Positions 1-64,000 of a stretch of 64,000 nt of DNA are shown here, one piece after another. The notes below the pieces were generated by a model. The model was given only the letters and a program-made list of their open reading frames with translations, was not told the origin of the DNA and searched no databases. Source of the stretch: an uncultured Muribaculaceae bacterium. GTDB taxonomy: Bacteria; Bacillota_I; Bacilli_A; RF39; UBA660. How positions within the stretch are numbered: the first letter of the stretch is position 1; each line of letters begins with the position of its first letter. A program made the position numbers and the translations under genes. The stretch spans positions 10,791-74,790 of the forward strand of contig CAYRLX010000001.1 of NCBI GenBank assembly GCA_964425325.1, given 5' to 3'.

Positions 1-2
1 AT

Positions 3-1754
3 GAAAATGGATATGACAGTTCTTCAACAACCCAAGTATTTAACATGAATTTTGATTTTTTCTATTTTGGTGCAATTGCTAGAATAGGAGATGAATTTTA
101 TGATACACTTCAAAATGCTGTTAATGCAGTTCCAGCAAATAACACACAAACAACAGTAAAACTGTTAGCAAGTACAAGTGAAATAATAACAGTAGCTAAA
201 GATAAAAATATAATATTTGATTTTGGTAATAACGTATTAAGTAATGTAGGAAATAACCCGGTTATATCAAATTATGGAACCGTAGTAATATCAAATGGAA
301 TGATAACAAGTTCGGCCCCAAAAAATGGAGCAGTAAATAACGAATCAACAGGAAATATTACCATAACTGGAGGAAGTATAGTAGTAACAGGAGGTAGACA
401 AGCACTTTATAATAATAAAGGAGTAGCTGAAATATCAGGTACAGCTTATTTAAGCTCAGTCGCAACAGAAAGAGCAGCAGTGCAAAATGTTGCTGGTGGA
501 ACTATGACAATAAAAGGCGGAACAATTATTTCAACTGGATCAAGTGCAGTAGTCAGTGCCAGCACTTTAACAATAGGAGAAAAAGATAATAATATAAATA
601 AAACATCACCAATACTTCAAGGTATAACATATGGAATAAGTAGTTCAGCCAATTATAGTTTCTATAATGGAACTATAAAAGGAAAAACGAAAGCATACAA
701 CAATTTAAATCATATTGTTGATACGGAAGAAGGGTATAGTGTAGTTTCTTCAGAAGAAAATATAGATGGACAGTTATATAATATAGCATACCTAGGAATA
801 CATTATGAAGTAACCTTTGATGGAAACGGAGGAACACCAAGTGAAACAAAAAGAAATGTCGAAAAAAATCAAAAAATAGGCACTTTACCAACTGGAACAA
901 GAACAGGATATGAATTAATTGGATGGTTTACAGCAAAAGAAGGCGGAGAAGAAATAACAAAAGATACAATTATAACAAGTGATACTAAATTCTACGCAAG
1001 GTGGGAAAAAACAGATGTAGCATTATTAAATGGAACATACTATCAAAGCATTCAAGACGCTATAGATACAGTACCAACTAATAATACAGAAACAACCATA
1101 ACCATAATAAGAAATACCAAAGAAAATGTAACTGTATATAAAAACATGAATATTAAATTCGATTTACAAAACTACACAGTAAGCAATTCTACAAATAAAG
1201 CTGTAATAGAAAACAACGGAACAGTTAAAATAATAAATGGAACATTAACGTCTAAAACAGATACAGCAGTTATAAACAATAACGCATCAGCAAGTCTTTT
1301 AATCAGCGGAGGAAATGTGCTAGCAACAGGAACAAGACAAGCGGTTTATAATCTTGACGGAGGATATGTAGAGATAACCGGAAGTGCATATTTAAGTTCA
1401 AAGACAAGTGGAAAACCAACCTATTCAAACCTAAATAGGGCAACAATTCAGAATCTTGCCGGCGGAACAGTAGTTATTTCAGGAGGCACAATAGTTGGAG
1501 AAATTCAAAACGCTATTGCGAACGAAGGAACAATGTCTTTGGGAATAAAAGACGGAAATATAATTACATCAACGCCAATAATAAGAGGGGAAACATATGG
1601 TATTGAAAATGCAGGTACATTAAACTTTTATGACGGAAAAATAATGGGAATAACAGGAACAATACAAGGAAATACCGATGACTTAGATGGAAACATTACT
1701 TCATCTACGGAAGTATTAAATGATAAAACCTATTATATAGCATATTTAAATTAA
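3..1754 (+). CDS. C-terminal part of a large repetitive surface/adhesin-like protein (5' end outside the window)
   Basis: The reading frame stays open from the first ATG (45) back to the window edge. Two homologous modules of about 250 aa (about nt 72-800 and 1018-1751) share motifs such as Y..LQ.A...VP.NNT.TT and GTRQA(L/V)YN..G..EI(S/T)G(T/S)AYLSS. They are separated by a Listeria-Bacteroides type repeat (YEVTFDGNGGTP...GYELIGWFT...FYARWEK, about nt 802-1010). No LPXTG or other anchor is visible at the C-terminus. Confidence 0.6.
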   Translation, partial: ENGYDSSSTTQVFNMNFDFFYFGAIARIGDEFYDTLQNAVNAVPANNTQTTVKLLASTSEIITVAKDKNIIFDFGNNVLSNVGNNPVISNYGTVVISNGMITSSAPKNGAVNNESTGNITITGGSIVVTGGRQALYNNKGVAEISGTAYLSSVATERAAVQNVAGGTMTIKGGTIISTGSSAVVSASTLTIGEKDNNINKTSPILQGITYGISSSANYSFYNGTIKGKTKAYNNLNHIVDTEEGYSVVSSEENIDGQLYNIAYLGIHYEVTFDGNGGTPSETKRNVEKNQKIGTLPTGTRTGYELIGWFTAKEGGEEITKDTIITSDTKFYARWEKTDVALLNGTYYQSIQDAIDTVPTNNTETTITIIRNTKENVTVYKNMNIKFDLQNYTVSNSTNKAVIENNGTVKIINGTLTSKTDTAVINNNASASLLISGGNVLATGTRQAVYNLDGGYVEITGSAYLSSKTSGKPTYSNLNRATIQNLAGGTVVISGGTIVGEIQNAIANEGTMSLGIKDGNIITSTPIIRGETYGIENAGTLNFYDGKIMGITGTIQGNTDDLDGNITSSTEVLNDKTYYIAYLN

Positions 1755-1757
1755 AAA

Positions 1758-1784
1758 AGAAAACAATACTAGTTTTCTTTTTTT
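1758..1784 (+). terminator. Rho-independent terminator after the surface-protein gene
   Basis: AGAAAAC (1758-1764) pairs with GTTTTCT (1772-1778) around a 7-nt loop, followed by a T-run. Confidence 0.6.
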
Positions 1785-1852
1785 AGATAAAAAAAGAGAA
1801 TCTTTAAAAATTCCCAATACAAAGTCCGAAAGAATTCGAACATATTTCCAAA

Positions 1853-1937
1853 TGGTGCGGGTGAAGGGACTTGAACCCCCATGCCGTAAGGCGCTAGATC
1901 CTAAGTCTAGTGCGTCTACCAATTTCGCCACACCCGC
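1853..1937 (-). tRNA. tRNA-Leu (anticodon TAG), long variable arm, CCA encoded
   Basis: The reverse complement reads GCGGGTG...CTAGA-CTTAGGA-TCTAG...GGGGGTTCAAGTCCC...CACCCGCACCA. The acceptor stem has 7 bp, the anticodon loop is CTTAGGA, a TPsiC loop TTCAAGT is present, and there is a class II variable arm. Confidence 0.9.
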
Positions 1938-1939
1938 AG

Positions 1940-2016
1940 TGGTGGACCCTGATGGACTCGAACCATCGACCGCCCGGTTATGAGCCGGATGCTCTAACCA
2001 ACTGAGCTAAGGGTCC
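1940..2016 (-). tRNA. tRNA with CAT anticodon; the body resembles tRNA-Ile2 (lysidine type) more than elongator or initiator Met
   Basis: The reverse complement reads GGACCCTTAGCTCAGTTGGTTAGAGCATCCGGCTCATAACCGGGCGGTCGATGGTTCGAGTCCATCAGGGTCCACCA. This is a full cloverleaf with anticodon loop CTCATAA. The GGnCCCTTAGCTCAGT...GGTTAGAGC start resembles ileX-type tRNAs recalled from memory. It lies only 2 nt from tRNA-Leu. Confidence 0.85.
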
Positions 2017-2080
2017 AATTCAGTTGACTTCTATATAATACCATATTCATAAACTTAATGCAATAAATTTTTAAAAAAAA

Positions 2081-2506
2081 TTAATTCTTATTTATCATAT
2101 TAAGCAAATTAATCTTAAATTTATCTGCCTCTTCATGTTCTTTAGATACCATGACACCTTTATAAGCAACAAGTTCAGATTTATGTCCTTCTTTAAGAAT
2201 CTCTTCAGGTGATAAAGTAAGCAAAGTAATAGTATTAGTTCCACCATTAACACGGTAATGTAATTTTACTTCACCATGAACCTTGACAAACATCGCATCA
2301 GTAGGTAGCTTTACTTCATAATTTTTATTTCCGTTTTCTTCACTAACTAATTTACCAATAAATTCACCAGCTTTTAATTTAGGATAATATTCAAAAGAAA
2401 GTTTTTTAAATGCAAGCATATTGTATTTTTTTAAAGCACTTTCTAATTTTCTAAATTCATTTTCATTCTCATAACTAAACATGTATTTTTCTTCCATAGA
2501 TGTCAC
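2081..2506 (-). CDS. hypothetical protein (141 aa)
   Basis: Only long ORF in this interval. It is divergent from the 2658 operon. I recognised no domain with confidence. Confidence 0.55.
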   Translation of the reverse strand: MTSMEEKYMFSYENENEFRKLESALKKYNMLAFKKLSFEYYPKLKAGEFIGKLVSEENGNKNYEVKLPTDAMFVKVHGEVKLHYRVNGGTNTITLLTLSPEEILKEGHKSELVAYKGVMVSKEHEEADKFKINLLNMINKN

Positions 2507-2607
2507 CCTTCCTATTATATAATCCTACTACTATACTATCACACACAAAATAGAAAATCAAATAATTGTAACTATTTTTACTAAATTTGACACTCCTTTC
2601 ACATATG

Positions 2608-2636
2608 TTGATAAAAATAAAAATTAATAATATAAT
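2608..2636 (+). promoter_or_regulatory. sigma-A type promoter for the 2658-6745 operon
   Basis: TTGATA (2608-2613), 17-nt spacer, TATAAT (2631-2636), about 20 nt upstream of the start at 2658. Confidence 0.5.
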
Positions 2637-2657
2637 ATATTCATAAAAAAGAGAGAG

Positions 2658-4172
2658 ATGAATAAAATGAATCAAGAATCAGTAAATGATTTGACGAGAC
2701 TTTATAATCATGCAAAAACAGTGTTTAAAATTGAAAAATCGTATGAAGAAATAATAAAAACACCAGAAGATAGAATATTTTTCTTAAGAAGCATTATAAA
2801 ATCTATAAAAGATGTAAAAGAAGGAAAAGAAAAAGATAAATTAATAAAGTGGTTAGATAAAAATATAGAGAATATAAATGAAGATAAAAATAATGGGATA
2901 GACATTCCAAATAAATATATAGAGTACTATGATTATATAGAAAAAGCGCCTTCAATAGAAGAAATAGAAATGTATTTTAAAATACTTAAAATAAATATAG
3001 AAAGTTTTCAGAAAAAATCAAATTACAACTTCGAAATACCACTATCAGAATTGTATACTAAAGTAACAGAAAAACTATCGATAGAGCCACATAACATAGT
3101 TCATATGTTGGGGCTTACAAAGACAAAAAAAGATTCCATTCAAGAAAGCATATTAGAAGAAATAAAAAAAGAATATAACATTGATAAAACTCTTACACCA
3201 GAAGAAGGAATAAAATTAATAAGTGAAAATTTTGAAGAATACAAAAATAAATATATAAATTTTGCAGAAAAAATAAAAAGGTGGGAAGAAACTTATAAAA
3301 AACAAAAAGGTGTAAAAATAGATGAAAATGGATATATTAAAAGAGATAACAAATATAAAAAAGCTTATGAAAAAGAGTTTGGAAAAAAGTATATATATTT
3401 TAATCAAAATTTAGCAAAACTAATTAGTTATTATAACTTTTTGAATTTTTATAATTTAAATGAAATAGTTGTTGATTACGAAGACAAAGAAACACATAAA
3501 AAAAGAAACAATTCAAGAGAAATAAAAAAATTAAAACCAGATGTTTATCTAGCATCCTACAATATAGAAAAGTATGATGAGACATATATGGAATCACTTG
3601 CCGGAAAAGAAGATACACCAATAGTAAGTTTAGTAGGATTTAAGACAAACGGATATGAAATTGCACAGACAAATCCAAAGATTGATAAAAAAATAGAACT
3701 AAGCGGAAATGCATGTACACAGATGCAGACATCAGTAATGACACTAAATGATGAATACTATAGATACTCACATTACTTTTTCATAGATTTAATAACGGAA
3801 GATGGAAAACCAATATATATATCAGATCCAAAACAAAAAATCATTTATGATATTAGTCACGGAAGAGAAAAAGAAGCAGAAAATTTAAAAGAAAGTTTAA
3901 TTAACTTAAATACCGAATGGAAAGAATGTTTGAAAGATATAATAAAAAAAGAACCAAATTATAAAATAGCGGTTGTACTAAAATTAAGAGAAGATGGTAG
4001 TCAAGTAAGCGTACCAGCACCGATGACAAATGATAAATTAGATATATTACGTAAATACCTAGAAAAATTAAAAGGATATGAAATAAAATTAAACCATAAA
4101 AGATTTAAATATATAAGAATAAATGAAAAATTGAAAGACTATAAAAAAGAAAAAAAACATAAACATAGATAG
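2658..4172 (+). CDS. hypothetical Lys/Glu-rich protein (504 aa), no signal peptide
   Basis: Long ORF that ends 11 nt before the ABC transporter gene, so probably the same operon. No recognisable catalytic motif. Confidence 0.6.
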   Translation: MNKMNQESVNDLTRLYNHAKTVFKIEKSYEEIIKTPEDRIFFLRSIIKSIKDVKEGKEKDKLIKWLDKNIENINEDKNNGIDIPNKYIEYYDYIEKAPSIEEIEMYFKILKINIESFQKKSNYNFEIPLSELYTKVTEKLSIEPHNIVHMLGLTKTKKDSIQESILEEIKKEYNIDKTLTPEEGIKLISENFEEYKNKYINFAEKIKRWEETYKKQKGVKIDENGYIKRDNKYKKAYEKEFGKKYIYFNQNLAKLISYYNFLNFYNLNEIVVDYEDKETHKKRNNSREIKKLKPDVYLASYNIEKYDETYMESLAGKEDTPIVSLVGFKTNGYEIAQTNPKIDKKIELSGNACTQMQTSVMTLNDEYYRYSHYFFIDLITEDGKPIYISDPKQKIIYDISHGREKEAENLKESLINLNTEWKECLKDIIKKEPNYKIAVVLKLREDGSQVSVPAPMTNDKLDILRKYLEKLKGYEIKLNHKRFKYIRINEKLKDYKKEKKHKHR

Positions 4173-4183
4173 AAAGGAAAAAT

Positions 4184-6745
4184 ATGCTAGAACTAAAAAA
4201 TATTAAAAAAACATATAAAACAGTATCAGGTGATGTACATGCCTTAAAAGGAATAAATCTAAAATTTAGAAAATCAGAATTTGTCTCTATATTAGGAGAA
4301 TCAGGATGCGGAAAAACAACACTACTAAACATAATAGGAGGATTAGACAGATATTCATCAGGCGATTTGATAATAAATGGAAAATCAACTAAAAAATTTA
4401 AAGATAGAGATTGGGATTCATATAGAAACTATTCAGTAGGATTTATCTTCCAAAGTTATAATCTAATAGGACATCAAAACATATTGTCAAACGTTGAGCT
4501 TGCTTTAACAATATCAGGAGTGTCTAAAAAAGAAAGAAGAGAAAGAGCTATTAACGCTTTAAAACAAGTAGGACTAAAAGACAAACTATATTATAAACCA
4601 AATGAACTATCAGGTGGACAGATGCAAAGAGTAGCAATTGCAAGAGCTCTTGTAAATGATCCCGATATTATTCTTGCAGATGAACCAACAGGAGCATTAG
4701 ATTCAAAAACATCAGTTGATATAATGAATTTGCTAAAAAAAGTATCCAAAGATAAACTAGTAATAATGGTAACACATAATGATAAACTAGCACAAAATTA
4801 TTCAGATAGGATAATAAAAATATTAGATGGAAAAATCATAAATGACTCAAACCCACTAAAAAAAGAAGAAACATATAAAGAGTTTAAATATGGAAAGACA
4901 GTTATGCACTTTAAAACAGCTTTATCCCTTTCATTTAATAATCTACTTACTAAAAAGGGAAGAACAATTTTAACAGCTTTTGCAGGATCTATCGGTATTA
5001 TCGGAATAGCCCTAATACTTTCAATATCATCAGGAGTTCAAGGATATATTGACAAGATAGAAGAAGACACTGTTTCAAACTACCCAGTAGTAATTGAAAA
5101 ATCATCTTTAGACTTAGGTAGTTTAATGAAAACCATGATGGATGAAAATAATGAAAAAACAAAAGAAAAAGGCAAAATATATTCCAAAAAAGTAATGGAT
5201 CAAATGATAAATGTAATGAGTGCAAAGTCAAAGACAAACAACCTAGAGAAATTTAAAAAATACCTAGATAATAATAAAAAAATTAAAGACAATTCAAATG
5301 CTATTATGTATGGATATAACCTAGATATTAATTTATATAAAGATGGAGAAGAAGTATATAAAGTAAACCCAAGTGATGTTATGGAAACAATTGGAATGGG
5401 AGACATGTTAAAAGCAAGATCTACCGCTGAAAACATGTTTGGATCATCTATGAGTATGGGAAGCGATACCAACATATTTACTAAAATGATTGATAACAAA
5501 GAATTAATAAATACGCAGTATGATATCTTAGAAGGAAAACTTCCAGAAAAATATAATGAAGTAGTACTAATCACTACAAAAGAAAACGAACTATCAGACT
5601 ATGTATTATATAACCTAGGTGTATTAGACAAAAATGAACTAAAAGAAAATATGAAAAAAGCCGAAAATGGAGAAAAACAAGAAACAAAAACAAAGAGCTA
5701 TTCATATAAAGACTTTATAGGTCTAGAATATAAAATACTACTTAATACAGATTATTATAAAAAAGAAAAAAATATCTATGTAAATGCTATAGATAATGAA
5801 GAATATATAAAGAGTAAACTAAAAGATGCAGAAAAAATAAAAATAGTAGGAATTATTAAGCCAAAAGAAAACGTTACAACAACTGATGATACAGGAAGCG
5901 TTGGATATATAAAAGAATTAGAGGAATATGTTATAAACAAAACAAACGAATCAGAAATAGTTAAATACCAAAAAGAAAATCCTAATTTAAATATATTTAC
6001 TGGTACAGACTTTCCAAAAGAAGGAGAAGAATTTGATATTAATAATCTATCAAATGAACAAAAATATGCCTTATCACAAATGAGTCCTTCAGAAATAACA
6101 TCAATGATGGAAGCTTATAAAGAAAGTAAAGACGCGTCGTTAGAATCAAACTTAGAAAAATTAGGTTCAGTAGATTTAGAAAAACCATCTACAATATCAA
6201 TATATCCAAAAGATTTTACATCGAAAGAAAATATAAACGATATTATAGATAACTATAGCAAAAAACAAAAAGAAGAAAATAAAATAACATATTCTGATAT
6301 CGTAGGTATTATGATGTCTTCGGTTAGTCAAATAGTAAACACAATAAGCTATGTCCTAATCGCATTTGTCGCAGTATCACTTATAGTATCTTCAATTATG
6401 ATAGGAATTATAACTTATATAAGCGTACTAGAAAGAACTAAAGAAATAGGAATACTTAGAAGTATCGGAGTATCTAAAAAAGACATAATAAGAATATTTA
6501 GTGCAGAAACACTAATTATAGGATTAATTTCAGGTCTTATTGGAGTAGGTATTACTGTACTTTTAACATTTCCAATTAATCATTTAATATATAAAGCAAC
6601 AGGGGTAGTAGTTAAAACATACTTGCCACTTCCAGCAGCCATCATATTAGTAATTATTAGTATAATCTTAACAAGAATAGGCGGAAGAATACCATCAAAA
6701 ATGGCCTCTAAACAAGATCCCGTTATCGCTTTAAGAACAGAATAA
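4184..6745 (+). CDS. fused ABC transporter ATP-binding protein/FtsX-family permease (MacB-like architecture)
   Basis: Walker [10 protein letters not shown], signature [15 protein letters not shown], Walker [13 protein letters not shown] and H-loop VTHN at the N-terminus. A TM helix follows, then a large extracytoplasmic region of about 400 aa, then a C-terminal FtsX-type 3-TM bundle ([18 protein letters not shown]...). Confidence 0.85.
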
Positions 6746-6770
6746 ACTATGTAAAATCATAGTTTTTTTT
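6745..6770 (+). terminator. Rho-independent terminator after the ABC gene
   Basis: AACTATG / CATAGTT stem with loop TAAAAT, followed by TTTTTT. Confidence 0.65.
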
Positions 6771-6807
6771 CGAAACATATGATAAAATAAAAACAGGTGG
6801 TGATAAA

Positions 6808-7224
6808 ATGAAAATACTAATAGTTTGTTCTACAAGCTTCTATAATAAAATAGAAAAAATAAAAAAAGAACTAGATGCAAAAGGGCATACTGTAATCATG
6901 CCAAATTGTTATGAAGACCAAGATATTGATTATGAAAAAATGACAGAAAAAGAATACTTAGAATTTTTTAAAAATATGTATCATGAAAGCAGAGAAAAAA
7001 TAAGTACTGTAGATGCTATTTTAGTTTTGAATTACAGCAAAGAAAAAGACGGAAAAATATTAAATAATTACATAGGAGGTTCAACATTTTTAGAAATGTA
7101 CGAAGCATTTATGCAAAATAAGAAAATATATATGCTAAATGGATATCCAAAAAGTATGCTGCAAGATGAAATAAAAGGATTTAATCCAATATTATTAAAT
7201 GAAGATATAAATAGTTTAAAATAG
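6808..7224 (+). CDS. nucleoside 2-deoxyribosyltransferase-like / Rossmann-like small protein (138 aa)
   Basis: MKILIVCS... N-terminal beta-strand start, GHTV, and a late VDAILVLN....YIGGSTFLEMYEAF...KKIYMLN pattern. This matches the layout of NDT/DNPH1-like proteins. The call rests on pattern recognition only. Confidence 0.35.
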   Translation: MKILIVCSTSFYNKIEKIKKELDAKGHTVIMPNCYEDQDIDYEKMTEKEYLEFFKNMYHESREKISTVDAILVLNYSKEKDGKILNNYIGGSTFLEMYEAFMQNKKIYMLNGYPKSMLQDEIKGFNPILLNEDINSLK

Positions 7225-7419
7225 AATTCTTTTATTTAAAAAAATAATAAGCAAACAACATACATAAGAAACTAATATTAATGAAAAACTTTAAAGCTAT
7301 TAAACTGAAGATTTTATTTTATAAGTCTTTTTTTGTATAAATATGTAAACAATTAAGTAGTACATAAACTATAATGAAATAAATTATGTTATACTTATGC
7401 TAATAGGATATGTGATTAT

Positions 7420-7710
7420 ATGAATAGTTATAAATCGGGAGAAAGTTTTATAGATCATATATATCAAGAGTTAATAAACTCTGATGAAGTAAAAAAAGCA
7501 ATCAACAGAAGAGGAATAAATCCTAAAAACAGAGAAGAAACTGTAAAATATTATATTGAAAGAATAGAACATGCACATAATACTAGAAGAAAAATAGATA
7601 TATTAAAAAGATTCTTATTAAAAAAAGCACAATTAGAATCAAATGAATATGAATATCAAAACATAAAAGAAAAAATTAACGACATGTTTAACGATGAAAG
7701 ATATATTTAA
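7420..7710 (+). pseudogene. chimeric 96-aa ORF whose last 105 nt duplicate the 3' end of the serine-hydrolase gene 12869-14344
   Basis: nt 7606-7710 match nt 14240-14344 with 2 mismatches, encoding KRFLLKKAQLESNEYEYQNIKEKINDMFNDERYI. The N-terminal 60 aa are unrelated to the hydrolase. Confidence 0.45.
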
Positions 7711-7750
7711 AAAAAATAAATGTTATAATTAATATAGAAGGGATGATAAA

Positions 7751-8320
7751 ATGAAAAATAACGAAATGACAAGAGGAGAATTTTTAAAAGGAGTTGGAAC
7801 TGTAATCGCAGGAGTAACAGCAGGAGTGGCTGTAGATAAATTATTACATGGCGAAGTATACGTACCATATGTAAGTGATGCACTTACAGAAGACGATGAG
7901 TATGATGCAGAAGGACAAGTAATATCACTAGAAGATTTATCAAAATTTTACCTACTAGATTATAAAATACCATATGAAATATCAGGCATGGGTGAATTAT
8001 CAGGACAAACTATGAAACCCAATTTAGTAACTTTTATTGAAAAAGAAAAAGATTTATATCAAAAGATATATTTAGTTGTAAATCAAGATGAGAGTGTTTT
8101 CCACTTTAGAAGAGAAAACGGACAAAGGTATACAGAAGAAGGAGTCCAAAAATTTTATAATAATCAAAAAGAAGTATCAAGATTTATTAATATGGGAGAC
8201 TATATTAAGCAAATAGGTGCAGAAAAAGATCATTATTATGCAGAAGAAATTTATGAAATTGCAAGTAGTTATCAAAGTTGGAACTTTGACCATTCTTATG
8301 AAGAAGGAAAATCAATTTAA
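7751..8320 (+). CDS. hypothetical exported protein with a degenerate Tat-like signal (189 aa)
   Basis: N-terminus MKNNEMTRGEFLKGVGTVIAGVTAGVAV resembles the TRRGFLK signal of the 31255 gene product but has a single Arg. Confidence 0.55.
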   Translation: MKNNEMTRGEFLKGVGTVIAGVTAGVAVDKLLHGEVYVPYVSDALTEDDEYDAEGQVISLEDLSKFYLLDYKIPYEISGMGELSGQTMKPNLVTFIEKEKDLYQKIYLVVNQDESVFHFRRENGQRYTEEGVQKFYNNQKEVSRFINMGDYIKQIGAEKDHYYAEEIYEIASSYQSWNFDHSYEEGKSI

Positions 8321-8358
8321 TAAAAATAAATAATCAAAAAATATATAATATATCCAAT

Positions 8359-8387
8359 TTGACAAAAATAAGGTTTTATGATAGTAT
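8359..8387 (+). promoter_or_regulatory. sigma-A promoter with extended -10
   Basis: TTGACA (8359-8364), 17-nt spacer, TGaTAGTAT (8379-8387). Confidence 0.65.
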
Positions 8388-8390
8388 ATT

Positions 8391-8523
8391 AACTCGTCAA
8401 AGGGAGTAGCTTATATAAACTAAAAAGTTTATAGGTATAGTTCGTCAAATCAATACGAAAGTATTCGGACTATAACATAGAAATATGAAGCAAGACTTAT
8501 ACATTGTATGGTCTTGCTTTTTT
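8391..8523 (+). promoter_or_regulatory. yybP-ykoY (Mn2+)-like riboswitch with expression-platform terminator, copy 1
   Basis: - L1-like CAAAGGGAGUAGC at 8398-8410.
- P2 hairpin 8414-8420/8427-8433.
- 9-bp helix UAUAGUUCG/CGGACUAUA (8436-8444/8466-8474) enclosing UCAAAUCA plus an AUAC-GAAA-GUAU hairpin.
- CAUA-GAAA-UAUG hairpin at 8476-8487.
- Conserved AAGCAAGAC at 8488-8496, which is also the 5' arm of a 12-bp terminator (8490-8517) followed by UUUUUU.
The architecture parallels, element by element, the L. lactis Mn2+ riboswitch sequence as I recall it. Confidence 0.6.
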
Positions 8524-8564
8524 GCATATAGATCATACAAGTTGACTAGATGGAGGTGAAAAAA

Positions 8565-9062
8565 ATGAGAGAAAATAATTCAAAAGAATCTAAAATGACA
8601 GCTAAAATTACAGCAGCATATATACTTTATGCAGTTACATTAACATCTATTTATTTCACAGCACGTTGTAACCCATATGAACTAGATGAAGAAACAGATG
8701 AAAATATAATGCGCGAATATAAAGAGAGAAACTTAAAAGAAATTGAAGAAACTTTAGAACAAAGTTATGAAACAAAAATATTTGAACCAGAAGAACATAT
8801 ATTATACATGCCAGAAAGTAAAGTAAATTTACAAAGTGATGATATGGGAGATATTGAAAAAAGCAAAGTGAGTTATAGAATTATATGTCCAGAAGGGTAC
8901 GAATTATTAGGTGTTACAAATGAACATAGTGAAAATTATTATTTATTTGTAAATACTCAAACAGTAGAAGTAAAAGATGATGGAAGTGGTTCATATACAA
9001 ATTTTGGAACACCTATTGAAAAAGAAAAAAATGAAAAGACACAAAAAGTAAAAACTAAATAA
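8565..9062 (+). CDS. small membrane-anchored/secreted protein, paralogue of the 15418-15870 product
   Basis: The ORF track starts at 8550 (MEVKKM), but GGAGGTG in that stretch is a perfect SD 7 nt upstream of ATG 8565. N-terminal hydrophobic segment AAYILYAVTLTSIYFTARC. Motifs shared with the paralogue: ETK(I/V)FE, CP(E/D)GYEL, FGTPIEKEKNE.TQKVKTK. Confidence 0.7.
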   Translation: MRENNSKESKMTAKITAAYILYAVTLTSIYFTARCNPYELDEETDENIMREYKERNLKEIEETLEQSYETKIFEPEEHILYMPESKVNLQSDDMGDIEKSKVSYRIICPEGYELLGVTNEHSENYYLFVNTQTVEVKDDGSGSYTNFGTPIEKEKNEKTQKVKTK

Positions 9063-9120
9063 TGTAAAACAATTTCAAAATAAAAATAAAAAATTATAAT
9101 TAAGGAAGGAGATTAAAAAT

Positions 9121-9753
9121 ATGAAAAAAAAGATATTATTTATAATATTAACTATATTAATTATAGCAGCAGCTATAATTACATATAATACATTTAATAA
9201 GAATAATTCAATAAAAAAATATGAAAGAAAACATATCCAACTTTTATATTCTAGAATTTATTCTGGAGTTGATGTAATTATTGATAAAAAAGGAAATGCT
9301 TATTTAAAAATAATAGATTACAAAGATGACTACCCAATCAAAAAAGCAAAAAAACAAGAATTAAAAAGTCAATATAAAGAATATATAATTGAAGGATATC
9401 ATGAGGACGTAAGTGGCTGTAATAACAAAGAAAAAAAGAATATATTTGAAGGAATTAAAATTCCAGTAGAAAATGTAGTGTCAGCATATGAAATAGATAA
9501 TGGACAAGAAGAAGGCGGGAATGCCATATTATTTATCAAAAAAGATGGAACTGTCTCAGGATTTAATATTTATAATTTTATAACAAACGGATATATAAAA
9601 GTATTCGATAATATTGATGATTTAAAAGATATTGTTAGTATAGTCCAGTCAGCATCGTGCTATTATGTTTGCGGAAGTGCATCACATATAACCTATGCAA
9701 TAGATAAGCAAGGACAGTTTCATCCAATTAAAGAATCGTTTATAGAAAAATAA
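9121..9753 (+). CDS. hypothetical protein with N-terminal TM anchor (210 aa)
   Basis: RBS GGAAGGAG upstream. The KKKILFIILTILIIAAAIITY segment is a signal-anchor. Confidence 0.65.
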   Translation: MKKKILFIILTILIIAAAIITYNTFNKNNSIKKYERKHIQLLYSRIYSGVDVIIDKKGNAYLKIIDYKDDYPIKKAKKQELKSQYKEYIIEGYHEDVSGCNNKEKKNIFEGIKIPVENVVSAYEIDNGQEEGGNAILFIKKDGTVSGFNIYNFITNGYIKVFDNIDDLKDIVSIVQSASCYYVCGSASHITYAIDKQGQFHPIKESFIEK

Positions 9754-10001
9754 AACCTAAAAGTCGCATTGTAAGTATTTTTACAATCAAAATTAATAAA
9801 AATTATCACAAAAAATAACATGAAATTATCAAAAAATGATGTAAAAAATAAACTGCGTAAAGATTTACCAATTATTTTAGAATAACAAAAAGAAGAAACA
9901 AAATATAAGTAAAAAAATGTCAATTATTTATTATAAACATTGTACTTTAATTATTATTTTAATATAATTAGCTTAAAGGTATATATAGAGGAGGAATAAA
10001 T

Positions 10002-10685
10002 ATGTTAATGGAAGAAGAATTTTATAAAAACCCAAAAGAATGGTTAATAGAAAATTTGACAAATTATAAAGATTATTATGAAAAGTTGATAAGTATTTAT
10101 GGTGAAACTGAAAGATATAGAAAAAAGATAGATGAAATTGAAAAAATGATTGATAGATTGCAAGGAAAAGAAGTAGAAGATGCTAAAAAATATGATGATC
10201 TAATTGAAGAAATTATGACATCACTTATTGCGCAAAAAGAAAGAGAACAAATGACATACGAGAAAGCTGAAGAAGTATCTGAAATAGCTGCTGACTGGTG
10301 GGGACAAAAAGTTGATAGTCCATCTCATGATGCTGGATTAGATAAAAATATCCAACTATTAACTCAATTGTTAGTAGAAAATATGCCAAAAACAGAAAAT
10401 GATAAAATAAGCGCATTTAAAAATATACTAAAAGAAATGATAAAAAAAGAATTAATTAGCCGAAGCTACATTGATTTATATGTTGACTATGGGCCAAGAG
10501 GTATATTATGTGACGCTGCAAAAGAAGCAACTTTACTGCCACAAAATCACGATGAATTTCGTATGACACATATATTCCCATGGAAAACTTCAATGCAAAT
10601 TTCACTAGATCAAATTACAGTAAAAGAAGGATATGGATCAAAGCAAGAAGTTTTATTTGATAGAGATAACAAAAAAATTAAATAA
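10002..10685 (+). CDS. hypothetical cytoplasmic protein (227 aa)
   Basis: RBS GAGGAGG lies 8 nt upstream. No recognisable motif. Confidence 0.6.
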   Translation: MLMEEEFYKNPKEWLIENLTNYKDYYEKLISIYGETERYRKKIDEIEKMIDRLQGKEVEDAKKYDDLIEEIMTSLIAQKEREQMTYEKAEEVSEIAADWWGQKVDSPSHDAGLDKNIQLLTQLLVENMPKTENDKISAFKNILKEMIKKELISRSYIDLYVDYGPRGILCDAAKEATLLPQNHDEFRMTHIFPWKTSMQISLDQITVKEGYGSKQEVLFDRDNKKIK

Positions 10686-10716
10686 ATTTGAATGACATAC
10701 AATAAAATAATACAAT

Positions 10717-10744
10717 TTGACAAAACAATTATTTAAGATATAAT
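10717..10744 (+). promoter_or_regulatory. member of the AATTTGACAA promoter/leader family
   Basis: CAATTTGACAAAAC contains TTGACA (10717-10722); 16-nt spacer; TATAAT (10739-10744). A short UCCC/GGGG anti-SD/SD pairing follows, just before ATG 10768. Confidence 0.55.
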
Positions 10745-10767
10745 AAGTCCCAAAGGGGGGATGATTA

Positions 10768-11121
10768 ATGAACAATGATTTATTAAATTCTATTTTTTCA
10801 TCTATGAGTATAAATGATATTTTAGAAAAAATGGACGATTCACAAAGCCATATATTTTTAAGACAATTATTTAACTATTTAAAAACAGATAGTGAAAAAT
10901 ATGATGCTAACGGCTTAGGAATTGAATCTTATGTAGATTTTGTAAGATATGATAAAGAAAGTAAATCTATAGTTGTTTCAAAAGAAGAACAATACATAGA
11001 CTATACTGATGACGGAATTATAGAATATCCTGCTGGATCTAGTGAATATACAATATCAATTGATAAACTACAAAATAGAATAAACGCCTTAGTAAATCAT
11101 AAACAAACTAAAACAAGATAA
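10768..11121 (+). CDS. hypothetical protein (117 aa)
   Basis: RBS GGGGGGAUG-type purine tract; ORF followed by a terminator. Confidence 0.6.
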   Translation: MNNDLLNSIFSSMSINDILEKMDDSQSHIFLRQLFNYLKTDSEKYDANGLGIESYVDFVRYDKESKSIVVSKEEQYIDYTDDGIIEYPAGSSEYTISIDKLQNRINALVNHKQTKTR

Positions 11122-11135
11122 ATGTTATCAAAAAA

Positions 11136-11170
11136 ATGTTATACAGGATAAATCTTTATAACATTTTTTT
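11136..11170 (+). terminator. Rho-independent terminator
   Basis: ATGTTATA (11136-11143) pairs with TATAACAT (11157-11164), flanked by an A-run and a T-run. Confidence 0.6.
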
Positions 11171-11240
11171 ACAAACTTATTTACATAAATTATTGTCATA
11201 AAAAATAAAAAAAATTATAATTAAAATAAGGAGCTATTGT

Positions 11241-12803
11241 ATGGGAGAAAAAGAATATATTGAACTAATAAAAGAAGTATATGATGAAGTTATAGCTAAT
11301 TTTAAAACATCAAGAGATAAAATAGAATTTCAAAACATTTTTTCAGACGTAGTAAAAGAATTAATTGATACAAAGGATGAAAACTCTAAAGCATCTTTCG
11401 AAGCTATAATAAGTGAATATATAAAGTCGGTAGAAGCTATATCAAAATTATCTCCAGGGTTAGCTACTGGCTTACATGATGAAAAAGAGGATATTACACT
11501 AAACACTTACAATGGTAAAATGTCAGACATACCGAATGATGATGAAATCACAGATGAAACAGTATTTGATGCATCAAGCATGACAAAAATGTTTACATCA
11601 ATTCTACTTTTAAAAGAAGTGGAAAATGGAAATATAGATTTAAATAAAAATTTTTCGGATTATAGTCCATTACTTAGTAGTGTTAATATTCCAATAATTG
11701 ATGCTTTAAGATTCGGAGTAAATTTAAGAACAGACGGAAGACTGGATGAACCTGATATTACTAAAGAAGAAAGAGAAAGAAGATTTAAAAGCACATTTGT
11801 ATCTGAAACAGACACATTTATATATAGCGATATTCCATATATGCTAGTTCCTTTATTATTTGGAAAAACTATGGAAGAAGCTACAGAAAACTATATAAAT
11901 AAGTTTTACGAATTATATAGAGATAACCTCGGACTAGCCAAAACAGGATATAGTACAATTAATATGACTGGTGGAGCTGTAAAAACGAATCTTAATGAAG
12001 AAGGTAGTGCATACAGTAAAGACGGATTATATGATCCAAAAGCAGATATATTTGAAAGAATAGTTGGATATGTATCTGGACACGCTGGAGTTACAACTAC
12101 AGTTGGTGACTTAGAAAAATTATTCGATTATCTAAAACATGGTTTGCTAAATGAAGAGTCACTAAAAATATTAACAACAACTACTCAGCCAGAATCAAAA
12201 ATATTATTAGATAAAGAAGGTAATCCAGTTATAAGAAGAGGTAAAGAAGTTGTAATTAATCATGCAATGGGAGTGTATATTAATACTGGAAGTATTCGTG
12301 AAAGTGATATTCCTGCAAGATATTCAAATAATACTTTTGCTGCTGAAGGGTCTACTGGAACATATTCAGTATTTGATATAGAAAATGGACTAAATATGAC
12401 TTACCTTTCAAATATTAGAAGTGGTAGCTATTCTAAGTCTATAAATACAGAAGGTTATACTTATGGTGACAATGAAGATCCAATGCCAAAAAACTTCGAA
12501 ACTACATTATTATCAGGTACCCACTTCTTTAATGATGAATACTCTATTCCAGATCCAACAGGTAGTTTGATTAGACCAGATGGAACGAGAATGGCCTATG
12601 TAAGAGCTACGAACAACTTCAAAGAAGAAGGACTAGAAACATTATTGAAACTAAGAATAGCAAAAAAGGTACTTACAAGAAAAGCACAAATAGAGTGTAG
12701 CAACGAAGAATTACAGGAAGCACTAAAAGAAATAAATGAAGCATTTAATCAACCTAATTATAGTGATATAGTAAAAAATGAAAATGATAAAAAACGAAAG
12801 TAA
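11241..12803 (+). CDS. serine hydrolase, beta-lactamase/PBP4*-like family (520 aa)
   Basis: SxxK motif in FDASSMTKMFTSILLL, later GHAGVTTT and a GSTG motif. An N-terminal extension of about 100 aa is shared with the next gene. Confidence 0.7.
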   Translation: MGEKEYIELIKEVYDEVIANFKTSRDKIEFQNIFSDVVKELIDTKDENSKASFEAIISEYIKSVEAISKLSPGLATGLHDEKEDITLNTYNGKMSDIPNDDEITDETVFDASSMTKMFTSILLLKEVENGNIDLNKNFSDYSPLLSSVNIPIIDALRFGVNLRTDGRLDEPDITKEERERRFKSTFVSETDTFIYSDIPYMLVPLLFGKTMEEATENYINKFYELYRDNLGLAKTGYSTINMTGGAVKTNLNEEGSAYSKDGLYDPKADIFERIVGYVSGHAGVTTTVGDLEKLFDYLKHGLLNEESLKILTTTTQPESKILLDKEGNPVIRRGKEVVINHAMGVYINTGSIRESDIPARYSNNTFAAEGSTGTYSVFDIENGLNMTYLSNIRSGSYSKSINTEGYTYGDNEDPMPKNFETTLLSGTHFFNDEYSIPDPTGSLIRPDGTRMAYVRATNNFKEEGLETLLKLRIAKKVLTRKAQIECSNEELQEALKEINEAFNQPNYSDIVKNENDKKRK

Positions 12804-12868
12804 AAACTTTTGTTTTTTATTTTTATGTTTTTATGATATTATAAATATAAATAGGAAGGAAGAATCAC

Positions 12869-14344
12869 ATGGTAGACAACTATACAAGCCTTTTAAGAGA
12901 AACATGGGATGAGTTATTTAATGAGTTAGATACATTAGATCAAAAAAGCAATTATGAAAGTATATACAAGGAAACTATAAATGATCTAATGGATAATGAT
13001 AAAGAAAATTATCAAACAATCTTTGAAGCACTTATTGATGATTACCTAAAAGACGTTAAAGCCATTGCTAAAATGTCGCCAGGGTTGGCAACAGGACTAA
13101 AAGATATTAAAGACAATATTACATTAAATATATATACTGGATATACTTCAGATAAAAGTATTGCACAGAAGATAACAAAAAACACATTATTCGATATTGC
13201 AAGCATAACTAAACTTTTTACCGCACTTTTACTACTTAAAGAAGAGGAAAAAGAAAATATAAATTTAAAAAAATGTTATTCAGATTATTCAGATAAACTA
13301 ATCAATATAGATGTACCAATCATAGATGCATTAAGATTTGGAGTGGAAATAAGAACGCCTGGTAGAATAGATGAAGATAATATAAGCGTTGAAGAGAGAA
13401 TGCTCAGATTTGAAAAAGCCTATGTTTATAAAAGAAATACATTTATTTATAGTGACGTTCCATACATGCTAACATTAATGCTTTTCGGAAATAATGAAAT
13501 AGATGCAAACATAAATTATATAAAAAAATTCTATGAAACATTTAAAAACATAGGACTAAATAATACAGGATATTTTACAAATCAAAAAACAGGTGGACTA
13601 TTAAGCATATCCTCAGATGAAAAAGTTGAAATATTTGATCCAAAAGCACGAAAATTTGAATTTGAAAATGGTTTTATTTTAGGTCATGCCGGAGTAACAA
13701 CAACAGTAGAAGACATTCAAAAACTTTTTGTAAACTTAAATAATGGATTTTTATCAAAAAAATCTATAGAAAAACTAATAACTCCAATTACAAATGATAA
13801 ATATTTGTTAGATCAAAATGGAAGTCCAGTGATTAGAAAAGACAAAAAAGTATTAATTAATAGAGGTATGGCAGTATATTTAAACATAGGTGATATAAGA
13901 AAATGTGATATAGCTAAAGGATATTCCAAAAAAGCATTCGCATCCGCAGGATCTACAGGAACATATACAATATTTGATTTAGAAAATGGATTTAATACAA
14001 TTTTTTTATCAAATATAAAAACAACATCATATTCAAAAACCTTTTTCACGGATAATTATATATATGGAGATGAAAAATATCACTTACCAAAATTTTATAA
14101 AACAACACTTATCGCAGGCACAGGAACTAAGAGAGATGGAAAAATAGTTAAACCTGATGGAAGTGAAATGAATTATTCTAAAGCAACAAATCACTTTAAA
14201 GAAGAACAATTTAAAACATTACTCAAACTTAGATTAGCCAAAAGATTCTTGTTAAAAAAAGCACAATTAGAATCAAATGAATATGAATATCAAAACATAA
14301 AAGAAAAAATTAACGACGTGTTTAACGATGAAAGATATATTTAA
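12869..14344 (+). CDS. serine hydrolase, beta-lactamase/PBP4*-like family (491 aa), tandem paralogue
   Basis: FDIASITKLFTALLLL (SxxK), GHAGVTTT, GSTGTY. Collinear similarity with the 11241-12803 product throughout. Confidence 0.7.
   Translation: MVDNYTSLLRETWDELFNELDTLDQKSNYESIYKETINDLMDNDKENYQTIFEALIDDYLKDVKAIAKMSPGLATGLKDIKDNITLNIYTGYTSDKSIAQKITKNTLFDIASITKLFTALLLLKEEEKENINLKKCYSDYSDKLINIDVPIIDALRFGVEIRTPGRIDEDNISVEERMLRFEKAYVYKRNTFIYSDVPYMLTLMLFGNNEIDANINYIKKFYETFKNIGLNNTGYFTNQKTGGLLSISSDEKVEIFDPKARKFEFENGFILGHAGVTTTVEDIQKLFVNLNNGFLSKKSIEKLITPITNDKYLLDQNGSPVIRKDKKVLINRGMAVYLNIGDIRKCDIAKGYSKKAFASAGSTGTYTIFDLENGFNTIFLSNIKTTSYSKTFFTDNYIYGDEKYHLPKFYKTTLIAGTGTKRDGKIVKPDGSEMNYSKATNHFKEEQFKTLLKLRLAKRFLLKKAQLESNEYEYQNIKEKINDVFNDERYI
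14240..14344 (+). repeat. 105-bp repeat, second copy of 7606-7710 (2 mismatches)
   Basis: Direct comparison of the two DNA stretches. Confidence 0.85.
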
Positions 14345-14378
14345 TAAGAAATTATATACACATAAGTAGGAGAATAGT

Positions 14379-15014
14379 ATGAATATTTTAAAAGATGAAA
14401 ATAATAACTATATAAAAGATACAAGTCCATATGAAAAATTTAAAAGAATAGACAATGATATTATTTCATTTTATATGAAATATAATCAATTAAAAAATCT
14501 ATATAGACAAGGGTGGCTAAAAGTGCGAATTGGCTTAGAACACAAAGAAAAATGTGAATCAGTTGCTGATCATTCATTTTCAGTCGCACTGCTATCTTTA
14601 ACAATAATAGAAAAAGAAAAACTACCACTAGATGCATTCAAATGTATAAAAATGGGGATTATACACGAACTAGGTGAGATATATGCAGGAGACTATACTC
14701 CGTATGATAATATAACAAAAGAAGAAAAACATATTAAAGAAAAAGAAGCTATAATAAAAGTATTGAATACTTTAGATAAAGAAAATGATTTTTTAGAATT
14801 ATGGGAAGAATTTGAAATAGGAAAAACGGAAGAAGCTAAATTTATTAAAAGTGTGGATCAATTAGAATTTTTATTACAAGCGTGTGCATACGGTTATGAT
14901 GCAAAATATTTTAAAAAGTGCATAGAAAAAATTGATAATTATTATTGTAAAAAAATAGCTAAAGCAGCTATTATAAGTACAAATGGAAATAAAAAGCCAA
15001 AAATAGTAGATTAA
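14379..15014 (+). CDS. HD-domain hydrolase (YfbR-like 5'-deoxynucleotidase family)
   Basis: ESVADHSFSVALL ... IHELGEIYAGDYTP ... SVDQLEF gives the H..HD..D pattern of HD phosphohydrolases of the YfbR type. Confidence 0.65.
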   Translation: MNILKDENNNYIKDTSPYEKFKRIDNDIISFYMKYNQLKNLYRQGWLKVRIGLEHKEKCESVADHSFSVALLSLTIIEKEKLPLDAFKCIKMGIIHELGEIYAGDYTPYDNITKEEKHIKEKEAIIKVLNTLDKENDFLELWEEFEIGKTEEAKFIKSVDQLEFLLQACAYGYDAKYFKKCIEKIDNYYCKKIAKAAIISTNGNKKPKIVD

Positions 15015-15211
15015 AAAAATAGTGAGAAAAATAGATGATGAAAACATATAATAGAAAAAACACATTTTAAATTATAATAGTAGACATAGTATTAGGAAGT
15101 AGAAAAGAACATACATGATATTCAAAAGTAGATATAATAATATATTAGCTTAATTTAAGATAAAGATCATCTAAAGTTAATGGGACTAATTCTTATTTTA
15201 AAAAGCCCAAT

Positions 15212-15240
15212 TTGACAAAAATAAGGTTTTATGATAGTAT
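15212..15240 (+). promoter_or_regulatory. sigma-A promoter with extended -10 (copy 2)
   Basis: TTGACA 15212-15217 and TGaTAGTAT 15232-15240, identical to copy 1. Confidence 0.65.
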
Positions 15241-15243
15241 ATT

Positions 15244-15376
15244 AACTCGTCAAAGGGAGTAGCTTATATAAACTAAAAAGTTTATAGGTATAGTTCGTCA
15301 AATCAATACGAAAGTATTCGGACTATAACATAGAAATATGAAGCAAGACTTATACATTGTATGGTCTTGCTTTTTT
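15244..15376 (+). promoter_or_regulatory. yybP-ykoY (Mn2+)-like riboswitch with terminator, copy 2
   Basis: Identical in sequence to 8391-8523 (offset +6853). Confidence 0.6.
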
Positions 15377-15417
15377 GCATATAGATCATACAAGTTGACT
15401 AGATGGAGGTGAAAAAA

Positions 15418-15870
15418 ATGAATAAAGAAGTGATCAAAAATTTAAAAGTATTCGCACTATCGACTCTTTTAACCAGTAGTATTGTACTATCAGGATGTAG
15501 TTCAAATAAGCCACTAAGTGATTATACTGATGAAGAAATAAAAGAAGAATATGAAAGACGTAGTGAAGAAACAAATCAAACATTAGAAGATAAAAGAGAA
15601 ACAAAAGTATTTGAGACAGGGCAGCACGTTATAGAAATTGTACAATTATATGATTCAATTAATTTAAAAAGAAGAATTGAATGCCCAGATGGATATGAGT
15701 TAATTTCAACATGGAGTTATAGCATAAATGATAATACGCATTTTGGCTATATTTTCTGTAATACATTACCAGTAGAGGCAAAGTTAGATGAAAATGGAGA
15801 ATATACAAAATTTGGAACACCTATTGAAAAAGAAAAAAATGAAAATACACAAAAAGTAAAAACTAAATGA
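15418..15870 (+). CDS. small lipoprotein, paralogue of the 8565-9062 product
   Basis: Start moved from 15403 to ATG 15418 (the SD GGAGGTG lies inside the longer ORF). Signal peptide with lipobox: KVFALSTLLTSSIVLSGC. The C-terminus FGTPIEKEKNENTQKVKTK is shared with the paralogue. Confidence 0.75.
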   Translation: MNKEVIKNLKVFALSTLLTSSIVLSGCSSNKPLSDYTDEEIKEEYERRSEETNQTLEDKRETKVFETGQHVIEIVQLYDSINLKRRIECPDGYELISTWSYSINDNTHFGYIFCNTLPVEAKLDENGEYTKFGTPIEKEKNENTQKVKTK

Positions 15871-15957
15871 TGTAAAACAATGTCAAAATAAAGCTAAAAG
15901 ACTTTAATTATATGTATTATTATAATATAATCAAATTAAGAAGAGGAGTGATTTAAC

Positions 15958-16860
15958 ATGAGCGAATTTAAAAAAGTAAATATAATAGAATACGTAAAAG
16001 AAGGATTAGAAAATGGTAAATTAGTACCAATTCAAGCAAAAAAAACTGCACCAACTCATTTAGTTCCAGGTACATTAGGAGAGGAAGTTATCTCATGGGT
16101 TGAAAATAAGGACGGGACTTCAAGAATAGAAAGAGAAGAAAAAGTAGAAAAAGATTCAGAAACTGAACAGCCAGGATGGATAGCAACAAAAGTTGATTCA
16201 AACGGAAATCCAGTAATCGATGGAAACGGTCATAAAAATCAGTGGATAATTAAAGACTCATTTTTCAGAGCCAATTATGAGCCTTCAAAAGTAGGTGATA
16301 ATTTATATCAGAAAAAAGCTGTTCAGACACTAGTACAAATACCAGACAATATTGAATTTGAAAATAAAAAAGGTAAAGTAATGACAGTTGAAGCCGGAGG
16401 ATACATAAATATTACAGATTTATCAAATATGCATGGAATATCAGAAAGAGACTTTAATGACACTCATGAACTTGCACATACTGTAAGTCTTGATAATGGT
16501 GAATTTGTTGTTATAACTGAGAAAGATGGAACTATTACAGTAGGGCTAAAGAATGCTTTAAGAGCTGCTGACTATGAGAATTTACTTGGAACTTTAAACA
16601 TTCCAGAAGGAACAATAATTAATACACCAATATTACTACCATCAAAGCCAAACCAAGAAGGACAAAGTAATCAAAACATTAATGGTAATCTTACAATTAG
16701 TACAGAAGATGGTGTTAATTATGTAATAGTTGGTAATAGTGTAAGCAATATAATTGTTTATGATTCAATGAGAAAACAACTTGAAGAGGTTGCTGATAAG
16801 TCAGAAAATGGATTAATAGAGCATCAAATATCAGAGCCATTACCAAAAAGACACAGATAA
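15958..16860 (+). CDS. hypothetical protein (300 aa)
   Basis: RBS AGAGGAG upstream, followed by a terminator. No recognisable motif. Confidence 0.6.
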   Translation: MSEFKKVNIIEYVKEGLENGKLVPIQAKKTAPTHLVPGTLGEEVISWVENKDGTSRIEREEKVEKDSETEQPGWIATKVDSNGNPVIDGNGHKNQWIIKDSFFRANYEPSKVGDNLYQKKAVQTLVQIPDNIEFENKKGKVMTVEAGGYINITDLSNMHGISERDFNDTHELAHTVSLDNGEFVVITEKDGTITVGLKNALRAADYENLLGTLNIPEGTIINTPILLPSKPNQEGQSNQNINGNLTISTEDGVNYVIVGNSVSNIIVYDSMRKQLEEVADKSENGLIEHQISEPLPKRHR

Positions 16861-16891
16861 AATTATATAAAACATAAGCATAAATAATAAA

Positions 16892-16919
16892 AAAGGCAAC
16901 ATATTTAATTGTTGCCTTT
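16892..16919 (+). terminator. probable Rho-independent terminator
   Basis: AAAGGCAAC / GTTGCCTTT stem with a 10-nt loop. The T-tract is short. Confidence 0.5.
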
Positions 16920-16956
16920 CACTCTATAATTATAAGATAAAAATTAAGGAGAGTAT

Positions 16957-18435
16957 ATGACTAAAGAAGAATATGAAAAAGAACTAAAGCGTATACAAAA
17001 TGCAAGATTTTCTAAAGAAACTAAAGAAAGATTAATAAAAGAATTATCTGATGAATATAATTCAAGAAATGCTGAGAAACCAAAAGAAGGATTAAATAAA
17101 TTGTTATCGAGAGCAATCATAGGAACCATGGATAATCATCCACACGACCACGCTTTAGGAAATGGAATGGCTGTAGCTATATCAAAGTTATATAACGAAC
17201 ATTTATCAAATCTAGAAGCTGCAGAATTATTTTGTAATTATATTTCAGCAAAAAGTTTAAGATTTAATACTAGTTTAAGAGAAGAAGTTTTAAAATATTA
17301 TAGAGAAAATACTGACAGTAACATCATTATAGATATTATTAATCTTTTAAAAGAAAATACTAGAGAAAAAGATAAATTAGTAGATATAATGCATACTGTA
17401 AGTGAAATTATTAGACATAATGAAAAACAGAAAAATAGAACCACAAATGAATTTGAACAAGTTTTGATAATTTATCCTGGATACTTTATAAATAACACAA
17501 ATTATAAATTCTTTAATTTTTTATTTAAAGAATTTAAAGATAACATTGACATAGAAAAATTATTTGATGTTATTTCAAAAGAAGATGACATTGAAATAGA
17601 GGATATAACTAAGACGTGTTATAGTGTATTATCTAATATAGATGGATTTATATTAAGAGACTCTTACTCCGGAACACTTTTAGATGGGAAAATTGATCTA
17701 GCTAGTGATAGAGGATATAGAAGCAAACCATATTGGCCTCAGCAAGATGCTGTAGGAAGTTTAGCATACGATAACAACCACTTTATAAATGTAGTTGCAG
17801 ATGGTGTAGGAGGAACAGATAAAGGTCACGAAGCTAGTTTAGAATTTGTAAAAGAAATACTAAGTTGGTATAGAAATATATCAATTCAAGTTTTAGATGA
17901 TGTAGATAAAATGAGTTTTTTCCTTAACAGCATGGTAAAAGCAATTAACAAAAAGATATTAGATAAATATAATGGAATCGCACAAACAACATATGTTATT
18001 GCACTAACAGCTGGTGATAAAACGATTATATCCAATATAGGTGATTCTACAGCCTACGCATATGACGAGGATAGTGATCAGTTGATAGAACTTACAACCT
18101 TAGATTCATACTCGAATGGTCTAAGTTATGAACAAGCAAGAAACAACCCAAATAATAATGTTATAAAGGAAGACATAGGATATTCATACCAAATTAATCC
18201 ACATATAAATATAATAGAAAATAATGGACAAACTATTATACTATCTAGTGATGGAATAACAGATTTAGCTAGTGAAGAAACATTTAAAAGTTATTTTAGA
18301 GATAATACATCAGCTAGACAAATGGTCGATAATGCAGTATATAATCCAGATGATGCACCACATAAAAGAGAGGATAACGTATCCGCAATAAAAATAAAGC
18401 TTCCAAGTGGAAGAATAAAAAGAAGGGGGCTATAA
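16957..18435 (+). CDS. PP2C-family Ser/Thr protein phosphatase domain with an unknown N-terminal region of about 250 aa
   Basis: The C-terminal half has VADGVGGTDKGHEAS, NIGDSTAYAY and ILSSDGITD, the PP2C/SpoIIE-type metal-binding Asp motifs. Confidence 0.65.
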   Translation: MTKEEYEKELKRIQNARFSKETKERLIKELSDEYNSRNAEKPKEGLNKLLSRAIIGTMDNHPHDHALGNGMAVAISKLYNEHLSNLEAAELFCNYISAKSLRFNTSLREEVLKYYRENTDSNIIIDIINLLKENTREKDKLVDIMHTVSEIIRHNEKQKNRTTNEFEQVLIIYPGYFINNTNYKFFNFLFKEFKDNIDIEKLFDVISKEDDIEIEDITKTCYSVLSNIDGFILRDSYSGTLLDGKIDLASDRGYRSKPYWPQQDAVGSLAYDNNHFINVVADGVGGTDKGHEASLEFVKEILSWYRNISIQVLDDVDKMSFFLNSMVKAINKKILDKYNGIAQTTYVIALTAGDKTIISNIGDSTAYAYDEDSDQLIELTTLDSYSNGLSYEQARNNPNNNVIKEDIGYSYQINPHINIIENNGQTIILSSDGITDLASEETFKSYFRDNTSARQMVDNAVYNPDDAPHKREDNVSAIKIKLPSGRIKRRGL

Positions 18436-18436
18436 A

Positions 18437-18697
18437 ATGGAAGAAGATAAAATAATTATAGAAACAAAAGAAGGTCCAAAAGAATTTTATAAATTGGCTA
18501 CATTTTACAGTAACAAAAGAGATAAAAGATATTTAATATATACAGATAAAGAATATACAGACGGCTTATTAAATGTTTATGGAAGTATCATAGAAACAGG
18601 AAATGATAAAGTAAAATTTATCGAATTAGATGAAGAAGATAAAAAAATAATAGAAAAAGCAATAAATAAATTAAAAGAAAGCAATATAACTATCTAA
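18437..18697 (+). CDS. DUF1292-like small acidic protein (86 aa)
   Basis: Starts 1 nt after the PP2C gene stop. The pattern E..G.E.EFyklatF......YLIYTD......L.vyg..IE.....v.fieLdEEd resembles the DUF1292 family. Confidence 0.45.
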   Translation: MEEDKIIIETKEGPKEFYKLATFYSNKRDKRYLIYTDKEYTDGLLNVYGSIIETGNDKVKFIELDEEDKKIIEKAINKLKESNITI

Positions 18698-18726
18698 TAA
18701 AAAATTATGATAGTAGAAGGTGTTAT

Positions 18727-20571
18727 ATGCAAAAATATAAAAATAAAATCAAAGATATCATTTTAAATGGCAAAGAGGAAGTATTTAAAAAAAGACAAAA
18801 AGAAATTGCTCCAAAATTAAAAGAGATAATTAATGAATATAAGAAAATTATATCAGAAAATAAAGAACTATTTGATAATTATCATAATTCATTTTATGAT
18901 GAAAAAAATATAGACACGGCTAATGAATTAATTAACTATTTTAGTAATGAATTAAATAAACTAGAACTTACAGAGTTCGATTTAGATTTAATAATTGACG
19001 ACAATAAAATGACACTTCTAGATTTTATATTAAAATATAAACCAGCGCTTACCTTAGATAATTTCAGTTTAGGTGGTTCATATAATAAAATAGGAATTAA
19101 ATTCCTAGAAAAAATATTAACTAGCAATGACAAAGAATATATAAAATATCTCCATGAAATAGGCTTTTATGGAAGTCCAGAATTATTTTTAACAGAAATA
19201 AATGGGAAAAAAGTAATAGACTATTTAATTGATAATTATGAATTGTATCATAGCTTTTGTGGCATAAAGTTTAATTTAGTAATAAACGATTTTGAAGTAA
19301 AAAAATACGTATTGGATAATATCCAAACAGGAAAATATAATTTTCAAAAAAAAGAAAAAATGTTTACTATTTTAAATACAATGAATTATACAATACAAGA
19401 ATTATTCAAAACAATTACAATTAATGGTGAAAAAACAAGTATATTTGAACTTTATCTATCAGAAAATATATTAAAAGATAAATTAAATAATGTAATTGTA
19501 CCAGATTACATATTAAACATTTTAATAAGAAAATTTAAAGAAACAGATAACGAAAAATTAAAAAAAGAAATACGTGATTGTATAAATAATATTTGCTTAG
19601 ATAAGAAAGTGGTAGAAAAAATCGATGAAAAAACAAAAGACTACTTAAAAAAAGCAAACATAAATTTAAAAATAGTAAATAAAGAATATTATGAATCTGA
19701 AGAAGAAAAATTTAATAAAAAAATTGAAGAACTAATAAATATATTAAAAGAAGGAACACCTTCAACAGATAGTTTAATAAAATACGTAATAGAAAATTAT
19801 ATAAATATGTATAAAATTAATAGCCCGCTAGCCTTGACAGAAATAGAAACACTGATATTAATAAAAAAGAATAACCCAAATTTTCATATAGAAGATTCTA
19901 ATGTTGGTCCAAATTTTGATAATGACACTATTCATTTAATTTTAACAGATAAAACTCATCCACATTACCATGTTGAAGATAATTATAGTGTATTTAATCA
20001 TGAAATGACACATGCATTTCAATACTATTGCTTTAATGATAATACTCCAAGAGAGTATTATTCTACACTTCCTAATAAAGAAGATATAGCAGATTTAGTA
20101 GCAGAATACTCAGAATATATAATCAATAAAATGAACTCTGTTATTGACACTTTAAATTTAAAACCAGATTCCATTGATAAAGAAAAAAGAATAAAATATA
20201 TATCTCTTAATTTATTTGGCTACGAAAGAGAAATAATAGATATATTTGATACTATTTTATGTTTTACTGATCATCTAAAACAGTTAGGCTTTGAAAAAGC
20301 AGATTTGATTGAAGGCCATCCTTACGACTATATGAAATATGGAGGATATGACTTTTCAGAGATGCTCGCAGATTATAAGTCAGTTATGTCTTCAGATAGA
20401 GAAGAATTAAAAACAATCGTCAAAAATATATTGCCTGATAGTTGTACATATTTTATCGAAAATTTCTATATGAATATGCTAAAAAATTATATTAATATAT
20501 ATGCACATGAATATAGTGATGAAATAAGAAAAGAACAAGAAGAAATAAAAGTATCACATACTGAAAGATAA
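18727..20571 (+). CDS. hypothetical protein with HExxH zincin motif (614 aa)
   Basis: FNHEMTHAFQYY in the C-terminal third. No signal peptide. Confidence 0.55.
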   Translation: MQKYKNKIKDIILNGKEEVFKKRQKEIAPKLKEIINEYKKIISENKELFDNYHNSFYDEKNIDTANELINYFSNELNKLELTEFDLDLIIDDNKMTLLDFILKYKPALTLDNFSLGGSYNKIGIKFLEKILTSNDKEYIKYLHEIGFYGSPELFLTEINGKKVIDYLIDNYELYHSFCGIKFNLVINDFEVKKYVLDNIQTGKYNFQKKEKMFTILNTMNYTIQELFKTITINGEKTSIFELYLSENILKDKLNNVIVPDYILNILIRKFKETDNEKLKKEIRDCINNICLDKKVVEKIDEKTKDYLKKANINLKIVNKEYYESEEEKFNKKIEELINILKEGTPSTDSLIKYVIENYINMYKINSPLALTEIETLILIKKNNPNFHIEDSNVGPNFDNDTIHLILTDKTHPHYHVEDNYSVFNHEMTHAFQYYCFNDNTPREYYSTLPNKEDIADLVAEYSEYIINKMNSVIDTLNLKPDSIDKEKRIKYISLNLFGYEREIIDIFDTILCFTDHLKQLGFEKADLIEGHPYDYMKYGGYDFSEMLADYKSVMSSDREELKTIVKNILPDSCTYFIENFYMNMLKNYINIYAHEYSDEIRKEQEEIKVSHTER

Positions 20572-20592
20572 ACATGTAAGTTTATCTTTTTT
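20566..20592 (+). terminator. Rho-independent terminator
   Basis: AGATAAAC / GTTTATCT stem followed by TTTTT, overlapping the stop codon. Confidence 0.6.
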
Positions 20593-20654
20593 AACATTAG
20601 TTTGAAAAAGAGAATATTAATTGTTATAATCAACATTAGAAAAGGAGTAATAAC

Positions 20655-21155
20655 ATGTTAAAAATAAATGGCTATGAATTCGATATAAAAGAGTCAAGCA
20701 TAAATATAACCCCTTTATTTTATGCCGGAGAAGAAATATGTAAAAATGCTTATATTTTTATAGAATTTCACGACAAGAAAATAAATAATAAAACAAGAGG
20801 AGGAACATTTAGTTTTGTTATAAACAATATTTCTTTAAATGATAAAAATGAAATAATTCTTAGAAAGTACGAAAATAATGAGGAAAACGAAAAAGAAATA
20901 TATAAAAATATAAGTCATGAACTAGAAAGAATTGACACAGTTAGTTTAAAAGCTGATTATTCGACTAATATATTAGAAATAGATAATCTATGGAATGCAG
21001 ATATCTTTGATAGTAAAGCTTATATAAACTTTATCGAAAAAAAAGAAAATGAATATGTAATAAATTATTTAACTGAATTTAAAATAGAAGAAATAACACC
21101 TTACGAAGATAAAATTACATTAGAATTTAAAGGGTATTTAACATATTCTAAATAA
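20655..21155 (+). CDS. hypothetical protein (166 aa)
   Basis: RBS AAAGGAG upstream. Beta-rich, no known motif. Confidence 0.6.
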   Translation: MLKINGYEFDIKESSINITPLFYAGEEICKNAYIFIEFHDKKINNKTRGGTFSFVINNISLNDKNEIILRKYENNEENEKEIYKNISHELERIDTVSLKADYSTNILEIDNLWNADIFDSKAYINFIEKKENEYVINYLTEFKIEEITPYEDKITLEFKGYLTYSK

Positions 21156-21188
21156 AAAAAATAAAAGTAAGTTGAAGGAGTTTAAAGT

Positions 21189-22364
21189 ATGAATAAAGAA
21201 GAACTAATCAATAAAATAATCGATATAGTTAATTTTATCACAAACGGAAAAGTAAAAATGTTTAATCAAACATTTAATGGACATCCTTGTTTTTATTTAC
21301 TTCATACGAAAGAAGAACTTAAACAGAAACTAGATAGTATATTAAAAGAAAAAAAATATGACAATTACGACCTTTATTATTATACAAATTATATGTTCAA
21401 GTATATGCTGAATAAATATGATTCACATACTAAAATTAAGTTTATTAATGATAAGTACCTACCAATCAAAATAAAAATTTTTAATAAAATACCATATATT
21501 GTAGACTGCAATAATGAATATAAAAAATATAAAGGAGCTAAAATAATAAAAATTAATGATATTAATATAGATATAATCAATAAAGAGCTTGAAAAAATAA
21601 TTTGCTATCCATCTGATAATTATCTAAAAATAGAATTAGAAAAATATCTATCCGATGTAAATGTACTTAAATCATTACCATCAGTAAATATATCAAATAT
21701 AATTAAATTAAAAACAAATAAAGGTGAAATAATTTTTGATTTAGATAACTTAAGTGAATATAAAGATATAAATATAAAAGAAAACTACAGTTTAGAAATA
21801 ATAAATAAAACAGCACTAATAACATACAACTCCTGCAGAGATGAAGAAAAAATGATAGATCTTATTAACAAACTAAGTAATATGAATAAGATAGATAATT
21901 ACATAATTGATATAAGAGGAAACGGTGGAGGAAATTCAAAAGTTAATAAACCATTAGAAAAATTTCTAAAAAATAAAAAAACAATAGTACTATGTGATGA
22001 AAAAGTTTTCTCAAGTGCTATAATGATATTGATAACTCTAAAAAATCAAGGAGCGATTATCATAGGTACTCCTCCAGCTACATCTATTAATTATTTTGGT
22101 AATTGTGCAATGCAAAAAGAACTAAAAAACATGAATTTAAAAGTAATGGGAAGTGCTACTTATTGGTATTATGATGAAAATTTAAAACTTCATGGATATT
22201 ATAAAGATGATTTTAAAAAAGCACTAAAAGAAAATCCAAATATGATAAAACCTATTTTTATAGATGTAGATAAAAAGATAGAATTAACATTAGAAGATTA
22301 CATTAATAATAATGACTCAGTACTAAATTATGCATTAAATAAATTACAAGGAAAGATGAAATAA
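21189..22364 (+). CDS. S41-family (tail-specific/C-terminal processing) peptidase-like protein
   Basis: IIDIRGNGGGN matches the S41 D(L/I)RxNxGG motif, with a downstream Ser/Lys region (VFSSAIMIL...). No signal peptide. Confidence 0.55.
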   Translation: MNKEELINKIIDIVNFITNGKVKMFNQTFNGHPCFYLLHTKEELKQKLDSILKEKKYDNYDLYYYTNYMFKYMLNKYDSHTKIKFINDKYLPIKIKIFNKIPYIVDCNNEYKKYKGAKIIKINDINIDIINKELEKIICYPSDNYLKIELEKYLSDVNVLKSLPSVNISNIIKLKTNKGEIIFDLDNLSEYKDINIKENYSLEIINKTALITYNSCRDEEKMIDLINKLSNMNKIDNYIIDIRGNGGGNSKVNKPLEKFLKNKKTIVLCDEKVFSSAIMILITLKNQGAIIIGTPPATSINYFGNCAMQKELKNMNLKVMGSATYWYYDENLKLHGYYKDDFKKALKENPNMIKPIFIDVDKKIELTLEDYINNNDSVLNYALNKLQGKMK

Positions 22365-22572
22365 ATGAGAAAAATAAAAGGTAAAGAAATAAACAATTAA
22401 AAAGAAGCAAAAAAAATAAATCTAAAAGAAGTTAGAGTTGATTGTTTAGATAGCAATAAAGCATCGGTTAAAATAATAGAAGCTAATAAAGGAAAGAAAT
22501 ATAAAAGTATATTAAAAAATGGAGAGAAAATAAACTTATATATATTTGAAATATAAAAAAGAAAGGATAAAT

Positions 22573-23115
22573 ATGATAATAAATCACAAAGGAACAAAAA
22601 CTCTTAAGACAGAAAGGCTCATCTTAAAGGCAGTAGAAGAAAAAGATTATAAAAGTCTTTATGAAAATTTGTTTGGAGATAAAGAAGCGTGTGAAATATG
22701 TAAATGGAAATATTGGGAAACTTATGAAGAATTTAAGAAAGAACAAACAATTATAAAGGATAAAAATTATTATAATTGGATAATATATTTAAAAGATAAA
22801 ACACCAGTAGGTATGATTGGGGTCCATACTCAAGATGATAAAAACTATAGTTGTATTATTGGCTACCAAATTCATCCAAAATATCAAAATAATGGATACT
22901 GTACAGAAGCTTTAAAAGAGGTAGCTAGTTTTCTCATAAAGGAAGTAGGATATTACAGATTAGTTTGCGAGTATGAGGATAATAATATAGCATCTAAAAG
23001 AGTAATGGAAAAAGCAGGGTTCATTTATGAAGGAACTAATAGAAGATCAGTATATAAAAATAATAGATTTAAGGATATACACGTTTATTCATTAATCAAA
23101 GAAGATTTAAAATAA
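22573..23115 (+). CDS. GNAT N-acetyltransferase (RimJ/RimL-like)
   Basis: TERLILKAV..., QIHPKYQNNGYCTEALKEV, NIASKRVMEKAGFIYEG. Start placed at ATG 22573, after the RBS AAAGGA. Confidence 0.75.
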   Translation: MIINHKGTKTLKTERLILKAVEEKDYKSLYENLFGDKEACEICKWKYWETYEEFKKEQTIIKDKNYYNWIIYLKDKTPVGMIGVHTQDDKNYSCIIGYQIHPKYQNNGYCTEALKEVASFLIKEVGYYRLVCEYEDNNIASKRVMEKAGFIYEGTNRRSVYKNNRFKDIHVYSLIKEDLK

Positions 23116-23130
23116 ATCAATAGTGTAAAT

Positions 23131-23188
23131 TTGACAAAAATAAAAAATAATATATAATAAGCACTCGAAATTAATTAAAAAGGGAGTG
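23131..23188 (+). promoter_or_regulatory. AATTTGACAA-family promoter plus anti-SD/SD leader hairpin
   Basis: TTGACA 23131-23136, 16-nt spacer, TATAAT 23153-23158. CACTC (23162-23166) pairs with GAGTG (23184-23188) inside the SD AGGGAGTG. ATG at 23195. Confidence 0.6.
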
Positions 23189-23194
23189 AATTAT

Positions 23195-24187
23195 ATGAAA
23201 GCTGATGCTCAAGAACAAAAAAGACTACAAACAATAATGCTAACAAGTGGTTCTTCATCATATGAAACAGACTATTTTAATTCAAATTCATACAATAGTC
23301 TAAGACAGACAATGCATGAAAATTTACCTAAGAGGAATTATGAATTAAATATCCCGCTTTGCTCAAAAAGCGAAGTAATTAATGCTGGAAGATATGTTAT
23401 AGATAAACATTTCGGAAACTTAGATTTAAGGGTTAGATTTGCAGATGGAGACGACATGGAATCACAATTACATGCAATTTTTGGATCTAATCCTGCTCCA
23501 GATAAATATGAAGATATAATAAGATATATAAACAATCATATTTCTCTTTTGAAAGTAACAAATATTCCAGTTTCTCTAAACTGTAATCAAGAGACAAACG
23601 GGTATGTAAGGTCAACAATTTTTTATAATCCAAATGATATGGAAGAAGAGTATTTTAAAAATCTCCCAGACTGTGTGAGCAAAATAGGATTAGAAGGACC
23701 ATGTAATGAAAATATGAAATGCATGCACGTTCACGAAATGGCTCATGCATTAATTAACAGACATAAAGGAAGCATACAAAACTTGTTAAATGATGAGGCT
23801 TTTTCAATATTTATGGAAAAAGTTGCTGCAGATGATCTTGACCCAGACGGAAAATTACTAGACTTCAAAACAATAATTAGATTATTACAAATAAAACAAA
23901 ATATATTAGATAATGAAGTATTAGAATATAATGAAAGCAACTTCTTAGGAGCACTTCAAGTCAAAAAATATATAATATCTACTCTGCACGCTACCGCACT
24001 TTTTAATACATATTCAAGATCAAGTAAAAAAATTAAAAAAGAAATAGATACATCTTTAGGAAAAGTTATTTGCGGAGAAGATACCTTAGAAAGTGTTTTA
24101 GAACATTATGAAGCTAGCTTAGATAGAGGAACTAGAATAATGAATAGGCAAATAAAAGAATATCAAAAAAAGATTGCCAAGAACTAA
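23195..24187 (+). CDS. hypothetical protein with HExxH zincin motif (330 aa)
   Basis: HVHEMAHALINRH. Start placed at ATG 23195 rather than GTG 23186 because of SD spacing. Confidence 0.55.
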   Translation: MKADAQEQKRLQTIMLTSGSSSYETDYFNSNSYNSLRQTMHENLPKRNYELNIPLCSKSEVINAGRYVIDKHFGNLDLRVRFADGDDMESQLHAIFGSNPAPDKYEDIIRYINNHISLLKVTNIPVSLNCNQETNGYVRSTIFYNPNDMEEEYFKNLPDCVSKIGLEGPCNENMKCMHVHEMAHALINRHKGSIQNLLNDEAFSIFMEKVAADDLDPDGKLLDFKTIIRLLQIKQNILDNEVLEYNESNFLGALQVKKYIISTLHATALFNTYSRSSKKIKKEIDTSLGKVICGEDTLESVLEHYEASLDRGTRIMNRQIKEYQKKIAKN

Positions 24188-24259
24188 GTAAGGTATAAAT
24201 AATACTTTACTTTTTTAATGTAAGCATTTATCATAATATTAGAAAAAAGGAAGTGACCT

Positions 24260-24712
24260 ATGAAAAATTTAAGAGAATTTAGATATGCATTTGTGTACAA
24301 AGATGAAGATTTAACCAAGGGCAAGATAAGTGCAAAATTTACTAAAGAAAAAGAAATAAAGAAAAATATAAAAACAAAAAAAGGATTTGTTATTAACTTA
24401 ATAGCATATAACAGTAAAAATGAGGAATATGAAATTAATATGTTACTAAACTTAGATAAAGAAGAATTAAATAACATGCCTAATAAATTTGTTAATATAT
24501 CTGATAAAGAATGTTTTATTGATTTTTATAGGCCTAATATAAATAACGTTCCTACTATTGGATTAAGTAGAGTTGATGATTTATATTCAAATCCAGGAAA
24601 TATATGGGTACTAAAAGAAAGTGATAATACATACTTTTTTAAAATATCTATTCCAGAGGAAAATCTATTTATATGGTTTTATTTAGAAAAGGATATGATA
24701 GTGAATGAATAA
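24260..24712 (+). CDS. hypothetical protein (150 aa)
   Basis: RBS AAGGAAG upstream. Overlaps the next gene by 8 nt (ATGAATAA). Confidence 0.6.
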   Translation: MKNLREFRYAFVYKDEDLTKGKISAKFTKEKEIKKNIKTKKGFVINLIAYNSKNEEYEINMLLNLDKEELNNMPNKFVNISDKECFIDFYRPNINNVPTIGLSRVDDLYSNPGNIWVLKESDNTYFFKISIPEENLFIWFYLEKDMIVNE

Positions 24713-25256
24713 TAAAGAAGAATATTTTAAAGCACAAATAAAACTTAACAATTTCTATAATTTATATAACTCAATAGATAAAAAAACTAACAAAAAAATA
24801 AAAGATATATTTGATTATAAAAGAATAAAAGATAATACTTTTATATTCGATAAATATACTTCTATTCTCTATGAAGAAATGATAAATATTATTTATGATT
24901 GTTTCAAATTTCAATTACAAACAATTTATAAACTATTAAATAACAAAGAAGAAAATAATATTAAAACAATTATTAATGACATGCCAGTTCAAATAATAAA
25001 TGTAATCAATAAAAGCTTATTTGATGAAATTAAATTAGAAGATTTTATAAATATTAAAGAAGAAAAAGACAAACCTACATTATATTATGTATCTACATGC
25101 TGCGATTACTTAATGGATATATTAGAAATGTTCTATGAAACTGAGAAGTATGAAAAAACAAGAGAAAAATTCTTACAAAGAGATGAAGGAATAGAAGAAA
25201 AACAAGTATTAGACCTAATAAAAGCAAATAAAGGTAATAATAAAGTAAATAAATAA
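24705..25256 (+). CDS. hypothetical protein (183 aa)
   Basis: Translationally coupled to the 24260-24712 gene. Confidence 0.6.
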   Translation: MNNKEEYFKAQIKLNNFYNLYNSIDKKTNKKIKDIFDYKRIKDNTFIFDKYTSILYEEMINIIYDCFKFQLQTIYKLLNNKEENNIKTIINDMPVQIINVINKSLFDEIKLEDFINIKEEKDKPTLYYVSTCCDYLMDILEMFYETEKYEKTREKFLQRDEGIEEKQVLDLIKANKGNNKVNK

Positions 25257-25295
25257 AATAATAATGTATTAAAGCATATATAAAAAGGTGATAAA

Positions 25296-25868
25296 ATGAA
25301 TAACTTATATTTAATAGAAGATAGTGAAATGAAAGATATCGAAAAAATAAAAGAATATAATGAAGATTTTATGAGAGCAAACCCTAATTGGATACCATTT
25401 GTTACAGAAGATAATTTTGAAGAATTTTTAAAAGAAATAGAAGATAAAAAACAAGGAATTGGAAATGACGGATTAAAGGAAATATTTTACTGGTTTATGG
25501 AAGAAGGCAAAATAATAGGATCTGGAAGTATAAGATTAAATCCAGAAATAGATGAATATACAGAAAAAGTATGTGGACATTTATTTTATCAAATTATCCC
25601 TTCTAAAAGAGGAAAAGGTTATGGAACTATGCTTTGTCATTTACTTTTAGAAAAAATGAAAGAATTAGGATTCAAAGAAGCATTAATCTCATGTTTTGAT
25701 ACAAATATTGGATCTATAAAGATAATAGAAAACAATGGCGGACAGTTTATAGAATATTATATTGATGAAAATGAACAAAACCCAGAATATAGAAAAAACA
25801 GAAGATATAAATTTGATATTGAAAAATCTTTAGAACAATTTGATATAAAAACAATAATAAAAAAATAA
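25296..25868 (+). CDS. GNAT acetyltransferase (paralogue of the 32288-32893 product)
   Basis: GHLFYQIIPSKRGKGYGTMLCHLLLEKMKELGFKEALISC...NIGSIKIIENNGGQF. Collinear with the 32288 gene product. Confidence 0.7.
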   Translation: MNNLYLIEDSEMKDIEKIKEYNEDFMRANPNWIPFVTEDNFEEFLKEIEDKKQGIGNDGLKEIFYWFMEEGKIIGSGSIRLNPEIDEYTEKVCGHLFYQIIPSKRGKGYGTMLCHLLLEKMKELGFKEALISCFDTNIGSIKIIENNGGQFIEYYIDENEQNPEYRKNRRYKFDIEKSLEQFDIKTIIKK

Positions 25869-25920
25869 TTAACAATTATACTTAAATAAATGATATAATA
25901 AACTAGAAAGTAGGGATATA

Positions 25921-26520
25921 ATGGATGGATTAAATATAACACCAATGGATATCTATAATGAAAACGAAGATGATTTAGATATTGATACTATCATTTATTA
26001 TTTATTAAAAGGTGGAGAACTAGATGAAGTTCCAGAAAAATTTATAACACAAGAACATTTATACTATTCACTCCAAAGTATTTCTGATAAAATTTTAGCA
26101 GGAAAAGGAAAAGAAATTTCACCGGTTGTTACTAAATTCATTCAACGATATTTGGGAATAGGCGCTAAAAAGAAAATAAATAGTAGTAAAATCAGACTAT
26201 CTTATGATGAATATTATGCAGCATCATGGGGTGCTAATTGGTTAAAGTATTTTAGATTTGACGAAAAATATAAAAATGTTAACGGTAAAATAACAACAAT
26301 TAAATACATAGGAGAAGATGGCAGTCAAATAGAAATCACCAAAGAAATGGCTGAAGAAGTAATTAGCATATTAATTGAAAATGATATACAACCTATTAAC
26401 TGTATAGTAAATACTGCACTGTTAAAATATGCAGGCGGTAATTTAGAACAATTAATCACACAAATAAAATCTTATGATAATTATAAAAGTGAAACAGAAA
26501 AAAATGCTAGAAGACGATAA
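25921..26520 (+). CDS. hypothetical protein (199 aa)
   Basis: ORF with upstream purine-rich RBS (AGTAGGGA). No motif. Confidence 0.55.
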   Translation: MDGLNITPMDIYNENEDDLDIDTIIYYLLKGGELDEVPEKFITQEHLYYSLQSISDKILAGKGKEISPVVTKFIQRYLGIGAKKKINSSKIRLSYDEYYAASWGANWLKYFRFDEKYKNVNGKITTIKYIGEDGSQIEITKEMAEEVISILIENDIQPINCIVNTALLKYAGGNLEQLITQIKSYDNYKSETEKNARRR

Positions 26521-26565
26521 AGTCTCCTAGTATTTTTTTATATAAAAAAGGTAATTAATGTGAAT

Positions 26566-26633
26566 TTGACAAAAACATAAAAAAGCTTATAATAAACACC
26601 CGAAATTGAAAGATTTATATCTAAAAGGGGTGT
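26566..26633 (+). promoter_or_regulatory. AATTTGACAA-family promoter plus anti-SD/SD leader hairpin
   Basis: TTGACA 26566-26571, 16-nt spacer, TATAAT 26588-26593. ACACCC (26596-26601) pairs with GGGTGT (26628-26633) in the SD. The leader shares C(T/C)CGAAATT with the 23161 leader. Confidence 0.6.
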
Positions 26634-26638
26634 TATAA

Positions 26639-27988
26639 ATGACTGAAGAGTTATATAACAAGTTGAGTTTGTATAAAGATTCAATCTTGTGTCTTAGATT
26701 TAACTCACTTGAAAATATGAATACGGAAGAAATAAAAAAACATTTTGAAAAAAGTATCACTAATATTAAAAACATACTAAATAATATTCAAAATGACAAA
26801 AACATTGATGTCTTTATTAACATAATTACAGAAATAAAAATAGAATTAAGAAGAGAATTACTAGAAGAATGCCAGGAAAAGGCAGCTGTAATGAACCAGT
26901 ACGGAACGCAGTATATTGGAGCAGAAGACTATAATCCGATACTAATAAGAAATTACTTAATAGAATTATGTGAAAATACAATAAAAGAAGTATTAAATCC
27001 ACAAGAAGATGAAGAAATAGATGAAATTGAAGAAGCAAAAACAAATAAAATATACTTATATTCATCAAAAATGCCGAAGTCAAAAAATGATTTTAAATCA
27101 TTGAAATTGATTAGGGAAGATTTAGAAAGCATACCAGATGTATACTACGGATCTTTCCAAACAATAATTAAAGAAATGCATTCTGGAATTTGCGATGGAA
27201 GAGAACATAAATGTAAAGTACTTAACAATTCTAAATTGGGAGGTACTCGTGAACACAGAGCGTACCATGGAGTTCGTCTATATGAAAATACAATTCAAAC
27301 ATATAATAATAAAATTAGAAAAAAAATAAAAAGTTTAGAAAAGGAACTAGGTGCTGAAATACACTTTGTATATAAATTAGAAATAAAAAAATGTAATCAA
27401 ACTAATGGACTTGATGAAGAACGTGAAAAAAGGTATAAAAATGAGAATAATAATTATGAGGAACTCATAGAAAGTTTAACAGCAGATGATGTTAAAAGAT
27501 TAGCTGATGAAACATATGAAATAATAAATAAATATCTAGAAGACAATAAAAAAGATAAAACCAAAGAAGAAATAGATGAAGAAATCACACTATATACTGT
27601 AATAGATATCATAAATACTTATTTACACACTAACTACAATTTAAATAATAATTCAGTATTTGAATTTACTGAAGAAAGAGCCATAGAAAATGAAAGATAT
27701 CAAATATACAAGAGAGTTTTAATTTATCTCAACTCTAAAGAACTAGGAGAATTAAAAGAATTATCAAAAATATTTAACTCAATTGATAACAACAATAATG
27801 ATAATTGTTCTGCGGATAAAGAGAAAGATATAATAATATCAATAATTATGTACTTATTAAGAAAAATGACTCTAGAAGAATTAAAAGAAACAGAAATAAA
27901 CATTTTATTGTTAATAGACTATAAAGATGAATATTTAATAAAAGACCAGACACAAAAAGAGGAGGGCGAGTATGGTAGAAAGTCATAA
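26639..27988 (+). CDS. hypothetical protein (449 aa) with a possible RelE/ParE/Gp49-like core
   Basis: aa 137-245: IYLYSSKMPKSKNDFKSLK...IREDLESI...KVLNNSKLGGTREHRAYHGVRLYE...IHFVYKLEIKK. This resembles the toxin-fold sequence pattern (..L.g..g..E.R....G.Rl.Y). The match is weak and made by eye only. Confidence 0.5.
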   Translation: MTEELYNKLSLYKDSILCLRFNSLENMNTEEIKKHFEKSITNIKNILNNIQNDKNIDVFINIITEIKIELRRELLEECQEKAAVMNQYGTQYIGAEDYNPILIRNYLIELCENTIKEVLNPQEDEEIDEIEEAKTNKIYLYSSKMPKSKNDFKSLKLIREDLESIPDVYYGSFQTIIKEMHSGICDGREHKCKVLNNSKLGGTREHRAYHGVRLYENTIQTYNNKIRKKIKSLEKELGAEIHFVYKLEIKKCNQTNGLDEEREKRYKNENNNYEELIESLTADDVKRLADETYEIINKYLEDNKKDKTKEEIDEEITLYTVIDIINTYLHTNYNLNNNSVFEFTEERAIENERYQIYKRVLIYLNSKELGELKELSKIFNSIDNNNNDNCSADKEKDIIISIIMYLLRKMTLEELKETEINILLLIDYKDEYLIKDQTQKEEGEYGRKS

Positions 27989-28700
27989 AAAAATTAAAAA
28001 CATTGAAAGCAACAATAGAAAATCAAAAAAATATAGATTGTTAACTGACTCAAATATTAAATATGCCGTTTTTGAGGAAAAAGATTTAAATACACGTTAC
28101 TTCATGTACTTTGTAAAAAAATACTGCTTAAGTAATGGAATTAAATTTGATATAAAGAATTTTGATAATAAAGAATTTACAGACTGGATACATGAATATA
28201 TACAAATCACAAATGATTATGCTAAATTTTTAACATCATATGACATTGATTTAAACTGCCCTTCTCTAGCAGAAACAGGAAAAGGAAAATTTGATTCAAT
28301 CATAGGACCAGAAGCAAGTGAAATATCTATTTTCTCAGAAATAATGGAAAGACCAAAAATAATTTTTGGAGATGTTGAGAAAGGACTATTAATACATGAT
28401 AATAGAAGAATAATAACATTAGATGATTTAAATATAGATACATTAATAACACAAAACCCAAACTTCTTCACTGAAGTGGAAGACTTTACTACATTTGCGA
28501 ATAGTCTAAACAAAAATATTACTTTTGGAGTATATGGTAATTTTAGCGATAAAGATATAAAAAATAAGACAAATATGATAAAAAGACTTTTGGAAAACAC
28601 AAGTGACACAATATTCGAGTATGACACATTTAAAGATTGTTTCTATATGTTAGTTACTACAAGAAGACAAAAAATAAAAACTAAAACATTAAGTTTGTAG
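27972..28700 (+). CDS. hypothetical protein (242 aa)
   Basis: Overlaps the upstream gene by 17 nt. RBS GAGGAGGG. Confidence 0.55.
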   Translation: MVESHKKIKNIESNNRKSKKYRLLTDSNIKYAVFEEKDLNTRYFMYFVKKYCLSNGIKFDIKNFDNKEFTDWIHEYIQITNDYAKFLTSYDIDLNCPSLAETGKGKFDSIIGPEASEISIFSEIMERPKIIFGDVEKGLLIHDNRRIITLDDLNIDTLITQNPNFFTEVEDFTTFANSLNKNITFGVYGNFSDKDIKNKTNMIKRLLENTSDTIFEYDTFKDCFYMLVTTRRQKIKTKTLSL

Positions 28701-28711
28701 AAGGTGAAAAG

Positions 28712-30337
28712 ATGAAATATTTATTAGATGATGATGTATTTAAACTTACATATTTATTCAAAGATAAAAATGTCATATTTGAATTTGAACTATTTTGTAC
28801 TTTTAACAATATACATACTATTAGTGACCTTTTGAAACATGGAGAAAAAGCAAGAAATGAAAGAGCTTTAAAAGAAATAATAGAAGAATTTAAAAATATA
28901 AAATTAAAATTTGATGATGAATTAACTGAGAAAGAATTAGAAGAAAGAAATAGTGAAAGGAAAAGGATAGAAATGGAAAGCAGAAGAAAAAGAGCTCAGG
29001 AAAGAGTAGAAAAATTATTAAAAAAAGAAATAGAAACATTAGGCTTACCATCAGGTATAAACAGAAAACTAAGAGCTCGTGAAATATATAAAATACATGA
29101 ATTGATTGATGGTTCAAGCTATATATTTTTTGGACAAGATTCGACTATTTTTAAAGAATCAGAATTAAATAAGATAATAAAAGCATTAAAAGAACATGGA
29201 TTATACCTTAATATGCTAAATCCAGTAACCGAAACCCTTGATGTAGTATCATCAGTCGATTTAGAACCAGATACTATAAGTCCAGAAAAAGCATCTAAAA
29301 CAGAGAAGGCAGTGCCAGCTGAAAAGAGAAAAAGAGTAAAATGGGAAGATCGTATTAATTATATAAAAGTATTTTATAATTATTTTGGACATACACTTAT
29401 TTCTGAAAAGTTTACAGCAGCAGACAACATAGGTAAATGGGTTGCTACTACACGAAGTGCTTGGAAAAACGGAAAACTATCAGCAGAAAAAATCGAAGAT
29501 TTAGAGCAAACTGGTATGTCAAAAGAAGGAATAGGAATTAGTTCTGAATCAAAAACAAGAATGTTAAAATCTCTAAATATAAGAAAAATAACAATAAAAG
29601 AAAAAATATTATATACATATTATATTGATGGAACTATAAAGTCTACAACAGATGAAGAGTTTATTAAAATGTTAAGAGGAGAAGAATTGCAAGAAACAAA
29701 TGAAGGTATAATTGACATTCCAGATGAAATAATGGAGGCTGTTAAAAATAGCAGTGAGCCATATACAGACGAAGAAATGGAAATATTGATGCAGCAAGTA
29801 TTTGAAACAACTCCAGATGAGGAAGTTATGGAAAGTACTGAAGAATTAGAAGATGGAACAAATATAAAATTAGTGCCAGAGCAAGAAGAACATTCATTAG
29901 ACTTATATTCACTAATGCAAGCAAGAATAGAAGAGATGATGGCTAAAAAACAAGCCATCTCAGAAGAAAATGAAATAAAAAGATTTTTAATAGAAGAATA
30001 TAGAGACAAATTATTACATGAATTAGATAGTTTAATTCAAGAAAGTATGCAGTTAGACATAGAAATAAATAGCATTATTGGAATAAATAATAGTATAGAG
30101 GCTGCTATTACGTCACAAACATCCGGTGAATCCCAAGAAACAGCAGAACAAATAAAACAACAAATCGAAGAAATAACAGAAGAAAATGAAAGAAAAAAAG
30201 CACTAATTCAAGAATATAGAAAAGTAGAAGAAGAACTAAAAAGAGTTCAAAATGAAAGTGAAGAATTAGATTCACAAATAACTTTCATATCTAATCAAAC
30301 AGACGAAAGTAAAGTTAAAAAGTTGGGTGAAAAATAA
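28712..30337 (+). CDS. protein with RpoA-CTD-like HhH segment, helicase-associated (HA) domain and acidic coiled-coil tail (541 aa)
   Basis: - aa about 105-165: ETLGLPSGINRKLRAREIYKIHELI....ELNKIIKALKEHGLYL (alpha-CTD-like pattern).
- aa about 210-270: WEDRINYIKVFYNYFGHTLISEKF....IGKWVATTRSAWKNGKLSAEKIEDLEQTGM (HA-domain pattern W..y..L..f....GH...p......lG.Wv..qR......L...r...L...G).
- C-terminal 170 aa are rich in E/Q/I heptads. Confidence 0.55.
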   Translation: MKYLLDDDVFKLTYLFKDKNVIFEFELFCTFNNIHTISDLLKHGEKARNERALKEIIEEFKNIKLKFDDELTEKELEERNSERKRIEMESRRKRAQERVEKLLKKEIETLGLPSGINRKLRAREIYKIHELIDGSSYIFFGQDSTIFKESELNKIIKALKEHGLYLNMLNPVTETLDVVSSVDLEPDTISPEKASKTEKAVPAEKRKRVKWEDRINYIKVFYNYFGHTLISEKFTAADNIGKWVATTRSAWKNGKLSAEKIEDLEQTGMSKEGIGISSESKTRMLKSLNIRKITIKEKILYTYYIDGTIKSTTDEEFIKMLRGEELQETNEGIIDIPDEIMEAVKNSSEPYTDEEMEILMQQVFETTPDEEVMESTEELEDGTNIKLVPEQEEHSLDLYSLMQARIEEMMAKKQAISEENEIKRFLIEEYRDKLLHELDSLIQESMQLDIEINSIIGINNSIEAAITSQTSGESQETAEQIKQQIEEITEENERKKALIQEYRKVEEELKRVQNESEELDSQITFISNQTDESKVKKLGEK

Positions 30338-30474
30338 TGACAGATGAAGAATTAATGCAATTATCAGAACAGCAATTACAAGAACTAATTAAAAACACAA
30401 AACTAGAAATAGAAAAAATAAAATTACAAAATTTAAAAAAGAAAATAATCATTAATGAAACTTTAAATAACTAA
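30337..30474 (+). CDS. small coiled-coil ORF (45 aa), not in the ORF track
   Basis: Its ATG overlaps the TAA of the upstream gene (TAATG). It encodes MTDEELMQLSEQQLQELIKNTKLEIEKIKLQNLKKKIIINETLNN. Confidence 0.35.
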   Translation: MTDEELMQLSEQQLQELIKNTKLEIEKIKLQNLKKKIIINETLNN

Positions 30475-30499
30475 AAAAAATGATATATAGGTGGATTAT

Positions 30500-30893
30500 A
30501 TGGAAAGCTATTTAAAATATGTTATATATATAATTGACAAAGATGGGCGTGAATTTTATGTTCCAACAAACGAAAACTATCATAAACACATACAAGCATT
30601 TAAAAAATTGTAATCTGAAAATACATCATTGAATTTAGATAATTATATAAATTATAAAGGGACCAACAATATTACAGGTTATGAGTTAGTATCACTTCTT
30701 GGAGCAAATGGAAACATAGTATTTTTTCATACAGATGTAGCAAATTATATAAAAATAAAAAAGAAGGAACAATTATAATTCCAAATAATCTTACTAATAT
30801 ACAAAAGAAAAAACTAATAGAATTAATTGATAATTTAAATAAAGAAGAGTTTTCATTTTATGTTACTGAATCAAAATTTAAAAACAATAAATA
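30500..30893 (+). pseudogene. decayed gene (in-frame TAA at 30611 and a frameshift near the A-run about 30752-30765)
   Basis: RBS TAGGTGGA plus ATG 30500. Three consecutive reading segments give coherent protein-like sequence: MESYLKYVIYIIDKDGREFYVPTNENYHKHIQAFKKL * SENTSLNLDNYINYKGTNNITGYELVSLLGANGNIVFFHTDVANYIKIKK / GTIIIPNNLTNIQKKKLIELIDNLNKEEFSFYVTESKFKNNK. Confidence 0.45.
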
Positions 30894-31254
30894 ATTTAAA
30901 ATTGTACATACTCCAATAAAACTTGCATTATTCCACAAAGAAAGCTATAATGAAAAAAAGATAGAAAGTAGGAATAAAAAATGCAAGAATAAGAAAATGA
31001 TGAAATAATAGAAAAAACTATCTAGAAAAACACCCCATAACAATTATTGGCATATGCCGAGGACAGTCACACTAAGTGATAGTGGAGATTATGAAGATAT
31101 GGTAAATTCACTTAATGAATACTTTAAAATAGTACAAAAAATAGATGAATTTGGTGAAGAAATTGAAGGGGATTTTAGAGATAGAATTAAAAAATAAGTA
31201 AGTAGTTAAAAATATAAATGAAAATGAATAAAATAGATTAATTAAGGAGAAAAT

Positions 31255-32199
31255 ATGGAAAATAAAGATAATGTTACAAGAAGAGGGTTTTTAAAATTAG
31301 TAGGAGGCCTAACAGCAACAGCAGTAGGTTCATCACTTACTGCATGCAAAGATAATTGGTTAGATAAAATTGATGAAGAAACTATATACGATACAGCATT
31401 TCATAATGGAACTGATTCATTATTCGACGATATATACAGAGATTATCATAAAATTCAGCTAACTTCATACCACCAAGGAGAAGAAACCACAATAGATTTA
31501 TTAATTCCAGACGCAAGTAACATGATGGAAAAAAGTATAGAAATGAATAAACTATTTGAAAAAAACGCAAAATTATTAAAACGTTTTGATGATGAAGATA
31601 TAAATATAACAATAGAAACTGAAAATGAAGCAATTGAATTAAATTTAGAAGAAGTGGAATCATTATTTGAAGATTTAGCCGATGACTCGCTAACAGATCA
31701 AGAAAAAAAACAAAGTACAAATATTTTGAAATATCTAGAAAAATATTATAAAACATGGATTGATAAAAATAATTTTATAGTAACAGAAAACCTATTACTA
31801 ATACTTTTTAAAAGTTACGGCTGTGAGTTAGAAAATTTAAACCCAGAAAATTATGACCAAGTTGTAGTTAGTCCAAGGCACGAGCCAAGCGATTATTATA
31901 CATTAACGGTAAATAGACCATCTGAAAAAAAAGAAGAAGCTACATATAAAATAGGCGAAAAAGAATCAGGAATTGTTTATGAGTGCTTAGATTCATTATA
32001 TAAATGTCAAGATATAATTATTGGCGAAAACGTAGGATATGAAAAATCAGAAGAAGAAAAAAATGATATTTTAGAAAATGCTATTCATAATATAAAATGT
32101 GGAATATTATGTGGTGTAAAAGCAGAAAATGGAATATTATTACAAGGACAAGAATTAACTAAAGAAATAATAGAAGATCTAAATTCTAAAAAACTATAA
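31255..32199 (+). CDS. Tat-signal lipoprotein of unknown function (314 aa)
   Basis: MENKDNVTRRGFLKLVGGLTATAVGSSLTAC carries a twin-arginine motif (T-R-R-G-F-L-K) followed by a lipobox (LTAC). The mature part is similar to the lipoprotein encoded at 34461-35348. Confidence 0.7.
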   Translation: MENKDNVTRRGFLKLVGGLTATAVGSSLTACKDNWLDKIDEETIYDTAFHNGTDSLFDDIYRDYHKIQLTSYHQGEETTIDLLIPDASNMMEKSIEMNKLFEKNAKLLKRFDDEDINITIETENEAIELNLEEVESLFEDLADDSLTDQEKKQSTNILKYLEKYYKTWIDKNNFIVTENLLLILFKSYGCELENLNPENYDQVVVSPRHEPSDYYTLTVNRPSEKKEEATYKIGEKESGIVYECLDSLYKCQDIIIGENVGYEKSEEEKNDILENAIHNIKCGILCGVKAENGILLQGQELTKEIIEDLNSKKL

Positions 32200-32210
32200 G
32201 AAAACATAGA

Positions 32211-32242
32211 AAGAATAAAGAAAAAAACTTTATTCTTTTTTT
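32211..32242 (+). terminator. Rho-independent terminator
   Basis: AAGAATAAAG / CTTTATTCTT 10-bp stem, A7 loop, T-run. Confidence 0.7.
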
Positions 32243-32287
32243 GCTAAATAATAAATAAGAATGTATAATGAAAATAGGAGGTAAAAA

Positions 32288-32893
32288 ATGTATGATTTAT
32301 ATATAAGAAAAATAGATGAAAATGATTTAGATAAGATGATCAAAGTAGCTATAGATAAATATAATCATGGAGAGATTAGCAAAGAAAAATATTTAAAGTG
32401 GATTAATGCTCATAATACAGATTTTTTTAGTAAATATTTAGAAAGAATGAAAAAGAGAGAACTTGGTCAAGGCGAAGGAGAAATAAAAGGAATTAAATTC
32501 TATAATTTTTACCTAATAGATAATGATGAAATAATAGGCATAGGTAGAATTAGAACACATTTAGAAAATAATGATTATTTTAATAAATACTCTGGCCACA
32601 TAGGATATACAATAATTCCATCAAAAAGAAAACAAGGATATGGGACTATACTCCTGCACCTCCTTCTGCAAAAATGCAAAGAACTAAACCTAAAAGAAGT
32701 AATGGCTGTCTGTCATGTTGATAATAACGGTTCACAAAAAGTAATTGAAAATAATTTAGGAAGTTATATGGATACAGTACTAGATCCAATAGATAATGAA
32801 CATTATAAAAGATATATTATAGATGTAGAAAAATCATTAGATAATTTTAAAATGAATAAAGAAGATGAAACAAATGAAAAACATAGAAATTAG
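32288..32893 (+). CDS. GNAT acetyltransferase (paralogue of the 25296-25868 product)
   Basis: GHIGYTIIPSKRKQGYGTILLHLLLQKCKELNLKEVMAVCHVDNNGSQKVIENNLG. Confidence 0.7.
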   Translation: MYDLYIRKIDENDLDKMIKVAIDKYNHGEISKEKYLKWINAHNTDFFSKYLERMKKRELGQGEGEIKGIKFYNFYLIDNDEIIGIGRIRTHLENNDYFNKYSGHIGYTIIPSKRKQGYGTILLHLLLQKCKELNLKEVMAVCHVDNNGSQKVIENNLGSYMDTVLDPIDNEHYKRYIIDVEKSLDNFKMNKEDETNEKHRN

Positions 32894-33908
32894 AGATAAA
32901 AATATAGTAGCAACTGTAGACTATAGAACAGAACTTCTAGGAATTATAATGTGGCTAAGTGACTACCACACATTATTGCCAGAATGTTTTAAAATATATG
33001 AAAATAAATTTTATATAGATAATATTCTAGAAAAATTTTCAAAATTTAAAAATGAGGAAGTAATTAAAGACTTTATGGAACTAGTAAAAAAACACCAATT
33101 TACTTATGATGCACCTTACGCATTATTTCTAGAGCTAGATGATCATTTTAAATGTGATAAATTAGATGATTATATATTTAAGGAAAGACTAGAAGAAGAT
33201 TCATCAATATATGAATTTATAAATAAATTAGAAAATTTTGCTAAAAAAATAAAATTTGAAGAATATTATAATAGTAATAAAGAACTCTATAAAAAATGGA
33301 CTACCTACATATTAGACTGTTTTAAAAAAGGTAATGTATTAAATTTTTATAATGATTATTTTGGGTATTCAAATAATGAATTTTATCTAAACTTAATCCC
33401 GTTCGCATCCGATGGCTCATTTTCAGCATCAATCGGTAATAAAATATACGATATGAATCCAGTTACCGAAGATATGAAAAAGGATAAATTGTTTGAAAAA
33501 AATAGATATGAGAGCGTAATAAACGCACCTATTCATGAATTTTTACATGGATACGTAAATCCAATAACAGAAAAATTAAACTTATTAAATCTTAATACCA
33601 ATCTATTTGATAACATAAAAGAACAAATGAGCATATACGGTTATCCAACAGATGTAGAAATAATAAATGAACATTTAGTTAGAGCAATTCAAATTAGATA
33701 CATAATAAAAGAATATAATGATGAAAAATGGGCTGATAGTGTTACAAATTGGGAAGAAAAGCAAGGATTTATTTATATAAGAAATATATTGGAAAAACTA
33801 GAAGAATTTGAAAATAATAGAGATAAATACAAAAATTTCGAAGAATTTTACCCAGAAATTATAAATTACCTAAAATCAATAAAAAAAATAAAGCGAACAA
33901 AGAAATAA
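32865..33908 (+). CDS. HExxH zincin-like protein (possibly DUF4932-like), 347 aa
   Basis: INAPIHEFLHGYVNP. Overlaps the GNAT gene by 29 nt (alternative start ATG 32874). Confidence 0.5.
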   Translation: MKQMKNIEIRDKNIVATVDYRTELLGIIMWLSDYHTLLPECFKIYENKFYIDNILEKFSKFKNEEVIKDFMELVKKHQFTYDAPYALFLELDDHFKCDKLDDYIFKERLEEDSSIYEFINKLENFAKKIKFEEYYNSNKELYKKWTTYILDCFKKGNVLNFYNDYFGYSNNEFYLNLIPFASDGSFSASIGNKIYDMNPVTEDMKKDKLFEKNRYESVINAPIHEFLHGYVNPITEKLNLLNLNTNLFDNIKEQMSIYGYPTDVEIINEHLVRAIQIRYIIKEYNDEKWADSVTNWEEKQGFIYIRNILEKLEEFENNRDKYKNFEEFYPEIINYLKSIKKIKRTKK

Positions 33909-33977
33909 GATTAAAATCATATAGTAATATCAAGTAGTAGATCTTTTAAAATGTAAAAAAAGACATTTAGTGTGAAT

Positions 33978-34030
33978 TTGACAAAAATAAATATTAGTAT
34001 TAATATATCCTCCTGTAAACAAAGGGGGAT
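33978..34030 (+). promoter_or_regulatory. AATTTGACAA-family promoter plus anti-SD/SD leader hairpin
   Basis: GTGAATTTGACAAAAAT with TTGACA 33978-33983, 17-nt spacer, TAATAT 34001-34006. ATCCTCC (34007-34013) pairs with GGGGGAT (24024-34030 region, i.e. 34024-34030). ATG at 34037. Confidence 0.55.
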
Positions 34031-34036
34031 TTTATT

Positions 34037-34444
34037 ATGGAAAAAACTATTATAAAACCAGGTATAGTACTAATAAAAAAAGATGGAATCATATATGAGT
34101 TAGATAAAAAGACACTTCAAACAATTAAAGCAATAGTATTTGATACTGACTGTAATTTATGTAAACTATGTAATAATACAAAGTGTAAGTTATCAAAAAA
34201 AATTGAAGATGAATTTATAACTGATGCATTGACATTGAAAACAAAACCAAATTGTGAATATGTACTTGGATGCGATAATTTTGAACTAAAAGGGCAGTAT
34301 AACGATGCTCCAAGACTAGTATGGTTTAGTACAGATTTTGAAGAAGAAATGAATGATGATGAAATAACAATTAGACATTATAATGAAGCTCATGTTCATC
34401 ACATAGCTCATCCAACTATCGCAAGACATATTGATAAAATATAA
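34037..34444 (+). CDS. small Cys-rich protein (135 aa), family with the 56615 and 56897 gene products
   Basis: DCNLCKLCNNTKC ...KKIEDEFITDA... VLGCDNFE. The same LCxxCxxxxC...(V/I)(L/T)(D/G)C(D/P)(N/D)(F/Y) pattern occurs in the other two. Confidence 0.6.
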   Translation: MEKTIIKPGIVLIKKDGIIYELDKKTLQTIKAIVFDTDCNLCKLCNNTKCKLSKKIEDEFITDALTLKTKPNCEYVLGCDNFELKGQYNDAPRLVWFSTDFEEEMNDDEITIRHYNEAHVHHIAHPTIARHIDKI

Positions 34445-34460
34445 TAATAGGAGGAAAACA

Positions 34461-35348
34461 ATGAATAAAATAATAGATAAGGTTACATCTATAGGAATCA
34501 CACTAGCTCTAAGTACAACTTTAGGGTTATCAGCATGCGCTAAAAAACAAAATAATTACATTCCCATGAGTGAAATTTTCTATGATGAAAACAATGAAGG
34601 AATGGATGATATATTTGAAAAAAGAATATCAGATAGTTATGAAAAAATACAAGATATACAGAAAATAGAGAGAAGTATTGACTTAGTTAAAAAGTTAAAC
34701 GAAATGGATTTTAAAGATGTACCTGAAATTAATTTAAATATACCAGAAGATGAAATATATTTTATAAACTTAGATATAGTAGAAAGTATATATGAAGAAT
34801 ATCAAATAATGACAGATGGAAAAATTGAACTAACTGATTCACATAAGTTAGAACAATTACAAAATATGAAAGAAGAATTATATAAATATTATGTAATGCT
34901 AAATATGTATATCAATAAATATGGTTATTCTGATATAAGTAGATTTGGAAAAAGCTTATATAAGGCAATTATTTTAGATACAGCAGACCTTTGTGGTAGT
35001 GAAAAAAACGTTGAAGCAAAAGTAGATATTTCATCAGATAAAGAATATCATCAACACATTGCTACATACACACTATCAGAAGATAATTTTAAACAGTTTG
35101 ACATAAATTCGAATTCAAACTTGTGTACTTTGATTAGAACTGTAGGTGAATTCGAAAACCATGAAACACCAAAAGAATCTGATGTTTATTCAGAATATAA
35201 TGAAGAAGAAATAGAAAAAATGGAAGATGCAATAGAACTAATTAAAGAATGCATTTATACAAACTATGAACTAAAACATCATGAATTTCTATTTGCTAAG
35301 GGAAATGACAAATTAGTTAGTGGGAAAACAAACGTACCAACAAGATAA
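34461..35348 (+). CDS. lipoprotein of unknown function, paralogue of the 31255-32199 product
   Basis: Start moved to ATG 34461 (RBS TAGGAGGA). Signal peptide plus lipobox: ITLALSTTLGLSAC. Motifs YD...G.D.(I/L)F and VES(I/L)(Y/F)E(E/D) are shared with the 31255 gene product. Confidence 0.7.
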   Translation: MNKIIDKVTSIGITLALSTTLGLSACAKKQNNYIPMSEIFYDENNEGMDDIFEKRISDSYEKIQDIQKIERSIDLVKKLNEMDFKDVPEINLNIPEDEIYFINLDIVESIYEEYQIMTDGKIELTDSHKLEQLQNMKEELYKYYVMLNMYINKYGYSDISRFGKSLYKAIILDTADLCGSEKNVEAKVDISSDKEYHQHIATYTLSEDNFKQFDINSNSNLCTLIRTVGEFENHETPKESDVYSEYNEEEIEKMEDAIELIKECIYTNYELKHHEFLFAKGNDKLVSGKTNVPTR

Positions 35349-35372
35349 AAACGAATAAAAAATTCGTTTTTT
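35348..35372 (+). terminator. Rho-independent terminator
   Basis: AAAACGAAT / ATTCGTTTT stem followed by a T-run. Confidence 0.65.
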
Positions 35373-35416
35373 CTTTTACTATAAAATAATAAAATGATAT
35401 AATCTTTATAGGTGAG

Positions 35417-36091
35417 ATGAAAATGAAAAAGAAATATTACATATTTGAAATGGATGCGAATGTATTAAATATTATGTCAGTGGTTCTTTTTGCTATATTA
35501 CTAATCATAAGTTTTTTGCTAGATAAAAATCTTTTAATAGATTCATTTAACATATCAAATTATTTTTTAACATTATTACTTATGCTTGGATATTTGTGTA
35601 CCCACGAAATACTTCATTCACTAGCTTACGTAATATATGGAGCAAAATATAAAAACATAACATATGGAGTAGCATTAGAAAAAGGAGTATTATACTGCCT
35701 TTGTAAACAAAATATATCTAAAAAAAATATCTTGCATTCTCTAATGTACCCATTATTTTTCATAGGAATAATCACATATATAATCGCATTTGTTTATAAA
35801 CTACCAACGCTTTTTTTACTATCTATTATGAATATAGGTGGAAGTATTGGAGATATAATAATGTTTATGTTCATATATAAGCTAAAAGATATTGAATTCT
35901 CAGAGTTCGATAGCGTATTAGGATTTGCCATTTATTCAGAAAAAGATTTAAGTAAATTAAAACCATTTGGGCTTAAATATATAGGCACAAAAGAAAAATT
36001 AAAAAGAGAAAATAAGAGAAAAGTTAATATAACATATCAAAGCTTAATAATATTAATTATATTAATAATTCTAAGCTTAATTATTAAATAA
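35417..36091 (+). CDS. polytopic membrane protein with HExxH (DUF3267-like putative zincin)
   Basis: Multiple TM helices and THEILHSLAY at the end of TM2. Ends 11 nt before cysS. Confidence 0.55.
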   Translation: MKMKKKYYIFEMDANVLNIMSVVLFAILLIISFLLDKNLLIDSFNISNYFLTLLLMLGYLCTHEILHSLAYVIYGAKYKNITYGVALEKGVLYCLCKQNISKKNILHSLMYPLFFIGIITYIIAFVYKLPTLFLLSIMNIGGSIGDIIMFMFIYKLKDIEFSEFDSVLGFAIYSEKDLSKLKPFGLKYIGTKEKLKRENKRKVNITYQSLIILIILIILSLIIK

Positions 36092-36102
36092 AGGAGAATA
36101 AT

Positions 36103-37497
36103 ATGAAATTATATAATACACTTACTAAAAAAATAGAAGAGTTTATCCCACATAGTAAAGATGAAGTAACTATGTATACATGTGGACCTACTGTATACTA
36201 CTATGCACATATTGGGAACCTAAGAACATATATATCAGAAGATATATTAGAAAAAGGATTAAAATATATTGGATATAATGTAAAAAGGGCTATGAATATA
36301 ACTGATGTAGGTCATTTAGTAGGAGATGGAGACACAGGAGAAGATAAACTGCAAAAAGCTGCAAAAAAAGAAAAAAAATCAGTCTTAGATATAGCAAAAT
36401 TCTATACAGATGCCTTCTTCGAAGACATGAAAAAATTAAATAATAGACTTCCTGATATAATCTCACCTGCAACAGACAACATAGATGAATATATAAAAAT
36501 GATAACTAAATTATTAGAAACAGAATATGCATATAAGTCAGGTGGAAATATTTATTTCAATACTGATAAATTTAAAGATTATTATAAACTATCAGGAAGA
36601 AGTAAAGAAGACTTATTTGAAGCCGTAAGAGAAGACGTAAGTAATGATAAAAACAAAAAAAATCCATTTGACTTTGGACTATGGTTTACAAATTCAAAAT
36701 TCAACGATCAAGAATTAAAATGGGACAGTCCCTTTGGAGTAGGATATCCAGGATGGCATATAGAGTGCTCCATGATAGCAATCTCAAAATTAGGAGAATA
36801 CTTAGACATACACTGCGGAGCAGAAGATGCAGTTTTCCCACATCACACAAACGAAATAGCTCAGTCAGAAAGTTATTTAGGACACAAATGGTGCTCTTAC
36901 TGGGTACACATGGCATTTCTAAATGATAAAAATGGAAAAATGAGTAAATCAAAAGGTGATTCAAAAGACTTAAGGTATTTAATAAAACTAGGATATAACC
37001 CTATAGTATATAGATTTTTCTGCTTAGGATCACATTATAGAAATCAACTTGCCTTCTCAGAAGAAGCTATGGATACTGCGACAAATTCATATAATAAGTT
37101 AAAAAGAAAAGTAAAATTTATTAAAAACAATGTAGAAGGGGAATTAGATAATAATAAAATAGAAGAGTATAGAAATAAATTTAAGGAAGCATTTGAAAAT
37201 GATATGAACACATCTACCATGTTAACAACACTCTATGACGTAATTAAAAGTGATTTAAACAATAAAACAAAACTATACCTAATAGAAGACTTTGACAAAG
37301 TATTATCACTAGACCTTACTAAAGAAGATGAAATAGATAAAGATTTATTAAATTATATAAATAAAAAAATAGAAGAAAGAGATAACGCTAAAAAAGAAAA
37401 AAACTATAAACTTGCCGATAGTATAAGAGATGAACTACTAGAAAAAAATATAATTATAAAAGACACTAGAGAAGGAACAACATTTGAAATAAAATGA
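36103..37497 (+). CDS. cysS: cysteine--tRNA ligase
   Basis: MYTCGPTVYYYAHIGNLRTY (HIGH-type motif), KMSKSKG (KMSKS), and the typical length. Confidence 0.95.
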   Translation: MKLYNTLTKKIEEFIPHSKDEVTMYTCGPTVYYYAHIGNLRTYISEDILEKGLKYIGYNVKRAMNITDVGHLVGDGDTGEDKLQKAAKKEKKSVLDIAKFYTDAFFEDMKKLNNRLPDIISPATDNIDEYIKMITKLLETEYAYKSGGNIYFNTDKFKDYYKLSGRSKEDLFEAVREDVSNDKNKKNPFDFGLWFTNSKFNDQELKWDSPFGVGYPGWHIECSMIAISKLGEYLDIHCGAEDAVFPHHTNEIAQSESYLGHKWCSYWVHMAFLNDKNGKMSKSKGDSKDLRYLIKLGYNPIVYRFFCLGSHYRNQLAFSEEAMDTATNSYNKLKRKVKFIKNNVEGELDNNKIEEYRNKFKEAFENDMNTSTMLTTLYDVIKSDLNNKTKLYLIEDFDKVLSLDLTKEDEIDKDLLNYINKKIEERDNAKKEKNYKLADSIRDELLEKNIIIKDTREGTTFEIK

Positions 37498-38330
37498 ATG
37501 AAATAATATTAGTAAATAAACCTAAAGGAATTACCAGTAGAGATGTAGTAAATAAAATATCTAAAATATTAAACACAAAAAAAGTTGGACATAATGGAAC
37601 CTTAGATCCACTTGCTACAGGAGTATTAGTAATAACAACAAATAAATATACAAAATTAAATAATCTTTTATCAAGTAGAGAAAAGGAATATATTGCTGAA
37701 GTTAAAATTGGTATAGAAACAGATACTTTAGATATTACTGGAAATATCATAGAAAAAAAAGAAGAACATTTAGATATTAATAAATTAAAAACAACCTTAA
37801 AAAAGTATAAAAAAACATATATGCAAGAAGTCCCAAAATATTCAGCAGTTAAAGTAAATGGAAAAAAATTATACGAATATGCAAGAGAAGGAATAGAAGT
37901 CACACTTCCAAAAAAAGAAGTTACAATAAAAGAAATAGAACTAATCTCTTATAAAGAAGATTCATTTATTTTCAAAACAACTGTAAGTAAGGGAACATAT
38001 ATAAGAAGCTTGATAAGAGATATTCTAAAAGATATGAACTTAATTGGAACAATGAATAATCTAACTAGAACAAAACAAGGAATATTCAATATAGAAAATT
38101 CTAATACTTTAGAAGATATAGAAAAAGGAAATTATAAATCATTAAAAATTAAAGATATATTAAATATTCCAGTAATTACTGTAGATGATAATTTGAAATT
38201 TAAAATTAAAAACGGAGTAAAATTAAAAGGAAAATACCCAGATGAAGTACTCTTCATAGATAAAGAAGGAAATGAACTAGCAATATATAAGAAAGAAAAA
38301 GATGAATTAAAAATAGAAATAATGCTTTAA
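37494..38330 (+). CDS. truB: tRNA pseudouridine(55) synthase
   Basis: KPKGITSRDVV...VGHNGTLDPLATGVLVI (catalytic Asp motif), with a PUA-like C-terminus. ATGA overlap with cysS. Confidence 0.9.
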   Translation: MNEIILVNKPKGITSRDVVNKISKILNTKKVGHNGTLDPLATGVLVITTNKYTKLNNLLSSREKEYIAEVKIGIETDTLDITGNIIEKKEEHLDINKLKTTLKKYKKTYMQEVPKYSAVKVNGKKLYEYAREGIEVTLPKKEVTIKEIELISYKEDSFIFKTTVSKGTYIRSLIRDILKDMNLIGTMNNLTRTKQGIFNIENSNTLEDIEKGNYKSLKIKDILNIPVITVDDNLKFKIKNGVKLKGKYPDEVLFIDKEGNELAIYKKEKDELKIEIML

Positions 38331-38358
38331 AACTTTAGAAAAAATCTAAAGTTTTTTT
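38331..38358 (+). terminator. Rho-independent terminator after truB
   Basis: AACTTTAGA / TCTAAAGTT stem followed by TTTTT. Confidence 0.7.
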
Positions 38359-38617
38359 AAAAGAAAAAGACATTTTATCAAGAATAATTAATAAGGAAGG
38401 GACTTATGAATAAAATAAACATTAAAAGAAAAAAATGGAAATAAGTCTTATATCAAATATAATAGGAATTACCAAAGAAGAAATTAAAAATTATAATATT
38501 TTCTTGCATTTTCCCCTATAATAGTGTATATTATTAATGTACTTATATCTTGGATTAAAAGAACTCCATCTTTTATTCTAGGATTTAAGCGAATATTAAG
38601 GAAAAGGAGGGATATAA

Positions 38618-38887
38618 ATGGCTTTATCTAAAGAAGAAAAAGCAAAATTAGTTAAAAAATTTGCTAAAAAAGAAGGCGACACTGGTTCAGCAGAAGTCCA
38701 AATAGCAATTTTAACTAAGGAAATAAGTGAACTTACAGAACACTTAAAAGAACATAAACACGATTTCCATTCAAGAAGAGGACTACTTAAAAAAGTAGGA
38801 CATAGAAGAAGCTTATTAAACTATTTAATGAAAAAAGATGTTACAAGATATCGTGAAATCGTTAAACAATTAGGATTAAGAAAATAG
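38618..38887 (+). CDS. rpsO: 30S ribosomal protein S15
   Basis: [33 protein letters not shown]...[17 protein letters not shown]. Confidence 0.95.
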
Positions 38888-38890
38888 TAG

Positions 38891-38916
38891 ACACTCTTTT
38901 TAGAGTGTTTATTTTA
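38891..38916 (+). terminator. hairpin/attenuator between rpsO and pnp
   Basis: ACACTC / GAGTGT stem followed by a T-rich tract. Confidence 0.55.
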
Positions 38917-38928
38917 TGGGAGGTAAAA

Positions 38929-41109
38929 ATGAAAAAAACATTCGAAACAATATTTAGAGGAAGAAAATTAATAGTAGAAGTAGGAGAAGTAGCTAAACAG
39001 GCTGATGGCGCAGTACTAGTAAGGTATGGTGATACTGTTGTATTATCAACTGCCGTAGTATCTAAAACAGCTAATCTACTTTCCGATTTCTTTCCACTAA
39101 TGGTTTTATATCAAGAAAAATTATATTCAGTAGGAAAAATACCTGGTGGATTTATAAAAAGAGAAGGAAGGCCTTCAGAAGCTGCAACACTTGCTGCAAG
39201 AATGATTGATAGGCCTATGAGACCACTATTTCCAGAAGATTTTAAAAATGAAGTCCAAATAGTAAATACAATTCTCTCAGTAGATCCAGATAATTCTCCA
39301 GAAATTACCGCACTATTTGCTTCGTCTTTAGCAACTTCAATTAGTAAAATACCTTTTAACGGTCCAATCGCAGGAGTTAAAGTAGGCAGGGTTGATGGTA
39401 AACTTGTAATAAATCCAACCACAGAAGAGTCAGAAAAATCAGATATAGACCTAACAGTCGCAGGTACAATAGATGCGATTAATATGGTAGAATCATCAGC
39501 AAAAGAAGTAAATGAAAATGACATGTTAGAAGCTCTAATGTTTGGTCATGATGCTGTAAAAGAATTAATTGAATTCGAAAACAAGATAATATCTGAAATT
39601 GGCGAAGAAAAAATGGAATATGAAAAATTAGATATTCCAGATGAATTAAAAAAAGAAGTAAAAGAGCAAATCGAAAAAGATATAGATAGTGCTCTTAGAA
39701 TAAAAGACAAACTAGAAAAATACTCACGTTTAGATGAAATTAAAGAAAACCTATTAGAAAAATACGAAAAAGAAAATGAAAATTTAAAAGATATAGAACT
39801 AAAAGAATTACTTACTAAAATAACGCTAATATATAATGAAGTAGAATACTCATTATTTAGGAATATTATTACTAACGAAAAAATTAGACCAGATGGAAGA
39901 AAAATGGACGAAATAAGACCACTTTCAGCATCTATCGACTTTCTTCCAAGAACACATGGTTCAGCCTTATTTACAAGGGGAGAAACCCAAAGTTTATCAG
40001 TTACAACCTTAGGAGCCCTTGGAGAACATCAAATATTAGATGGACTAGGTTTAGAAGATTCAAAAAGATTCATGCTTCACTATAATTTTCCTCAATTCTC
40101 AGTAGGAGAAACTGGAAGATATGGAGCACCAGGAAGAAGAGAAATAGGTCATGGAGCTTTAGGAGAAAAAGCACTTTTACAAGTTATTCCTGATGAAGAA
40201 GAATTCCCATATACTATAAGAGTAGTATCAGAAATATTAGAAAGTAATGGTTCATCATCACAAGCAAGTATCTGTGCAGGATGTATGAGTTTAATGGCTG
40301 CCGGAGTTCCTATCAAAGCACCAGTAGCCGGAATAGCTATGGGACTAATATCAAATGAAGAAAATTATACAATTCTAACTGATATTCAAGGAATGGAAGA
40401 TCATTTAGGTGACATGGATTTTAAAGTAGCTGGAACTAAAGATGGAATTTGTGCACTTCAAATGGATATCAAAATAAAAGGTATTACAAAACAAATATTA
40501 AAAGAAGCATTAGATCAAGCAAAAAAAGCAAGATTGCAGGTTTTAGATGTAATAACAGGAGCAATTAAAGAGCCACGTAAAGAAGTAAGTAAGTATGCAC
40601 CAAAAGTAGTTACATTTATGATCGACCCAGAAAAAATTAAAGATGTTATTGGAAAAGGTGGAGACATGATTACTAAGATTATCTTAGAGTCAAGCCACGT
40701 AAATAGCGTAAACGATATAAATGCTGTAAAAGTAGATTTAGAAGACGATGGAAGGGTAGTAATATACCATACAGATAAAGATATTATAGCTGAAACCGAA
40801 AGAAGAATTAAAGACGTCGTAAGAGAAGTAGAAGACGGAAAAATATATAACGGAAAAGTAGTTAAAGTAGAAGACTTCGGATGTTTTGTAGAACTTTGGC
40901 CAGGATGTGAAGGTTTAGTACATGTATCACAGTTAGATACAAAGAGAGTAGAAAAACCAAGTGACATTGTTAAAGTAGGAGACGAAATAATAGTTAAATC
41001 ACTAGGATACGATAATAGAGGAAGATTAAATCTATCTAGAAAAAAAGCTATCGCACCAGAGAAGAAAGAAACAAAAATAAAAGAAGAAAAAGAAGAAAAA
41101 TCAGAGTAA
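38929..41109 (+). CDS. pnp: polyribonucleotide nucleotidyltransferase (PNPase)
   Basis: Two RNase PH domains (for example FREGRPSE... and [21 protein letters not shown]) plus KH and S1 domains. Start placed at ATG 38929, after GGGAGG. Confidence 0.95.
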
Positions 41110-41143
41110 ATCTCTGATTTTCTTAACTGAAAGGAGTAAGAAA

Positions 41144-41356
41144 ATGAAAACTAATAAAAAATTACTTATAAGAGCAAAAAATTTAACCATGCAGGCTGAA
41201 ACACCTGAACAATTATATAATCTATCAATATTTACAAATGAATATATAGATAAGCCTACAAAAAATAATAAAGAAGTGTTAGAGATATACTGTGACTTGA
41301 TAGAAAGTATGATTGAATTAGATTTATTAGAAGAAAAAAACAAAAAAATACGTTAA
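41144..41356 (+). CDS. hypothetical small protein (70 aa)
   Basis: RBS AAAGGAG upstream. No motif. Confidence 0.45.
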   Translation: MKTNKKLLIRAKNLTMQAETPEQLYNLSIFTNEYIDKPTKNNKEVLEIYCDLIESMIELDLLEEKNKKIR

Positions 41357-41424
41357 ATAATGACAACCCCCTCTTTCACTTTAAAATTAATAATGATATA
41401 ATTAAAATAATGGAGAGGGTATAA

Positions 41425-43623
41425 ATGGCAAAGAGAAAAAGAAGAAAATCATCTAAAAAAACAGTATCATATAGTATAGAATTAAAAGGAATACTATTAT
41501 TATTAATAGCGATAGTTGGATGCTGTCCATTTGGAATAGCTGCAGATATCATTAAAGGATTTGCAGCCTTTTTAGCAGGCGGATGGTATATAGTTCCACT
41601 AATCGGTTTAGGAGCAGCTGGACTATATATGATAGTAAAAAGAGAAGATCCAGATTATTTGACATCACATTTAATTGGTCTATACTGTTTAATGCTTGGA
41701 ATATTAGTCTTATCCCATACAGAATATATAAATAGTTTTGTAGGAAAAGGCGTAGAAGCAGGAAAAATATTTAATGAAACTATAAACAATATTATGGGAT
41801 TTGTAAAACATACAGGAGAAATAGAAGGCGGCGGAATAATAGGCGCAATATTTTCAGTAATAGGCTATAAACTATTAACATTAGAAGGAACAAAAGTAGT
41901 ATGTGCATTTTTAATAGTATGTGGTCTTATTATGTTTACTGGAGTATCTATTTATGACGCTATAAATACATTAAAAGAAAAATTTAGAACTATAAAAGAA
42001 ACTAAAAATGAAGTAAATGTTAGAAAAGCAGTTAAAGAAGCTGAAGAAGAATACGAAGAAGAAGAGCACAAAAAAGTAATCATTTCTTCTATAGATGAAC
42101 TAGCAACTATAGAGCCTAAGGAAGAAAAAGAAGAAGTAGAAGAAAAGAAAGCACCAAGTATGAATACAAAAGAGTATAGGAAGCCACCTATGAGTTTATT
42201 AAATGCACCTAAGATTAATAAAGAGGCTATTAAAGCTAATCAAGAATCAATTAAAGAAAATGTAAAAGCTATAGAAAAAGTAACAAAAGACTTTGGAGTA
42301 GACGTAAAAGTAGTTGCAGCAAATATCGGCCCATCAGTTACCCAGTATGAACTAGAAGTAAAATCAGGTACTAGACTTTCAAAAATAACAGCCTTAAATA
42401 AAGAAATAGCTTTAGATTTGGGAGCAAAAGATGTCAGAATACAAGCTCCAATCCCAGGCAAAAAAACAGTAGGAATAGAACTGCCTAATAAAACAACAAC
42501 CCCAGTTGCCGTAAGAGAAATACTAAGTGCTTTTAAAAATAAAGAAGATAGTAAATTACTCGCAGCTTTAGGAAAATCTATTATGGGTGAACCTGTGTGC
42601 TGTGAAATTGATAAAACTCCGCACCTTTTAGTAGCTGGATCTACTGGATCAGGTAAATCAGTATGTATCAATAGTATGATTACATCTCTCTTAATGAGAA
42701 CAAAACCAGATGAAGTTAAATTAGTTTTAGTAGACCCTAAAAAAGTAGAACTTTCTATGTATAATGGAGTTCCTCATTTACTAACCCCAGTTGTAACAGA
42801 CCCTAAAAAAGCAAATATCGTACTTCAAAAAATAGTAAAGATGATGGAAGACAGATACGATTTATTTGAAAATAGTAAAACTAAAAATATAGCTGGATAC
42901 AACGCATACGTAGACAAGAAAAACGAAACTTTAGAAGAAGATGAAAAAATAGATAGACTACCATATATAGTAGTTATCATCGATGAGCTTGCCGATTTAA
43001 TGTTAGTTGCCGCAAAAGAAGTAGAAGACTCAATCATGAGAATAACTCAAATGGCAAGAGCTGCTGGAATACATTTAATAGTAGCAACTCAAAGACCATC
43101 TACAGATGTTATTACAGGAGTTGTTAAAGCAAATATTCCATCTAGAATTTCATTTGCCGTATCAAGTAGTATCGATTCAAGAACGATACTTGATATGTCA
43201 GGAGCTGAAAAGCTATTAGGTAAAGGAGACATGCTTTTCTTACCGCAAGGAGAAAACGTTCCAGTCAGAGTACAAGGAACATTTATATCAGATGATGAAA
43301 TAAAAGCAGTTGTCGATTACACTATTTCTCAGCAAAAAGCCATGTATGATAATTCGCTCACCCTATCAGAAGAAGATAAGGGAGCAACCACTATGGTTGA
43401 AAATGATGATGATTATGAAGAACCACTTTATAATGAAATAAGAGAATTTGTAATAACCCAAGGAAAAGCTAGTGCATCACTTCTTCAAAGAAGATTTAGA
43501 CTCGGATATAATAGAGCTGCAAGATGTATAGATCTTTTAGAAGAAAGAGGAATAGTAGGACCTCCAAATGGTTCAAAACCAAGAGAAGTACTTGTAAAAT
43601 TAGAAAAGAAGGAAGACGAATAA
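41425..43623 (+). CDS. ftsK: DNA translocase FtsK/SpoIIIE
   Basis: N-terminal TM helices, a linker, a motor domain with Walker A GSTGSGKS and the DELADL box, and a C-terminal gamma (winged-helix) domain ASASLLQRRFRLGYNRAARCIDLLEERGIVG. Confidence 0.9.
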   Translation: MAKRKRRKSSKKTVSYSIELKGILLLLIAIVGCCPFGIAADIIKGFAAFLAGGWYIVPLIGLGAAGLYMIVKREDPDYLTSHLIGLYCLMLGILVLSHTEYINSFVGKGVEAGKIFNETINNIMGFVKHTGEIEGGGIIGAIFSVIGYKLLTLEGTKVVCAFLIVCGLIMFTGVSIYDAINTLKEKFRTIKETKNEVNVRKAVKEAEEEYEEEEHKKVIISSIDELATIEPKEEKEEVEEKKAPSMNTKEYRKPPMSLLNAPKINKEAIKANQESIKENVKAIEKVTKDFGVDVKVVAANIGPSVTQYELEVKSGTRLSKITALNKEIALDLGAKDVRIQAPIPGKKTVGIELPNKTTTPVAVREILSAFKNKEDSKLLAALGKSIMGEPVCCEIDKTPHLLVAGSTGSGKSVCINSMITSLLMRTKPDEVKLVLVDPKKVELSMYNGVPHLLTPVVTDPKKANIVLQKIVKMMEDRYDLFENSKTKNIAGYNAYVDKKNETLEEDEKIDRLPYIVVIIDELADLMLVAAKEVEDSIMRITQMARAAGIHLIVATQRPSTDVITGVVKANIPSRISFAVSSSIDSRTILDMSGAEKLLGKGDMLFLPQGENVPVRVQGTFISDDEIKAVVDYTISQQKAMYDNSLTLSEEDKGATTMVENDDDYEEPLYNEIREFVITQGKASASLLQRRFRLGYNRAARCIDLLEERGIVGPPNGSKPREVLVKLEKKEDE

Positions 43624-43634
43624 GTCTTCCTTTT
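43611..43634 (+). terminator. Rho-independent terminator after ftsK
   Basis: GGAAGAC / GTCTTCC stem followed by TTTT, spanning the stop codon. Confidence 0.65.
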
Positions 43635-43652
43635 AAAATATAATTCTACTTT

Positions 43653-43659
43653 TGTCGAA
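43653..43659 (+). promoter_or_regulatory. candidate Spo0A box (TGTCGAA) upstream of the spoIIAA-like gene
   Basis: Exact match to the 0A-box core TGNCGAA, about 50 nt upstream of ATG 43709. The motif is short and could occur by chance. Confidence 0.25.
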
Positions 43660-43708
43660 ACTATATAAAAATAAAATATAAACAATTAAAATTATAAATG
43701 GTGATAAA

Positions 43709-44020
43709 ATGTTAGATATAGACATCCATTCAAAATATGGGATTCTTTTCGTAAGACTGTTTGGGAAATTAAATAAACAAACAAGAAGTAAAATGAATAA
43801 AGAAGTAATAAAACTACTAGGAGAAGTAGGAATAAAAAACGTAGTAATAAACATACAAAATATAAAAGAACTAGATGAAATAGGAAAAAAAGAATTAGAA
43901 AAATGCTTTAAAATAACAGATAAATGTCTACTTTGTATAAACCAAAATCAAACTAATATAATAGATAAAATGAAATATATTATAGAAGAAAAAGAAGCAC
44001 TAAACTACATCAAAATATGA
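43709..44020 (+). CDS. spoIIAA: STAS-domain anti-anti-sigma factor (SpoIIAA-like) lacking the phosphorylatable Ser
   Basis: Collinear with B. subtilis SpoIIAA (IDIHSKYGILFVRLFGKLN... versus IDMNVKESVLCIRLTGELD...). The LSFMDSSGLG segment aligns with IKELDEIGKK, so Ser58 is replaced by Glu57 (codon GAA 43877-43879). Confidence 0.65.
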   Translation: MLDIDIHSKYGILFVRLFGKLNKQTRSKMNKEVIKLLGEVGIKNVVINIQNIKELDEIGKKELEKCFKITDKCLLCINQNQTNIIDKMKYIIEEKEALNYIKI

Positions 44021-44030
44021 AGGAGGAAAA

Positions 44031-44672
44031 GTGGAAGAAATAACAAAAATACTAGTAGAAAATGAAAACCTAATATATTCTATAGCAAGTAAGTTTACTA
44101 AATATAAAGATAAAGAAGATCTATTTCAAGCTGGGTGTATTGGAATGATGGAAGCATATAAAAATTTTGATAAAACAAAAGGGACAAAGTTTACAACATA
44201 TGCATATCCTTATATATTTGGAGAAATAAATAAATATGTAAGAGAAGATCATACAATTAAATTAAGTAAGGATATGCAAAAACTAAAAAGTAAAATAGAA
44301 AAAGCAAGAAACATTTTATCTCAAAAACTAATGCATACACCAAGTGTAAAAGAATTAAGTGATTATTTAGAAATAGATGAACATACAATATCCAGTCTAT
44401 TAAATTATAATGATCCCTACAGTATAGATAAGGAAATAGATGAAACATCCATGCATGAAGTAATTCCAGATAAAATAGTAGACTACGATACTTTAATAGC
44501 TTTAAAAACAGAAATTGAATATTTAGAAGAGCCAGAAAGAACAATAATGATTGAAAGATATTATAATGATATAACTCAAACAGAGCTTTCTAAAAGATTA
44601 GGTCTATCACAAGTAGATATTTCGAGAAGAGAAAAAAAAGTACTTACAAAATTAAAGAAAACATTTATTTGA
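44031..44672 (+). CDS. sigF: sporulation-type group-3 sigma factor (SigF-like)
   Basis: GTG start after AAGGAGG. Region 2 DLFQAGCIGMMEAYKNFD...FTTYAYPYIFGEI, region 4 TQTELSKRLGLSQVDISRREKKVL. Synteny: STAS gene upstream, spoVA genes downstream. Confidence 0.7.
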   Translation: MEEITKILVENENLIYSIASKFTKYKDKEDLFQAGCIGMMEAYKNFDKTKGTKFTTYAYPYIFGEINKYVREDHTIKLSKDMQKLKSKIEKARNILSQKLMHTPSVKELSDYLEIDEHTISSLLNYNDPYSIDKEIDETSMHEVIPDKIVDYDTLIALKTEIEYLEEPERTIMIERYYNDITQTELSKRLGLSQVDISRREKKVLTKLKKTFI

Positions 44673-44712
44673 CAACAAATTATCATTAAACTATAATTAT
44701 AGTGGTGATAAT

Positions 44713-45102
44713 ATGAAAGATAAAGGTTATACATTAGTTGAATTACTTGCAGTACTTGTAATACTTGGAGTAATAATAATGATATCAGTTCCAGCAATTA
44801 CAGGAGTTATTAACTCTTCTAAAGAAAAATCATATGATGAACAAGTAAAAATACTAGAAAATGCAGCAAGAACATATATGTCTGAAAATTCAACTCTACT
44901 TCCAGATGAAGGATCACCATTTAATGTAACTATAGATATTTTAAAAGAAAACGGATTGATATCAGATGAAGAAATTAAAAATCCAAACTTTGTTAGCGGA
45001 AGCACAGAAGATAAAAAGAAGAATCAATATTTTGAAGGATGTATAATAGTCACCAACACAAATAATAAATTTACATATATTTATCAAGATGAATGCAATT
45101 AG
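44713..45102 (+). CDS. type IV pilin/pseudopilin-like protein (prepilin N-terminal methylation motif)
   Basis: MKDKGYTLVELLAVLVILGVIIMISVP carries the G/(F,Y)TLxE class III signal. Confidence 0.75.
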   Translation: MKDKGYTLVELLAVLVILGVIIMISVPAITGVINSSKEKSYDEQVKILENAARTYMSENSTLLPDEGSPFNVTIDILKENGLISDEEIKNPNFVSGSTEDKKKNQYFEGCIIVTNTNNKFTYIYQDECN

Positions 45103-45132
45103 TAATACATTACAAAATAGTTAGTTAAATAT

Positions 45133-45173
45133 AAACCGATAAATAATCATAAAAGATATTTATCGGTTTTTTT
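45133..45173 (+). terminator. Rho-independent terminator after the pilin-like gene
   Basis: 13-bp stem AAACCGATAAATA / TATTTATCGGTTT followed by a T-run. Confidence 0.75.
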
Positions 45174-45203
45174 GAATAAAAAATTAAAACTAAATTCATA
45201 ATA
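45173..45203 (+). promoter_or_regulatory. forespore sigma-G/sigma-F type promoter for spoVAC-AD-AE
   Basis: TGAATA (45173-45178), 18-nt spacer, CATAATA (45197-45203). This matches the B. subtilis sigma-G consensus GHATR-18-CATxxTA. The spoVA operon is sigma-G dependent in Bacillus. Confidence 0.5.
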
Positions 45204-45220
45204 ATAGTAGGAGGAATAAC

Positions 45221-45661
45221 ATGAAAGAAGATATATATCAAAAAATAGTAGATAAACATACACCAAAAGAAAATGTATTTCAAAATGTACTAATCGCTTT
45301 TATAACAGGAGGAATAATGGGTATAATAGGACAACTTTTAATTGATTTCTATACCTTAAATTATAATATCCCATCAAAAGAAGCTACAGTATGTATGCTA
45401 ATAACATTAATTTTTTCAAGTTCATTGCTAACTTGTTTAGGTTTTTTTGATAGATGGGTAAACTTTTGTAAATGCGGGCTTATTGTTCCAATAACAGGGT
45501 TTGCTCATGCAACAATGAGTGCAGCACTAGAATATAGAAAAGAAGGCCTAGTTACAGGAATAGGGGTAAACATGCTAAAACTATCAGGAGCAGTTATTAT
45601 TTATGGAATAGTAGGAAGTTTTGTATTTAGTCTAATTAGAACGTTGGTGGGACTTGTATGA
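45221..45661 (+). CDS. spoVAC: stage V sporulation protein AC
   Basis: Four-TM protein with VPITGFAHATMSAALEYRKEGLVTGIG, the typical SpoVAC motif. Confidence 0.85.
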   Translation: MKEDIYQKIVDKHTPKENVFQNVLIAFITGGIMGIIGQLLIDFYTLNYNIPSKEATVCMLITLIFSSSLLTCLGFFDRWVNFCKCGLIVPITGFAHATMSAALEYRKEGLVTGIGVNMLKLSGAVIIYGIVGSFVFSLIRTLVGLV

Positions 45662-46641
45662 CAATAAAATATAATGATGTATATATTAATAGCGCTGCAA
45701 CAGTAACAGGGCCTTATGAAGGAAAGGGACCTTTAAAAAAATATTTTGATAAATCATATGAAAATTTATATTTTGATGAAAAAACTTGGGAACAAGCTGA
45801 AGAAAAAATAATAAATGAATCTATCGGTATAGCAAAAGAAAAAGCAAATAAAGAAAAAATAGATTTATATATTGGAGGTGACCTCTTAAATCAAATCGTA
45901 GCTTCAAACTATGCCGCAGCTGAATTAAACGAAAGCTTTATTGGCATCTATGCAGCTTGCTCAACTAGTACCTTAGGTCTAATATTAGGGGCAAACTTCA
46001 TAGAAAATAAATTAGTTAAAAACGTAATAACATTCACATCTTCACATAATAACGCAGCAGAAAAACAATATAGATATCCAGTAGAATACGGTGGACCAAA
46101 ACCTAAAACAACAACATTCACATCAACTGGAGCCGCATCAGCACTATTATCAAGAGATAAAAAAGGAATAAAAATAGAATCAGGAACTATTGGAAAAGTA
46201 GTAGATTCAAATTCTACTAACATATTTCATATGGGAGCAGTTATGGCAAAAGCTGCAGCAGATACAATAAATAAACATTTGCTAGATACAAAAAGAAACA
46301 TAGACTATTACGATTTAGTACTTACTGGAGATTTAGGTATATATGGAAAAGAAATATTAAAAGATTATTTAAAAGAAAAATACAATATCAGATTAAAAAA
46401 CTATAACGATACAGGCACCATGCTTTATGATACAAATAATCAGCCAGTATATGCTGGTGCCTCAGGTCCAGCATGTGCACCACTAGTAACATATGGCTAT
46501 ATATTTGATCAAATGAAAAAAGGAAAATATAAAAAGGTTTTATTAGTTGCAACAGGCGCTTTAATGAGTCCAACTATGACAAATCAAAAACTAACAATAC
46601 CAGCTATTGCTCATGCTGTTAGCTTGGAGGTGACATTATGA
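45658..46641 (+). CDS. spoVAD: stage V sporulation protein AD
   Basis: Thiolase-like fold with IYAACSTS. About 330 aa. ATGA overlap with spoVAC. Confidence 0.85.
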   Translation: MTIKYNDVYINSAATVTGPYEGKGPLKKYFDKSYENLYFDEKTWEQAEEKIINESIGIAKEKANKEKIDLYIGGDLLNQIVASNYAAAELNESFIGIYAACSTSTLGLILGANFIENKLVKNVITFTSSHNNAAEKQYRYPVEYGGPKPKTTTFTSTGAASALLSRDKKGIKIESGTIGKVVDSNSTNIFHMGAVMAKAAADTINKHLLDTKRNIDYYDLVLTGDLGIYGKEILKDYLKEKYNIRLKNYNDTGTMLYDTNNQPVYAGASGPACAPLVTYGYIFDQMKKGKYKKVLLVATGALMSPTMTNQKLTIPAIAHAVSLEVTL

Positions 46642-46988
46642 TATATATAAATGCATTTATATTCTGTGGCTTAGTATGTGCACTTGGACAAATAATATTA
46701 GATAGTACTAATCTAACTCCAGGGCATATTACAGTAATGTTTGTAACAATAGGAACATTCTTAGATGTATTTAACATATATGATAAAATCGTATTGTGGG
46801 CAGGTGGAGGAGCGCTTGTTCCAATTACAAGCTTTGGACATATGTTAACCCATGGGGCAATAACAGGATACAACGAAGGTGGAATACTAGGTTTGTTTAC
46901 AGGAACACTAAACTTAACTTCAGCAGGTATATCAGCAGCCATTATATTCGCTTTCTTCCTATCACTTATATTTGAACCTCAAGATTGA
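46638..46988 (+). CDS. spoVAE: stage V sporulation protein AE (AEB type)
   Basis: 116-aa membrane protein with GGGALVPITSFGH, paralogous to SpoVAC. Confidence 0.8.
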   Translation: MIYINAFIFCGLVCALGQIILDSTNLTPGHITVMFVTIGTFLDVFNIYDKIVLWAGGGALVPITSFGHMLTHGAITGYNEGGILGLFTGTLNLTSAGISAAIIFAFFLSLIFEPQD

Positions 46989-47112
46989 TATAATTGATTT
47001 TAAAAAAAATTATATTATATGTGCTATTTATATTTTTAGTATAAAAAGTATATCTGTAGAAACAAAAAAATAAACTAGAGAATCAAAACTCTAGTTTTAT
47101 AATAAAAAAACA

Positions 47113-47141
47113 TTGACGAACATTTGTACATATGATAATAT
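47113..47141 (+). promoter_or_regulatory. uvrA promoter with embedded LexA (Cheo-type) box candidate
   Basis: TTGACG 47113-47118, 17-nt spacer, TGaTAATAT (-10 at 47136-47141). CGAACATTTGTACA (47117-47130) resembles the Firmicute LexA consensus CGAACnnnnGTTCG, with mismatches in the right arm. Confidence 0.45.
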
Positions 47142-47198
47142 TTATATTGTAGTTGACAACCATGATATAATAATTAAGTACTAAAAAGGAGTAATAAT

Positions 47199-50006
47199 AT
47201 GGATGAAATCATAATTAAGGGAGCAAGAGAAAACAATTTAAAAAACATAGATATAACACTCCCAAAAGATAAACTAATAGTAATGACAGGAGTATCAGGC
47301 TCAGGGAAAAGCTCACTAGCATTCGATACTATATATGCAGAAGGCCAAAGAAGATATGTAGAAAGTTTAAGTGCATATGCAAGACAGTTTTTAGGTGGCT
47401 CTGAAAAACCAGATGTAGATAGTATAGAAGGATTAAGTCCATCGATAAGTATCGATCAAAAAACGACAAATAAAAATCCCAGAAGTACCGTTGGTACAGT
47501 TACAGAAATATATGATTATCTAAGACTGTTGTATGCTAGAATTGGTATTCCATATTGTCCAAACCATAATATTCCAATATCGAGTCAATCGATAGAAGAA
47601 ATGGTAAATGATGTGTTAGAGCTAGAAGAAAAAACAAAAATTAGAGTTCTAGCTCCAGTAGTAGCCTTAGAAAAAGGAACACATAAAGACCTAATAGAAA
47701 ACCTAAGGAAAGATGGATATGTAAGAGCTTTAATAGATGATAAAGAATATGATTTATCAGAAGAAATAAATCTAGAAAAAAATAAAAAACACACTATTGA
47801 AGTTATAATAGATAGACTAGTAATAAAGCCAGATATCAGAAGTAGATTATATGAAAGTATGGAAACAGCCACTAAACTAGGACACGGAAAAGTTATAATA
47901 GACGTAATAGATAAAGAGAGAATGCTACTTTCCGAAACATACGCCTGCCCACACTGTAACTTCTCATTACCATCTCTAGAACCTAGAATGTTTTCATTTA
48001 ATGCGCCTTGGGGAGCATGCCCAGAGTGTAAAGGACTTGGAATAAAATATAAAATAGATGAAGACCTAATAATCCCAGACAAAAATAAAAGTCTAAACGA
48101 AGGAGCAATAGTAGTCGTAAGTGATGACAACAACATCACAAATACAAATCTCCAAACTGCTTGCACGCATCACAAAATAGACATGGATAAAAAAGTTAAA
48201 GATTTAACTAGAAAAGAATTAGATATAATTTTTTATGGATCAGACGAATTACTAACATTTAACTATATTGCAAAAAATGGTAATACAAGAAAGACAGTAG
48301 GAAAATTTGAAGGAATTATTACAAACTTAGAAAGAAGATACATGGAAACTAAAAGTACATGGATTAGACAGTGGATAGAAAATTACATGACAGAATTAAA
48401 ATGTCCAAAATGTCATGGAGCAAGACTAGATGATAGTATATTATCAGTAAAGATAGGAAAGAAAAATATATATGAAATAACAGAACTATCGATAGGAAAA
48501 CTATATGAATTTTTAAGCAATCTAAAACTAAACAAAGAACAAAAGGAAATTTCAGATTTAATAATTAAAGAAATTAATTCTAGATTAAAATTTCTAATAA
48601 ACGTAGGACTTGAATATCTAACACTATCTAGAGAAGCCAAAACATTATCAGGAGGAGAAGCTCAGAGAATAAGACTAGCTACACAAATAGGTTCAAGATT
48701 AACAGGAGTTTTATATGTACTTGATGAACCATCTATCGGACTACATCAAAGAGATAATAATAGATTAATAAAATCACTTCTTGAAATGAGAGATTTAGGA
48801 AATACACTAATAGTAGTAGAACATGACACAGACACTATGCTTGCCGCAGACTATCTAGTTGATATTGGACCAAAAGCAGGAGTTCACGGAGGAGAAGTAA
48901 TAGCTAAAGGAACTCCAGAAGAAGTCATGAAAAACAAAAACAGTTTAACGGGTAAATATTTAACAGGGGAAGAAAAAATAGAAGTTCCAAAAACAAGAAG
49001 AAAAGGAAATAAAAAATACATAGAAATATTAGGAGCCGAAGAAAATAACCTAAAAAAAATAAAAGTAAAATTCCCACTTGGTAAATTTATTTGTGTGACT
49101 GGAGTATCTGGATCAGGAAAATCAACTTTAGTAAACGAAATATTGTATAGAGTAATATCAAATAACTTATATAAATCAAAGACAAAACCAGGAAAATACA
49201 AAAAAATAAAAGGAATAGAAAATATAGATAAAATAGTAGACATATCACAAGCCCCAATCGGAAGAACCCCAAGAAGTAATCCAGCAACATATACAGGAGT
49301 ATTTGATGACATAAGAGATGTATTTACAGAAACCAAAGAAGCAAAAATGAGAGGATATGATAAAGGAAGATTTTCATTTAACGTAAAAGGTGGTAGATGT
49401 GAAGCTTGCTGGGGAGATGGAGTTAAAAAAATAGAGATGCATTTTTTACCAGACGTATACGTTCCTTGTGAAGTATGTCATGGAACAAGATACAATAGTG
49501 AAACACTTCAAATAAAATATAAAGGAAAAAACATCTCAGAAGTTTTAGATATGACAGTAGAAGAAGCATTAGAATTTTTTGAAAACCATCAAAAAATAAA
49601 GCATAAACTAGAAATGCTTATGGATGTAGGACTATCATACATAAAACTAGGTCAGCCAGCTCCAACATTATCAGGAGGAGAAGCAGCAAGAATAAAACTA
49701 GCTAAAGAACTTCAGAAAAAGCCAACTGGAAAAAGTTTATTTATATTAGATGAACCTACAACAGGACTTCATACAGATGATATTAAAAAACTACTTAAAA
49801 TACTAGACAGAATAGTAGATAATGGAGATACGGTATTAGTAATAGAACATAACTTAGATGTTATTAAAGTAGCAGACCATATAATAGACTTAGGACCAGA
49901 AGGTGGAGATGAAGGCGGTAACATAGTAATAACTGGAACACCAGAAGAAGTCGCAAATTGTAAAGAAAGTTATACAGGAAAGTTCCTAAAACCATACTTA
50001 AAATAA
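47199..50006 (+). CDS. uvrA: excinuclease ABC subunit A
   Basis: Two ABC modules ([42 protein letters not shown]) and zinc-finger Cys pairs (CPHC...CPEC, CEAC...CEVC). 935 aa. Confidence 0.97.
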
Positions 50007-50029
50007 GGCAAATTATTGCCTTATTTTTT
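50004..50029. terminator. bidirectional terminator between convergent uvrA and mscS
   Basis: TAAGGCAA / TTGCCTTA stem flanked by an A-run and a T-run. Confidence 0.7.
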
Positions 50030-50821
50030 ATTATGAATATCGATTTGATTATATGGAATTTCAATATTGTTTTTCTCCAAAGTATCTACAATCTGACATA
50101 TAGAGTCTCTTTTGATTTGAGGCTTGATTTCGGGATTACACTGAATTCTTATTAAATAATTAATGCTAGAATTATCAAGCTTATTAATTCCTCTGTATTC
50201 AGAAGAATACACTTCAACATTTTTATTTATATTGCTTAAACATTCAGAAATAACCTTTTCAGCATCTTTTTTAGAAAGTTCATAAGATAAGGGAACCTCA
50301 ATATCAAGCTGCGAAGATACTACTTGGGCTTGTTCAATATTCCTATTGGCAATAGAAATAACATTTTGATTAATTATACTCTTAACTTTAGTGGTTTTAA
50401 GACCTATTACTAAGACTTTGCCTTCAATATCATTATATTTAATAACATCACCAACAGAAAAATATTCATCAGATAAAATACTAAAACCCCTTATTATATC
50501 CTTTAAAGCATCTTGAATAGCAAGACCTATAACCACACTAACTATTCCTACACCAGCAAGCATACTACTAACATTAACATTATTTATTTGTAAAACTATT
50601 AAAATAGTAATTATAAAGAAAACGTATCTTAAAATACTACTAATTAATTTTATATAAGTTTCACTTTTATTACTAATCATAAATTTAACCTTACCCTTAC
50701 CAGCATGATTAACAAAAAAAGAGTTTATTAAATTATACAAGATAAAACTAATCAAACTAACTATTACAGAACTAATTATCCTATTATTAAATAAATTATT
50801 AAAAAAAGTATCAAAATTCAT
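50021..50821 (-). CDS. mscS: small-conductance mechanosensitive channel (MscS family)
   Basis: Three TM helices, then GLAIQDALKDIIRGFSILSDEYFSVGDVIKYNDIEGKVLVIGLKTTKVK (MscS beta-domain signature). Confidence 0.8.
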   Translation of the reverse strand: MNFDTFFNNLFNNRIISSVIVSLISFILYNLINSFFVNHAGKGKVKFMISNKSETYIKLISSILRYVFFIITILIVLQINNVNVSSMLAGVGIVSVVIGLAIQDALKDIIRGFSILSDEYFSVGDVIKYNDIEGKVLVIGLKTTKVKSIINQNVISIANRNIEQAQVVSSQLDIEVPLSYELSKKDAEKVISECLSNINKNVEVYSSEYRGINKLDNSSINYLIRIQCNPEIKPQIKRDSICQIVDTLEKNNIEIPYNQIDIHNKK

Positions 50822-50974
50822 ATCATCACCAAAACTATATTATCATTTTTACATAAAAAAATCAAAAATTCACGAAAAAAGATTCCTTTTGATAATTTAG
50901 ATCAATTTTCTTTTATATTGACTAACATATTTAATTTTTAAAAATAATATGATATTATAAAATAGGTGAGAGAA

Positions 50975-52198
50975 ATGAAAAAAAGAAAGTTAAAAAAGGG
51001 ACCGATAGTAGTTATATTATTAGTATTTTTAATAGTGATTGGATCTATACTTCTTATAACCAATCAAAAAAAGAATACAAAAAAGAGTACAAAAGAAACA
51101 AAAACAGATTCATTGGAAACAATTAAATCAAAATATAATGAATTTGTGAAGACCAAAGAGAATGTAAAAATATATGACAAAAAAGGAAAAGAAATTGGCG
51201 AAGTATCCAATGTAGAACTAAAATTAAAACAAGAAGAAATAACAAAAGATACAAAATATTTTTATGCAGAAAATATAGATGGATATGTTTCATACAAAGA
51301 CGTAGACAAAATAGAAAAAATAGAGGAATACAAAACAGAAAGAGTACCTTTTAATAAAGAAGTTACATTAAAAGAAAATACAAAACTAAACATCGATGAA
51401 AAATCATATTATAAATTTAATAAAGAAATCACGTTTAACCCAATAATAATTGACGATAAATATCATTTTGTATATGCAGGTAAACTAGTATATATAAATA
51501 AAGAAGACATTAAAGAAGAAAAAGATATAGCAAAATACACAGGAACAGATGCAATAGCAGTAATTAACTATCACTACGTTGTAAATGAAGAAGAAACAAA
51601 AGAATGTAGACAAAACATATGTGAAAGAGATTATCAATATGATGAACAGATGAAATACCTAAAAGATAGTGGATTTTATACAGCTACTATGGAAGACTTA
51701 GATCTTTGGATAGATGGAAAAATAAACCTTCCAGAAAAAACAGTAGTAATAACAATAGATGATGGATGGTATTTACCTAGAAACATAGAAATACTAGAAA
51801 AGTATAATTTACATGCAACACTATTCTTAATAGGACACCTCGCATCACCAGATGCATATAGATCAAATAGTTTAGAAATACATTCACACACATGGGATAT
51901 GCACAACCTTGGAGAATGCCCAATAGGTAGAGGAGGAGCTATCCTTTGTAAAGACAAAGCACAAATAATAGAAGATTTAAAGAAAAGCAGCGATAGTTTA
52001 GGTGGCTCAAAATATTTTGCCTACCCATTTTATGAATATAATGATCACGCAATTGAAGCTTTAAAAGAAGCAGGATTTACAATGGCATTTGCCGGTGGAG
52101 GAAGAAAAGTAACTAGAGGAATTGACAAATATAAAGTTCCGAGATTTGGTATAGCTAATACAGATACACTAGAAAAAATTAAAAACATAACAAGCTAA
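50975..52198 (+). CDS. membrane-anchored polysaccharide deacetylase (NodB family)
   Basis: N-terminal TM, VVITIDDGW (TFDDG motif), ATLFLIG, HSHTWDMH (HxxxH). Start placed at ATG 50975, after AGGTGAG. Confidence 0.8.
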   Translation: MKKRKLKKGPIVVILLVFLIVIGSILLITNQKKNTKKSTKETKTDSLETIKSKYNEFVKTKENVKIYDKKGKEIGEVSNVELKLKQEEITKDTKYFYAENIDGYVSYKDVDKIEKIEEYKTERVPFNKEVTLKENTKLNIDEKSYYKFNKEITFNPIIIDDKYHFVYAGKLVYINKEDIKEEKDIAKYTGTDAIAVINYHYVVNEEETKECRQNICERDYQYDEQMKYLKDSGFYTATMEDLDLWIDGKINLPEKTVVITIDDGWYLPRNIEILEKYNLHATLFLIGHLASPDAYRSNSLEIHSHTWDMHNLGECPIGRGGAILCKDKAQIIEDLKKSSDSLGGSKYFAYPFYEYNDHAIEALKEAGFTMAFAGGGRKVTRGIDKYKVPRFGIANTDTLEKIKNITS

Positions 52199-52260
52199 GG
52201 TATTCATATGAATACCTTTTAAAGTATAAAATTATATGATATATTAAAATAGGTGAGAGT

Positions 52261-53442
52261 ATGAAAAGAATGTTAAAAATAATCATTTTAATAATGTGTA
52301 TATTAACAATAAATATAAAAGCAGAAGAGCTAAATATAAAGTCTAAAAACGTCATATTATATAATCTAACTGATAATGAAATATTGTATCAAAAAGAAGC
52401 AGATGAAAAAATAAAAATAGCATCTTTAACAAAAATAATGACAGCATTAGTAACACTGGAAAATATTGATGATTTAAATAAACAAATAATAATAAAAAAT
52501 GAAGACCTTGAAGGTCTCGCAGAGCAAAATCTAGTAACTGCTGGATTCACTTTAGGAGAGGTTATCACATACAAAGACCTTTTATACGGATTACTTCTTC
52601 CCTCAGGAGCCGATGCAGCAAGTGCATTAAAAAGAAATGTTTCAGATAACTTCATAGAATTAATGAATAAAAAAGCAAATGACTTAAAACTAAAAAACAC
52701 AAAATTTAATAATACAATTGGATTAGATGAAGAAGATAATTATTCAACAGTAGAAGATATGTTAATAATTTTCAAGGAAGCTTTAAAAAACGATGAATTT
52801 AAAAAGATAATAACCACCAAAGAATATACAACAACAGATGGAAAACTAACATTTAAAAGTACAATTCAAAAGAATGCAAAAAAATACGGAATTGAAGTTC
52901 CATATATCGAAGGAGGAAAGACAGGAACAACAGATGGAGCAGGATTATGCTTAGCATCATTTGCTAAAGATAAAAACGTAGACTTAATCCTAATAACAGC
53001 AGGAGCACCTTATGATAAAATCTCACCACATCATATAGAAGACGCTAAAACAGTTTATGATTATTATATAAACAATTATGATAATATAAAAATAGTTGAT
53101 AAAGCAAAACCATTCAAAAAAATAAAAACAAAATATGCAAATGTTGACTACATTAAATTATACCCAGAAAAAGACATTATAAAATATATTCCTGAAAATT
53201 ATAATAAAGAAGATATAACCTTTAAATATAAAGGAAAACAAACTATAAAATATAGCGATAAAGGAAAAATAGGAATACTTAAAATTTATTATAAAGATAA
53301 ACTACTAGATACACAAAAAATAATAATTAAAGATAAATTAAAATTTAGTTTAATAAAATATATAAAGGAAAACATCATAACTATTTTAGCCATAATAGTC
53401 TCATTAATAATAATATTAATAATAAAACGGGTTCATAAATAA
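52261..53442 (+). CDS. D-alanyl-D-alanine carboxypeptidase (S11, PBP5/DacB-like)
   Basis: SLTKIMTA (SxxK), LPSGADAA (SxN-like), GGKTGTT (KTG). Signal peptide and C-terminal TM anchor. Confidence 0.85.
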   Translation: MKRMLKIIILIMCILTINIKAEELNIKSKNVILYNLTDNEILYQKEADEKIKIASLTKIMTALVTLENIDDLNKQIIIKNEDLEGLAEQNLVTAGFTLGEVITYKDLLYGLLLPSGADAASALKRNVSDNFIELMNKKANDLKLKNTKFNNTIGLDEEDNYSTVEDMLIIFKEALKNDEFKKIITTKEYTTTDGKLTFKSTIQKNAKKYGIEVPYIEGGKTGTTDGAGLCLASFAKDKNVDLILITAGAPYDKISPHHIEDAKTVYDYYINNYDNIKIVDKAKPFKKIKTKYANVDYIKLYPEKDIIKYIPENYNKEDITFKYKGKQTIKYSDKGKIGILKIYYKDKLLDTQKIIIKDKLKFSLIKYIKENIITILAIIVSLIIILIIKRVHK

Positions 53443-53448
53443 CCCGTT

Positions 53449-54315
53449 TTAACTATATAATTCATTTTTTAATAATTCAAGATTGTTATTCATAATAGAA
53501 AAATAATCTTGATTTTCAGATTCCTCTATTTCAGAAATATTTGATAGAGTATGCCATTTTTGTATAGAAACACCATAAGAACTAGCTAAATTTTTAATTA
53601 TACTGTTTTCATTTTCATCATTTTTTATAAATATATATTTAACACTACCATTCTTAATTAATTTAATTACTTCATTTAAAGTAATATTAATGTTAGAATC
53701 ATTTTCATCCAAAACATAAACAGTTAGACCATATTTTTCCAAAAACTTAAATAAATTATTAGAAGTAACAATAACTTTATTATCACTATTAGAAACAATA
53801 TCTTTGATTTTTGCATCTAAATTAGAAGCTTCAATTTTTAACTTCTCATAATTAGAACTAATATTGTTATTTAAGTAATAATTATCAATATATTCTTTTA
53901 AACCAGTTTTCACATTTTGAGCCATCATCAGAAAATTAGAAGGATCTAGCCAAAGTTCACTCATATCATGAGTATATTCCATATATAAAGTAGTATCTAT
54001 GATCTTCAAATTTTTATTTTCTTTTCTCATTTTATTAACATACTTTTTCTCTTTAGCAAGGCCATTAAAAACAAATAAATCAGAATTAGAATAATCCTTA
54101 ATCTGCTTATCAGTAAGAGTATAATCGTCAATATTACTACCATTAGGATAAATACTTTTCACATCACTATACTTACCATAAAGTCTACGTACGATATAAT
54201 AAGAAGGATAGTTGGTGGTATATATAGTAATATCCTCCATAGTATCTCTTTTTAAACATCCCGTTAAACCGACAACAAGTAAAAATAAAAATAAGAATCT
54301 AAAAATTTTTTTCAT
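53449..54315 (-). CDS. ZnuA/TroA-fold (cluster 9 SBP-like) lipoprotein lacking the canonical metal-binding His residues
   Basis: Lipobox LTGC. Overall collinearity with metal SBPs (ITIYTTNYP...DLFVFNG...LWLDPSN...[17 protein letters not shown]). Positions normally occupied by His read N/D, E and N instead. Confidence 0.55.
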
Positions 54316-54533
54316 TTTTTAACCTCCTTAACAACTGGGTCATAACCATATTTACCAAATGGCCTGCACCTAATAATTCTCTTAAAAGACATTATAGTTC
54401 CCTTAAAGCATCCATATCTTTCAATTGCTTCAATAGAATAATTAGAGCAGCTTGGATAAAATCTGCATTTTCCATGCCAAGGCCCAGGAATTGCTTGATA
54501 AAACTTAATTAGCTTAATAAATAAATATTTCAT
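54312..54533 (-). CDS. yidD: membrane protein insertion efficiency factor YidD
   Basis: [19 protein letters not shown]...[13 protein letters not shown]. Confidence 0.9.
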
Positions 54534-54655
54534 ATAATCACTAAATCAATTATACTATAAATAATAAAAAATAAAAACATAAAAAAACCTTCTTTACACA
54601 AAATAATACTTTTACATATTAAATTATACGTGATATAATAGACAAGGTGATGTCA

Positions 54656-55345
54656 ATGGAACTATTTAAAAAACTAAATATAAATCCAAAAGATAAAGAA
54701 ATATATGAAACTGCATTCTATCACACATCATATGCAAACGAAAATAATAAAGTTAGCTATGAAAGACTAGAATTTTTAGGAGATGCAGTTTTAGAATTAT
54801 TAATGAGTGAATACCTATATAAAAGAAACAATAAAGAAGAAGGAGAAATGACAAAAATCAGAGCCCACTATGTATGTACAACAGCCAACTATGAGTATGC
54901 AAAAGCACTAGAATTAGACAAATATCTTAAATTAGGAGTAGGTGAAGAAGCATCAGGAGGAAGAAAAAGAAAAGCCATAGTTGCTGATATTTTTGAATCA
55001 TTTTTAGGAGCGATGTATTTAGATCAAGGATTAGATAAAGTTAAAGAATTCTTTTATGAAAAAATAGTTCCACATATTGAAAGTCATGAAATGGACTTTT
55101 ATGATGATTACAAATCAATGCTTCAAGAATATGTACAGACAGATAAAAAAAGTCTAGAATACAAAATAGTGGAAGAGTCAGGTCCAGCACATAATAAACA
55201 TTTTAAAACAGAAGTTTTAATTGGTGGGATTGTGTATGGAACAGGAGAAGCCGGAAGTAAAAAGTCATCAGAACAAGAAGCGGCTAAAGACGCTCTATCA
55301 AAAGCACAGAAAGGAATGATAAAATGGGAAGAGCATATGAAGTAA
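54656..55345 (+). CDS. rnc: ribonuclease III
   Basis: ERLEFLGDAVLELLMSEYLY (RNase III signature) and a C-terminal dsRBD (GPAHNKHFKTEV...GSKKSSEQEAAKDAL). Alternative starts at 54647 and 54650. Confidence 0.92.
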   Translation: MELFKKLNINPKDKEIYETAFYHTSYANENNKVSYERLEFLGDAVLELLMSEYLYKRNNKEEGEMTKIRAHYVCTTANYEYAKALELDKYLKLGVGEEASGGRKRKAIVADIFESFLGAMYLDQGLDKVKEFFYEKIVPHIESHEMDFYDDYKSMLQEYVQTDKKSLEYKIVEESGPAHNKHFKTEVLIGGIVYGTGEAGSKKSSEQEAAKDALSKAQKGMIKWEEHMK

Positions 55346-56040
55346 GAAAAGCAAGTATTCAAAAAACAGGAGCTGCTAAAGCAAAACTATATTCAATGTA
55401 TGCAAGAGAAATATATCAAGCAGCTAAAAATGGAGGAGTAGAACTAGAAGGAAATCCTTCACTTAAAAGATTAGTTGAAAAAGCAAAAAAAGAACAAGTA
55501 CCTAACGATATTGTTAAAAGAGCCATAGATAAAGTTAGTTCTGGTGTAGATGAAACATATACAGAAACAATATATGAAATATTTGGACCTAACGGATCAA
55601 ATGCAATGGCAATCTGCTTAACAGATAACGTAAATAGAAGTGTCAGTAGTGTTAGAGCTGTAATAAATAAATGTCACGTTAAATTAGGTGCGCAAGGAAG
55701 CGTAAGCTATATGTATGATCATCTATGTGTCGTAAGTTTTAAAGGCCTTACAGATGAGGAGACTTTAGATTTATTATTAGAAGAAGGAATAGATGTAACA
55801 GACATCGAAACAGAAAATGATGAAACAATCATATATGCAGCCCCAAATGACTTATATAAAATAAAAGAAGCAATTACTAAGAAACTTCCAAATGTTGAAT
55901 TTGATATGGATGAAATTACATATCTTCCAAAAGATAAAGTAAAACTAGAAGGCGAAGATTTAGATACCTTCAAAAGAATGCTTGATTTACTTGACGAAGT
56001 AGAAGACGTTCAAACAGTATATCACAATGTAGAGCTATAA
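55324..56040 (+). CDS. yebC: YebC/PmpR family DNA-binding transcriptional regulator
   Basis: MGRAYEVRKASIQKTGAAKAKLYS...KRAIDK. 238 aa. Confidence 0.9.
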   Translation: MGRAYEVRKASIQKTGAAKAKLYSMYAREIYQAAKNGGVELEGNPSLKRLVEKAKKEQVPNDIVKRAIDKVSSGVDETYTETIYEIFGPNGSNAMAICLTDNVNRSVSSVRAVINKCHVKLGAQGSVSYMYDHLCVVSFKGLTDEETLDLLLEEGIDVTDIETENDETIIYAAPNDLYKIKEAITKKLPNVEFDMDEITYLPKDKVKLEGEDLDTFKRMLDLLDEVEDVQTVYHNVEL

Positions 56041-56052
56041 AGCTCTTTTTTT
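56030..56052 (+). terminator. Rho-independent terminator after yebC
   Basis: AGAGC / GCTCT stem followed by TTTTTTT. Confidence 0.6.
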
Positions 56053-56100
56053 GATTAAAAAAAATAAATAAGAACATAATAAAATAGAAGGAGGATAAAT

Positions 56101-56292
56101 ATGACACAAAAAGAACTAGCATACATAGAAGATGCCATAGGTCATGAAAAAAACATAGTATCAATAATAGAAGAGACAATAAAAGAATTAGAAGATGAAA
56201 ACCTAATAGATTTCTTAAACCAAGAACTAACAACTCATAAAGATACAAAAGATAAACTGCTAAACATGCTGGAGGTAAAAGCAAATGAATGA
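56101..56292 (+). CDS. small protein often paired with CotF-like genes (63 aa)
   Basis: RBS GGAGGA. Overlaps the next gene by 8 nt. Confidence 0.4.
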   Translation: MTQKELAYIEDAIGHEKNIVSIIEETIKELEDENLIDFLNQELTTHKDTKDKLLNMLEVKANE

Positions 56293-56530
56293 TAAATTAC
56301 TGATGGATAACTACTTATTAATATTAAAAAGTACAGTTGAAGTATATGTTCATGGAACACTAGAAAGTTCAAACAAAGATATAAGAAATTTATTAAAAGA
56401 ATGTTTAGATGAAACTATGAAGCATCAAGCAAGAACATATGACGAAATGACCAAATATGGATGGTATCAAACAAATAACGTTAAAAAATCAGAAATAAAA
56501 GAAACCTTAAATAAAATCCAAAATAATTAG
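56285..56530 (+). CDS. Coat F domain (spore coat protein F-like) protein
   Basis: LLMDNYLLILKSTVEVYVHGTLESSNKDIRNLLKECLDETMKHQARTYDEMTKYGWYQ matches the Coat_F pattern. Confidence 0.6.
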   Translation: MNDKLLMDNYLLILKSTVEVYVHGTLESSNKDIRNLLKECLDETMKHQARTYDEMTKYGWYQTNNVKKSEIKETLNKIQNN

Positions 56531-56555
56531 AGAAGCAAAAGCTTCTTTTTTTTTG
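56531..56555 (+). terminator. Rho-independent terminator
   Basis: AGAAGC AAAA GCTTCT followed by T9. Confidence 0.8.
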
Positions 56556-56562
56556 CGTCAAT

Positions 56563-56609
56563 TTGACAACAAACAAAAAAAGTATATAATAAAGTCTCCG
56601 TAAGGGGGA
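56563..56609 (+). promoter_or_regulatory. AATTTGACAA-family promoter plus anti-SD/SD leader hairpin
   Basis: TCAATTTGACAACA with TTGACA 56563-56568, 16-nt spacer, TATAAT 56585-56590. TCTCC (56595-56599) pairs with GGGGA (56605-56609). ATG at 56615. Confidence 0.6.
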
Positions 56610-56614
56610 AAATT

Positions 56615-56869
56615 ATGAAAAATAAGAAAAAAGTAGCAATAAAAATAAATAACAAAATAATTAATACCGACGGCATCAAACTAAGTGAAGAAGAAATAGA
56701 ATTACTAAAAAAAGTGTTTTTTAATGGTGAGGTATCCTTATGTAAAACATGTAAAGCTAAAGTGTGTTTTGCAAACAAAGAAGATTTAACAGGAGCCATT
56801 AAAGAAGGTATGAGCTCATCAATCGAAACAATCATCACAGATTGTCCTAACTATAGAAAAGGTTTATAA
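56615..56869 (+). CDS. small Cys-rich protein (84 aa), family with the 34037 and 56897 gene products
   Basis: SLCKTCKAKVCFANKEDLTGAIKEG....IITDCPNY. Confidence 0.6.
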   Translation: MKNKKKVAIKINNKIINTDGIKLSEEEIELLKKVFFNGEVSLCKTCKAKVCFANKEDLTGAIKEGMSSSIETIITDCPNYRKGL

Positions 56870-56896
56870 AAAATAGTAGCAAAATAAGGAGATAAT

Positions 56897-57214
56897 ATGG
56901 AAATAAAAATTAACGGAAAAATAAATATAGTATTTGGAACTGCAACATTTGAAGATTTAACGAAAATGATGAAAAAACCGCATCTTTGTTCAAGTTGTGG
57001 TATAGTAACTTGCATAGGCGGAAGAAATTTAAAAAATAAAGCAATAAAAAATGCCATCAAATCATATAACGGAGTATATGTATTAGATTGTGATGATTAT
57101 ATAAAAGAAGACAAAAAGAAAACAAATGTAAAAAAAGATGAACAAATATATTTCTCATCTCCACAAGAGTGTAGTGTTATACATCCATCAGTAAAACATA
57201 TATTATTAAGATAA
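56897..57214 (+). CDS. small Cys-rich protein (105 aa), family with the 34037 and 56615 gene products
   Basis: HLCSSCGIVTCIGGRNLKNKAIKNAIKS....YVLDCDDY. RBS AAGGAG. Confidence 0.6.
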   Translation: MEIKINGKINIVFGTATFEDLTKMMKKPHLCSSCGIVTCIGGRNLKNKAIKNAIKSYNGVYVLDCDDYIKEDKKKTNVKKDEQIYFSSPQECSVIHPSVKHILLR

Positions 57215-57277
57215 AGAGTTCTAAACTCTTTTTTCTTTTAAAAAAATATGATAAACTTTATGTAAGAAGGTGAGAAA

Positions 57278-58549
57278 ATGGAGAAGGTATTATACCCAGC
57301 AGACACATACATAGTAATAAACAAAACAATTTTAAATAATGAAGATAGACTAGTTCTAATAAAATTATATGAACCAGTCATCGGAGCAGTAGCAGTAAAT
57401 TTATACTTTACCTTATGGGCCAATCTAGATTCATTAAGTATAATATCTACAGAATTTACTCACCATAACCTAATGGCAACAATGAGACTAAAACTAGAAG
57501 ATATTCTAGAAGCAAGAGAAAAATTAGAAGGAATAGGACTTATCAAAACATATTTTAAAGAGGGAAGCATAAATAATTATGTGTATGAATTATACTCCCC
57601 CCTTAACCCGGATGAGTTTTTAAATAATCCAATTTTATCAGTATCACTAGAAAGTAATGTTGGAAAAAGAGAATATAACAAAATAACAAAATTTTTTAAA
57701 ATACCAAAAATAGACTTGAATACATACGAAGATATTACCTCAAAATTTACAGAAATATTTGACAGTATAAGCATATCTGAAATAGATGAATTAGAAAACA
57801 TAAGAAAAGTTAAAAATATTGACTTAGTAATAGATGAAAAAATAGATTTAAATAATATTCTATCAGTTATTCCAAATGAAATGATAAATCATAAAGCAAT
57901 AACAAATAAAACAAAATCTTTAATATATAAATTGTCATTTATATATAATTTGGATGAAGAAGAATTATCAGAACTAATAAGGAATTCAGTTAATGAAAAA
58001 CACAATATAGATGAAGAAAAATTAAGAGAAAATTGTAGAAATTATTACACATTTGAAAATAAAAATGCATCTCCTTCATTAATATATAAAAAACAACCAG
58101 AATATCTAAGAAAAACAGTAAGCGATACATCGAAAAAAACAAAGCAAATATATACATTTGAAACAACATCACCATACGAATTCCTCACTGGAAAAAATAA
58201 AGGAGTAAGACCAAGCAAAGCAGAATTAAGCTTAATAGAAACTCTTCTTATAGACTATAGCCTAAACCCAGGAGTAGTAAATGTTTTAATAGATTACGTA
58301 CTTAGAATAAACGACAATAAACTAACTAAAAACTTCGTAATCACGATTGCTAATCAATGGAAAAGAAGTAATATAAAAACAGTAGAAGAAGCTATGGAAC
58401 TATGCAAAAAAGAAAATAAAAGCAAAAAGAGCATAAAACCAAAGAAAAAAGAAGAAAAACCAAACTGGTATAACAAAGAATTAGAAGAAGATACAGCAAG
58501 TGAAGAAGAAATGAGAAAATTAGAAGAAAAATTAAAAAATTATAGGTGA
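57278..58549 (+). CDS. dnaB: replication initiation and membrane attachment protein (B. subtilis DnaB-type, DnaD-like domains)
   Basis: N-terminal winged-helix-like region (LVLIKLYEPVIGAVAVNLYFTLW), C-terminal DnaB_2 repeat (LSLIETLLIDYSLNPGVVNVLIDYVLRINDNKLTKNFVITIANQWKRSNIKTVEEAMEL). Followed by dnaI, as in Bacillus. Confidence 0.7.
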   Translation: MEKVLYPADTYIVINKTILNNEDRLVLIKLYEPVIGAVAVNLYFTLWANLDSLSIISTEFTHHNLMATMRLKLEDILEAREKLEGIGLIKTYFKEGSINNYVYELYSPLNPDEFLNNPILSVSLESNVGKREYNKITKFFKIPKIDLNTYEDITSKFTEIFDSISISEIDELENIRKVKNIDLVIDEKIDLNNILSVIPNEMINHKAITNKTKSLIYKLSFIYNLDEEELSELIRNSVNEKHNIDEEKLRENCRNYYTFENKNASPSLIYKKQPEYLRKTVSDTSKKTKQIYTFETTSPYEFLTGKNKGVRPSKAELSLIETLLIDYSLNPGVVNVLIDYVLRINDNKLTKNFVITIANQWKRSNIKTVEEAMELCKKENKSKKSIKPKKKEEKPNWYNKELEEDTASEEEMRKLEEKLKNYR

Positions 58550-58553
58550 GAAC

Positions 58554-59477
58554 ATGCAAAGAATAGATGAAAAATTAAAACCAAATAATAACTTAAACGA
58601 TAAATTAAATGAATCATATAACGAGTCATTAAAAGATGAAAAATTTAAAGAATTTGTAAGTAAAATCAAACTAAAAAAAGAAGAAATGATAAAATACACA
58701 TCACTCTTAGAAACGAGTAAAGAAGAATATTTTAATTGTAAAGAATGTAAAAATATTTTAGAATGTAAAAACAAATTAAAAGGATATGCATATCTCCCAA
58801 AGGTAAATAACAGTACATTAGAATTTACCTATAGGCCATGTAAATATAAGAAAAAATTAGATAAAGATAATAAATTTCACGAAAATACACTTTTATATAA
58901 CATACCAGATGAAATAAAAAACGCCAGTATTAAAAAAATATATAAAACCGATAAGAAAAGGTATGAAACAATTTCATGGATAGTAGATTTTATTCAAAAA
59001 TACAAAGAAGATATACACCAAAAAGGTCTTTATCTATGTGGAAACTTTGGCTCTGGCAAAACCTACTTAATAGCAGCCCTTTTTAACGAGTTAGCAAAAG
59101 AAAATATAAAAAGCGCTATAGTATTTTGGCCAGACTTTTTAAACGATTTAAAACAGACATTTTCTTCTCAAATCAAATCAGAATTTAAAACAAAATATAA
59201 TGCCATAAAAAAAGCCCCACTCTTGCTTATAGATGACATAGGAGCAGAAAGTGTAACCCCATGGTCTAGAGATGAAATATTGTGTCCAATACTTCAGTAT
59301 AGAATGGATGAAAAACTTCCGACATTTTTTACATCAAATCTAGATCTAAAAGCTTTAGAAACACATTTAGCTATAACAAGTAAAGGCGATGAAATAATAA
59401 AGGCCGGAAGAATAATATCAAGAATAAAGCAGCTTACAGAATATCAAGAGTTAATAAGTAAAAATCTAAGGAAGTGA
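58554..59477 (+). CDS. dnaI: primosomal helicase loader DnaI
   Basis: N-terminal Cys cluster (CKECKNILECKN...CKY), AAA+ Walker A GNFGSGKTY, Walker B LLLIDDIG. Confidence 0.85.
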   Translation: MQRIDEKLKPNNNLNDKLNESYNESLKDEKFKEFVSKIKLKKEEMIKYTSLLETSKEEYFNCKECKNILECKNKLKGYAYLPKVNNSTLEFTYRPCKYKKKLDKDNKFHENTLLYNIPDEIKNASIKKIYKTDKKRYETISWIVDFIQKYKEDIHQKGLYLCGNFGSGKTYLIAALFNELAKENIKSAIVFWPDFLNDLKQTFSSQIKSEFKTKYNAIKKAPLLLIDDIGAESVTPWSRDEILCPILQYRMDEKLPTFFTSNLDLKALETHLAITSKGDEIIKAGRIISRIKQLTEYQELISKNLRK

Positions 59478-59480
59478 AAT

Positions 59481-60083
59481 ATGATAGAAATCAATACCCA
59501 AAGCAGTATAAAAATAGATAACATTTATTTTGATCCATTCAAAATAGAAAAAGAAAATAAAGATGCGAAGATAATATTTATAACTCATCCTCATTATGAC
59601 CATTTTGATATGGAAAGCATTAAAAAAATAGAAAACAAAGATACCATATTTGTTATCCCAAATGATGAAGAAATAAAAAATAGTTTAAATGAAAGAAACA
59701 CATTAATAGTAAAGCCAAATAAAGAATATCTTTTAAATGATATAAAATTCGAAACAGTCCCAGCTTATAACATAGATAAACCATACCATAAAAAAGAATA
59801 TGGATGGGTAGGATACATAATAAATTTAGATAAAAAATACTATATAATGGGAGATACAGACAGTATTGAAGAAGCTACGAAAATAAAATGTGACCATCTA
59901 TTCGTTCCAATAGGAGGGACCTATACAATGGATTATAAAGAAGCAGCAAAACTAACAAATATAATTAATCCAAAAATAGTAACACCTATTCACTATGGCT
60001 CCATAGTAGGAACTAAGGAAGATGCCAAAAAATTCTCAGATTTAGTAAATTCTGATATAAATGTAGAAATATTATTGAAATAA
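59481..60083 (+). CDS. MBL-fold metallo-hydrolase
   Basis: IIFITHPHYDHFD (HxHxDH motif). 200 aa. Confidence 0.8.
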   Translation: MIEINTQSSIKIDNIYFDPFKIEKENKDAKIIFITHPHYDHFDMESIKKIENKDTIFVIPNDEEIKNSLNERNTLIVKPNKEYLLNDIKFETVPAYNIDKPYHKKEYGWVGYIINLDKKYYIMGDTDSIEEATKIKCDHLFVPIGGTYTMDYKEAAKLTNIINPKIVTPIHYGSIVGTKEDAKKFSDLVNSDINVEILLK

Positions 60084-60085
60084 TA

Positions 60086-60114
60086 TTCATAAATGAAGAA
60101 AAATATGATAAAAT
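60086..60114 (+). promoter_or_regulatory. promoter of the T-box/thrS unit
   Basis: TTCATA 60086-60091, 17-nt spacer, TGaTAAAAT (-10 at 60109-60114). Confidence 0.45.
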
Positions 60115-60120
60115 ATTGTA

Positions 60121-60321
60121 AAAGCAATGAAGAGGACAACATTATTAAAAAGTGTTTTAAAGAGAGTTTGACATTGGTGGAAGTCAAATAAATAACTTTA
60201 ATAATTACTACCTCAGAGCTGACTAATAGTCCGGCAGTTAACCGTTATCCAAATTAAGTAAAAAATAAGGATGGTACCGTGCACCAAAGCACTCCTTGCA
60301 TAATAGCGAGGAGTTTTTTTA
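60121..60321 (+). promoter_or_regulatory. T-box riboswitch leader (Thr specifier)
   Basis: - Stem I elements: AGAGAG at 60161 and a GGTGGAAG distal loop.
- Specifier region AAUUACUACCU with Thr codons ACU (60207-60209) and ACC (60210-60212).
- T-box sequence AAGGATGGTACCGTGC at 60268-60283.
- Terminator ACTCCTTGC/GCGAGGAGT (60291-60314) followed by T7. Confidence 0.85.
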
Positions 60322-60338
60322 ATTATAGGGGGAATAAA

Positions 60339-60731
60339 ATGACAAAAAAAGAAATAAGAAAAGCACCTTCCATTACTATGGCACACTTTTTAAAAAGATA
60401 TCTCGATATAACAAATGAAATTTTACTAACAAAATTAACAGAATTATCGCACTGCGAGATTAAAGAAGTAGCCAGAATATATGGAGTAGATCTATTAAAA
60501 ATATCATTTGACGACTTAACAAAAGATATGATTGCTAGAGGAGACATATTGCTTGTAGAAGATGCATATGGAAATAAAGCCCCATATATTAACCCGATGA
60601 GAATAATAGAAAATGAATATGAAACAACACTAGATGAAAGATACGTGTCACATGAATTATATGATTTAGAAGGAGAAGATAAAAATGATAAACATAAAGG
60701 AAAACAAAAAGTTAAATACATTAAACCATAG
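60339..60731 (+). CDS. hypothetical protein (130 aa) between the T-box and thrS
   Basis: RBS AGGGGGA lies 6 nt upstream of ATG 60339; the ORF-track start at 60279 lies inside the T-box terminator. Overlaps thrS by 47 nt in another frame. Confidence 0.5.
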   Translation: MTKKEIRKAPSITMAHFLKRYLDITNEILLTKLTELSHCEIKEVARIYGVDLLKISFDDLTKDMIARGDILLVEDAYGNKAPYINPMRIIENEYETTLDERYVSHELYDLEGEDKNDKHKGKQKVKYIKP

Positions 60732-62445
60732 CTGTGCGCATTTACTTGCTCAAGCAGTAATGCATTTATATAAAGATGCAAAACTTTGGGTAGGACCAGT
60801 AATAGATGATGGGTTCTATTATGACATAGACCTTAATGGACACACACTTACAGAAGAAGATATTGAAAAAATAGAAAAAGAAATGAAAAAAATAGCAAAA
60901 GATGGAAAAAGAATATATAGAGAAGAATTAACCAAAGAAGAAGCTTTAGAAAAATTTAAAGATAATCCGTATAAAATTGATATAATTAACGAAATACCAG
61001 AAGGAGAAATAATAAGCTGCTACACACAAGGAGACTTCACAGATCTATGTAGAGGTCCGCATGTAAGCTCAGTAAAAGAATGCAAACATTTTAAGTTATT
61101 AAAATTTAGTGGATCATACTACAAAGGAGATTCAAATGAAAAGCCGCTTCAAAGAATATATGGAGTATGCTTCAAGACCAAAGAAGAATTAGAAGAACAT
61201 CTTAAAGAGTTAGAAGAAGCAAAAGAAAGAGATCATAGAAAAATAGGAAAAGAACTTGGAATATTTATGCTATCAGACCTAGTAGGAAAAGGACTTCCAT
61301 TATGGCTTCCAAATGGATATACGCTTTGGAGAATAATTCAAAATTATATTACCGACAAAGAAGTAAAATATGGGTATAAACATGTCCATACCCCAGACTT
61401 AGGAAACGTGGAATTGTATAAAACATCAGGACATTTCGACCATTATAAAGAAGACATGTTCCCAGTTATGGAACTAGATAACGAACAGTATGTTTTAAGA
61501 CCTATGAATTGTCCACATCACATGGTAATATACGGTAATTCACTACACTCATATAAAGACTTACCAATCAGAATAGCAGAAATAGCTAACGATTTTAGAT
61601 ACGAAGCAGCAGGAGCAGTTAAAGGAATAGAAAGAGCTAGAAGTTTTACACAAAATGATTCACATATTTTCTGCACAAAAGATCAAATAAAAGAAGAATT
61701 TAAAGGAGTATTAGATTTAATAATAGAAGTATATAAAGACTTTGGAATTGACATTACAAAAAATAAATTTAGATTATCACTAAGAGATCCTGAAGATAAA
61801 AAAAATAAATACTTTAAAGATGACGATATGTGGAATACTGCAGAAAATGCCTTAAGAGAGGTATTAGATGAGATAAAAGTAAAATATTTTGAAGCAAAAG
61901 GAGAAGCCGCATTTTACGGGCCTAAATTAGATATACTAATAAAACCAGCAGTAGGTTCAGAAGTAGCAATACCTACAATACAATTAGACTTCCTACTTCC
62001 AAGGAAATTTGACTTAACATATATAAATGAAAAAGGAGAAAAAGAAACTCCAATAGTTATTCATAGAGCTGTACTAGGTTCATTAGATAGATTTATCGCA
62101 TTTCTATTAGAAGAAACAAAAGGAGCTCTTCCAACTTGGCTTGCCCCTAACCAAATAAATGTAATCCCAGTAAATAATGAATATCATTTAAAATATGCAA
62201 CTAAAGTATATGAAAGACTTAAAGCAGAGGGATATAGAGTAACATTAGATTCAAGAGATGAGAAGTTATCTTATAAAATGAGAGAAAGTCAAATTAAAAA
62301 GACACCATTTACTTTAATACTTGGAGATAAAGAGAAAGAATCAAATACAGTTAGCTATCGAAGATATTCAAGTAGTGCAACAGTTAATCTATCACTAAGG
62401 CAATATATAAAAGATGTAAGAGATGAAATTGAAAAGAAGTGTTAA
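60685..62445 (+). CDS. thrS: threonine--tRNA ligase, short form without the N-terminal TGS domain
   Basis: Starts directly at the editing/SAD region (HSCAHLLAQAVMHLY...VGPVIDDGFYYD). Class II motifs (FRYEAAGAVKGIERARSFTQNDSHIF, GEAAFYGPKLD) and an anticodon-binding C-terminus. An in-frame TAG at 60667 and AGGAG at 60671 fix the start at 60685. Confidence 0.93.
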   Translation: MINIKENKKLNTLNHSCAHLLAQAVMHLYKDAKLWVGPVIDDGFYYDIDLNGHTLTEEDIEKIEKEMKKIAKDGKRIYREELTKEEALEKFKDNPYKIDIINEIPEGEIISCYTQGDFTDLCRGPHVSSVKECKHFKLLKFSGSYYKGDSNEKPLQRIYGVCFKTKEELEEHLKELEEAKERDHRKIGKELGIFMLSDLVGKGLPLWLPNGYTLWRIIQNYITDKEVKYGYKHVHTPDLGNVELYKTSGHFDHYKEDMFPVMELDNEQYVLRPMNCPHHMVIYGNSLHSYKDLPIRIAEIANDFRYEAAGAVKGIERARSFTQNDSHIFCTKDQIKEEFKGVLDLIIEVYKDFGIDITKNKFRLSLRDPEDKKNKYFKDDDMWNTAENALREVLDEIKVKYFEAKGEAAFYGPKLDILIKPAVGSEVAIPTIQLDFLLPRKFDLTYINEKGEKETPIVIHRAVLGSLDRFIAFLLEETKGALPTWLAPNQINVIPVNNEYHLKYATKVYERLKAEGYRVTLDSRDEKLSYKMRESQIKKTPFTLILGDKEKESNTVSYRRYSSSATVNLSLRQYIKDVRDEIEKKC

Positions 62446-62447
62446 CT

Positions 62448-63383
62448 ATGAAATGTACATTATTATCAAAAGATCAAGTATGCATAAATCAGCTGGAAAT
62501 GTTTAGAAAATATGGAACAAATGCAGCGATAACAGATTTTTCACTCTTACTAGGAATTGAAGTATCATCAGATCATACAAGTGATACTTCATATTATCAA
62601 GATAAAGATTTTGTAGATACAAGAGCAGCAGATTACTGGACAAAAACCCAAGAAGAAGATAAAGTAATCGCAATATCATCATATAGTTTTGGATATTTTA
62701 GCCCTAAAAAAATGAATGATCTATATCTAGGAATTAGACCAGCAGTAAAATATTCAGATATAAAAAATCAAGTAGATGGCAAAAAAATATCAGACAAAGA
62801 AGTAACAGAAGTAGAATATGGTGAATATCCTCAAACAATATGCGATAAGAAGTTAGAAACTGAATTAGAAAAAATGTATAGAGAAAATACAATAACAAAA
62901 ACAGAAAAAAAATATACAGTTAATTCGAATGAATTTTTTTCACCAGAGCAAATAGATGAATATTGCTATAACGGGAATAAATATATTAGATTTATAGCTA
63001 ATAGGGATATTATAAGAACAAAACTATCAAATAAACAATACATAGAATTTGGAAAACCATATTGGATTAAAGTAGAGCCTATAACATGGATGATAGATGA
63101 AGAACAAGACCTAGCAGTTTCTAAAAAACTATTAATTACAGGTATACCATTTGATAATGATTATAAAGAAAACTTTGAGGAAACAGAAATATATAAATAT
63201 TTAAACACCTATTTTATTAATGAAATAATCGCAGAAAAAAAGATAAAAGAAAAAAACAAACTAGATGAAATAGAAGAAGAACTAAAATCTTTATCACTAC
63301 AAGAATTACAAGAACTTAGAAATATATTAGAAAAACAAATAAAAAAGGAAGTAAAAATAAAATGTAAAGGAGGAATAAGATGA
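62448..63383 (+). CDS. hypothetical protein (312 aa; ITDFSLLLG...GIRPAVKY pattern, DUF6273-like)
   Basis: Starts 2 nt after the thrS stop, and its stop overlaps the lysS start (ATGA). The motif pattern is recalled from a family common in gut Firmicutes; this is a low-certainty assignment. Confidence 0.5.
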   Translation: MKCTLLSKDQVCINQLEMFRKYGTNAAITDFSLLLGIEVSSDHTSDTSYYQDKDFVDTRAADYWTKTQEEDKVIAISSYSFGYFSPKKMNDLYLGIRPAVKYSDIKNQVDGKKISDKEVTEVEYGEYPQTICDKKLETELEKMYRENTITKTEKKYTVNSNEFFSPEQIDEYCYNGNKYIRFIANRDIIRTKLSNKQYIEFGKPYWIKVEPITWMIDEEQDLAVSKKLLITGIPFDNDYKENFEETEIYKYLNTYFINEIIAEKKIKEKNKLDEIEEELKSLSLQELQELRNILEKQIKKEVKIKCKGGIR

Positions 63384-64000
63384 GACAGTTTACAGAACAA
63401 GAACAAGTTAGAAGAAATAAAGTAAACGACTTGATAGAAAAAGGAGTAAAGCCATTTGGCTATAGATTTGACGTAACTTCAAATTCTAAAATAATCAAAG
63501 ATGAACACTTAAATGATACAAAAGAACAGTTAGAGGAAATTAAAGAAAATGTTATTATTGCCGGTAGAATAATGACAAAAAGAAGAAAAGGAAAAGCCGG
63601 ATTCTTCCATATACAAGATAAATATGGTCAGATACAAATTTATATTGCTATAAACGAAGTTGGAGAAGAAGCATACGACCTATTTAAAGCATCAGATATT
63701 GGCGATATAGTTGGAATTGAAGGGTTCATATTTAAAACAAATACAGGAGAATTATCAGTACATGCCAAAAAATATACACATCTAGTTAAAGCTTTAAAAC
63801 CACTTCCAGAAAAATATCATGGTCTAACAGACGTTGAAGAAAGATATAGAAGAAGATATGTAGATTTAATTATGAATGAAGAAGCTAGAAAAATAGCTTT
63901 CGCAAGACCTAGAATTATAAGAACAATTCAAAGATACCTAGATAACTTAGGATATACAGAAGTAGAAACACCTATTTTAAATCCAATATTAGGAGGCGCC
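63380..64000 (+). CDS. lysS: lysine--tRNA ligase (class II), 5' part; continues beyond the window
   Basis: RBS AAAGGAGGA. Translation MRQFTEQEQVRRNKVNDLIEKGVKPFGYRFDVT...IAGRIMTKRRKGKAGFFHIQD...RYRRRYVDLIMNEEARKIAFARPRIIRTIQRYLDNLGYTEVETPIL shows an OB-fold N-domain plus class II motif 1. Absent from the ORF track because there is no stop inside the window. Confidence 0.9.
   Translation, partial: MRQFTEQEQVRRNKVNDLIEKGVKPFGYRFDVTSNSKIIKDEHLNDTKEQLEEIKENVIIAGRIMTKRRKGKAGFFHIQDKYGQIQIYIAINEVGEEAYDLFKASDIGDIVGIEGFIFKTNTGELSVHAKKYTHLVKALKPLPEKYHGLTDVEERYRRRYVDLIMNEEARKIAFARPRIIRTIQRYLDNLGYTEVETPILNPILGGA

Follow-up and report, generated by a model that had tools for sequence, protein, structure and literature searches.

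Two identical leaders with the features of a yybP-ykoY-type Mn2+ ON-riboswitch precede genes for small membrane-anchored or lipidated proteins

The same 215-nt module occurs twice in the 64-kb stretch of DNA analysed here (the window), each time immediately in front of a gene for a small protein, which raises the question of whether the module is a complete metal-responsive riboswitch and what it controls. A reading made from the sequence alone (the sequence-only reading) had proposed a yybP-ykoY-type Mn2+ ON-switch, present twice before small extracytoplasmic proteins, and our analysis supports this proposal. With a probability of about 0.8, in our estimate, both copies are complete ON-riboswitches that act on transcription and belong to the yybP-ykoY (Mn2+) family, with the four-way junction known from L. 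lactis yoaB. The ON-switch call is supported by canonical nucleotides at the metal site and at the docking positions, by an architecture and a terminator overlap like those of more than 100 Bacillota riboswitches, and by two covariance models, R1 and R2, that single out both sites.

As had been claimed, the two copies of the module are 100% identical over all 215 nt (Table 1). The DNA flanking them is only about 40–60% identical, and the proteins encoded directly behind them are paralogues with 40% amino-acid identity (E 9e-30), in contrast to the complete identity of the modules. Block duplication was tested by comparing the genes that flank the two modules, and these were not paralogous, except for a C-terminal fragment of a gene of the beta-lactamase family. 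A BLASTN search of the module against plasmid and phage collections returned no match, and a literature search with the aptamer sequence string returned nothing relevant.

Table 1. Coordinates in the window of the two modules, the predicted leader elements and the genes behind them
Feature	Position	Strand	Description
Module copy 1	8354–8568	+	begins 5 nt before the -35 box and ends 1 nt past the start codon
Sigma-70-type promoter	8359–8387	+	TTGACA 8359–8364, 17-nt spacer, TAGTAT 8382–8387, extended -10 TG 8379–8380
P1.1 5' strand (switch helix)	8396–8402	+	GUCAAAG; pairs with 8496–8502 CUUAUAC
L1 5' side	8403–8408	+	GGAGUA; predicted docking/metal-site loop including the A-minor adenosine; same in 88/88 controls, as imposed by the search pattern
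P1.2 5' strand	8409–8412	+	GCUU; pairs with AAGC 8488–8491
P2 hairpin	8414–8433	+	UAUAAACU, AAAA loop, AGUUUAUA; 8 bp
P3.1 5' strand	8436–8444	+	UAUAGUUCG; pairs with 8466–8474, 9 bp; ends in C-G/G-C receptor pairs
L3, predicted Mn2+ site	8445–8451	+	UCAAAUC; 7-nt asymmetric bulge, no unpaired nt on the opposite strand
P3.2 hairpin	8452–8465	+	AAUAC-GAAA-GUAUU; 5 bp; loop-only changes in relatives L125 and L126
P3.1 3' strand	8466–8474	+	CGGACUAUA
P4 hairpin	8476–8487	+	CAUA-GAAA-UAUG, as listed in the sequence-only reading
Aptamer 3' strand	8488–8502	+	P1.2 AAGC, L1 3' side AAGA (8492–8495), P1.1 CUUAUAC
Intrinsic terminator	8488–8523	+	5' arm AAGCAAGACU; U6 tract at end; hairpin -14.2 kcal/mol
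Ribosome-binding site	8552–8558	+	GGAGGUG; 6 nt before ATG at 8565; read from the sequence
First gene, copy 1 (predicted target)	8565–9062	+	165 aa, membrane-anchored, small-lipoprotein family
Second gene, copy 1	9121–9753	+	210 aa, N-terminal membrane anchor, no family match
Module copy 2	15207–15421	+	sub-elements at copy-1 coordinates plus 6853
Copy-2 sub-elements	aptamer 15249–15355; L3 15298–15304; terminator 15341–15376	+
First gene, copy 2 (predicted target)	15418–15870	+	150-aa lipoprotein, lipobox LSGC; family profile match 5e-38
Second gene, copy 2	15958–16860	+	300 aa, no family match

The leader folds far better than expected for its composition (z = -5.05, with none of 200 shuffled sequences folding as well), and both minimum-free-energy and constrained folds gave P2, P3.1, P3.2 and P4 around a junction closed by P1.2 (4 bp) and P1.1. 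Each of the leader elements listed in the sequence-only reading was found in the sequence, including the 9-bp helix that is P3.1, with corrections of detail. The segment CAAAGGGAGUAGC (8398–8410) had been described as having one G fewer than the conserved element, but L1 does not deviate at all; the difference lies in P1.1, where A-U stands instead of G-C, as is very common in Clostridia. Further, P2 has 8 bp instead of the 7 first counted, and the inner hairpin is more accurately described as a 7-nt bulge followed by the 5-bp P3.2. P4 is an optional element of the family, in which four-way- and three-way-junction forms both exist (PMC6649816).

The nucleotides on which docking and metal binding would depend are all kept. 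In the family, the 5' end of L1 is highly conserved, and its 3' side consists of a variable nucleotide followed by an invariable AGA (PMC6649816). The metal-binding (MB) site nucleotides of the L. lactis riboswitch are G9, U39, C40, A41, U44 and C45 (PMC9190785); L3 of the present leader matches the latter five with U, C and A at its positions 1–3 and U and C at positions 6–7, so that A8447 is the counterpart of the Mn-coordinating A41. Next to L3 lie the pairs C8443-G8467 and G8444-C8466, the predicted receptor for a cross-helix A-minor contact made by L1, and the corresponding closing pairs of P3.1 in the control loci described below are CG in 44/45 and GC in 44/45, with L3 following the pattern UCAnnnC. 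Thus the metal-site positions, the N-AGA of L1 and the C-G receptor pair known from characterized members are retained here (PMC9190785, PMC6649816, PMC12153347). These same nucleotides bear on the possibility that the RNA has the yybP-ykoY fold but that its main effector is pH or a different divalent cation, for instance Ca2+. Family members of broader scope do exist, as the S. pneumoniae mgtA riboswitch regulates an ATPase for Mn2+/Ca2+ and the sensing of Mn2+ by E. coli alx is linked to alkaline pH (PMC6649816, PMC12153347), and the genes downstream of the present leaders give no clue to the ligand; indeed, no link of these genes to Mn is known, which we counted against the Mn2+-switch reading. 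Nevertheless, the leader has the adenosine that provides Mn2+ selectivity through its N7, L3 is as long as in L. lactis and the metal-site positions are conserved (PMC9190785), and we regard a different or additional effector as quite unlikely.

The sequence-only reading had suggested a cmsearch with Rfam RF00080 as a check on the assignment. Using the Rfam 15 model, no match was obtained at the gathering threshold in the whole window, nor at E ≤ 10 in the 321 nt from 8300 to 8620; the check proved to have no power, however, and we give this negative result no weight because the same model missed 36 of 36 same-type control loci, many of them located before P-type ATPase genes. Even at E ≤ 10 the best-scoring control was missed, and E. 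coli mntP reached 41.6 bits against a cut-off of 45. The Rfam 15 model comprises 177 positions and does not include the P1 3' strand. Since RF00080 of this release misses Firmicute-type Mn2+ riboswitches, annotation pipelines relying on it under-call them.

Controls were collected with the two anchors AAAGGGAGUAGC...AGCAAGAC, a pattern taken from the window's own leader, and at least 119 genome loci were retrieved, nearly all from Bacillota and with an architecture in common. The first downstream ORFs at 114 control loci included 47 P-type ATPases, 23 OAD_beta, 11 Band_7 and 10 Na/Ca exchangers; P-type ATPases are documented targets of the yybP-ykoY riboswitch in L. lactis and S. pneumoniae (PMC8632737, PMC6649816). 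In the controls P1.1, P1.2, P3.1 and P3.2 covary, with pairing of 90.8% and 94.6% in register versus 26–49% with the partner columns shifted, and the fourth pair of P1.2 occurs as GU, UA, AU, GC and CG. RNAalifold applied to a MAFFT alignment recovered P1.1 alone because the variable hairpins were misaligned, and its result was replaced by a hand-set 16-bp structure and then by a cleanly parsed alignment of the P3 domain.

A covariance model of the whole aptamer (R1), trained on 88 control loci, scored both copies at 41.2 bits (E 3.5e-8; copy 2 at 15247–15358) with no other match in the window, a score that is partly circular because the training loci had been gathered with a pattern from this very leader. 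The best background score of R1 was 17.4 bits in 777 kb, and 41.2 bits lies near the bottom of the range of the family (36.8–83.4 bits); the model is narrow, as E. coli mntP went undetected. The circularity is addressed by the second model (R2), likewise built from the controls, which covers P3.1-L3-P3.2 alone, a region on which the search pattern placed no constraint. Run with filters off, R2 found only 8439–8471 and 15292–15324, at 23.1 bits (E 1.9e-4; training sequences chosen by a parse that required base pairing), and the next match scored 8.8 bits. These results argue against the view that the leader is a structured RNA under the control of a protein or of leader-peptide translation and resembles yybP-ykoY by chance, for which the failure of Rfam to assign the leader to any family might be cited. 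By our own calculation, a 64-kb window should contain the two anchors at the given spacing only about 4e-6 times; the independent interior model finds the two sites only, and the full architecture is that of more than 100 riboswitches of the family. We hold this view to be highly improbable.

A consensus promoter had been reported in front of the leader, and the consensus scan confirmed TTGACA, a 17-nt spacer and TAGTAT, with 10/12 matches plus the TG of an extended -10 element; transcription would start near 8391–8395. At the other end of the leader, AAGCAAGAC (8488–8496) is part of the aptamer and at the same time the 5' arm of the terminator. The overlap of the terminator with the last conserved element, as noted in the sequence-only reading, was therefore upheld, with its span now extended from 8490–8523 to 8488–8523. 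The terminator 5' arm (8488–8497) has 10 nt in common with the aptamer 3' strand, comprising the 3' strands of P1.2, L1 and P1.1, and the two structures are mutually exclusive, with computed fold energies of -31.9 kcal/mol for the terminator state versus -19.6 kcal/mol for the aptamer state. The same layout is present in many controls.

From these features we infer both Mn2+ binding and the direction of regulation. Transcription would begin a few nucleotides upstream of P1.1, and two legs, P1.1-L1-P1.2-P2 and P3.1-L3-P3.2-P4, would form in the nascent RNA. When cytoplasmic Mn2+ is high, L1 (GGAGUA/AAGA) would dock on L3 (UCAAAUC) around the metal, with N7 of A8447 as the putative Mn-specific ligand. 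Docking would keep the 3' strand AAGC-AAGA-CUU in the aptamer, so that the terminator would be unable to form and RNA polymerase would go on into the operon. When Mn2+ is low, the terminator (-14 kcal/mol) would win over the weak P1 (about -3 kcal/mol) and transcription would stop at the U-tract. As both operons start with paralogous small membrane-anchored or lipidated proteins, it is these proteins that would be made at high Mn2+.

The weakness of P1 invites a different interpretation, namely that the aptamer is a decaying or detuned descendant of a yybP-ykoY riboswitch in which P1.1 has become too weak to compete with the terminator. In that case read-through would depend on something other than Mn2+, and the leader would be a constitutive attenuator or would give rise to a short terminated RNA of about 130 nt. 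P1.1 consists of 3 bp adjoining L1, a 2x2 mismatch and 2 bp, where the controls have a nearly invariant AAAAG/CUUUU; the two adjacent mismatched positions are A-U in 87/88 controls and paired in 84/88. P1 contributes only about -2.8 kcal/mol against the -14.2 kcal/mol of the terminator, and the R1 score is close to the family minimum. On the other hand, the ligand-site and docking nucleotides are all intact and the two copies are 100% identical, whereas decay would pile up changes in L1 and L3. Moreover, the core is preserved in two relatives from other samples that keep the leader (L125 and L126), in which the changes fall in loops, apart from one compensatory replacement in P2 (C8420-G8427 by U-A in L126). 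A comparably mismatched P1.1, with CUUAUG, is found in at least one control, L025, which precedes a P-type ATPase gene. Taken together, we consider a detuned aptamer unlikely and a working Mn2+ ON-switch the better account of the data.

With respect to the genes behind the switch, one membrane-anchored protein and one with a lipobox, of about 150–165 aa, had been predicted, and the proteins found agree with this description. They had also been said not to be known Mn transporters; consistent with this, neither had a match above threshold in Pfam or NCBIfam, the sole sub-threshold Pfam match of the two being Phytochelatin_C at 17.2 bits versus a 25-bit cut-off. Riboswitches of this family usually precede metal transporter genes or other genes of Mn homeostasis, although this context does not define the family. 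Additional genes without a family match follow in both cases, again as anticipated, and they are probably co-transcribed with the respective first genes: the gap of 58 nt behind the 165-aa protein gene has no terminator-like site, and a terminator-like hairpin at 16891–16920 lies behind the second gene of copy 2.

A word-indexed protein search with the 165-aa protein returned only the query itself; an exhaustive profile search then recovered a family of lipoproteins of about 135–170 aa without a Pfam match, which have in common the motifs K-x-F-E-P-G-E-H-I, P-x-G-Y-E, Y-x-N-T-x-P-V-E and F-G-T-P-x-E and an invariant His. The AlphaFold model of the 165-aa protein had a mean pLDDT of 79.7, and a Foldseek comparison of this model with the PDB gave nothing below E 0.7. 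The sequence-only reading had suggested looking for the leader at homologues: it is confined to the closest relatives of the window genes, and most relatives in the family lack it. A pattern search for related loci in metagenome contigs yielded 494 pattern matches, of which 0 were confirmed, and no member of the lipoprotein family was detected near control loci L006–L124.

The switch itself is ordinary, and the novelty is confined to the genes it controls; as a standard Mn2+ ON-switch, the RNA adds nothing to riboswitch biology. Even for the genes, the proposal of a new class of Mn2+-responsive extracytoplasmic proteins was overstated, because B. subtilis YybP is a precedent and most of the lipoprotein relatives lack the leader. 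It is possible, rather than probable, that the small lipoproteins constitute an unrecognised, lineage-restricted class of Mn2+-induced extracytoplasmic proteins that are functional analogues of YybP, such as factors that bind Mn2+ or serve in metalation at the membrane surface, and that the 215-nt cassette spread between the paralogous loci by gene conversion. Used as a functional label, the riboswitch suggests that this lipoprotein family is probably Mn2+-induced in one low-GC Bacillota lineage, and a second, unrelated lipoprotein under the switch type of YybP could help to show how cells respond to high Mn2+ outside the membrane.

The closest structural reference is the L. lactis yoaB Mn2+ riboswitch (crystal structure 4Y1I; Rfam RF00080), the L3 of which reads UCAAUUC in full. 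Both RNAs have a four-way junction with two coaxial legs, GGAGUA on the 5' side and the invariant AGA on the 3' side of L1, a 7-nt L3 with the metal-site positions, a GAAA-capped P3.2 and C-G/G-C pairs closing P3.1, and the leader studied here is predicted to share with yoaB the transcriptional ON-switch in which a terminator competes for the P1 3' strand. Unlike in L. lactis, P1.1 in the window is much weaker and carries the 2x2 mismatch, the terminator reaches beyond P1.1 into P1.2 and L1, and the target is a small lipoprotein instead of a P-type ATPase. In this last respect the nearest parallel is B. subtilis yybP, from which, together with ykoY, the family takes its name; it encodes a 148-aa lipoprotein of unknown function with the riboswitch directly before it (PMC13598126). 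As in that case (PMC13598126), this type of riboswitch stands before a non-transporter lipoprotein of some 150 aa whose domain lies outside the cytoplasm. Compared by Pfam profile, the window proteins appear unrelated to YybP in sequence, since DUF6376, the YybP family, was not matched by either window protein at E ≤ 10, nor by any of 49 scanned members of their lipoprotein family at E ≤ 0.01. Finally, most control riboswitches (L006–L124) differ from the window in their strong AAAAG/CUUUU P1.1, and in many of them a UNAAA-like linker replaces P4 to give a three-way junction, but they have in common with it identical L1 strands, P1.2, the P3.1-L3-P3.2 organisation and the layout of the terminator.

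Comparison within the window revealed that the promoter and leader preceding two small-lipoprotein genes constitute a direct repeat (copy 1, 8354-8568; copy 2, 15207-15421) that is exact over 215 nt. Since the DNA flanking this module is only ~40-60% identical between the two loci and the proteins encoded after it share 40% amino-acid identity, the module is far more conserved than its surroundings. The leader transcript has a minimum free energy of -37 kcal/mol (z = -5.05), and 0 of 200 shuffled sequences folded as well. All the leader elements listed in the sequence-only reading were found in their places, with some revision of the fold: the P2 hairpin is present but comprises 8 bp rather than 7, a 7-nt bulge (UCAAAUC) and a 5-bp hairpin (AAUAC-GAAA-GUAUU) give a better parse than the supposed 8-nt loop with a 4-bp hairpin, and the G thought to be missing turned out to be an A-U replacing a G-C pair in P1.1, a form common in Clostridia.

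Features of the repeated module, its leader (copy 1 numbering) and the surrounding window
Feature	Coordinates	Strand	Details
Module start			5 nt 5' of TTGACA -35 box; both copies
Module promoter			TTGACA, 17-nt spacer, extended -10 TG-n-TAGTAT; both copies
Module end			1 nt past ATG of downstream gene; both copies
P1.1	8396-8402 with 8496-8502		GUCAAAG with CUUAUAC
L1	8403-8408 and 8492-8495		GGAGUA and AAGA
P1.2	8409-8412 with 8488-8491		GCUU with AAGC
P2	8414-8433		
P3.1	8436-8444 with 8466-8474		closing pairs C-G and G-C
L3	8445-8451		UCAAAUC
P3.2	8452-8465		
P4	8476-8487		
Intrinsic terminator	8488-8523		-14.2 kcal/mol; 5' arm AAGCAAGACU
Two adjacent tRNA genes	1856-1937, 1943-2016	minus	Rfam tRNA 58.5 and 71.1 bits
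Promoter-like site	10717-10744		perfect consensus: TTGACA, 16-nt spacer, TATAAT
Tandem beta-lactamase-family (PF00144) genes	11241-12803, 12869-14344		between the two riboswitch operons
HD-domain gene	14379-15014		after the tandem PF00144 genes

In riboswitches of the yybP-ykoY family, a four-way or three-way junction connects two coaxial legs (P1.1-L1-P1.2-P2 and P3.1-L3-P3.2-P4); the 5' side of L1 is conserved and its 3' side carries an invariant AGA, L3 contains an invariant C and an Mn-coordinating A, a C-G receptor pair in P3.1 takes an A-minor contact from L1, and P1.1 is the switch helix in competition with the expression platform (PMC12153347, PMC6649816, PMC9190785). The metal site of the L. 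lactis representative consists of G9, U39, C40, A41, U44 and C45 (PMC12153347, PMC6649816, PMC9190785). These family features, together with the matches of two covariance models, support the sequence-only reading's identification of the leader as a member of this known family.

Control loci were collected by a genome scan for the two conserved strands in the pattern AAAGGGAGTAGC N{60,90} AGCAAGAC, which gave at least 119 loci as opposed to ~34 expected by chance; almost all are from Bacillota among the matches listed, and a single architecture is common to them. Among the first downstream ORFs of 114 listed loci were P-type ATPases (47), OAD_beta (23), Band_7 (11) and Na/Ca exchangers (10), P-type ATPases being documented targets of the family in L. 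lactis and S. pneumoniae (PMC8632737, PMC6649816). A Mn-type subclass of 24 loci from AT-rich Clostridia is found nearly always 5' of ~900-aa P-type ATPases; P2 is apparently missing from it, and its P3 region, UUACUAAUCAACAGUCGCG...CUGGUUAGUAA, resembles the E. coli-type L3 (GUCAACA...UGG).

The whole-aptamer model, R1, was trained on 88 natural control sequences with a structure of 16 hand-placed pairs. These pairs covary, 90.8% being paired in register vs. 26-49% with the 3' partners shifted, and both-side changes occupy 118 alignment cells vs. 54.6 in shuffles. In the 64-kb window the two copies were the sole R1 matches (41.2 bits each, E 3.5e-8), while in 777 kb of control-locus DNA its scores were 36.8-83.4 bits for true sites and at most 17.4 bits for background. 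Further, the AT-rich Clostridia subclass (~24 loci), excluded from training, scored 42-47 bits, and R1 had no match at a locus where both anchors apparently occur by chance (L055). Because the R1 training set was gathered with a pattern derived from the window leader, and is to that extent circular, a second model, R2, was built from P3.1-L3-P3.2 alone, a region untouched by the pattern. Its 45 sequences (10 pairs, 94.6% paired in register) were chosen by a parse demanding pairing, which inflates the pair statistics and leaves the window search unaffected. With filters off, the sole R2 matches in the window were 8439-8471 and 15292-15324, both at 23.1 bits (E 1.9e-4), the next score being 8.8 bits.

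The check proposed in the sequence-only reading, a search with the Rfam model RF00080, was negative both on the whole window at the gathering threshold and on a 321-nt stretch (8300-8620) at E<=10 with lax filters, which at face value would refute the identification by that reading's own standard. Yet the same model at threshold missed 36 of 36 control loci (Bacillota and others) bearing all Mn2+ riboswitch hallmarks, many of them 5' of P-type ATPases; the best control (L080) was not matched even at E<=10, and the mntP leader of E. coli, a riboswitch validated by experiment, fell short of the 45-bit cut-off at 41.6 bits. The Rfam negative is therefore powerless for this aptamer type. By its alignment, RF00080 in Rfam 15 spans 177 positions and is devoid of the 3' strand of P1.

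Two adjacent mismatches in P1.1, where controls have almost invariant A-U pairs, and an R1 score that is low within the family range would fit a switch that is detuned or decaying. We consider this improbable, as the L1 and L3 loops have stayed intact, both module copies are identical, and the leaders of relatives from other samples (L126 and L125) carry changes in the P2/P3.2 loops plus a P2 base pair that has changed in compensatory fashion from C:G to U:A. These leaders also show two changes in P3.1 and are otherwise unchanged from L3 through the RBS; that of L126 scores 43.5 bits, and that of L125 is cut by the contig edge.

Taking the leader as a yybP-ykoY riboswitch, the strand forming the 5' arm of the terminator belongs also to the aptamer, so that the two structures are mutually exclusive. 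The terminator state folds at -31.9 kcal/mol vs. -19.6 kcal/mol for the aptamer state, to whose stability P1 contributes only ~-2.8 kcal/mol, which makes OFF the default state. Docking stabilised by the ligand, predicted to be Mn2+, would then switch the leader ON.

The two operons open with paralogous genes (8565-9062 and 15418-15870), whereas their second genes are unrelated to each other. Neither first-gene product has a significant match in Pfam or NCBIfam, but when 1.8 billion representative proteins were searched exhaustively with a profile, 49 relatives emerged at E<=1e-3, mostly lipoproteins 135-170 aa long that carry an L-x-G-C lipobox. The relatives have in common the motifs K.FEPGEHI, P.GYE, Y.NT.PVE and FGTP.E and an invariant His; no Pfam family covers the members. 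The AlphaFold model (mean pLDDT 79.7) exceeds 90 across most of residues 70-150, a beta-rich domain, and a Foldseek search with the model returned nothing from the PDB below E 0.7. The window holds only these two members, both preceded by the leader, and no member lies near any control riboswitch. At homologue loci from other samples the leader occurs only at the two closest (P0051 and P0002) and is absent from five more distant ones (P0050, P0054, P0059, P0064, P0066), showing that the riboswitch-lipoprotein association is real and confined to one lineage. In one relative, a minus-strand rve-family integrase/transposase gene (L126, 164-1108) lies directly 5' of the unit.

The window derives from the chromosome of a low-GC (~26%) Bacillota member and encodes PNPase, FtsK, UvrA, CysRS, ThrRS and a DnaB_2-domain protein. 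Although the leaders are 100% identical, DNA identity falls to ~50-60% over the 5' two-thirds of the lipoprotein genes and returns to 84-96% over their 3' ends and ~40 nt beyond (8952-9102 vs. 15760-15910), a mosaic suggestive of gene conversion between the two loci. Three independent metagenome contigs with these lipoprotein genes (L002 1-78, L004 1-78, L125 1-80) have a near-identical start point inside the leader, immediately 3' of P2, a pattern that assembly breaks at a multi-copy leader would produce; the cassette is thus probably repeated in those genomes as well. Moreover, a 96-aa ORF (7420-7710) ends in 47 residues that match the C-terminal end of the 491-aa beta-lactamase-family protein (12869-14344) at 77% identity, with 96% identity over 111 nt at the DNA level (7606-7716 and 14240-14350). 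What looks like a duplicated gene fragment lies 5' of copy 1, mirroring the intact gene 5' of copy 2.

Other small proteins follow control riboswitches. In about ten, the first downstream ORF encodes a ~140-155-aa protein starting MSNE..K.E..EA..AGERAL.SL...KL.SA.NWG..D..GGGF, which the downstream-ORF census left without a Pfam match at E<=1e-5 and which is a candidate for another uncharacterised Mn-regulated gene. A Bacillaceae Mn-type riboswitch (Radiobacillus sp.; R1 36.8 bits) is followed by a 150-aa DUF5392 membrane protein (L079, 6190-6639), another small non-transporter target. A small-lipoprotein target has precedent in one of the family's two namesake genes, B. subtilis yybP, which encodes a 148-aa lipoprotein (DUF6376) of unknown function that is needed for biofilm formation (PMC13598126). 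The window lipoproteins differ from YybP in having no detectable similarity to DUF6376, and the system is new only in its regulon, which is a family of small lipoproteins that lacks annotation.

Follow-up and report, generated by a model that had tools for sequence, protein, structure and literature searches.

A near-consensus promoter with a short leader stands in front of several different genes in a 64,000-nt stretch of DNA (the window) from an uncultured bacterium. The question was whether these sites are copies of a duplicated or mobile cassette whose mRNA begins with an anti-Shine-Dalgarno (anti-SD) tract, as suggested in an earlier note on this DNA, or belong to a more general kind of promoter. 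The host genus consists of uncultured gut Bacilli of low GC content and small genome size (RF39/'Mycoplasma sp. CAG:877'-like). On balance, the seven sites are probably promoters of the housekeeping sigma factor (sigma-70/sigma-A type) and belong to a class typical of this genus, in which the C tract would be the discriminator; a mobile cassette is not supported.

The sites were named 8356, 10714, 15209, 23128, 26563, 33975 and 56560, the TTGACA of each beginning 3 nt further (8359, 10717 and so on). The motif AATTTGACAAMA matched seven times in the window, against 0.12 expected (the mean of the shuffled sequences, which never reached seven), and 10 times across the 987-kb assembly. The seven motif positions reported earlier were all correct, and all seven window copies of the 12-mer, AATTTGACAA(A/C)A, lie on the + strand. 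The 10 genome-wide copies are all intergenic and each sense-upstream of an ORF; the reversed 12-mer gave 4 genome-wide matches. The distance from the -35 to the start codon is 38-73 nt in eight of these copies and 191 nt in two. The window makes up 6.5% of the assembly yet holds 7 of the 10 copies (binomial P = 5e-7, or P = 5e-6 with the duplicated pair counted once). It is probably promoter-rich because kb 7-35 form a variable region with many small accessory or ORFan genes, each transcribed on its own, to which one segmental duplication is added. No DNA-level conservation of kb 18-36 was seen in 64 congeners, whereas cysS is conserved.

Perfect hexamers separated by 16 nt (a score of 12/12) were found at four of the window sites (TTGACA at 10717, 23131, 26566 and 56563). 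The other three (8359, 15212 and 33978) score 10/12 with a 17-nt spacer, since the -10 hexamer is TAATAT at 33978 and TAGTAT at 8359 and 15212. The description of all seven as near-consensus promoters thus stands for the hexamers and for the extended -35 context, which is not random, but the perfect N16 form is restricted to four sites. The features are collected in Table 1.

Table 1. Promoter-leader sites in the window; positions of bases after the -10 hexamer are given in brackets.
Site	Feature	Extent	Strand	-35 region	Spacer	-10	Segment after -10	First purine past pyrimidine run	Downstream G-rich segment	Start codon	Arm pair
8356	Promoter and long leader, small lipoprotein-like gene	8354..8568	+	TTGACA 8359	17 nt	TG-extended TAGTAT					
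10714	Promoter-leader, 117-aa gene	10706..10770	+	10717-10722	16 nt	end 10744	TCCC 10748-10751	A 10752 (position 8)	SD GGGGGG	ATG 10768	TCCC 10748 / GGGG 10755
15209	Copy 2 of the identical promoter-leader, ahead of a paralogous gene	15207..15421	+	TTGACA 15212							
23128	Promoter-leader, 330-aa HExxH gene	23120..23197	+	upstream TAGTGTA; TTGACA 23131-23136	16 nt, A-rich	TATAAT 23153-23158	AAGCACTC 23159-23166	G 23167 (position 9)	SD GGGAGTG 23182-23188	ATG 23195	CACTC 23162 / GAGTG 23184
26563	Promoter-leader, four-gene operon (first gene 449 aa)	26555..26641	+	26566-26571	16 nt	end 26593	AAACACCC 26594-26601	G 26602 (position 9)	SD GGGGTGT ~26627-26633	ATG 26639	ACACCC 26596 / GGGTGT 26628
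33975	Promoter-leader, 135-aa 4-Cys ORFan gene	33967..34039	+	33978-33983	17 nt	TAATAT, end 34006	ATCCTCC 34007-34013 (positions 1-7)	G 34015 (position 9)	GGGGGAT 34024-34030	ATG 34037	ATCCTCC 34007 / GGGGGAT 34024
56560	Promoter-leader, 84-aa 4-Cys gene	56552..56617	+	56563-56568	16 nt	end 56590	TCTCC 56595-56599	G 56600 (position 10)	SD GGGGG	ATG 56615	TCTCC 56595 / GGGGA 56605

The genes behind these promoters had been called unrelated. This is only partly true: the genes following 23128, 26563 and a copy outside the window, C10:27480, encode proteins with no detectable mutual similarity, but several gene pairs turned out to be paralogs. The HExxH gene at 23195 has a paralog on C8 (31% identity, E = 2e-37) with the same promoter type, and the gene at 56615 is a weak paralog of that at 34037 (E = 0.003), for which no homolog was present in 64 congeners. 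The 8354..8568 and 15207..15421 segments are a 215-nt repeat of 100% identity ahead of genes 8550 and 15403, which share 40% amino acid identity, and sites 8356 and 15209 therefore count as one event. Their leader carries a terminator-like hairpin, and the -35 lies 191 nt ahead of the start codon. It had been labelled a riboswitch; Rfam gave no match for 8300-8620 even at E <= 1, and only two tRNAs in the whole window. The 117-aa gene at 10768 is followed by two genes of the beta-lactamase fold and an HD-domain gene. No common function of the module-driven genes was found, and most of them encode no Pfam domain. The exceptions stand behind class promoters in other parts of the genome and encode a regulator of NrtR-like type, one of AraC type and a C26 peptidase.

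The promoter architecture is spread through all 65 genomes of the genus set. The 12-mer was present in all 12 congeners first sampled (1-6 copies each), and TGTRAATTTGACAAA in 16 of the 65 genomes, with its reversed control in none. Perfect TTGACA-N16-TATAAT, counted only for matches ending in A or T, occurred in 60 of 61 genomes at about 6.7 per genome, as compared with about 0.4 for the control. The class is built of a -35 region (TGTRA)AT-TTGACA-AAW, a 16-nt A-rich spacer and TATAAT, followed by A at the first base, C/pyrimidine-rich and G-poor positions 3-7, and a purine, often G, at positions 8-10. Among 130 non-redundant copies, A accounts for 78% at position 1 and C for 30, 30 and 28% at positions 4, 6 and 7; G makes up 6% at positions 6-7 but 30% at position 8, where the first pyrimidine-purine step most often falls. 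Two or more C at positions 3-8 were found in 46% of the perfect N16 promoters against 14% of the perfect N17 promoters (P = 5e-6). The rRNA promoters of the genus, examined upstream of 16S in G000, G009, G012 and G058, consist of two or three tandem TTGACT/C/A-N17-TATATT units with A tracts and G/T-rich discriminators, and none of these four genomes showed a C tract there. Membership of the sites in an rRNA-like group was rejected, the rRNA promoters being built differently. Transcription by the primary sigma factor and considerable promoter strength would fit the hexamers, although the presence of five sigma-70-family genes in the genome counts against a certain assignment to the primary one.

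Outside this genus, the sites most resemble the sigma-70/sigma-A promoters of low-GC Firmicutes in their perfect or near-perfect hexamers, the 16-17 nt spacer, the gene-facing position, the AT-rich surroundings and, in some copies, a TG beside the -10. They depart from the generic sigma-A consensus in that the N16 subclass of the genus has its -35 preceded by AAT and followed by AAW, an A-rich spacer, and, after the -10, A followed by a C-rich stretch, all missing from the perfect N17 and rRNA promoters of the genus. In the E. coli rrnB P1 type the spacer is 16 bp, the discriminator is G+C-rich and transcription starts 9 bp past the -10 (PMC5730371). Judged by sequence, the sites are similar to it in spacer, near-consensus hexamers, pyrimidine/C-rich discriminator and a likely start 8-10 bp past the -10. 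The parallel does not extend to function in rRNA synthesis, as the rRNA operons of this genus use tandem N17 promoters of another class.

The hexamers and every coordinate of the five arm pairs reported earlier were confirmed. The five arms all fall within positions 1-9 past the -10 hexamer, starting 1-5 nt from it, and stop just short of the first purine at +8 to +10. In E. coli, transcription starts at positions 6, 7, 8 and 9 after the -10 make up 8, 55, 29 and 7%; starts nearer to the -10 are rare, and a pyrimidine-rich discriminator shifts the start downstream (PMC5730371). A start in the usual range would thus fall within or past the arms. By these rules, the purine at +8 to +10 would be the start site, and the C-rich tract would be the discriminator between the -10 and the start, hence outside the mRNA. 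The resulting leaders would be short (~15-40 nt), A-rich and unstructured, with a G-run Shine-Dalgarno. If fully transcribed, the five hairpins fold with -5.4 to -11.8 kcal/mol (-5.4 kcal/mol at 23128), and this energy drops to 0 to -2.5 kcal/mol once the start is placed at position 7 or beyond. With the arms so close to the -10 and stability lost in this way, the claim that the transcript begins with the anti-SD tract is doubtful. By analogy with E. coli, a bacterium of another phylum, most or all of the 5' arm probably lies outside the transcript of its own promoter.

The claim of a selected pairing between arm and Shine-Dalgarno fared no better, as three permutation tests were not significant. 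Complementarity in the genus (n = 110) averaged 7.74 against 7.57 for mismatched pairs (P = 0.19), the leaders of the HExxH family (n = 12) gave P = 0.15, and G000 showed no excess over mismatched pairs. Some leaders of the HExxH family look compensatory by eye (CACTC/GAGTG, CCAAC/GTTGG, AGCTC/GAGCT); covariation was nevertheless rejected, given the non-significant permutation for the family as a whole. The sole real ortholog found for the 26639 gene, in G054 (41% amino acid identity), keeps the -35 context and the A-rich spacer and has GTAAATTTGACAAATAATAAAAAAAGTTTATAAT followed by ATGTGTG, and the C tract is absent. Within the N16 class, the C tract shows a weak association with a GGGG-type Shine-Dalgarno (odds ratio 2.4-3.1, P ~0.05), and between classes the association is clear (36% vs 15%, P = 0.002). 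If the tract acted at the DNA level alone, this association would not be expected, unless the members of the class share descent. The anti-SD/SD hairpin is probably for the most part a by-product of base composition, since a C-rich discriminator followed by a G-rich Shine-Dalgarno will always resemble such a hairpin on paper.

Two other accounts of the hairpin were weighed against this. The mechanism of the earlier note has transcription start at or before the pyrimidine tract, so that the 5' end of the mRNA pairs with the Shine-Dalgarno as a stabiliser or as a translational gate, the latter being, for example, a thermosensor or a hairpin that a protein or a small RNA opens. The folding energies agree with this, three of the five hairpins being better than shuffles (z = -2.3 to -2.8; the others z = -0.42 at 10714 and -0.96 at 23128), as do the association of the C tract with GGGG-type sites and the apparent compensatory changes in some HExxH paralogs. 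There is also precedent in 5'UTR stem-loops that sequester the Shine-Dalgarno, such as that of IS200 tnpA, whose Shine-Dalgarno is AAGGGGGU (PMC4513863), and which likewise has a pyrimidine tract complementary to a G-run site a few nt ahead of the start codon. We consider this mechanism unlikely all the same: it demands an upstream start that is rare for a sigma-70-type polymerase (PMC5730371), the stability is lost with starts from position 7 onwards, the pairing does not surpass that of mismatched pairs in all three tests, the arm is missing in the G054 ortholog, and a G027 hairpin of the same type lies ~50 nt upstream of the real Shine-Dalgarno. The sites differ from the IS200 tnpA loops and from RNA thermometers in that the 5' arm abuts the -10 and so is probably untranscribed, and in a pairing that neither is conserved nor covaries. 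In the second account the hairpin insulates the gene. Transcription would start inside or after the 5' arm, leaving the Shine-Dalgarno free in the gene's own mRNA, while read-through transcripts carrying both arms would have it hidden or, at 33975, be terminated at the hairpin and a U-rich tail. IS200 blocks impinging transcription and conceals its Shine-Dalgarno (PMC4513863). Protection by 'fold-back' of this kind is used by IS10. An arm directly ahead of the putative start is what such a device would need; 23128, 10714 and 33975 each follow an upstream gene with no terminator detected between, and the 34007-34030 hairpin fits the terminator pattern, as do look-alikes of the 33975 module that stand ahead of other genes in G002 and G027. 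Yet the complementarity does not exceed that of mismatched pairs, a U tail follows just one of the five hairpins, and those of 23128 and 10714 are weak. Sites 56560 and 26563 would need no insulator, because a terminator-like hairpin is already upstream (at 56529-56548, directly before the 56552..56617 segment, in the former case). Insulation appears improbable.

A further matter is how the copies came to resemble each other. Sites 23128, 26563 and C10:27480 form a sub-family with 80-84% identity over 50 nt (80% between 26563 and 23128), which 33975 joins loosely; other listed pairs are at 68-78%. At 36 non-core positions, sub-family pairs agree in 24-25, where the null gives 12.7 +/- 3.4, and three pairs this alike were seen among 78 where ~0.2 were expected. 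Because of this likeness, some of the copies may share descent, as far as can be judged by alignment. The earlier view of the modules as homologous finds some support in 23128, 26563 and C10:27480, and loosely in 33975, whose likeness exceeds that expected from the promoter consensus alone. Shared descent would probably have come about by gene duplication followed by rapid divergence of the coding sequence, with no mobile element involved. The similarity block of the sub-family extends from -73 to -1 relative to the start codon, and a six-way alignment confined the likeness to about -45 to +15, roughly the footprint of RNA polymerase. Neither the repeat search nor the alignment revealed flanking repeats, no target duplications or recombinase genes were found beside the block, and the inverted repeats and defined ends of a miniature mobile element (Correia/MITE-like) were not seen, the flanks being dissimilar. 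A likeness that ends at the promoter footprint without flanking repeats, an architecture that is genus-wide and its retention at an ortholog of 41% identity all argue against a mobile or duplicated cassette.

A less specific form of reuse, in which modules of ~60-90 nt (23128, 26563, C10:27480, 33975 and look-alikes) were copied or recombined before different genes, is possible but somewhat doubtful. Alternatively, the module may have kept its location, and the fast-evolving coding sequences behind it diverged past recognition or were replaced. Besides the excess of alike pairs and the dissimilar proteins of the sub-family, isolated BLAST islands of 60-95 nt in other genomes match the 23128 and 33975 modules at 76-89% identity and stand ahead of mostly non-homologous genes, a likeness greater than a loose consensus would account for, and 7 of the 10 copies cluster within 64 kb. 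Against this, 18 of the 50 aligned positions are promoter core, which inflates the identity, and the remainder is low-complexity and A-rich. The A-rich spacer is also kept at the true ortholog (41% amino acid identity), and selection alone can therefore maintain such similarity. The edges of the block bear no trace of a move, several of the "unrelated" gene pairs are paralogs, and the closest congener in the genus set, with a cysS DNA identity of at most 76%, is too far to catch one. Putative mobile promoters have been surveyed in the -150 to -50 regions of genes at >=80% identity over >=50 nt, with paralogs excluded (Matus-Garcia, Nijveen & van Passel 2012; PMC3575422). The present sites resemble them in having similar upstream sequences before apparently non-homologous genes, three copies reaching 80% over 50 nt; they differ in that the block is the core promoter and leader, the identity is largely consensus and several pairs are paralogous. 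It is quite unlikely that TTAGTGTRAAT-TTGACA-AAAAT is a transcription factor operator, or a -35 element read by one of the four smaller proteins of the sigma-70 family, co-regulating accessory genes. For such a regulon speak the five occurrences of TGTRAATTTGACAAA in G000 and as many as four in G032, G042 and G050 (control none), the quasi-palindrome TGTRAA-T-TTGACA, and a sigma-70-family gene whose end lies just before the C10 copy. The hexamers match the textbook consensus of the primary sigma factor, however, the extension is missing at 10714, 56560, 8356 and 15209, and no candidate regulator was identified. In seven genomes the TGTRAATTTGACAAA extension heads a conserved LPxTG surface-protein gene, which fits a 'strong promoter' equally. 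There is a slim chance that reuse and insulation are joined in a genus-wide promoter-leader family of ~60-90 nt, reused before fast-evolving or orphan accessory genes, whose promoter is nested in a hairpin as a built-in insulator. With a start in or just past the 5' arm, its own mRNA would be translated freely, and read-through would have the Shine-Dalgarno hidden or be terminated at 33975. T4-type phages are said to carry PeSL (promoter-early stem-loop) cassettes, reportedly described by Arbiol, Comeau and Krisch in 2010, which are alike in the reuse of promoter and hairpin ahead of small, fast-evolving, strain-variable ORFs. The present sites are on a bacterial chromosome, and their hairpin is downstream of the -10, whereas that of PeSL is a terminator upstream of the promoter.

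For sequence-only reading the sites carry a caution, as a pyrimidine-rich discriminator together with a G-run ribosome site mimics an anti-SD hairpin. If the nested-hairpin module were real, it would be a compact insulator making each small gene an independent expression unit. Insulation by the hairpin, or reuse of promoters ahead of orphan genes, would if true be relevant to the way in which new or acquired genes gain expression signals. The main value of the genus-typical promoter class is as an annotation aid, in the form of a strong-promoter consensus for an uncultured, reduced-genome gut lineage (RF39-like Bacilli). Two promoter classes can be distinguished, one of N16 spacing that has a C-rich discriminator and one of N17 spacing that lacks it, and they could aid the prediction of transcription units and the choice of expression signals.

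A search of the window for the 12-mer AATTTGACAA(A/C)A gave exactly the seven + strand sites of the earlier note, where dinucleotide shuffles predict 0.12, and the coordinates of hexamers and pairing arms in that note were all correct; its sequence observation is sound. Ten copies are present in the entire source assembly (G000), each intergenic and in sense orientation before an ORF, at 38-73 nt from the -35 to the start codon in eight copies and 191 nt in two. Since this genome-wide search gave a frequency upstream of genes that is not merely that of chance, the motif is genuinely a feature of promoters. Of the ten copies, seven fall within the 6.5% of the genome covered by the window (P = 5e-7; 5e-6 with the duplicated pair counted once). 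They cluster there because kb 7-35, a run of short accessory genes each separately transcribed, needs many promoters, and one extra copy is due to a segmental duplication. A comparable local density was found on contig 11, with four perfect N16 promoters (16 nt between TTGACA and TATAAT) in 26 kb.

The assembly (987 kb, 25 contigs, G+C ~27%, standard genetic code, completeness ~90%) represents a lineage that we take to be RF39-type Bacilli with a reduced genome; the nearest named records in a PNPase comparison were uncultured gut 'Tenericutes/Bacilli' MAGs and 'Mycoplasma sp. CAG:877'. The window corresponds to C1:10791-74790 of this assembly. Nearly all its genes lie on the + strand, and the products of kb 7-35 include proteins of the beta-lactamase-fold, HD, PP2C, GNAT and HExxH kinds, alongside many that lack a domain. 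Across 64 congeneric genomes, 18000-36000 had almost no counterpart at the DNA level; the adjacent cysS was the only part of kb 18-38 kept in all of them (65-76% identity). The 135-aa four-Cys protein (34037-34444) behind site 33975 had no homolog in any of the 64 congeners, and the 449-aa operon gene at 26639 had one real ortholog, in genome G054, and one marginal match, in G040. The HExxH family has a patchy distribution, being present in 22 of 41 genomes, and it frequently occurs in tandem pairs (G035, G024, G029, G004); its relatives within the genus share at most 47% identity with the window copy (23195-24187), which marks it as a fast-evolving accessory family.

The same promoter features recur throughout the genus. 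The 12-mer was present in 12 of the 12 congeners first sampled, in 1-6 copies each (reversed control, 0-4), which puts the source genome with its 10 copies at the high end. A longer form, TGTRAATTTGACAAA, occurred in 16 of 65 genomes, at most 5 times per genome (control, 0), and perfect TTGACA-N16-TATAAT, counting only matches that end in A or T, in 60 of 61 genomes at ~6.7 per genome (control, ~0.4). Profiling of 130 non-redundant N16 promoters showed A at 70% and 62% in the two positions that follow TTGACA, an A-rich spacer, and A at 78% in the position that follows the -10. C made up 30/30/28% at positions 4/6/7 after the -10 against 14% genome-wide, G just 6% at positions 6-7 and then 30% at position 8, the commonest place of the first pyrimidine-purine step. 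Among perfect hexamers in the same genomes, N17 promoters had at least two C at positions 3-8 in 14% of cases versus 46% for N16 (P = 5e-6) and a GGGG-type SD in 15% versus 36% (P = 0.002); their commonest first base after the -10 was T, no C tract was seen, and their ribosome sites were mostly GGAGG/AGGTG. The 16S rRNA promoters differ from both classes: two or three stand in tandem ~95 nt apart, each built of an A tract followed by TTGACT/C/A and TATATT with a TG-containing 17-nt spacer between them, an arrangement kept across four genomes, including G000:C15:18700-19560. Because its features are found genus-wide, the module described in the earlier note is, judged by sequence, an instance of a lineage-typical promoter class and not peculiar to the window.

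Coordinates of promoter-associated features (C, contig of the source assembly; arm positions counted after the -10 hexamer)
Feature	Location	Strand	Remarks
5' arm, site 10714	positions 4-7
5' arm, site 23128	positions 4-8
5' arm, site 26563	positions 3-8
5' arm, site 33975	positions 1-7
5' arm, site 56560	positions 5-9
Identical promoter-leader, 215 nt	8354-8568 and 15207-15421	+	GGGAGTAG motif, terminator-like hairpin
Perfect-hexamer promoters, examples of the two-class split	C1:21507, 33921, 37356, 67353		split seen across 65 genomes
sigma-70-family gene	C10:26822-27028
sigma-70-family gene	window 44031-44672
sigma-70-family gene	C10:23516
sigma-70-family gene	C11:37468
sigma-70-family gene	C4:10558

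Several other loci were noted. The ~1-Mb genome holds five sigma-70-family genes, four of ~210-260 aa; one ends immediately upstream of the contig 10 module copy, and the one in the window is followed directly by a perfect TTGACA-N17-TATAAT at 44669. An NrtR-like regulator gene (degenerate Nudix plus winged-helix; C11:27195, - strand; orthologs in G034:C34, G002:C19 and G005:C27) carries a conserved palindrome, GCGTAA-N4/5-TTACGC, between -10 and SD, probably an autoregulatory operator rather than an RNA hairpin. At C18:9000-11800 a 625-aa surface protein, acidic and rich in repeats and bearing an LPKTG sortase signal, has the promoter GTGTGGATTTGACAAAT...TAATAT-ATGCACTCG; the same type (TGTRAATTTGACAAAT...TATTAT) is kept in six congeners, compared as promoter only (G032:C73, G028:C45, G060:C59, G042:C48, G050:C17, G003:C14). 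Probably this promoter is strong and its product a major surface protein.

The earlier note had read the copies as a duplicated or mobile cassette in front of unrelated genes. That the genes are unrelated is only partly true, because several prove related. A 215-nt repeat, 100% identical, holds sites 8356 and 15209; it lies within a larger segmental duplication, and the genes behind the two sites are paralogs (40% identity). The leader had no Rfam cmscan match, whether at the gathering score or with E <= 1, and its proposed identity as a yybP-ykoY Mn riboswitch was thus not reproduced with this tool. On contig 8 there is a paralog (31% identity, E = 2e-37) of the 330-aa HExxH gene that follows 23128, and its promoter is of the same type; a weak similarity (E = 0.003) links the small four-Cys genes that follow 33975 and 56560. 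Among the set compared, just three genes, those downstream of 10714, 26563 and the contig 10 copy (C10:27480), were without relatives; most downstream genes lack a Pfam domain.

The claim that the modules are homologous rather than convergent was supported in part. Copies 23128, 26563 and C10:27480 share 80-84% identity over 50 nt and agree at 24-25 of the 36 non-hexamer positions (null, 12.7 +/- 3.4), and 3 such pairs were seen against ~0.2 expected. When the window was compared with the genus by BLAST, isolated islands of 60-95 nt turned up that are 76-89% identical to the modules at 23128 and 33975 and mostly precede non-homologous genes; one, in G002:C7, precedes a distant homolog of the contig 10 gene (32% identity, E = 4e-5). 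This pattern fits loose families by descent, and the three most similar copies just reach the numerical threshold of a survey of putative mobile promoters (PMC3575422), although that survey's frame and its exclusion of paralogs are not satisfied here. The likeness is, however, confined to about -45 to +15, and no flanking repeats were found around the similar block. Selection can also hold such similarity, because the A-rich spacer is kept at the G054 ortholog of the 26639 gene (41% amino-acid identity). Coding sequences evolve very fast, as the 135-aa ORFan and the HExxH family indicate, and therefore paralogs may be unrecognisable; the nearest sampled genomes are too far away to catch a transposition or swap, given the divergence of cysS. 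With the class present genus-wide, a mobile cassette is not supported.

The proposed anti-SD/SD hairpin, as stabiliser or translational gate, was likewise not borne out. Assuming full transcription after the -10, the five leaders have folding energies of -5.4 to -11.8 kcal/mol; three fold better than shuffles (z = -2.3 to -2.8) and two do not. Four of the five arms stop one base short of the first purine (position 8, 9 or 10), and 33975 has one extra pyrimidine, T 34014, between. In E. coli the sigma-70 polymerase initiates at positions 6/7/8/9 with frequencies of 8/55/29/7% (PMC5730371). Were initiation here at position 7 or beyond, the predicted folds would weaken to 0 to -2.5 kcal/mol; if E. 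coli rules carry over to this lineage, this geometry would count against a functional RNA hairpin. Complementarity of the 9-13 nt directly following the -10 (12 nt in the comparison across the genus) was no higher to the own SD region than to those of other genes in the source genome (113 promoters, 13 of them perfect N16), genus-wide (n = 110; mean score 7.74 against 7.57, P = 0.19) or among HExxH homologs (n = 12, P = 0.15), in a test blind to selection for a single shared CCCC/GGGG pairing; C count and G-run SD were weakly associated (Spearman rho = 0.19, P = 0.04). The G054 ortholog of the 26639 gene keeps GTAAATTTGACAAATAATAAAAAAAGTTTATAAT, followed by ATGTGTGAAAAGGGGG without the C tract, and has a leader of 20 nt. 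Look-alikes of the 33975 hairpin (34007-34030) occur in G002:C8, G002:C7 and G027:C33, the G027 one ~50 nt before the real SD. With the following TTTATTAT this hairpin also matches an intrinsic-terminator pattern, and it could stop transcripts from the upstream 347-aa gene. Because of geometry, specificity, conservation and SD position, the pairing is read as probably, in the main, incidental: a C-rich discriminator happens to precede a G-rich ribosome site.

Reuse of the module is ordinary resemblance among promoters of one class, some copies possibly being related by duplication. On its sequence features, the module reads as a strong, lineage-typical promoter of housekeeping type with a short unstructured leader.

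Follow-up and report, generated by a model that had tools for sequence, protein, structure and literature searches.

Type I restriction-modification (R-M) systems follow a logic in which a methyltransferase is combined with an effector and with a subunit that recognises DNA and contains conserved coiled-coil regions. In antiphage PLD nucleases, helicase-associated (HA) domains occur as modules for DNA binding or specificity (PMC12191111), and DNA binding by the HA domain has been reported (Mills et al. 2013, as cited by PMC12191111). In the window, by which we mean the whole stretch of 64,000 nucleotides analysed here, we characterised a four-gene cassette that resembles such systems in part. 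We tentatively propose, with rather less than even confidence, that it is an autonomous accessory operon of a kind not yet described, diversifying, and making a cytoplasmic DNA-directed complex in genetic conflict (defence against phages or mobile DNA, or exclusion).

The cassette and its expression signals are laid out as follows:

26507-26539, forward strand: hairpin and T-run at the 3′ end of an upstream 199-aa gene (terminator-like match 26507-26530)
26566-26593, forward strand: sigma-70 consensus promoter TTGACA-16-TATAAT, the sole 12/12 match in 25800-31400
26639-27988, forward strand: gene 1, open reading frame of 449 aa
27972-28700, forward strand: gene 2, open reading frame of 242 aa
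28712-30337, forward strand: gene 3, open reading frame of 541 aa
30337-30474, forward strand: gene 4, open reading frame of 45 aa

These genes form a real operon, with a perfect sigma-70 promoter and junctions of -17, +11 and -1 (TAATG) between genes 1/2, 2/3 and 3/4, respectively. A Shine-Dalgarno-like sequence precedes all four genes. An earlier reading of the sequence alone (hereafter the sequence-only reading) had described a tightly coupled four-gene operon behind a consensus promoter at 26566, and both the gene coordinates and the junctions are exactly as it gave them. The 12/12 match, one in 5.6 kb scanned, is the cassette promoter; together with an extended GTGTMAATTTGACA box, it is kept in seven of eight related loci, where the surrounding DNA is ~67% identical. 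The hairpin and T-run insulate the cassette, making it a separate transcription unit, and equivalent hairpins lie upstream of the promoter in related loci. None of the cassette proteins has a membrane segment, and the DNA-binding domains of gene 3 and the core of gene 1 are basic.

In every relative found, the four genes co-occur in unchanged order and tightly joined, at identities down to 36-40% and in four different chromosomal contexts. The sequence-only reading had set co-conservation as a check and taken its failure as a ground for refutation; since the genes stand strictly together in all relatives, that ground falls away. The family is tiny: an exhaustive profile search of 1.84e9 representative proteins with gene 1 recovered five real clusters. 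Carriers are limited to a few uncultured low-GC rumen/gut bacteria, the family is absent from 185,579 GTDB species genomes, and no homologues occur in phage, plasmid or viral collections or in JGI metagenomes. Profile searches detected no nuclease, ATPase, helicase or known defence domain in the four proteins, and PADLOC, PHROGs and NCBIfam were all negative, which bears out the earlier statement that no described system has this composition. As PADLOC found no match either in the cassette or among 10 genes around it, the surroundings do not form a recognisable defence island.

In every context the cassette lies in an ordinary neighbourhood of the chromosome, running co-directionally with housekeeping genes and adjoining tuf, mreB, clpP or cysS; its GC content matches that of the genome, and neither mobility genes nor flanking repeats set it apart. 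Such settings favour a lineage-specific accessory complex for nucleoid, transcription or chromosome organisation with no immune role, a reading we hold to be unlikely, though deserving of serious weight. Gene 3 would then tether DNA in the manner of RacA, with a DNA-binding head and a coiled-coil tail, or mimic the alpha-CTD at AT-rich DNA; gene 2 would act on a partner or on nucleic acid as a modifying enzyme, gene 1 would serve as a structural adaptor, and weak constraint in small populations would explain the fast evolution described below. The strong, apparently constitutive promoter, the lack of relatives in phages, plasmids and viral contigs, the negative PADLOC result and the sporulating host lineage (SpoVA and SpoIID genes lie nearby) also speak for it.

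Domain analysis indicates that gene 3 is a DNA-binding protein of several domains that ends in a coiled coil, and in it we delineated the following modules:

28802-28918, forward strand: weaker HhH-like module, gene 3 aa ~31-69 (hhalign E=9e-4, probability 23%)
28994-29227, forward strand: alpha-CTD-like (HhH)2 domain, gene 3 aa ~95-172 (profile matches to solved structures)
29333-29518, forward strand: HA domain, gene 3 aa 208-269 (PF03457, E=9.2e-11)
29897-30334, forward strand: coiled-coil tail, gene 3 aa ~396-541 (two EEN-RK-LI-EYR repeats)

With a profile of the alpha-CTD-like domain only, the top 29 matches among solved structures were all RNA polymerase (RNAP) alpha-CTD, the best being 9zum_A (E=1.1e-5), with coverage of the whole domain; the full-length profile also matches RNAP alpha-CTD, and PF03118 matches one family member (E=1.3e-4). 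The HA domain scores 42.3 bits against a PF03457 cut-off of 28.4, is present in 10/10 family members and is also supported by a profile match to the solved HA domain 2kta. The tail, which contains an internal 171-nt repeat, follows an acidic linker (aa 326-395, pI 4.05). All three elements that the sequence-only reading had discerned by eye in this protein are thus recovered: the alpha-CTD-like segment at profile level (best E=1e-5), the HA domain without a helicase, and the acidic coiled-coil tail.

For gene 2, a medium-confidence AF2 model (pTM 0.67, core pLDDT 70-88) points to a class I SAM-methyltransferase-like Rossmann fold with motif-I-like and NPN residues correctly placed. Foldseek against the PDB returned class I methyltransferases for the top 50/50 matches, including METTL16, METT-10 and HemK (E ~1e-3, probability up to 1.0, modest TM of 0.30-0.40), and methyltransferase-domain proteins dominate the matches in a viral structure library. 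The motifs concerned, which are invariant in the family, are:

28269-28286, forward strand: motif-I-like A100-E-x-G103-K-G105 of gene 2, after strand 1
28452-28463, forward strand: motif-IV-like Q161-N-P-N164 and aromatic residue of gene 2, after strand 4

E117 is located on strand 2. None of the profile searches run gave sequence-level support for a methyltransferase, and the residues resembling motif IV read NPN or NPS as against (D/N/S)PP(Y/F/W). This methyltransferase-like character had escaped the sequence-only reading.

Gene 1 is an orphan protein in which helical N- and C-terminal parts flank a basic, highly conserved alpha/beta core. The full protein has no match in Pfam, PHROG, NCBIfam or PADLOC, its AF2 model is poor (pLDDT 57), and Foldseek with this model gave no meaningful match. 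The core was delimited from alignments:

27041-27463, forward strand: conserved basic core of gene 1, aa 135-275, pI 9.2

Its invariant residues include K193, E205-H206-R207, R213, Y215, N217, N223, K246, E248, K250-K251-C252, N256-G-L-D259, R262 and R265-Y-K-N268, and we regard the core as a putative active or nucleic-acid-binding site.

The sequence-only reading had likened this region to RelE/ParE/Gp49-type toxins, and the residues it quoted are indeed present and form the best-conserved part of gene 1. Were gene 1 such an mRNA interferase, the operon would be a toxin-antitoxin-like or abortive-infection module, with genes 2-4 restraining or triggering the RNase. The resemblance to HigB/Gp49-type toxins is one of residue pattern by eye (IY-F..A..DL..LP ... 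K.L ... EHR...G.RLYEN ... IHFVYK.E.KK), the order of secondary-structure elements in the low-confidence AF2 model, beta-alpha-alpha-beta-beta-(alpha)-beta, is compatible with the RelE fold, and the invariant Glu, His, Arg, Tyr and Lys would make a suitable RNase site. However, no profile or structure test supported the assignment: scans of each member to E<=10 gave no Pfam, PHROG or NCBIfam match (Gp49 and HigB profiles entering through the Pfam scans only), domain profiles matched no PDB chain of RelE, ParE, HigB or YoeB, the exhaustive search of 1.84e9 proteins recruited no toxin family, and hhalign against a genuine RelE alignment returned 0.4% probability. AF2 pLDDT falls below 50 in precisely the RelE-like segment. 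Moreover, unlike these toxins, the domain lies within a larger protein of 449 aa, carries an inserted helix of ~20 aa and has no antitoxin-type gene adjoining it. We therefore judge the toxin reading quite improbable.

Gene 4 encodes a helical peptide whose translation is coupled to that of gene 3 through TAATG. It is by far the best-conserved cassette product (62-98% identity) and probably a partner of the gene 3 coiled-coil tail.

Comparison of the window with a related locus, L003, revealed a strong contrast between the cassette and its surroundings. CysRS, TruB and PNPase are 97%, 94% and 96% identical, respectively, whereas genes 1-3 are only 53-56% identical and gene 4 is 96% identical. 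DNA identity is ~67% inside 26525-29905 and 85-94% outside, switching sharply from ~67% to 94.5% at ~29905, which marks a recombination breakpoint inside gene 3. Genes 1-3 show dN of 0.29-0.46 and dN/dS of 0.23-0.59, against 0.016-0.027 and 0.03-0.09 in housekeeping genes, and synonymous divergence in the cassette is ~2-4x that of the flanks. The raised synonymous divergence and the sharp breakpoint indicate exchange of old alleles, not simple relaxed constraint, and so count against the nucleoid or transcription complex. Gene 1, gene 2 and the N-terminal part of gene 3 fall into the same allele groups, a joint diversification that also argues against such a complex, while the gene 3 tail and gene 4 are co-inherited and shuffled relative to this block.

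The cassette lies in a plastic region, whose features are:

18703-35170, no strand: variable chromosomal island holding the cassette (blastn of L095 against the window; gene lists)
30500-30972, forward strand: pseudogene of a 168-aa gene with two in-frame stops and a frameshift, intact in L008
31016-31188, forward strand: internally deleted remnant of the gene that follows, a 181-aa paralogue (tblastn against intact L008 genes)

The sister strain L095 lacks the island, with 2.3 kb in place of 18703-35170. In L096 and L098 the break in synteny falls exactly behind the stop codon of gene 4; the cassette site is occupied in these strains by an SF2 helicase with HA-like repeats (Pfam matches to these are faint only) and two small genes. 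Sister strains that lack the island or carry other genes at the site imply that the cassette is dispensable, a further difficulty for the nucleoid or transcription complex. The decayed genes (30500-31188), which the sequence-only reading had noticed and the comparison with L008 confirms, lie outside the cassette. The earlier impression of a fast-turnover locus likewise holds, given the divergence, the breakpoint, the downstream decay and the replacement in sister strains. Neither the hypervariability of the cassette relative to its flanks nor its presence and absence between strains had been seen in that reading.

Gene decay and variable gene content might also be expected if the cassette came from an integrated mobile element, as a cargo or maintenance module (for partition, regulation or exclusion) that was left behind and has since become fixed in a plastic chromosomal island. 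Related islands contain a VirD4/TrwB-like coupling protein, MerR and AraC regulators, KilA-N, Rpn-like and IS605/TnpB fragments, and the same accessory genes (His_Phos_1, NUDIX, GNAT and DUF4932) accompany the cassette. Set against this, no integrase, relaxase or replication gene adjoins the cassette at any locus, and the absence of flanking repeats, of homologues in plasmid, phage and viral collections and of atypical GC content makes this origin rather improbable in our estimation.

Evolution faster than that of the neighbours, coupled with absence or replacement in sister strains, suggests a genetic-conflict (defence-type) module. Such a function, proposed by the sequence-only reading, has become more plausible with these population-level findings; it is still something we infer. 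No known defence domain was detected in the cassette, and its neighbours form no recognisable defence island. Fast evolution and variable presence are also compatible with other accessory functions.

In the genetic-conflict reading, gene 3 would act as DNA reader and scaffold, binding DNA through its alpha-CTD-like (HhH)2 and HA domains; its C-terminal coiled coil would oligomerise it, and the co-translated gene 4 peptide would cap or stabilise that coil. Gene 2 may perform a SAM-dependent step, marking self DNA/RNA or sensing modification, or may alternatively be a decayed SAM- or nucleic-acid-binding module. Gene 1 would be the effector, probably a nuclease or RNase, with its invariant basic Glu-His-Arg / Arg-Tyr / Lys-Glu-Lys-Lys patch. 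The joint diversification, in allelic blocks, of genes 1 and 2 with the portion of gene 3 that binds DNA is what one would expect of parts with a common specificity or a rapidly evolving target.

Among described systems, MukFEB, MksFEB and Wadjet JetABC combine a kleisin of ~450 aa, a MukE-like protein of ~240 aa and a coiled-coil third protein, and the cassette is similar in gene order and in the sizes of genes 1 and 2. In contrast to these systems, gene 3 lacks SMC ATPase heads, and the gene 2 model is a Rossmann/methyltransferase fold, not winged helices. MukF chains were the nominal top Foldseek matches of gene 1, at a meaningless probability of 0.10 and TM-score of 0.10; no Pfam or PADLOC match to MukF, MukE, JetA or JetB was obtained.

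Profile similarity to RNAP alpha-CTD (PF03118, (HhH)2 fold) extends over the whole ~70-residue domain and both helix-hairpin-helix motifs. Unlike RNAP alpha, however, gene 3 has no alpha N-terminal domain and places the module within a 541-aa multi-domain protein. In the HMMER alignment, the Arg of the alpha-CTD VRSANCL segment, which we take to be the DNA-contacting R265 position (E. coli numbering), aligns with a non-conserved gene 3 position.

The HA domain of gene 3 is bona fide and places it beside other PF03457 proteins, including SF2 helicases and the PLD-HA fusions named beside antiphage END nucleases. It differs from them in being a single copy with no fused helicase or PLD nuclease, and it is not closely related to the HA repeats of the sister-strain helicase.

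Type I R-M systems differ from the cassette in several respects: gene 2 has no sequence-level methyltransferase match and carries NPN or NPS in place of NPPY/NPPF, the cassette lacks HsdS-type target-recognition domains, an ATPase, a helicase and a recognised nuclease, and genes 1 and 2 vary as much as the DNA reader, gene 3. The likeness lies in architecture. Gene 2 has motif-I-like and motif-IV-like residues after strands 1 and 4, as in amino-methyltransferases; gene 3 joins a variable DNA-binding module to a conserved coiled coil, with recombination at the junction; and the locus acts as an allelic, strain-variable unit.

The cassette is a compact operon on the plus strand. The coupled four-gene unit proposed in a sequence-only reading of this DNA was recovered exactly, each open reading frame beginning and ending where it had been placed:

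26639-27988, plus strand, gene 1, open reading frame of 449 aa
27972-28700, plus strand, gene 2, open reading frame of 242 aa
28712-30337, plus strand, gene 3, open reading frame of 541 aa
30337-30474, plus strand, gene 4, open reading frame of 45 aa

The intergenic junctions (gene 1/gene 2, gene 2/gene 3, and gene 3/gene 4) measure -17, +11, and -1 nt, and a Shine-Dalgarno-like sequence accompanies all four start codons. A hairpin with a T-run closes the upstream gene, followed by the cassette promoter; the consensus promoter proposed at 26566 was confirmed as TTGACA-16-TATAAT (26566-26593), the sole 12/12 match in 5.6 kb. As promoter-like matches within these 5.6 kb did not exceed those in shuffled sequence, we placed weight only on the perfect site. 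Together with its extended GTGTMAATTTGACA box, this promoter is retained in seven of eight related loci, although cassette DNA is only ~67-77% identical among them. A conserved GTGTMAATT box (26553-26571) overlaps and extends the -35 hexamer in seven loci (the window and the equivalents in L003, L005, L008, L009, L010, and L012, which are related loci or sister strains) and may represent an operator or UP-like element. No membrane segment was found in any of the four products, and the GC content of the cassette is not atypical.

The window is bacterial chromosome of low GC content (~26%), with CysRS, TruB, PNPase, and FtsK encoded downstream of the cassette. Coding strand bias is extreme throughout, nearly all long open reading frames lying on the plus strand; GC skew is positive almost everywhere, and cumulative skew rises near-monotonically. 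Two tRNA genes, both on the minus strand (Leu-TAG, 1853-1937; Met-CAT, 1940-2016), run against this trend. At 11241-14344 lie two adjoining paralogous genes of the beta-lactamase/PBP family (520 and 491 aa), and an HD-domain 5'-deoxynucleotidase-like gene comes next (14379-15014).

Gene-neighbourhood analysis revealed that every relative of gene 1, 2, or 3 for which a contig position was available belongs to the same four-gene cassette, with identical order and tight junctions, an arrangement that holds down to 36-40% identity. Co-conservation, which the earlier reading had proposed as a check, thus extends to all placeable relatives, so the lack of it that would speak against a four-gene system was not found. 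The relatives' contigs represent four different chromosomal contexts:

Context 1: GNAT ... cassette ... DUF3267-cysS-truB
Context 2: rpsL-rpsG-fusA-tuf-Metallophos-cassette
Context 3: mreB ... cassette-Metallophos
Context 4: AAA-clpP-cassette

Collectively, the observed core is an autonomous operon whose genes are co-inherited, diversify block-wise, and show an accessory distribution. The family itself is rare. Among 1.84e9 proteins, the gene 1 family comprises five real clusters at 50% identity, and neither two scans of 185,579 GTDB species genomes nor one scan of JGI metagenome contigs yielded cassette relatives. Leftover mobile-element cargo is in our estimate a decidedly unlikely account of the cassette; searches for flanking repeats or att sites around the cassette returned chance-level AT-rich matches only. 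A phage, plasmid, or viral origin was rejected on searches that all came back empty (50,697 phage and 72,556 plasmid records, searched by tblastn, and the 2.9 million viral contigs of IMG/VR, searched with profiles of genes 1, 2, and 3).

In several relatives, gene 4 is succeeded by one more small gene, of 126-139 aa (L001, 13788-14171; L003, 13834-14253; L005, 13853-14134; L008, 5850-6230), and three of these four copies carry the motif ELKAEYxxRVHMENG. An unrelated protein of 291 aa in L001 (14281-15156) terminates in a related motif, YRAHMENG. Neither the window nor L009 has the fifth gene, which was therefore ruled out as a conserved cassette member.

The cassette lies in a variable island that otherwise holds many orphan genes:

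18703-35170, variable island of 16.5 kb
21189-22364, S41-like peptidase gene
22546-23115, 25296-25868, and 32288-32893, three paralogous GNAT acetyltransferase genes
30500-30972, pseudogene, disrupted by a frameshift and two in-frame stops (168 aa in L008)
31016-31188, remnant with an internal deletion (181 aa in L008)
32865-33908, DUF4932 gene

In the sister strain L095, whose flanks are 82-90% identical to the window, the whole of 18703-35170 is replaced by 2.3 kb; this replacement encodes an unrelated 705-aa protein. In two further sister strains, L096 and L098, the gene order shared with L009 stops exactly after the gene 4 stop codon, and upstream of the break, instead of the cassette, stands a gene for a 987-aa SF2 helicase (DEAD/ResIII/SNF2; L096 2590-6200, L098 427-4037). 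Searches of the L095, L096, and L098 loci with the cassette proteins by tblastn gave no match. The cassette is therefore dispensable. The helicase bears about seven tandem HA-like repeats, for which Pfam returned only faint matches, and has two small genes (95 aa and 129 aa) beside it; together they may form an alternative system at the same hotspot. On comparison, no close kinship was found between these repeats and the HA domain of gene 3.

The decayed genes noted earlier downstream of the cassette are indeed both inactivated in the window and intact in L008. They are adjacent paralogues sharing YxIxxIDxDG and GY[ED]LA motifs. Small mobile or selfish pieces, comprising IS605 OrfB/TnpB (Cas12f-like) fragments, a KilA-N protein, and an Rpn-like HTH protein, are dispersed across the neighbourhood in sister strains (L095 3576-4727; L009 11790-12662; L096 12446-13249); the KilA-N gene lies between truB and rpsO, and the Rpn-like HTH gene occupies the equivalent position in another sister strain.

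To characterise divergence within the cassette, we compared the window with L003, a very close relative whose CysRS, TruB, and PNPase proteins are 97, 94, and 96% identical. The corresponding values for the products of genes 1 to 4 are 53, 56, 56, and 96%. At the DNA level, identity is ~67% across 26525-29905 against 85-94% in the flanks, and leaps to 94.5% at 29905 (about codon 398 of gene 3), remaining high through gene 4.

Substitution estimates, window versus L003
Gene 1: dN 0.34, dS 1.26
Gene 2: dN 0.29, dS 1.26
Gene 3, part before ~aa 398: dN 0.46, dS 0.78
Gene 3, coiled-coil tail: dN 0.04, dS 0.12
CysRS: dN 0.016, dS 0.38
TruB: dN 0.027, dS 0.29
PNPase: dN 0.019, dS 0.60

Because both substitution classes are raised and the boundary is sharp, this pattern points to old allele blocks exchanged by recombination, under putatively weak or diversifying constraint. 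Identity matrices revealed two such blocks: one is made up of genes 1 and 2 with the DNA-binding half of gene 3, which share allele groups, while the coiled-coil tail and the gene 4 micro-protein are shuffled independently of them. The mosaic segment of gene 3 (29905-30474 in the window, 13246-13811 in L003) spans its last ~143 codons plus gene 4, and in one family member (P0021) an L003-type N-terminal part is joined to a tail of the type found in another member, P0011.

Domain analysis of gene 3 upheld the architecture proposed for it. The segment resembling the C-terminal domain of the RNA polymerase alpha subunit (alpha-CTD) is supported at the profile level: the full-length profile matched many alpha-CTD chains over one stretch, and with a domain-only profile (aa ~95-172, seven diverse members) the top 29 PDB matches were all alpha-CTD, with a best E of 1.1e-5 and about 20 distinct chains at E<=1.3e-3, covering the whole domain. 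Pfam RNA_pol_A_CTD (PF03118) additionally matched one family member (E=1.3e-4). These matches support assignment of the segment, by fold and family resemblance, to (HhH)2 domains. No match to the RpoA N-terminal domain was found in gene 3. In the alignment, the Arg of the alpha-CTD VRSANCL segment, which we take to be the DNA-contacting R265 ('265 determinant', E. coli numbering), falls opposite a gene 3 position that is not conserved; lacking the N-terminal dimerisation domain and conservation at this position, the protein is classed as alpha-CTD-like and not as RpoA. A weaker HhH-like module may occupy aa 31-69 (hhalign E=9e-4, probability 23%).

The helicase-associated (HA) domain is unambiguous in gene 3 (PF03457, aa 208-269, E=9.2e-11, 42.3 bits against a gathering threshold of 28.4), occurs in all 10 family members (best E=7e-13 in Pfam), and is further matched by the family profile to a solved HA domain, 2kta. 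PMC12191111 describes the HA domain as DNA-binding (citing Mills et al. 2013) and as also fused to antiphage-type PLD nucleases. An acidic linker and coiled-coil tail are present, as proposed. Gene 3 is thus a predicted DNA-binding, multi-domain protein with a coiled coil. A rival reading of the cassette, as a lineage-specific nucleoid or transcription accessory complex with no immune role, we regard as rather unlikely.

Structural modelling of gene 2 uncovered a feature that the sequence-only reading had not included. The AF2 model, built from a seven-sequence alignment, is usable (pTM 0.67, core pLDDT 70-88), and its strand order agrees with that of class I methyltransferases, whose Rossmann-like fold has seven strands and a terminal beta6-beta7 hairpin. 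In Foldseek searches of the PDB, the top 50 matches were all class I SAM-dependent methyltransferases, including METTL16/METT-10, HemK, RsmG, Bud23, and VCP-KMT, with E ~1e-3 and probabilities up to 1.0 but TM scores of just 0.30-0.40; matches in a viral structure library were mostly proteins with methyltransferase domains. An invariant A100-E-x-G103-K-G105 (with E101) directly follows strand 1, where class I enzymes carry motif I (acidic-x-G-x-G-x-G), but only two of the glycines are there and the third is absent. A second invariant acidic residue, E117, falls on strand 2 of the model. Directly after strand 4 stands Q161-N-P-N164, in L005 N-P-S, and most, though not all, family members have an aromatic residue next. 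Amino-methyltransferases (N6-A, N4-C, Gln-N5) have motif IV, (D/N/S)-P-P-(Y/F/W), at that place, whereas gene 2 has NPN or NPS and not NPPY or NPPF, so canonical motif IV is absent. Pfam and NCBIfam gave no match to gene 2, per-member Pfam scans of its family at E<=10 returned nothing relevant, and PDB profile searches retrieved no solved methyltransferase. Given this missing profile link and the NPN/NPS motif, we grade gene 2 as having a methyltransferase-like fold, with any activity putative.

The claim that gene 1 contains a RelE/Gp49-like core found no support. The quoted residues are present, within the most conserved part of the protein (aa 135-275; basic, pI 9.2), but every profile test was negative. 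Gene 1 had no match in Pfam, PHROGs, or NCBIfam, and per-member Pfam scans of its family at E<=10 found nothing relevant. In three PDB profile searches no RelE/ParE/HigB/YoeB chain appeared; the matches, to the MSL3 chromodomain (E=0.02-0.2) and to IgG Fc, were marginal and unrelated. Searched exhaustively with the profile, 1.84e9 representative proteins yielded only the family itself and one repeat artefact, and in hhalign a genuine RelE alignment, which had been recovered from viral contigs, scored a probability of 0.4%. RelE/ParE/Gp49 membership was rejected on these results.

A RelE-type toxin module is hence a very improbable reading of the cassette. The segment is embedded in 449 aa, while stand-alone toxins of the superfamily have ~90-125 aa, and no small antitoxin-type gene adjoins gene 1. 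The predicted order in the AF2 model, beta-alpha-alpha-beta-beta-alpha-beta, would be RelE-compatible with an extra helix; this seven-sequence model is of low confidence (pLDDT 57, and below 50 across aa 182-212), so its order proves nothing, and Foldseek with it returned nothing usable. PD-(D/E)xK and HNH-like (H206-N217-N223) readings of the core, drawn from residue pattern alone, found no profile support and stand as candidate leads.

How the parts might work together, beyond domain content and population behaviour, we infer. In the mechanism that we tentatively propose, and hold to be possible rather than probable, gene 3 would act as DNA reader and scaffold, its coiled-coil tail pairing with the co-translated, highly conserved gene 4 peptide. 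Gene 2 would contribute a SAM-dependent marking or sensing step, or else be a decayed binding module. Gene 1 would be the effector, a nuclease or RNase being suggested by its patch of invariant residues (E205-H206-R207, R213, Y215, N217, K246-E248-K250-K251, and R265-Y-K). The co-varying gene 1, gene 2, and N-terminal part of gene 3 would share a specificity or a fast-evolving target, a trait of defence or exclusion systems.

The boldest extension of this mechanism, which we consider unlikely, would make the cassette the first representative of a new type of immune or exclusion system in prokaryotes, one with neither ATPase nor helicase. Such a system would combine an alpha-CTD-like plus HA reader on a coiled-coil scaffold, a 45-aa peptide cap, a strongly derived SAM-methyltransferase-like protein, and a basic effector domain of a new kind, with reader, methyltransferase-like protein, and effector co-diversifying as specificity alleles within one species. 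If the cassette works as proposed, it would be a defence or exclusion architecture invisible to PADLOC and Pfam-based pipelines, contributed by uncultured Bacilli of rumen and gut, a group that has been sampled poorly; a definite biological function would also be assigned to the HA domain and to a free-standing domain of the alpha-CTD-like type. Even if non-defensive, the cassette shows allelic diversification by blocks in a clean natural setting: two blocks and a mapped recombination junction between them allow direct tests of protein-protein and protein-DNA specificities. The very small size of the family may limit its general importance.

Comparison with known systems placed the cassette at a distance from all of them. 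Against PADLOC-DB v2, the four products had no match at E<=1, the negative result expected of a novel system, and ten neighbouring genes had none at E<=0.01, so the surroundings are a plastic accessory island and not a recognisable defence island. The locus does behave as defence or conflict loci do: its distribution is accessory, it diverges more than its flanks, alleles are exchanged, and one site can hold alternative cassettes. MukF/MukE or JetA/JetB (MukFEB/Wadjet) had been suggested by gene sizes and by the nominal best Foldseek matches; this identity was rejected on a Foldseek probability of 0.10, the lack of Pfam or PADLOC matches and of an SMC protein or ATPase, and the methyltransferase-like fold of gene 2. 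MukFEB/Wadjet systems feature a kleisin, MukE-like winged-helix proteins, and an SMC ATPase, none of which was found in the cassette. Two of its three large proteins are orphans at the sequence level, and the earlier statement that no described system has this make-up still stands, known systems giving no match. The cassette is new by its distance from known systems, a tiny, lineage-restricted family of putative function. By every sequence criterion it falls outside restriction-modification, with no ATPase, helicase, or known nuclease, but in logic its closest counterpart is a restriction-modification-like arrangement: a methyltransferase-like protein, a variable DNA reader on a conserved coiled coil, and an effector.

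Follow-up and report, generated by a model that had tools for sequence, protein, structure and literature searches.

The window, by which we mean the whole stretch of 64,000 nucleotides that was analysed, carries on its forward strand a gene for a STAS-domain protein followed at once by a gene for a sporulation sigma factor. The features of this locus and of its immediate surroundings are the following.

41425-43623, + strand: gene of the ftsK/spoIIIE family, the upstream neighbour (from the ORF list)
43609-43632, + strand: hairpin ending the ftsK/spoIIIE-family gene (a palindrome found in the terminator scan)
43651-43660, + strand: Spo0A-box-like element TTTGTCGAAA, with the core TGTCGAA at 43653-43659, conserved among orthologous loci
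43687-43692, + strand: putative -10 element TAAAAT, 27 nt 3' of the box (upstream regions aligned by eye)
43709-44020, + strand: gene for a SpoIIAA orthologue of 103 aa with a STAS fold and without the phospho-acceptor (Pfam STAS, profile, model and synteny)
43877-43879, + strand: GAA codon for Glu57, homologous to Ser58 of SpoIIAA (sequence, profile and model)
44021-44026, + strand: AGGAGG ribosome-binding site for sigF, directly 3' of the STAS stop codon
44031-44672, + strand: gene for a SigF-type sporulation sigma factor of 213 aa, with a GTG start and regions 2, 3 and 4
44713-45102, + strand: prepilin-type gene (context), with its own 12/12 sigma-70 promoter at 44669-44697
45221-46988, + strand: spoVAC-spoVAD-spoVAE (context), the downstream neighbours

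The hairpin divides the ftsK/spoIIIE-family gene from the promoter of the STAS-sigF pair. Between the STAS stop codon and the start of sigF there is a spacer of 10 nt, which contains the AGGAGG motif. In the loci of the genus, and in 27 of 29 loci sampled order-wide (28 belonging to other genera and one to the window's genus), the two genes overlap or are separated by no more than 12 nt. With the ribosome-binding site abutting the stop codon and this tight spacing conserved, the two genes are translationally coupled. The coordinates of the STAS gene, of the sigma gene 10 nt beyond it and of the GAA codon agree with those in a preliminary description of this DNA, which had recognised here a locus of the spoIIA type. 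We concur, as the locus is orthologous to spoIIAA-spoIIAB-sigF-spoVAC-spoVAD in relatives of the same class. Elsewhere in the window, a four-cysteine protein at 34037 has no match in Pfam.

The sigma protein matches the Pfam models for regions r2, r3 and r4 of sigma-70. Its best NCBIfam models are SigB/F/G, at 172 bits, and spore_sigF (TIGR02885), at 163 bits against a cut-off of 321 bits, both matches being below the respective cut-off. The genome contains five sigma genes, and since the other four are those of SigA, SigE (313 bits), SigG (347 bits) and SigK (309 bits), the gene at 44031-44672 is left as that of SigF. The protein is distinct from SigG, SigE and SigK, and its gene is syntenic with spoIIAA and spoVA. 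Among the four sporulation sigma factors it has diverged furthest, its 163 bits comparing with 295-347 bits for SigG, SigE and SigK on their own models. The short N-terminus was considered as a lineage-specific change and set aside, since same-class relatives that possess SpoIIAB also have sigF products of 197-223 aa. No SigH gene was found in the genome. The sporulation genes that are present encode Spo0A (270 bits, above the cut-off), SpoIIR, SpoIIGA, SpoIVA, SpoIIP, alpha/beta SASP and SpoVAC/D/E, the SpoIIGA gene lying directly 5' of sigE. The logic downstream of sigma-F is intact, with spoIIR, spoIIGA, pro-sigma-E and sigG all in place. Upstream of spoIIR, two species share a block composed of TGTATA, 17 or 18 nt and CATTATTA, and a similar block is located 5' of sigG; this is the one hint that SigF may drive the forespore genes spoIIR and sigG.

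Taken alone, the STAS protein is weakly matched by family models, with E=9e-4 for Pfam STAS (a score of 19.5, below the 22.6 required) and E=2e-4 for the NCBIfam equivalog TIGR02886 (21.2 bits, below the cut-off of 114.75). Pfam STAS is matched at E<=0.01 by all 28 of the aligned orthologues, the window sequence included, and the profile constructed from this alignment matches the SpoIIAA structures 1TH8, 1TID and 1AUZ from Geobacillus and B. subtilis with E values of ~5e-15. The AlphaFold model of the protein (pLDDT 91.2, pTM 0.83) has a STAS fold, its elements following one another in the order strand-strand-helix-strand-helix-strand-helix. Its best fold matches in the PDB are the SpoIIAA chains of SpoIIAB complexes, 1TH8_B and 1THN_B, with TM scores of 0.79-0.83, and the UsfX-RsfB complex 8IH8 is also among the matches from the fold search. 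Position leads to the same assignment, the gene being the first of the sigF operon. Moreover, SpoIIAA from a spore-former of the same class, G042, begins MDIDMEFRKGILFVRIRGELD and resembles the STAS family of the order; because of this closeness, we regard the STAS genes of the order as direct spoIIAA orthologues beside which spoIIAB has been excised.

The preliminary description had raised the possibility that the module is degenerating. In this simple form the idea is not borne out: Nei-Gojobori dN/dS ratios, calculated for pairs with dS of 0.5-1.1, are 0.07-0.18 for the STAS gene, sigF giving 0.08-0.15 and the pilin gene 0.07-0.38. The STAS gene is thus under purifying selection comparable to that on sigF and is not decaying. 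In a mirror-tree comparison, the STAS and sigF distances are correlated with r=0.77, or 0.60 as a partial correlation; for STAS and pilin the partial value is 0.51, so that sigF is not singled out.

The switch formed by SpoIIAA, SpoIIAB and SpoIIE is the textbook means by which the first cell-specific sigma factor in endospore formation is activated. The window's genome (987 kb, 27% GC, 25 contigs, rated 90% complete) contains no match to Pfam HATPase_c_2 or to Pfam SpoIIE. With TIGR01925, the sole match in the genome is a membrane histidine kinase of 400 aa, in its ATPase domain. In addition, HMMs made from the sequences of nine SpoIIAB and four SpoIIE proteins, all from relatives within the class, were run unfiltered over all 11,035 six-frame segments; the SpoIIAB model retrieved the histidine kinase alone (E=2.5e-5) and the SpoIIE model gave no match. 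Neither a SpoIIAB of ~150 aa nor SpoIIE was found in 36 other genomes of the genus, the single-contig genomes G009 and G012 among them, and among 151 genomes of the order there is none with a small protein of the GHKL type that could be SpoIIAB; these genomes represent 86 genera and are all at least 90% complete. Spore-formers of the same class served as positive controls; these, including G042 with its 0.9-Mb genome, carry spoIIAA (with the motif FMDSSG)-spoIIAB-sigF-spoVAC-spoVAD and a SpoIIE of ~700-780 aa. The same searches recover SpoIIAB and SpoIIE in these controls, and they therefore find such genes where these are present; as homology searches, they would let a non-homologous anti-sigma factor escape.

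For the remaining known anti-sigma factors of the forespore, Fin and Gin/CsfB, a search of nine genus genomes was negative, and the STAS gene described here is the single one found in the window's genome. The PP2C protein encoded at 16957-18435, the only one seen, was considered as a substitute for SpoIIE and rejected, because it is of the PP2C_2 type, is not matched by the SpoIIE model and would have no phosphorylatable STAS protein to act upon. The preliminary description had noted that spoIIAB is missing and had proposed that the whole genome be searched for spoIIAB/rsbW-type genes and for spoIIE. That search finds neither, and the genomes of the genus and of the order are negative as well; a canonical spoIIAB accompanied by a second, Ser-containing spoIIAA, the arrangement that would have made the present pair a different paralogue, was sought elsewhere in the genome without success. 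Of the SpoIIAA-SpoIIAB-SpoIIE partner-switching module, both the kinase and the phosphatase are lacking. A comparison of the loci shows that spoIIAB was removed cleanly from an ancestral spoIIAA-spoIIAB-sigF-spoVA operon, and SpoIIE has gone too.

The profile alignment passes through the phosphorylation loop without gaps, placing D56-E57-I58-G59 on the D-S58-S-G of SpoIIAA, and in the AlphaFold model residue 57 is found at the N-terminus of helix alpha-2. Profile and structure thus both put Glu57 at the position of Ser58, as the preliminary alignment had done, and neither Ser nor Thr takes its place in the window; a phosphorylatable Ser at the start of helix alpha-2, as expected of SpoIIAA, is missing. 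The residue at this position is highly variable. In 58 orthologues, column 57 contains K12, E9, D8, N5, I5, L5, M4, S3 and R2, with five further residues occurring once each, and in 138 database representatives it contains E21, K19, L16, I15, S13, M9, D8, N8 and others. Ser or Thr is found in 4 of the 58 orthologues and in 16 of the 138 representatives, a share of about 7-12% that would be as for an unconstrained surface position. The flanking Asp56 and Gly59 are invariant in all 58 orthologues, and the D..G motif is gone in some of the database members.

Since the column is so variable, Glu is to be seen as one of many tolerated residues at a site released from constraint; it is here by chance, the acceptor position now drifting freely. 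This is the pattern expected after loss of the kinase and the phosphatase, and it argues against a selected acidic mimic. The earlier suggestion that the Glu is a constitutive phosphomimetic residue is therefore not sustained, the column being hypervariable in both the 58 loci and the 138 representatives; the proposed check on conservation of the Glu among STAS homologues gave 9 of 58, fewer than the 12 of 58 for Lys, the commonest residue. With no SpoIIAB, no SpoIIE and no conserved phospho-serine, the forespore switch of the textbooks cannot operate here in its described form. Since spoIIAB is missing and the phospho-serine is replaced, control of sigma-F must differ in this lineage, and to the extent that it refers to the absent switch enzymes and the replaced serine, the preliminary proposal to this effect stands.

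The arrangement of the locus is widely shared. A STAS homologue is present in 34 of 36 genomes of the genus, and all 30 genus loci have the gene order STAS-sigF-pilin-(spoVAC), in which STAS and sigF are adjacent with nothing in between. Across the order, STAS is directly followed by sigF in 27 of the 29 loci, usually with spoVAC-spoVAD coming next; the pilin gene between sigF and spoVAC is an insertion specific to the window's genus, and elsewhere spoVAC follows sigF directly. The STAS profile matches 113 of the 151 genomes of the order (67 of 86 genera), compared with 130 of 151 for SpoIIR, and a search of a library of 1.84 billion representatives yields 236 clusters at E<=1e-10.

SpoIIR is present, and a STAS protein detectable with the profile is lacking, in about 20 of the 151 genomes. 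Five of these were examined, and Pfam STAS has no match in any of them. In three (G097, G152 and G088), sigF comes directly after the gene for a secreted protein of 300-460 aa that elsewhere precedes the STAS gene. In G133, a 380-nt spacer without any STAS remnant lies ahead of sigF, and G126 retains a STAS-like ORF that has diverged strongly, matching the family HMM at E=3e-11 and lacking the D..G motif. The promoter box is kept ahead of sigF in all five. Between G088 and G152, the dN/dS ratio of sigF is roughly 0.2, a value to be read with dS saturated. At least three sister genera have thus lost the STAS gene by deletion, with the promoter, sigF, spoIIR and spoVA all retained. The deletion in some genera shows that sigma-F can do without the STAS protein, which weakens the case for an essential anti-sigma role. 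Taken together, the genomes of the order present a stepwise series in which SpoIIAB and SpoIIE are lost throughout the order as sampled, the acceptor site is released and, in at least three genera, the STAS gene is lost.

The preliminary description had pointed to a Spo0A-box-like TGTCGAA at 43653, and phylogenetic footprinting reveals that this element is conserved at a fixed position. Of 30 genus loci, 24 have the exact TGTCGAA core with an unchanged spacing to the start codon, and six deviate by a single base; among 28 loci from other genera, 25 have the exact core. It belongs to a promoter block, (C)TAGTTTTGTCGAA, at a fixed distance of ~55 nt from the start codon; the conserved block may also be written CTAGTTTTGTCGAA. 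At 27 nt 3' of the box, the orthologues have TGnTAAAGT or TGnTAAATT, an extended -10 element, and the window has TAAAAT. No sigma-70 promoter with a -35/-10 pair at the 9/12 level is present within 43633-43708, as might be expected of an activator-dependent promoter. The 8-mer TTGTCGAA is not enriched genome-wide (16 copies, compared with 14 expected), so that the case for a 0A box rests on conservation and not on frequency. Intergenic copies of TTGTCGAA are found upstream of spo0A and, in tandem, beside the gene of the histidine kinase mentioned above. A conserved 0A box, which is retained ahead of sigF even where the STAS gene has been deleted, thus coexists with an encoded Spo0A. The promoter must be of the sigma-A type, because the genome has no SigH gene, and its features are consistent with activation by Spo0A, whose binding is predicted from these sequences.

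Counting from dnaA, the locus is reached after ~90% of the distance to the opposite point of the chromosome in two closed genomes: in G012 (1337 kb), dnaA is at 141 kb and the locus at 863 kb, and in G009 (about 1.5 Mb), dnaA is at 1388 kb and the locus at 559 kb. In B. subtilis, spoIIA is origin-distal, and this position aids the forespore-specific activation of sigma-F through a transient genetic asymmetry.

Overall, we consider it probable that this is the sigma-F operon of a genome-reduced, uncultured lineage of the class Bacilli in which control is free of phosphorylation and the STAS protein serves as a non-enzymatic binding partner. The activity of sigma-F would be set mainly by Spo0A-dependent transcription together with a phosphorylation-free route, in which the STAS protein, as a stoichiometric partner, would tune sigma-F by binding alone. 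Its role would be helpful and not indispensable. As to what it binds, our preferred guess, though one of rather low probability, is that it contacts sigma-F directly. An operon near the terminus could be transiently excluded from the forespore, and this could supply the compartment bias that phosphorylation gives Bacillus. A more specific version, in which the STAS protein is a kinase-independent holder, or anti-sigma factor, of sigma-F, kept at 1:1 by translational coupling and relieved in the forespore by exclusion of the operon and by turnover, strikes us as unlikely; were it true, two proteins would suffice as a minimal route to compartment-specific transcription.

Several other explanations have to be set beside this one. 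The STAS protein might still be an anti-anti-sigma factor, opposing an unrecognised anti-sigma-F that is not homologous to SpoIIAB and is encoded elsewhere, and being switched without phosphorylation, for example by a ligand, by redox state or by proteolysis. The invariance, in 58 of 58 orthologues, of the Asp and Gly of the loop that contacts SpoIIAB suggests that the old surface is in use, and the purifying selection on the gene points the same way; non-phosphorylatable STAS antagonists such as RsfA exist, and the UsfX-RsfB complex was retrieved in the fold search. However, the 151 genomes contain no small GHKL-type protein, Fin and Gin are absent, no further operon gene is conserved across genera, and in the genera that have deleted the STAS gene nothing would counter the anti-sigma factor. 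We think it improbable. The same deletions, which are clean in three genera or more and leave sigF, spoIIR, spoVA and the 0A-box promoter in place, favour a different view, that the STAS protein no longer has a part in sigma-F control, being a slowly dying relic or recruited to an unrelated task, and that sigma-F is governed by transcription alone; the very divergent STAS protein of another genus (L095) and the loss of the D..G motif in some database members fit this too. It is hard to reconcile with a dN/dS comparable to that of sigF, with retention of the gene in 113 of 151 genomes and 67 of 86 genera, with its tight coupling to sigF wherever both are seen, or with a confident model of an intact STAS fold, and we hold it to be distinctly doubtful.

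Two remaining explanations are very improbable. One is that selection has favoured Glu57 as a constitutive phosphomimic, by which the STAS protein is locked in the "phosphorylated" state. Glu does occupy the Ser58 position in the window's genome, and Glu or Asp is found in 17 of the 58 orthologues, but Lys is the commonest residue in these loci, with Leu, Ile, Met, Asn, Tyr and Arg also frequent, and any kinase or anti-sigma partner to which a phospho-state would matter is lacking. The other, which we can scarcely credit either, is that spoIIAB, spoIIE and a canonical spoIIAA reside in the unassembled 10% of the genome, or that the pair is a stress module of the SigB type. Although the assembly is in 25 contigs and 90% complete, the same genes are absent from two single-contig genomes of the genus, and SpoIIAB is absent from 151 genomes that are at least 90% complete. 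Similarly, although the sigma factor scores under the SigF equivalog cut-off, SigA, SigE, SigG and SigK account for four of the five sigma genes and leave SigF for the fifth, and the synteny with spoVA and with the canonical operons of relatives is preserved. The operon of sigma-F with a non-enzymatic STAS partner consequently remains the interpretation that we favour.

These findings concern a very large uncultured clade of the gut and rumen, with genomes of about 0.8-1.5 Mb, which is without either switch enzyme and keeps the sigma cascade and the genes for engulfment, coat, SASP and the dipicolinate channel. If these bacteria sporulate, they do so with a simpler control of sigma-F and a smaller minimal set of sporulation genes. 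If they do not, the genomes record an ordered dismantling, with the kinase and phosphatase going first, the phosphosite next and the STAS gene last. In either case there is a bearing on predictors of sporulation that use marker genes such as spoIIAB. A machine-learning survey (PMC12536801) places RF39 genomes at 0% sporulation probability and counts spoIIAB as one of the genes shared by all the spore-formers that it predicts. The gene content described here agrees with the published description of RF39: in a survey of gene content in Bacilli (PMC10868615, Microb Genom 2024), the parts consulted show spoIIAB and spoIIE to be less frequent or missing in RF39, with spoIIGA, spoIIP and others present, and predict sporulation "with a markedly different regulation". 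Those parts take the form of a presence/absence table and are silent on the retained STAS protein, the lost phosphosite, selection, the promoter and the secondary loss of STAS (PMC10868615). New here are the statistics on column 57 that speak against a phosphomimic, the estimates of selection, the promoter block found family-wide, the secondary STAS deletions, the absence of Fin and Gin and the terminus-proximal location of the locus.

Among known systems, two invite comparison. Mycobacterial RsfA is a non-phosphorylatable STAS antagonist that acts on UsfX. It resembles the protein described here in being a STAS protein of the anti-anti-sigma type that is not switched by serine phosphorylation, and differs in that its target is an anti-sigma factor of the GHKL fold, a partner that we do not find encoded here. 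The closer relative is the spoIIA operon of Bacillus, Geobacillus and the Clostridia. The window's lineage differs from it in lacking SpoIIAB, SpoIIE, a conserved acceptor Ser and SigH, and in that SigF is here the most diverged of the sporulation sigma factors. The likenesses are as follows: an orthologous STAS gene and sigma gene stand in the same order, followed by spoVA and preceded by a Spo0A box; spoIIR, spoIIGA, pro-sigma-E and sigG are present downstream in the cascade in both; and spoIIA of B. subtilis is terminus-proximal too, the same geometry as at loci of the type found in the window.

The spoIIR genes of two species, represented by G000, the genome containing the window, and by L057, a locus from a relative, are preceded by a common block, TGTATA-17/18 nt-CATTATTA. 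A block of the form GTTTA-17 nt-CATTACTA lies upstream of sigG.

Blocks upstream of spoIIR and sigG
G000 contig C5, spoIIR start at 43896, minus strand: spoIIR block
L057, upstream of position 1414: spoIIR block
G000 contig C10, upstream of 26699: sigG block

These blocks resemble forespore-type (sigma-F/G) promoters, which suggests that the regulon logic is retained. Outside the window, the Spo0A-box-like element TTTGTCGAAA occurs in G000 directly 5′ of spo0A (contig C16, ~6139) and as a tandem pair adjoining a histidine kinase gene (C3, ~41744), whose polytopic product of 400 aa is the sole SpoIIAB-like match in this genome. The placement of the boxes at both genes suggests an autoregulatory loop of Spo0A with its kinase.

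In many genera, the usual gene 5′ of the STAS–sigF pair encodes a fast-evolving secreted or membrane-anchored protein of 300–460 aa; where the STAS gene is deleted, this gene adjoins sigF directly.

Neighbouring genes, and a PP2C_2 protein of the window
L093, 160–1428: secreted/membrane-anchored protein
L096, 2221–3129: the same
L097, 1438–2568: the same
L064, L073, L082, L084 and others: further upstream ORFs for this protein
Window, 44669–45102: prepilin-type gene with promoter, between sigF and spoVAC
Window, 16957–18435: 492-aa PP2C_2 protein

The prepilin-type gene is kept in all 30 genus loci and is missing from this position in most other genera. It looks like an insertion, and one independently expressed, given its own perfect (12/12) sigma-70 promoter match overlapping the sigF stop codon.

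The 492-aa protein has a helical N-terminal region of ~250 aa and, at the C-terminus, a phosphatase domain of the PP2C_2 type (E=3e-14); it is not a SpoIIE-type protein.

In two genomes the arrangement is broken. In G082 no sigF gene follows the STAS gene (L070), and SpoIIR is likewise absent from that genome; in G084 the sigF ORF is cut down to 135 aa (L074). Both lineages may be losing sporulation.

G000 and its genus encode Spo0A and four sigma factors of sporulation, together with SpoIIGA, SpoIIR, SpoIIP, SpoIVA, SASP and SpoVAC/D/E. If this gene set is functional, their genomes, of about 0.8–1.5 Mb, would be among the smallest of spore-formers.
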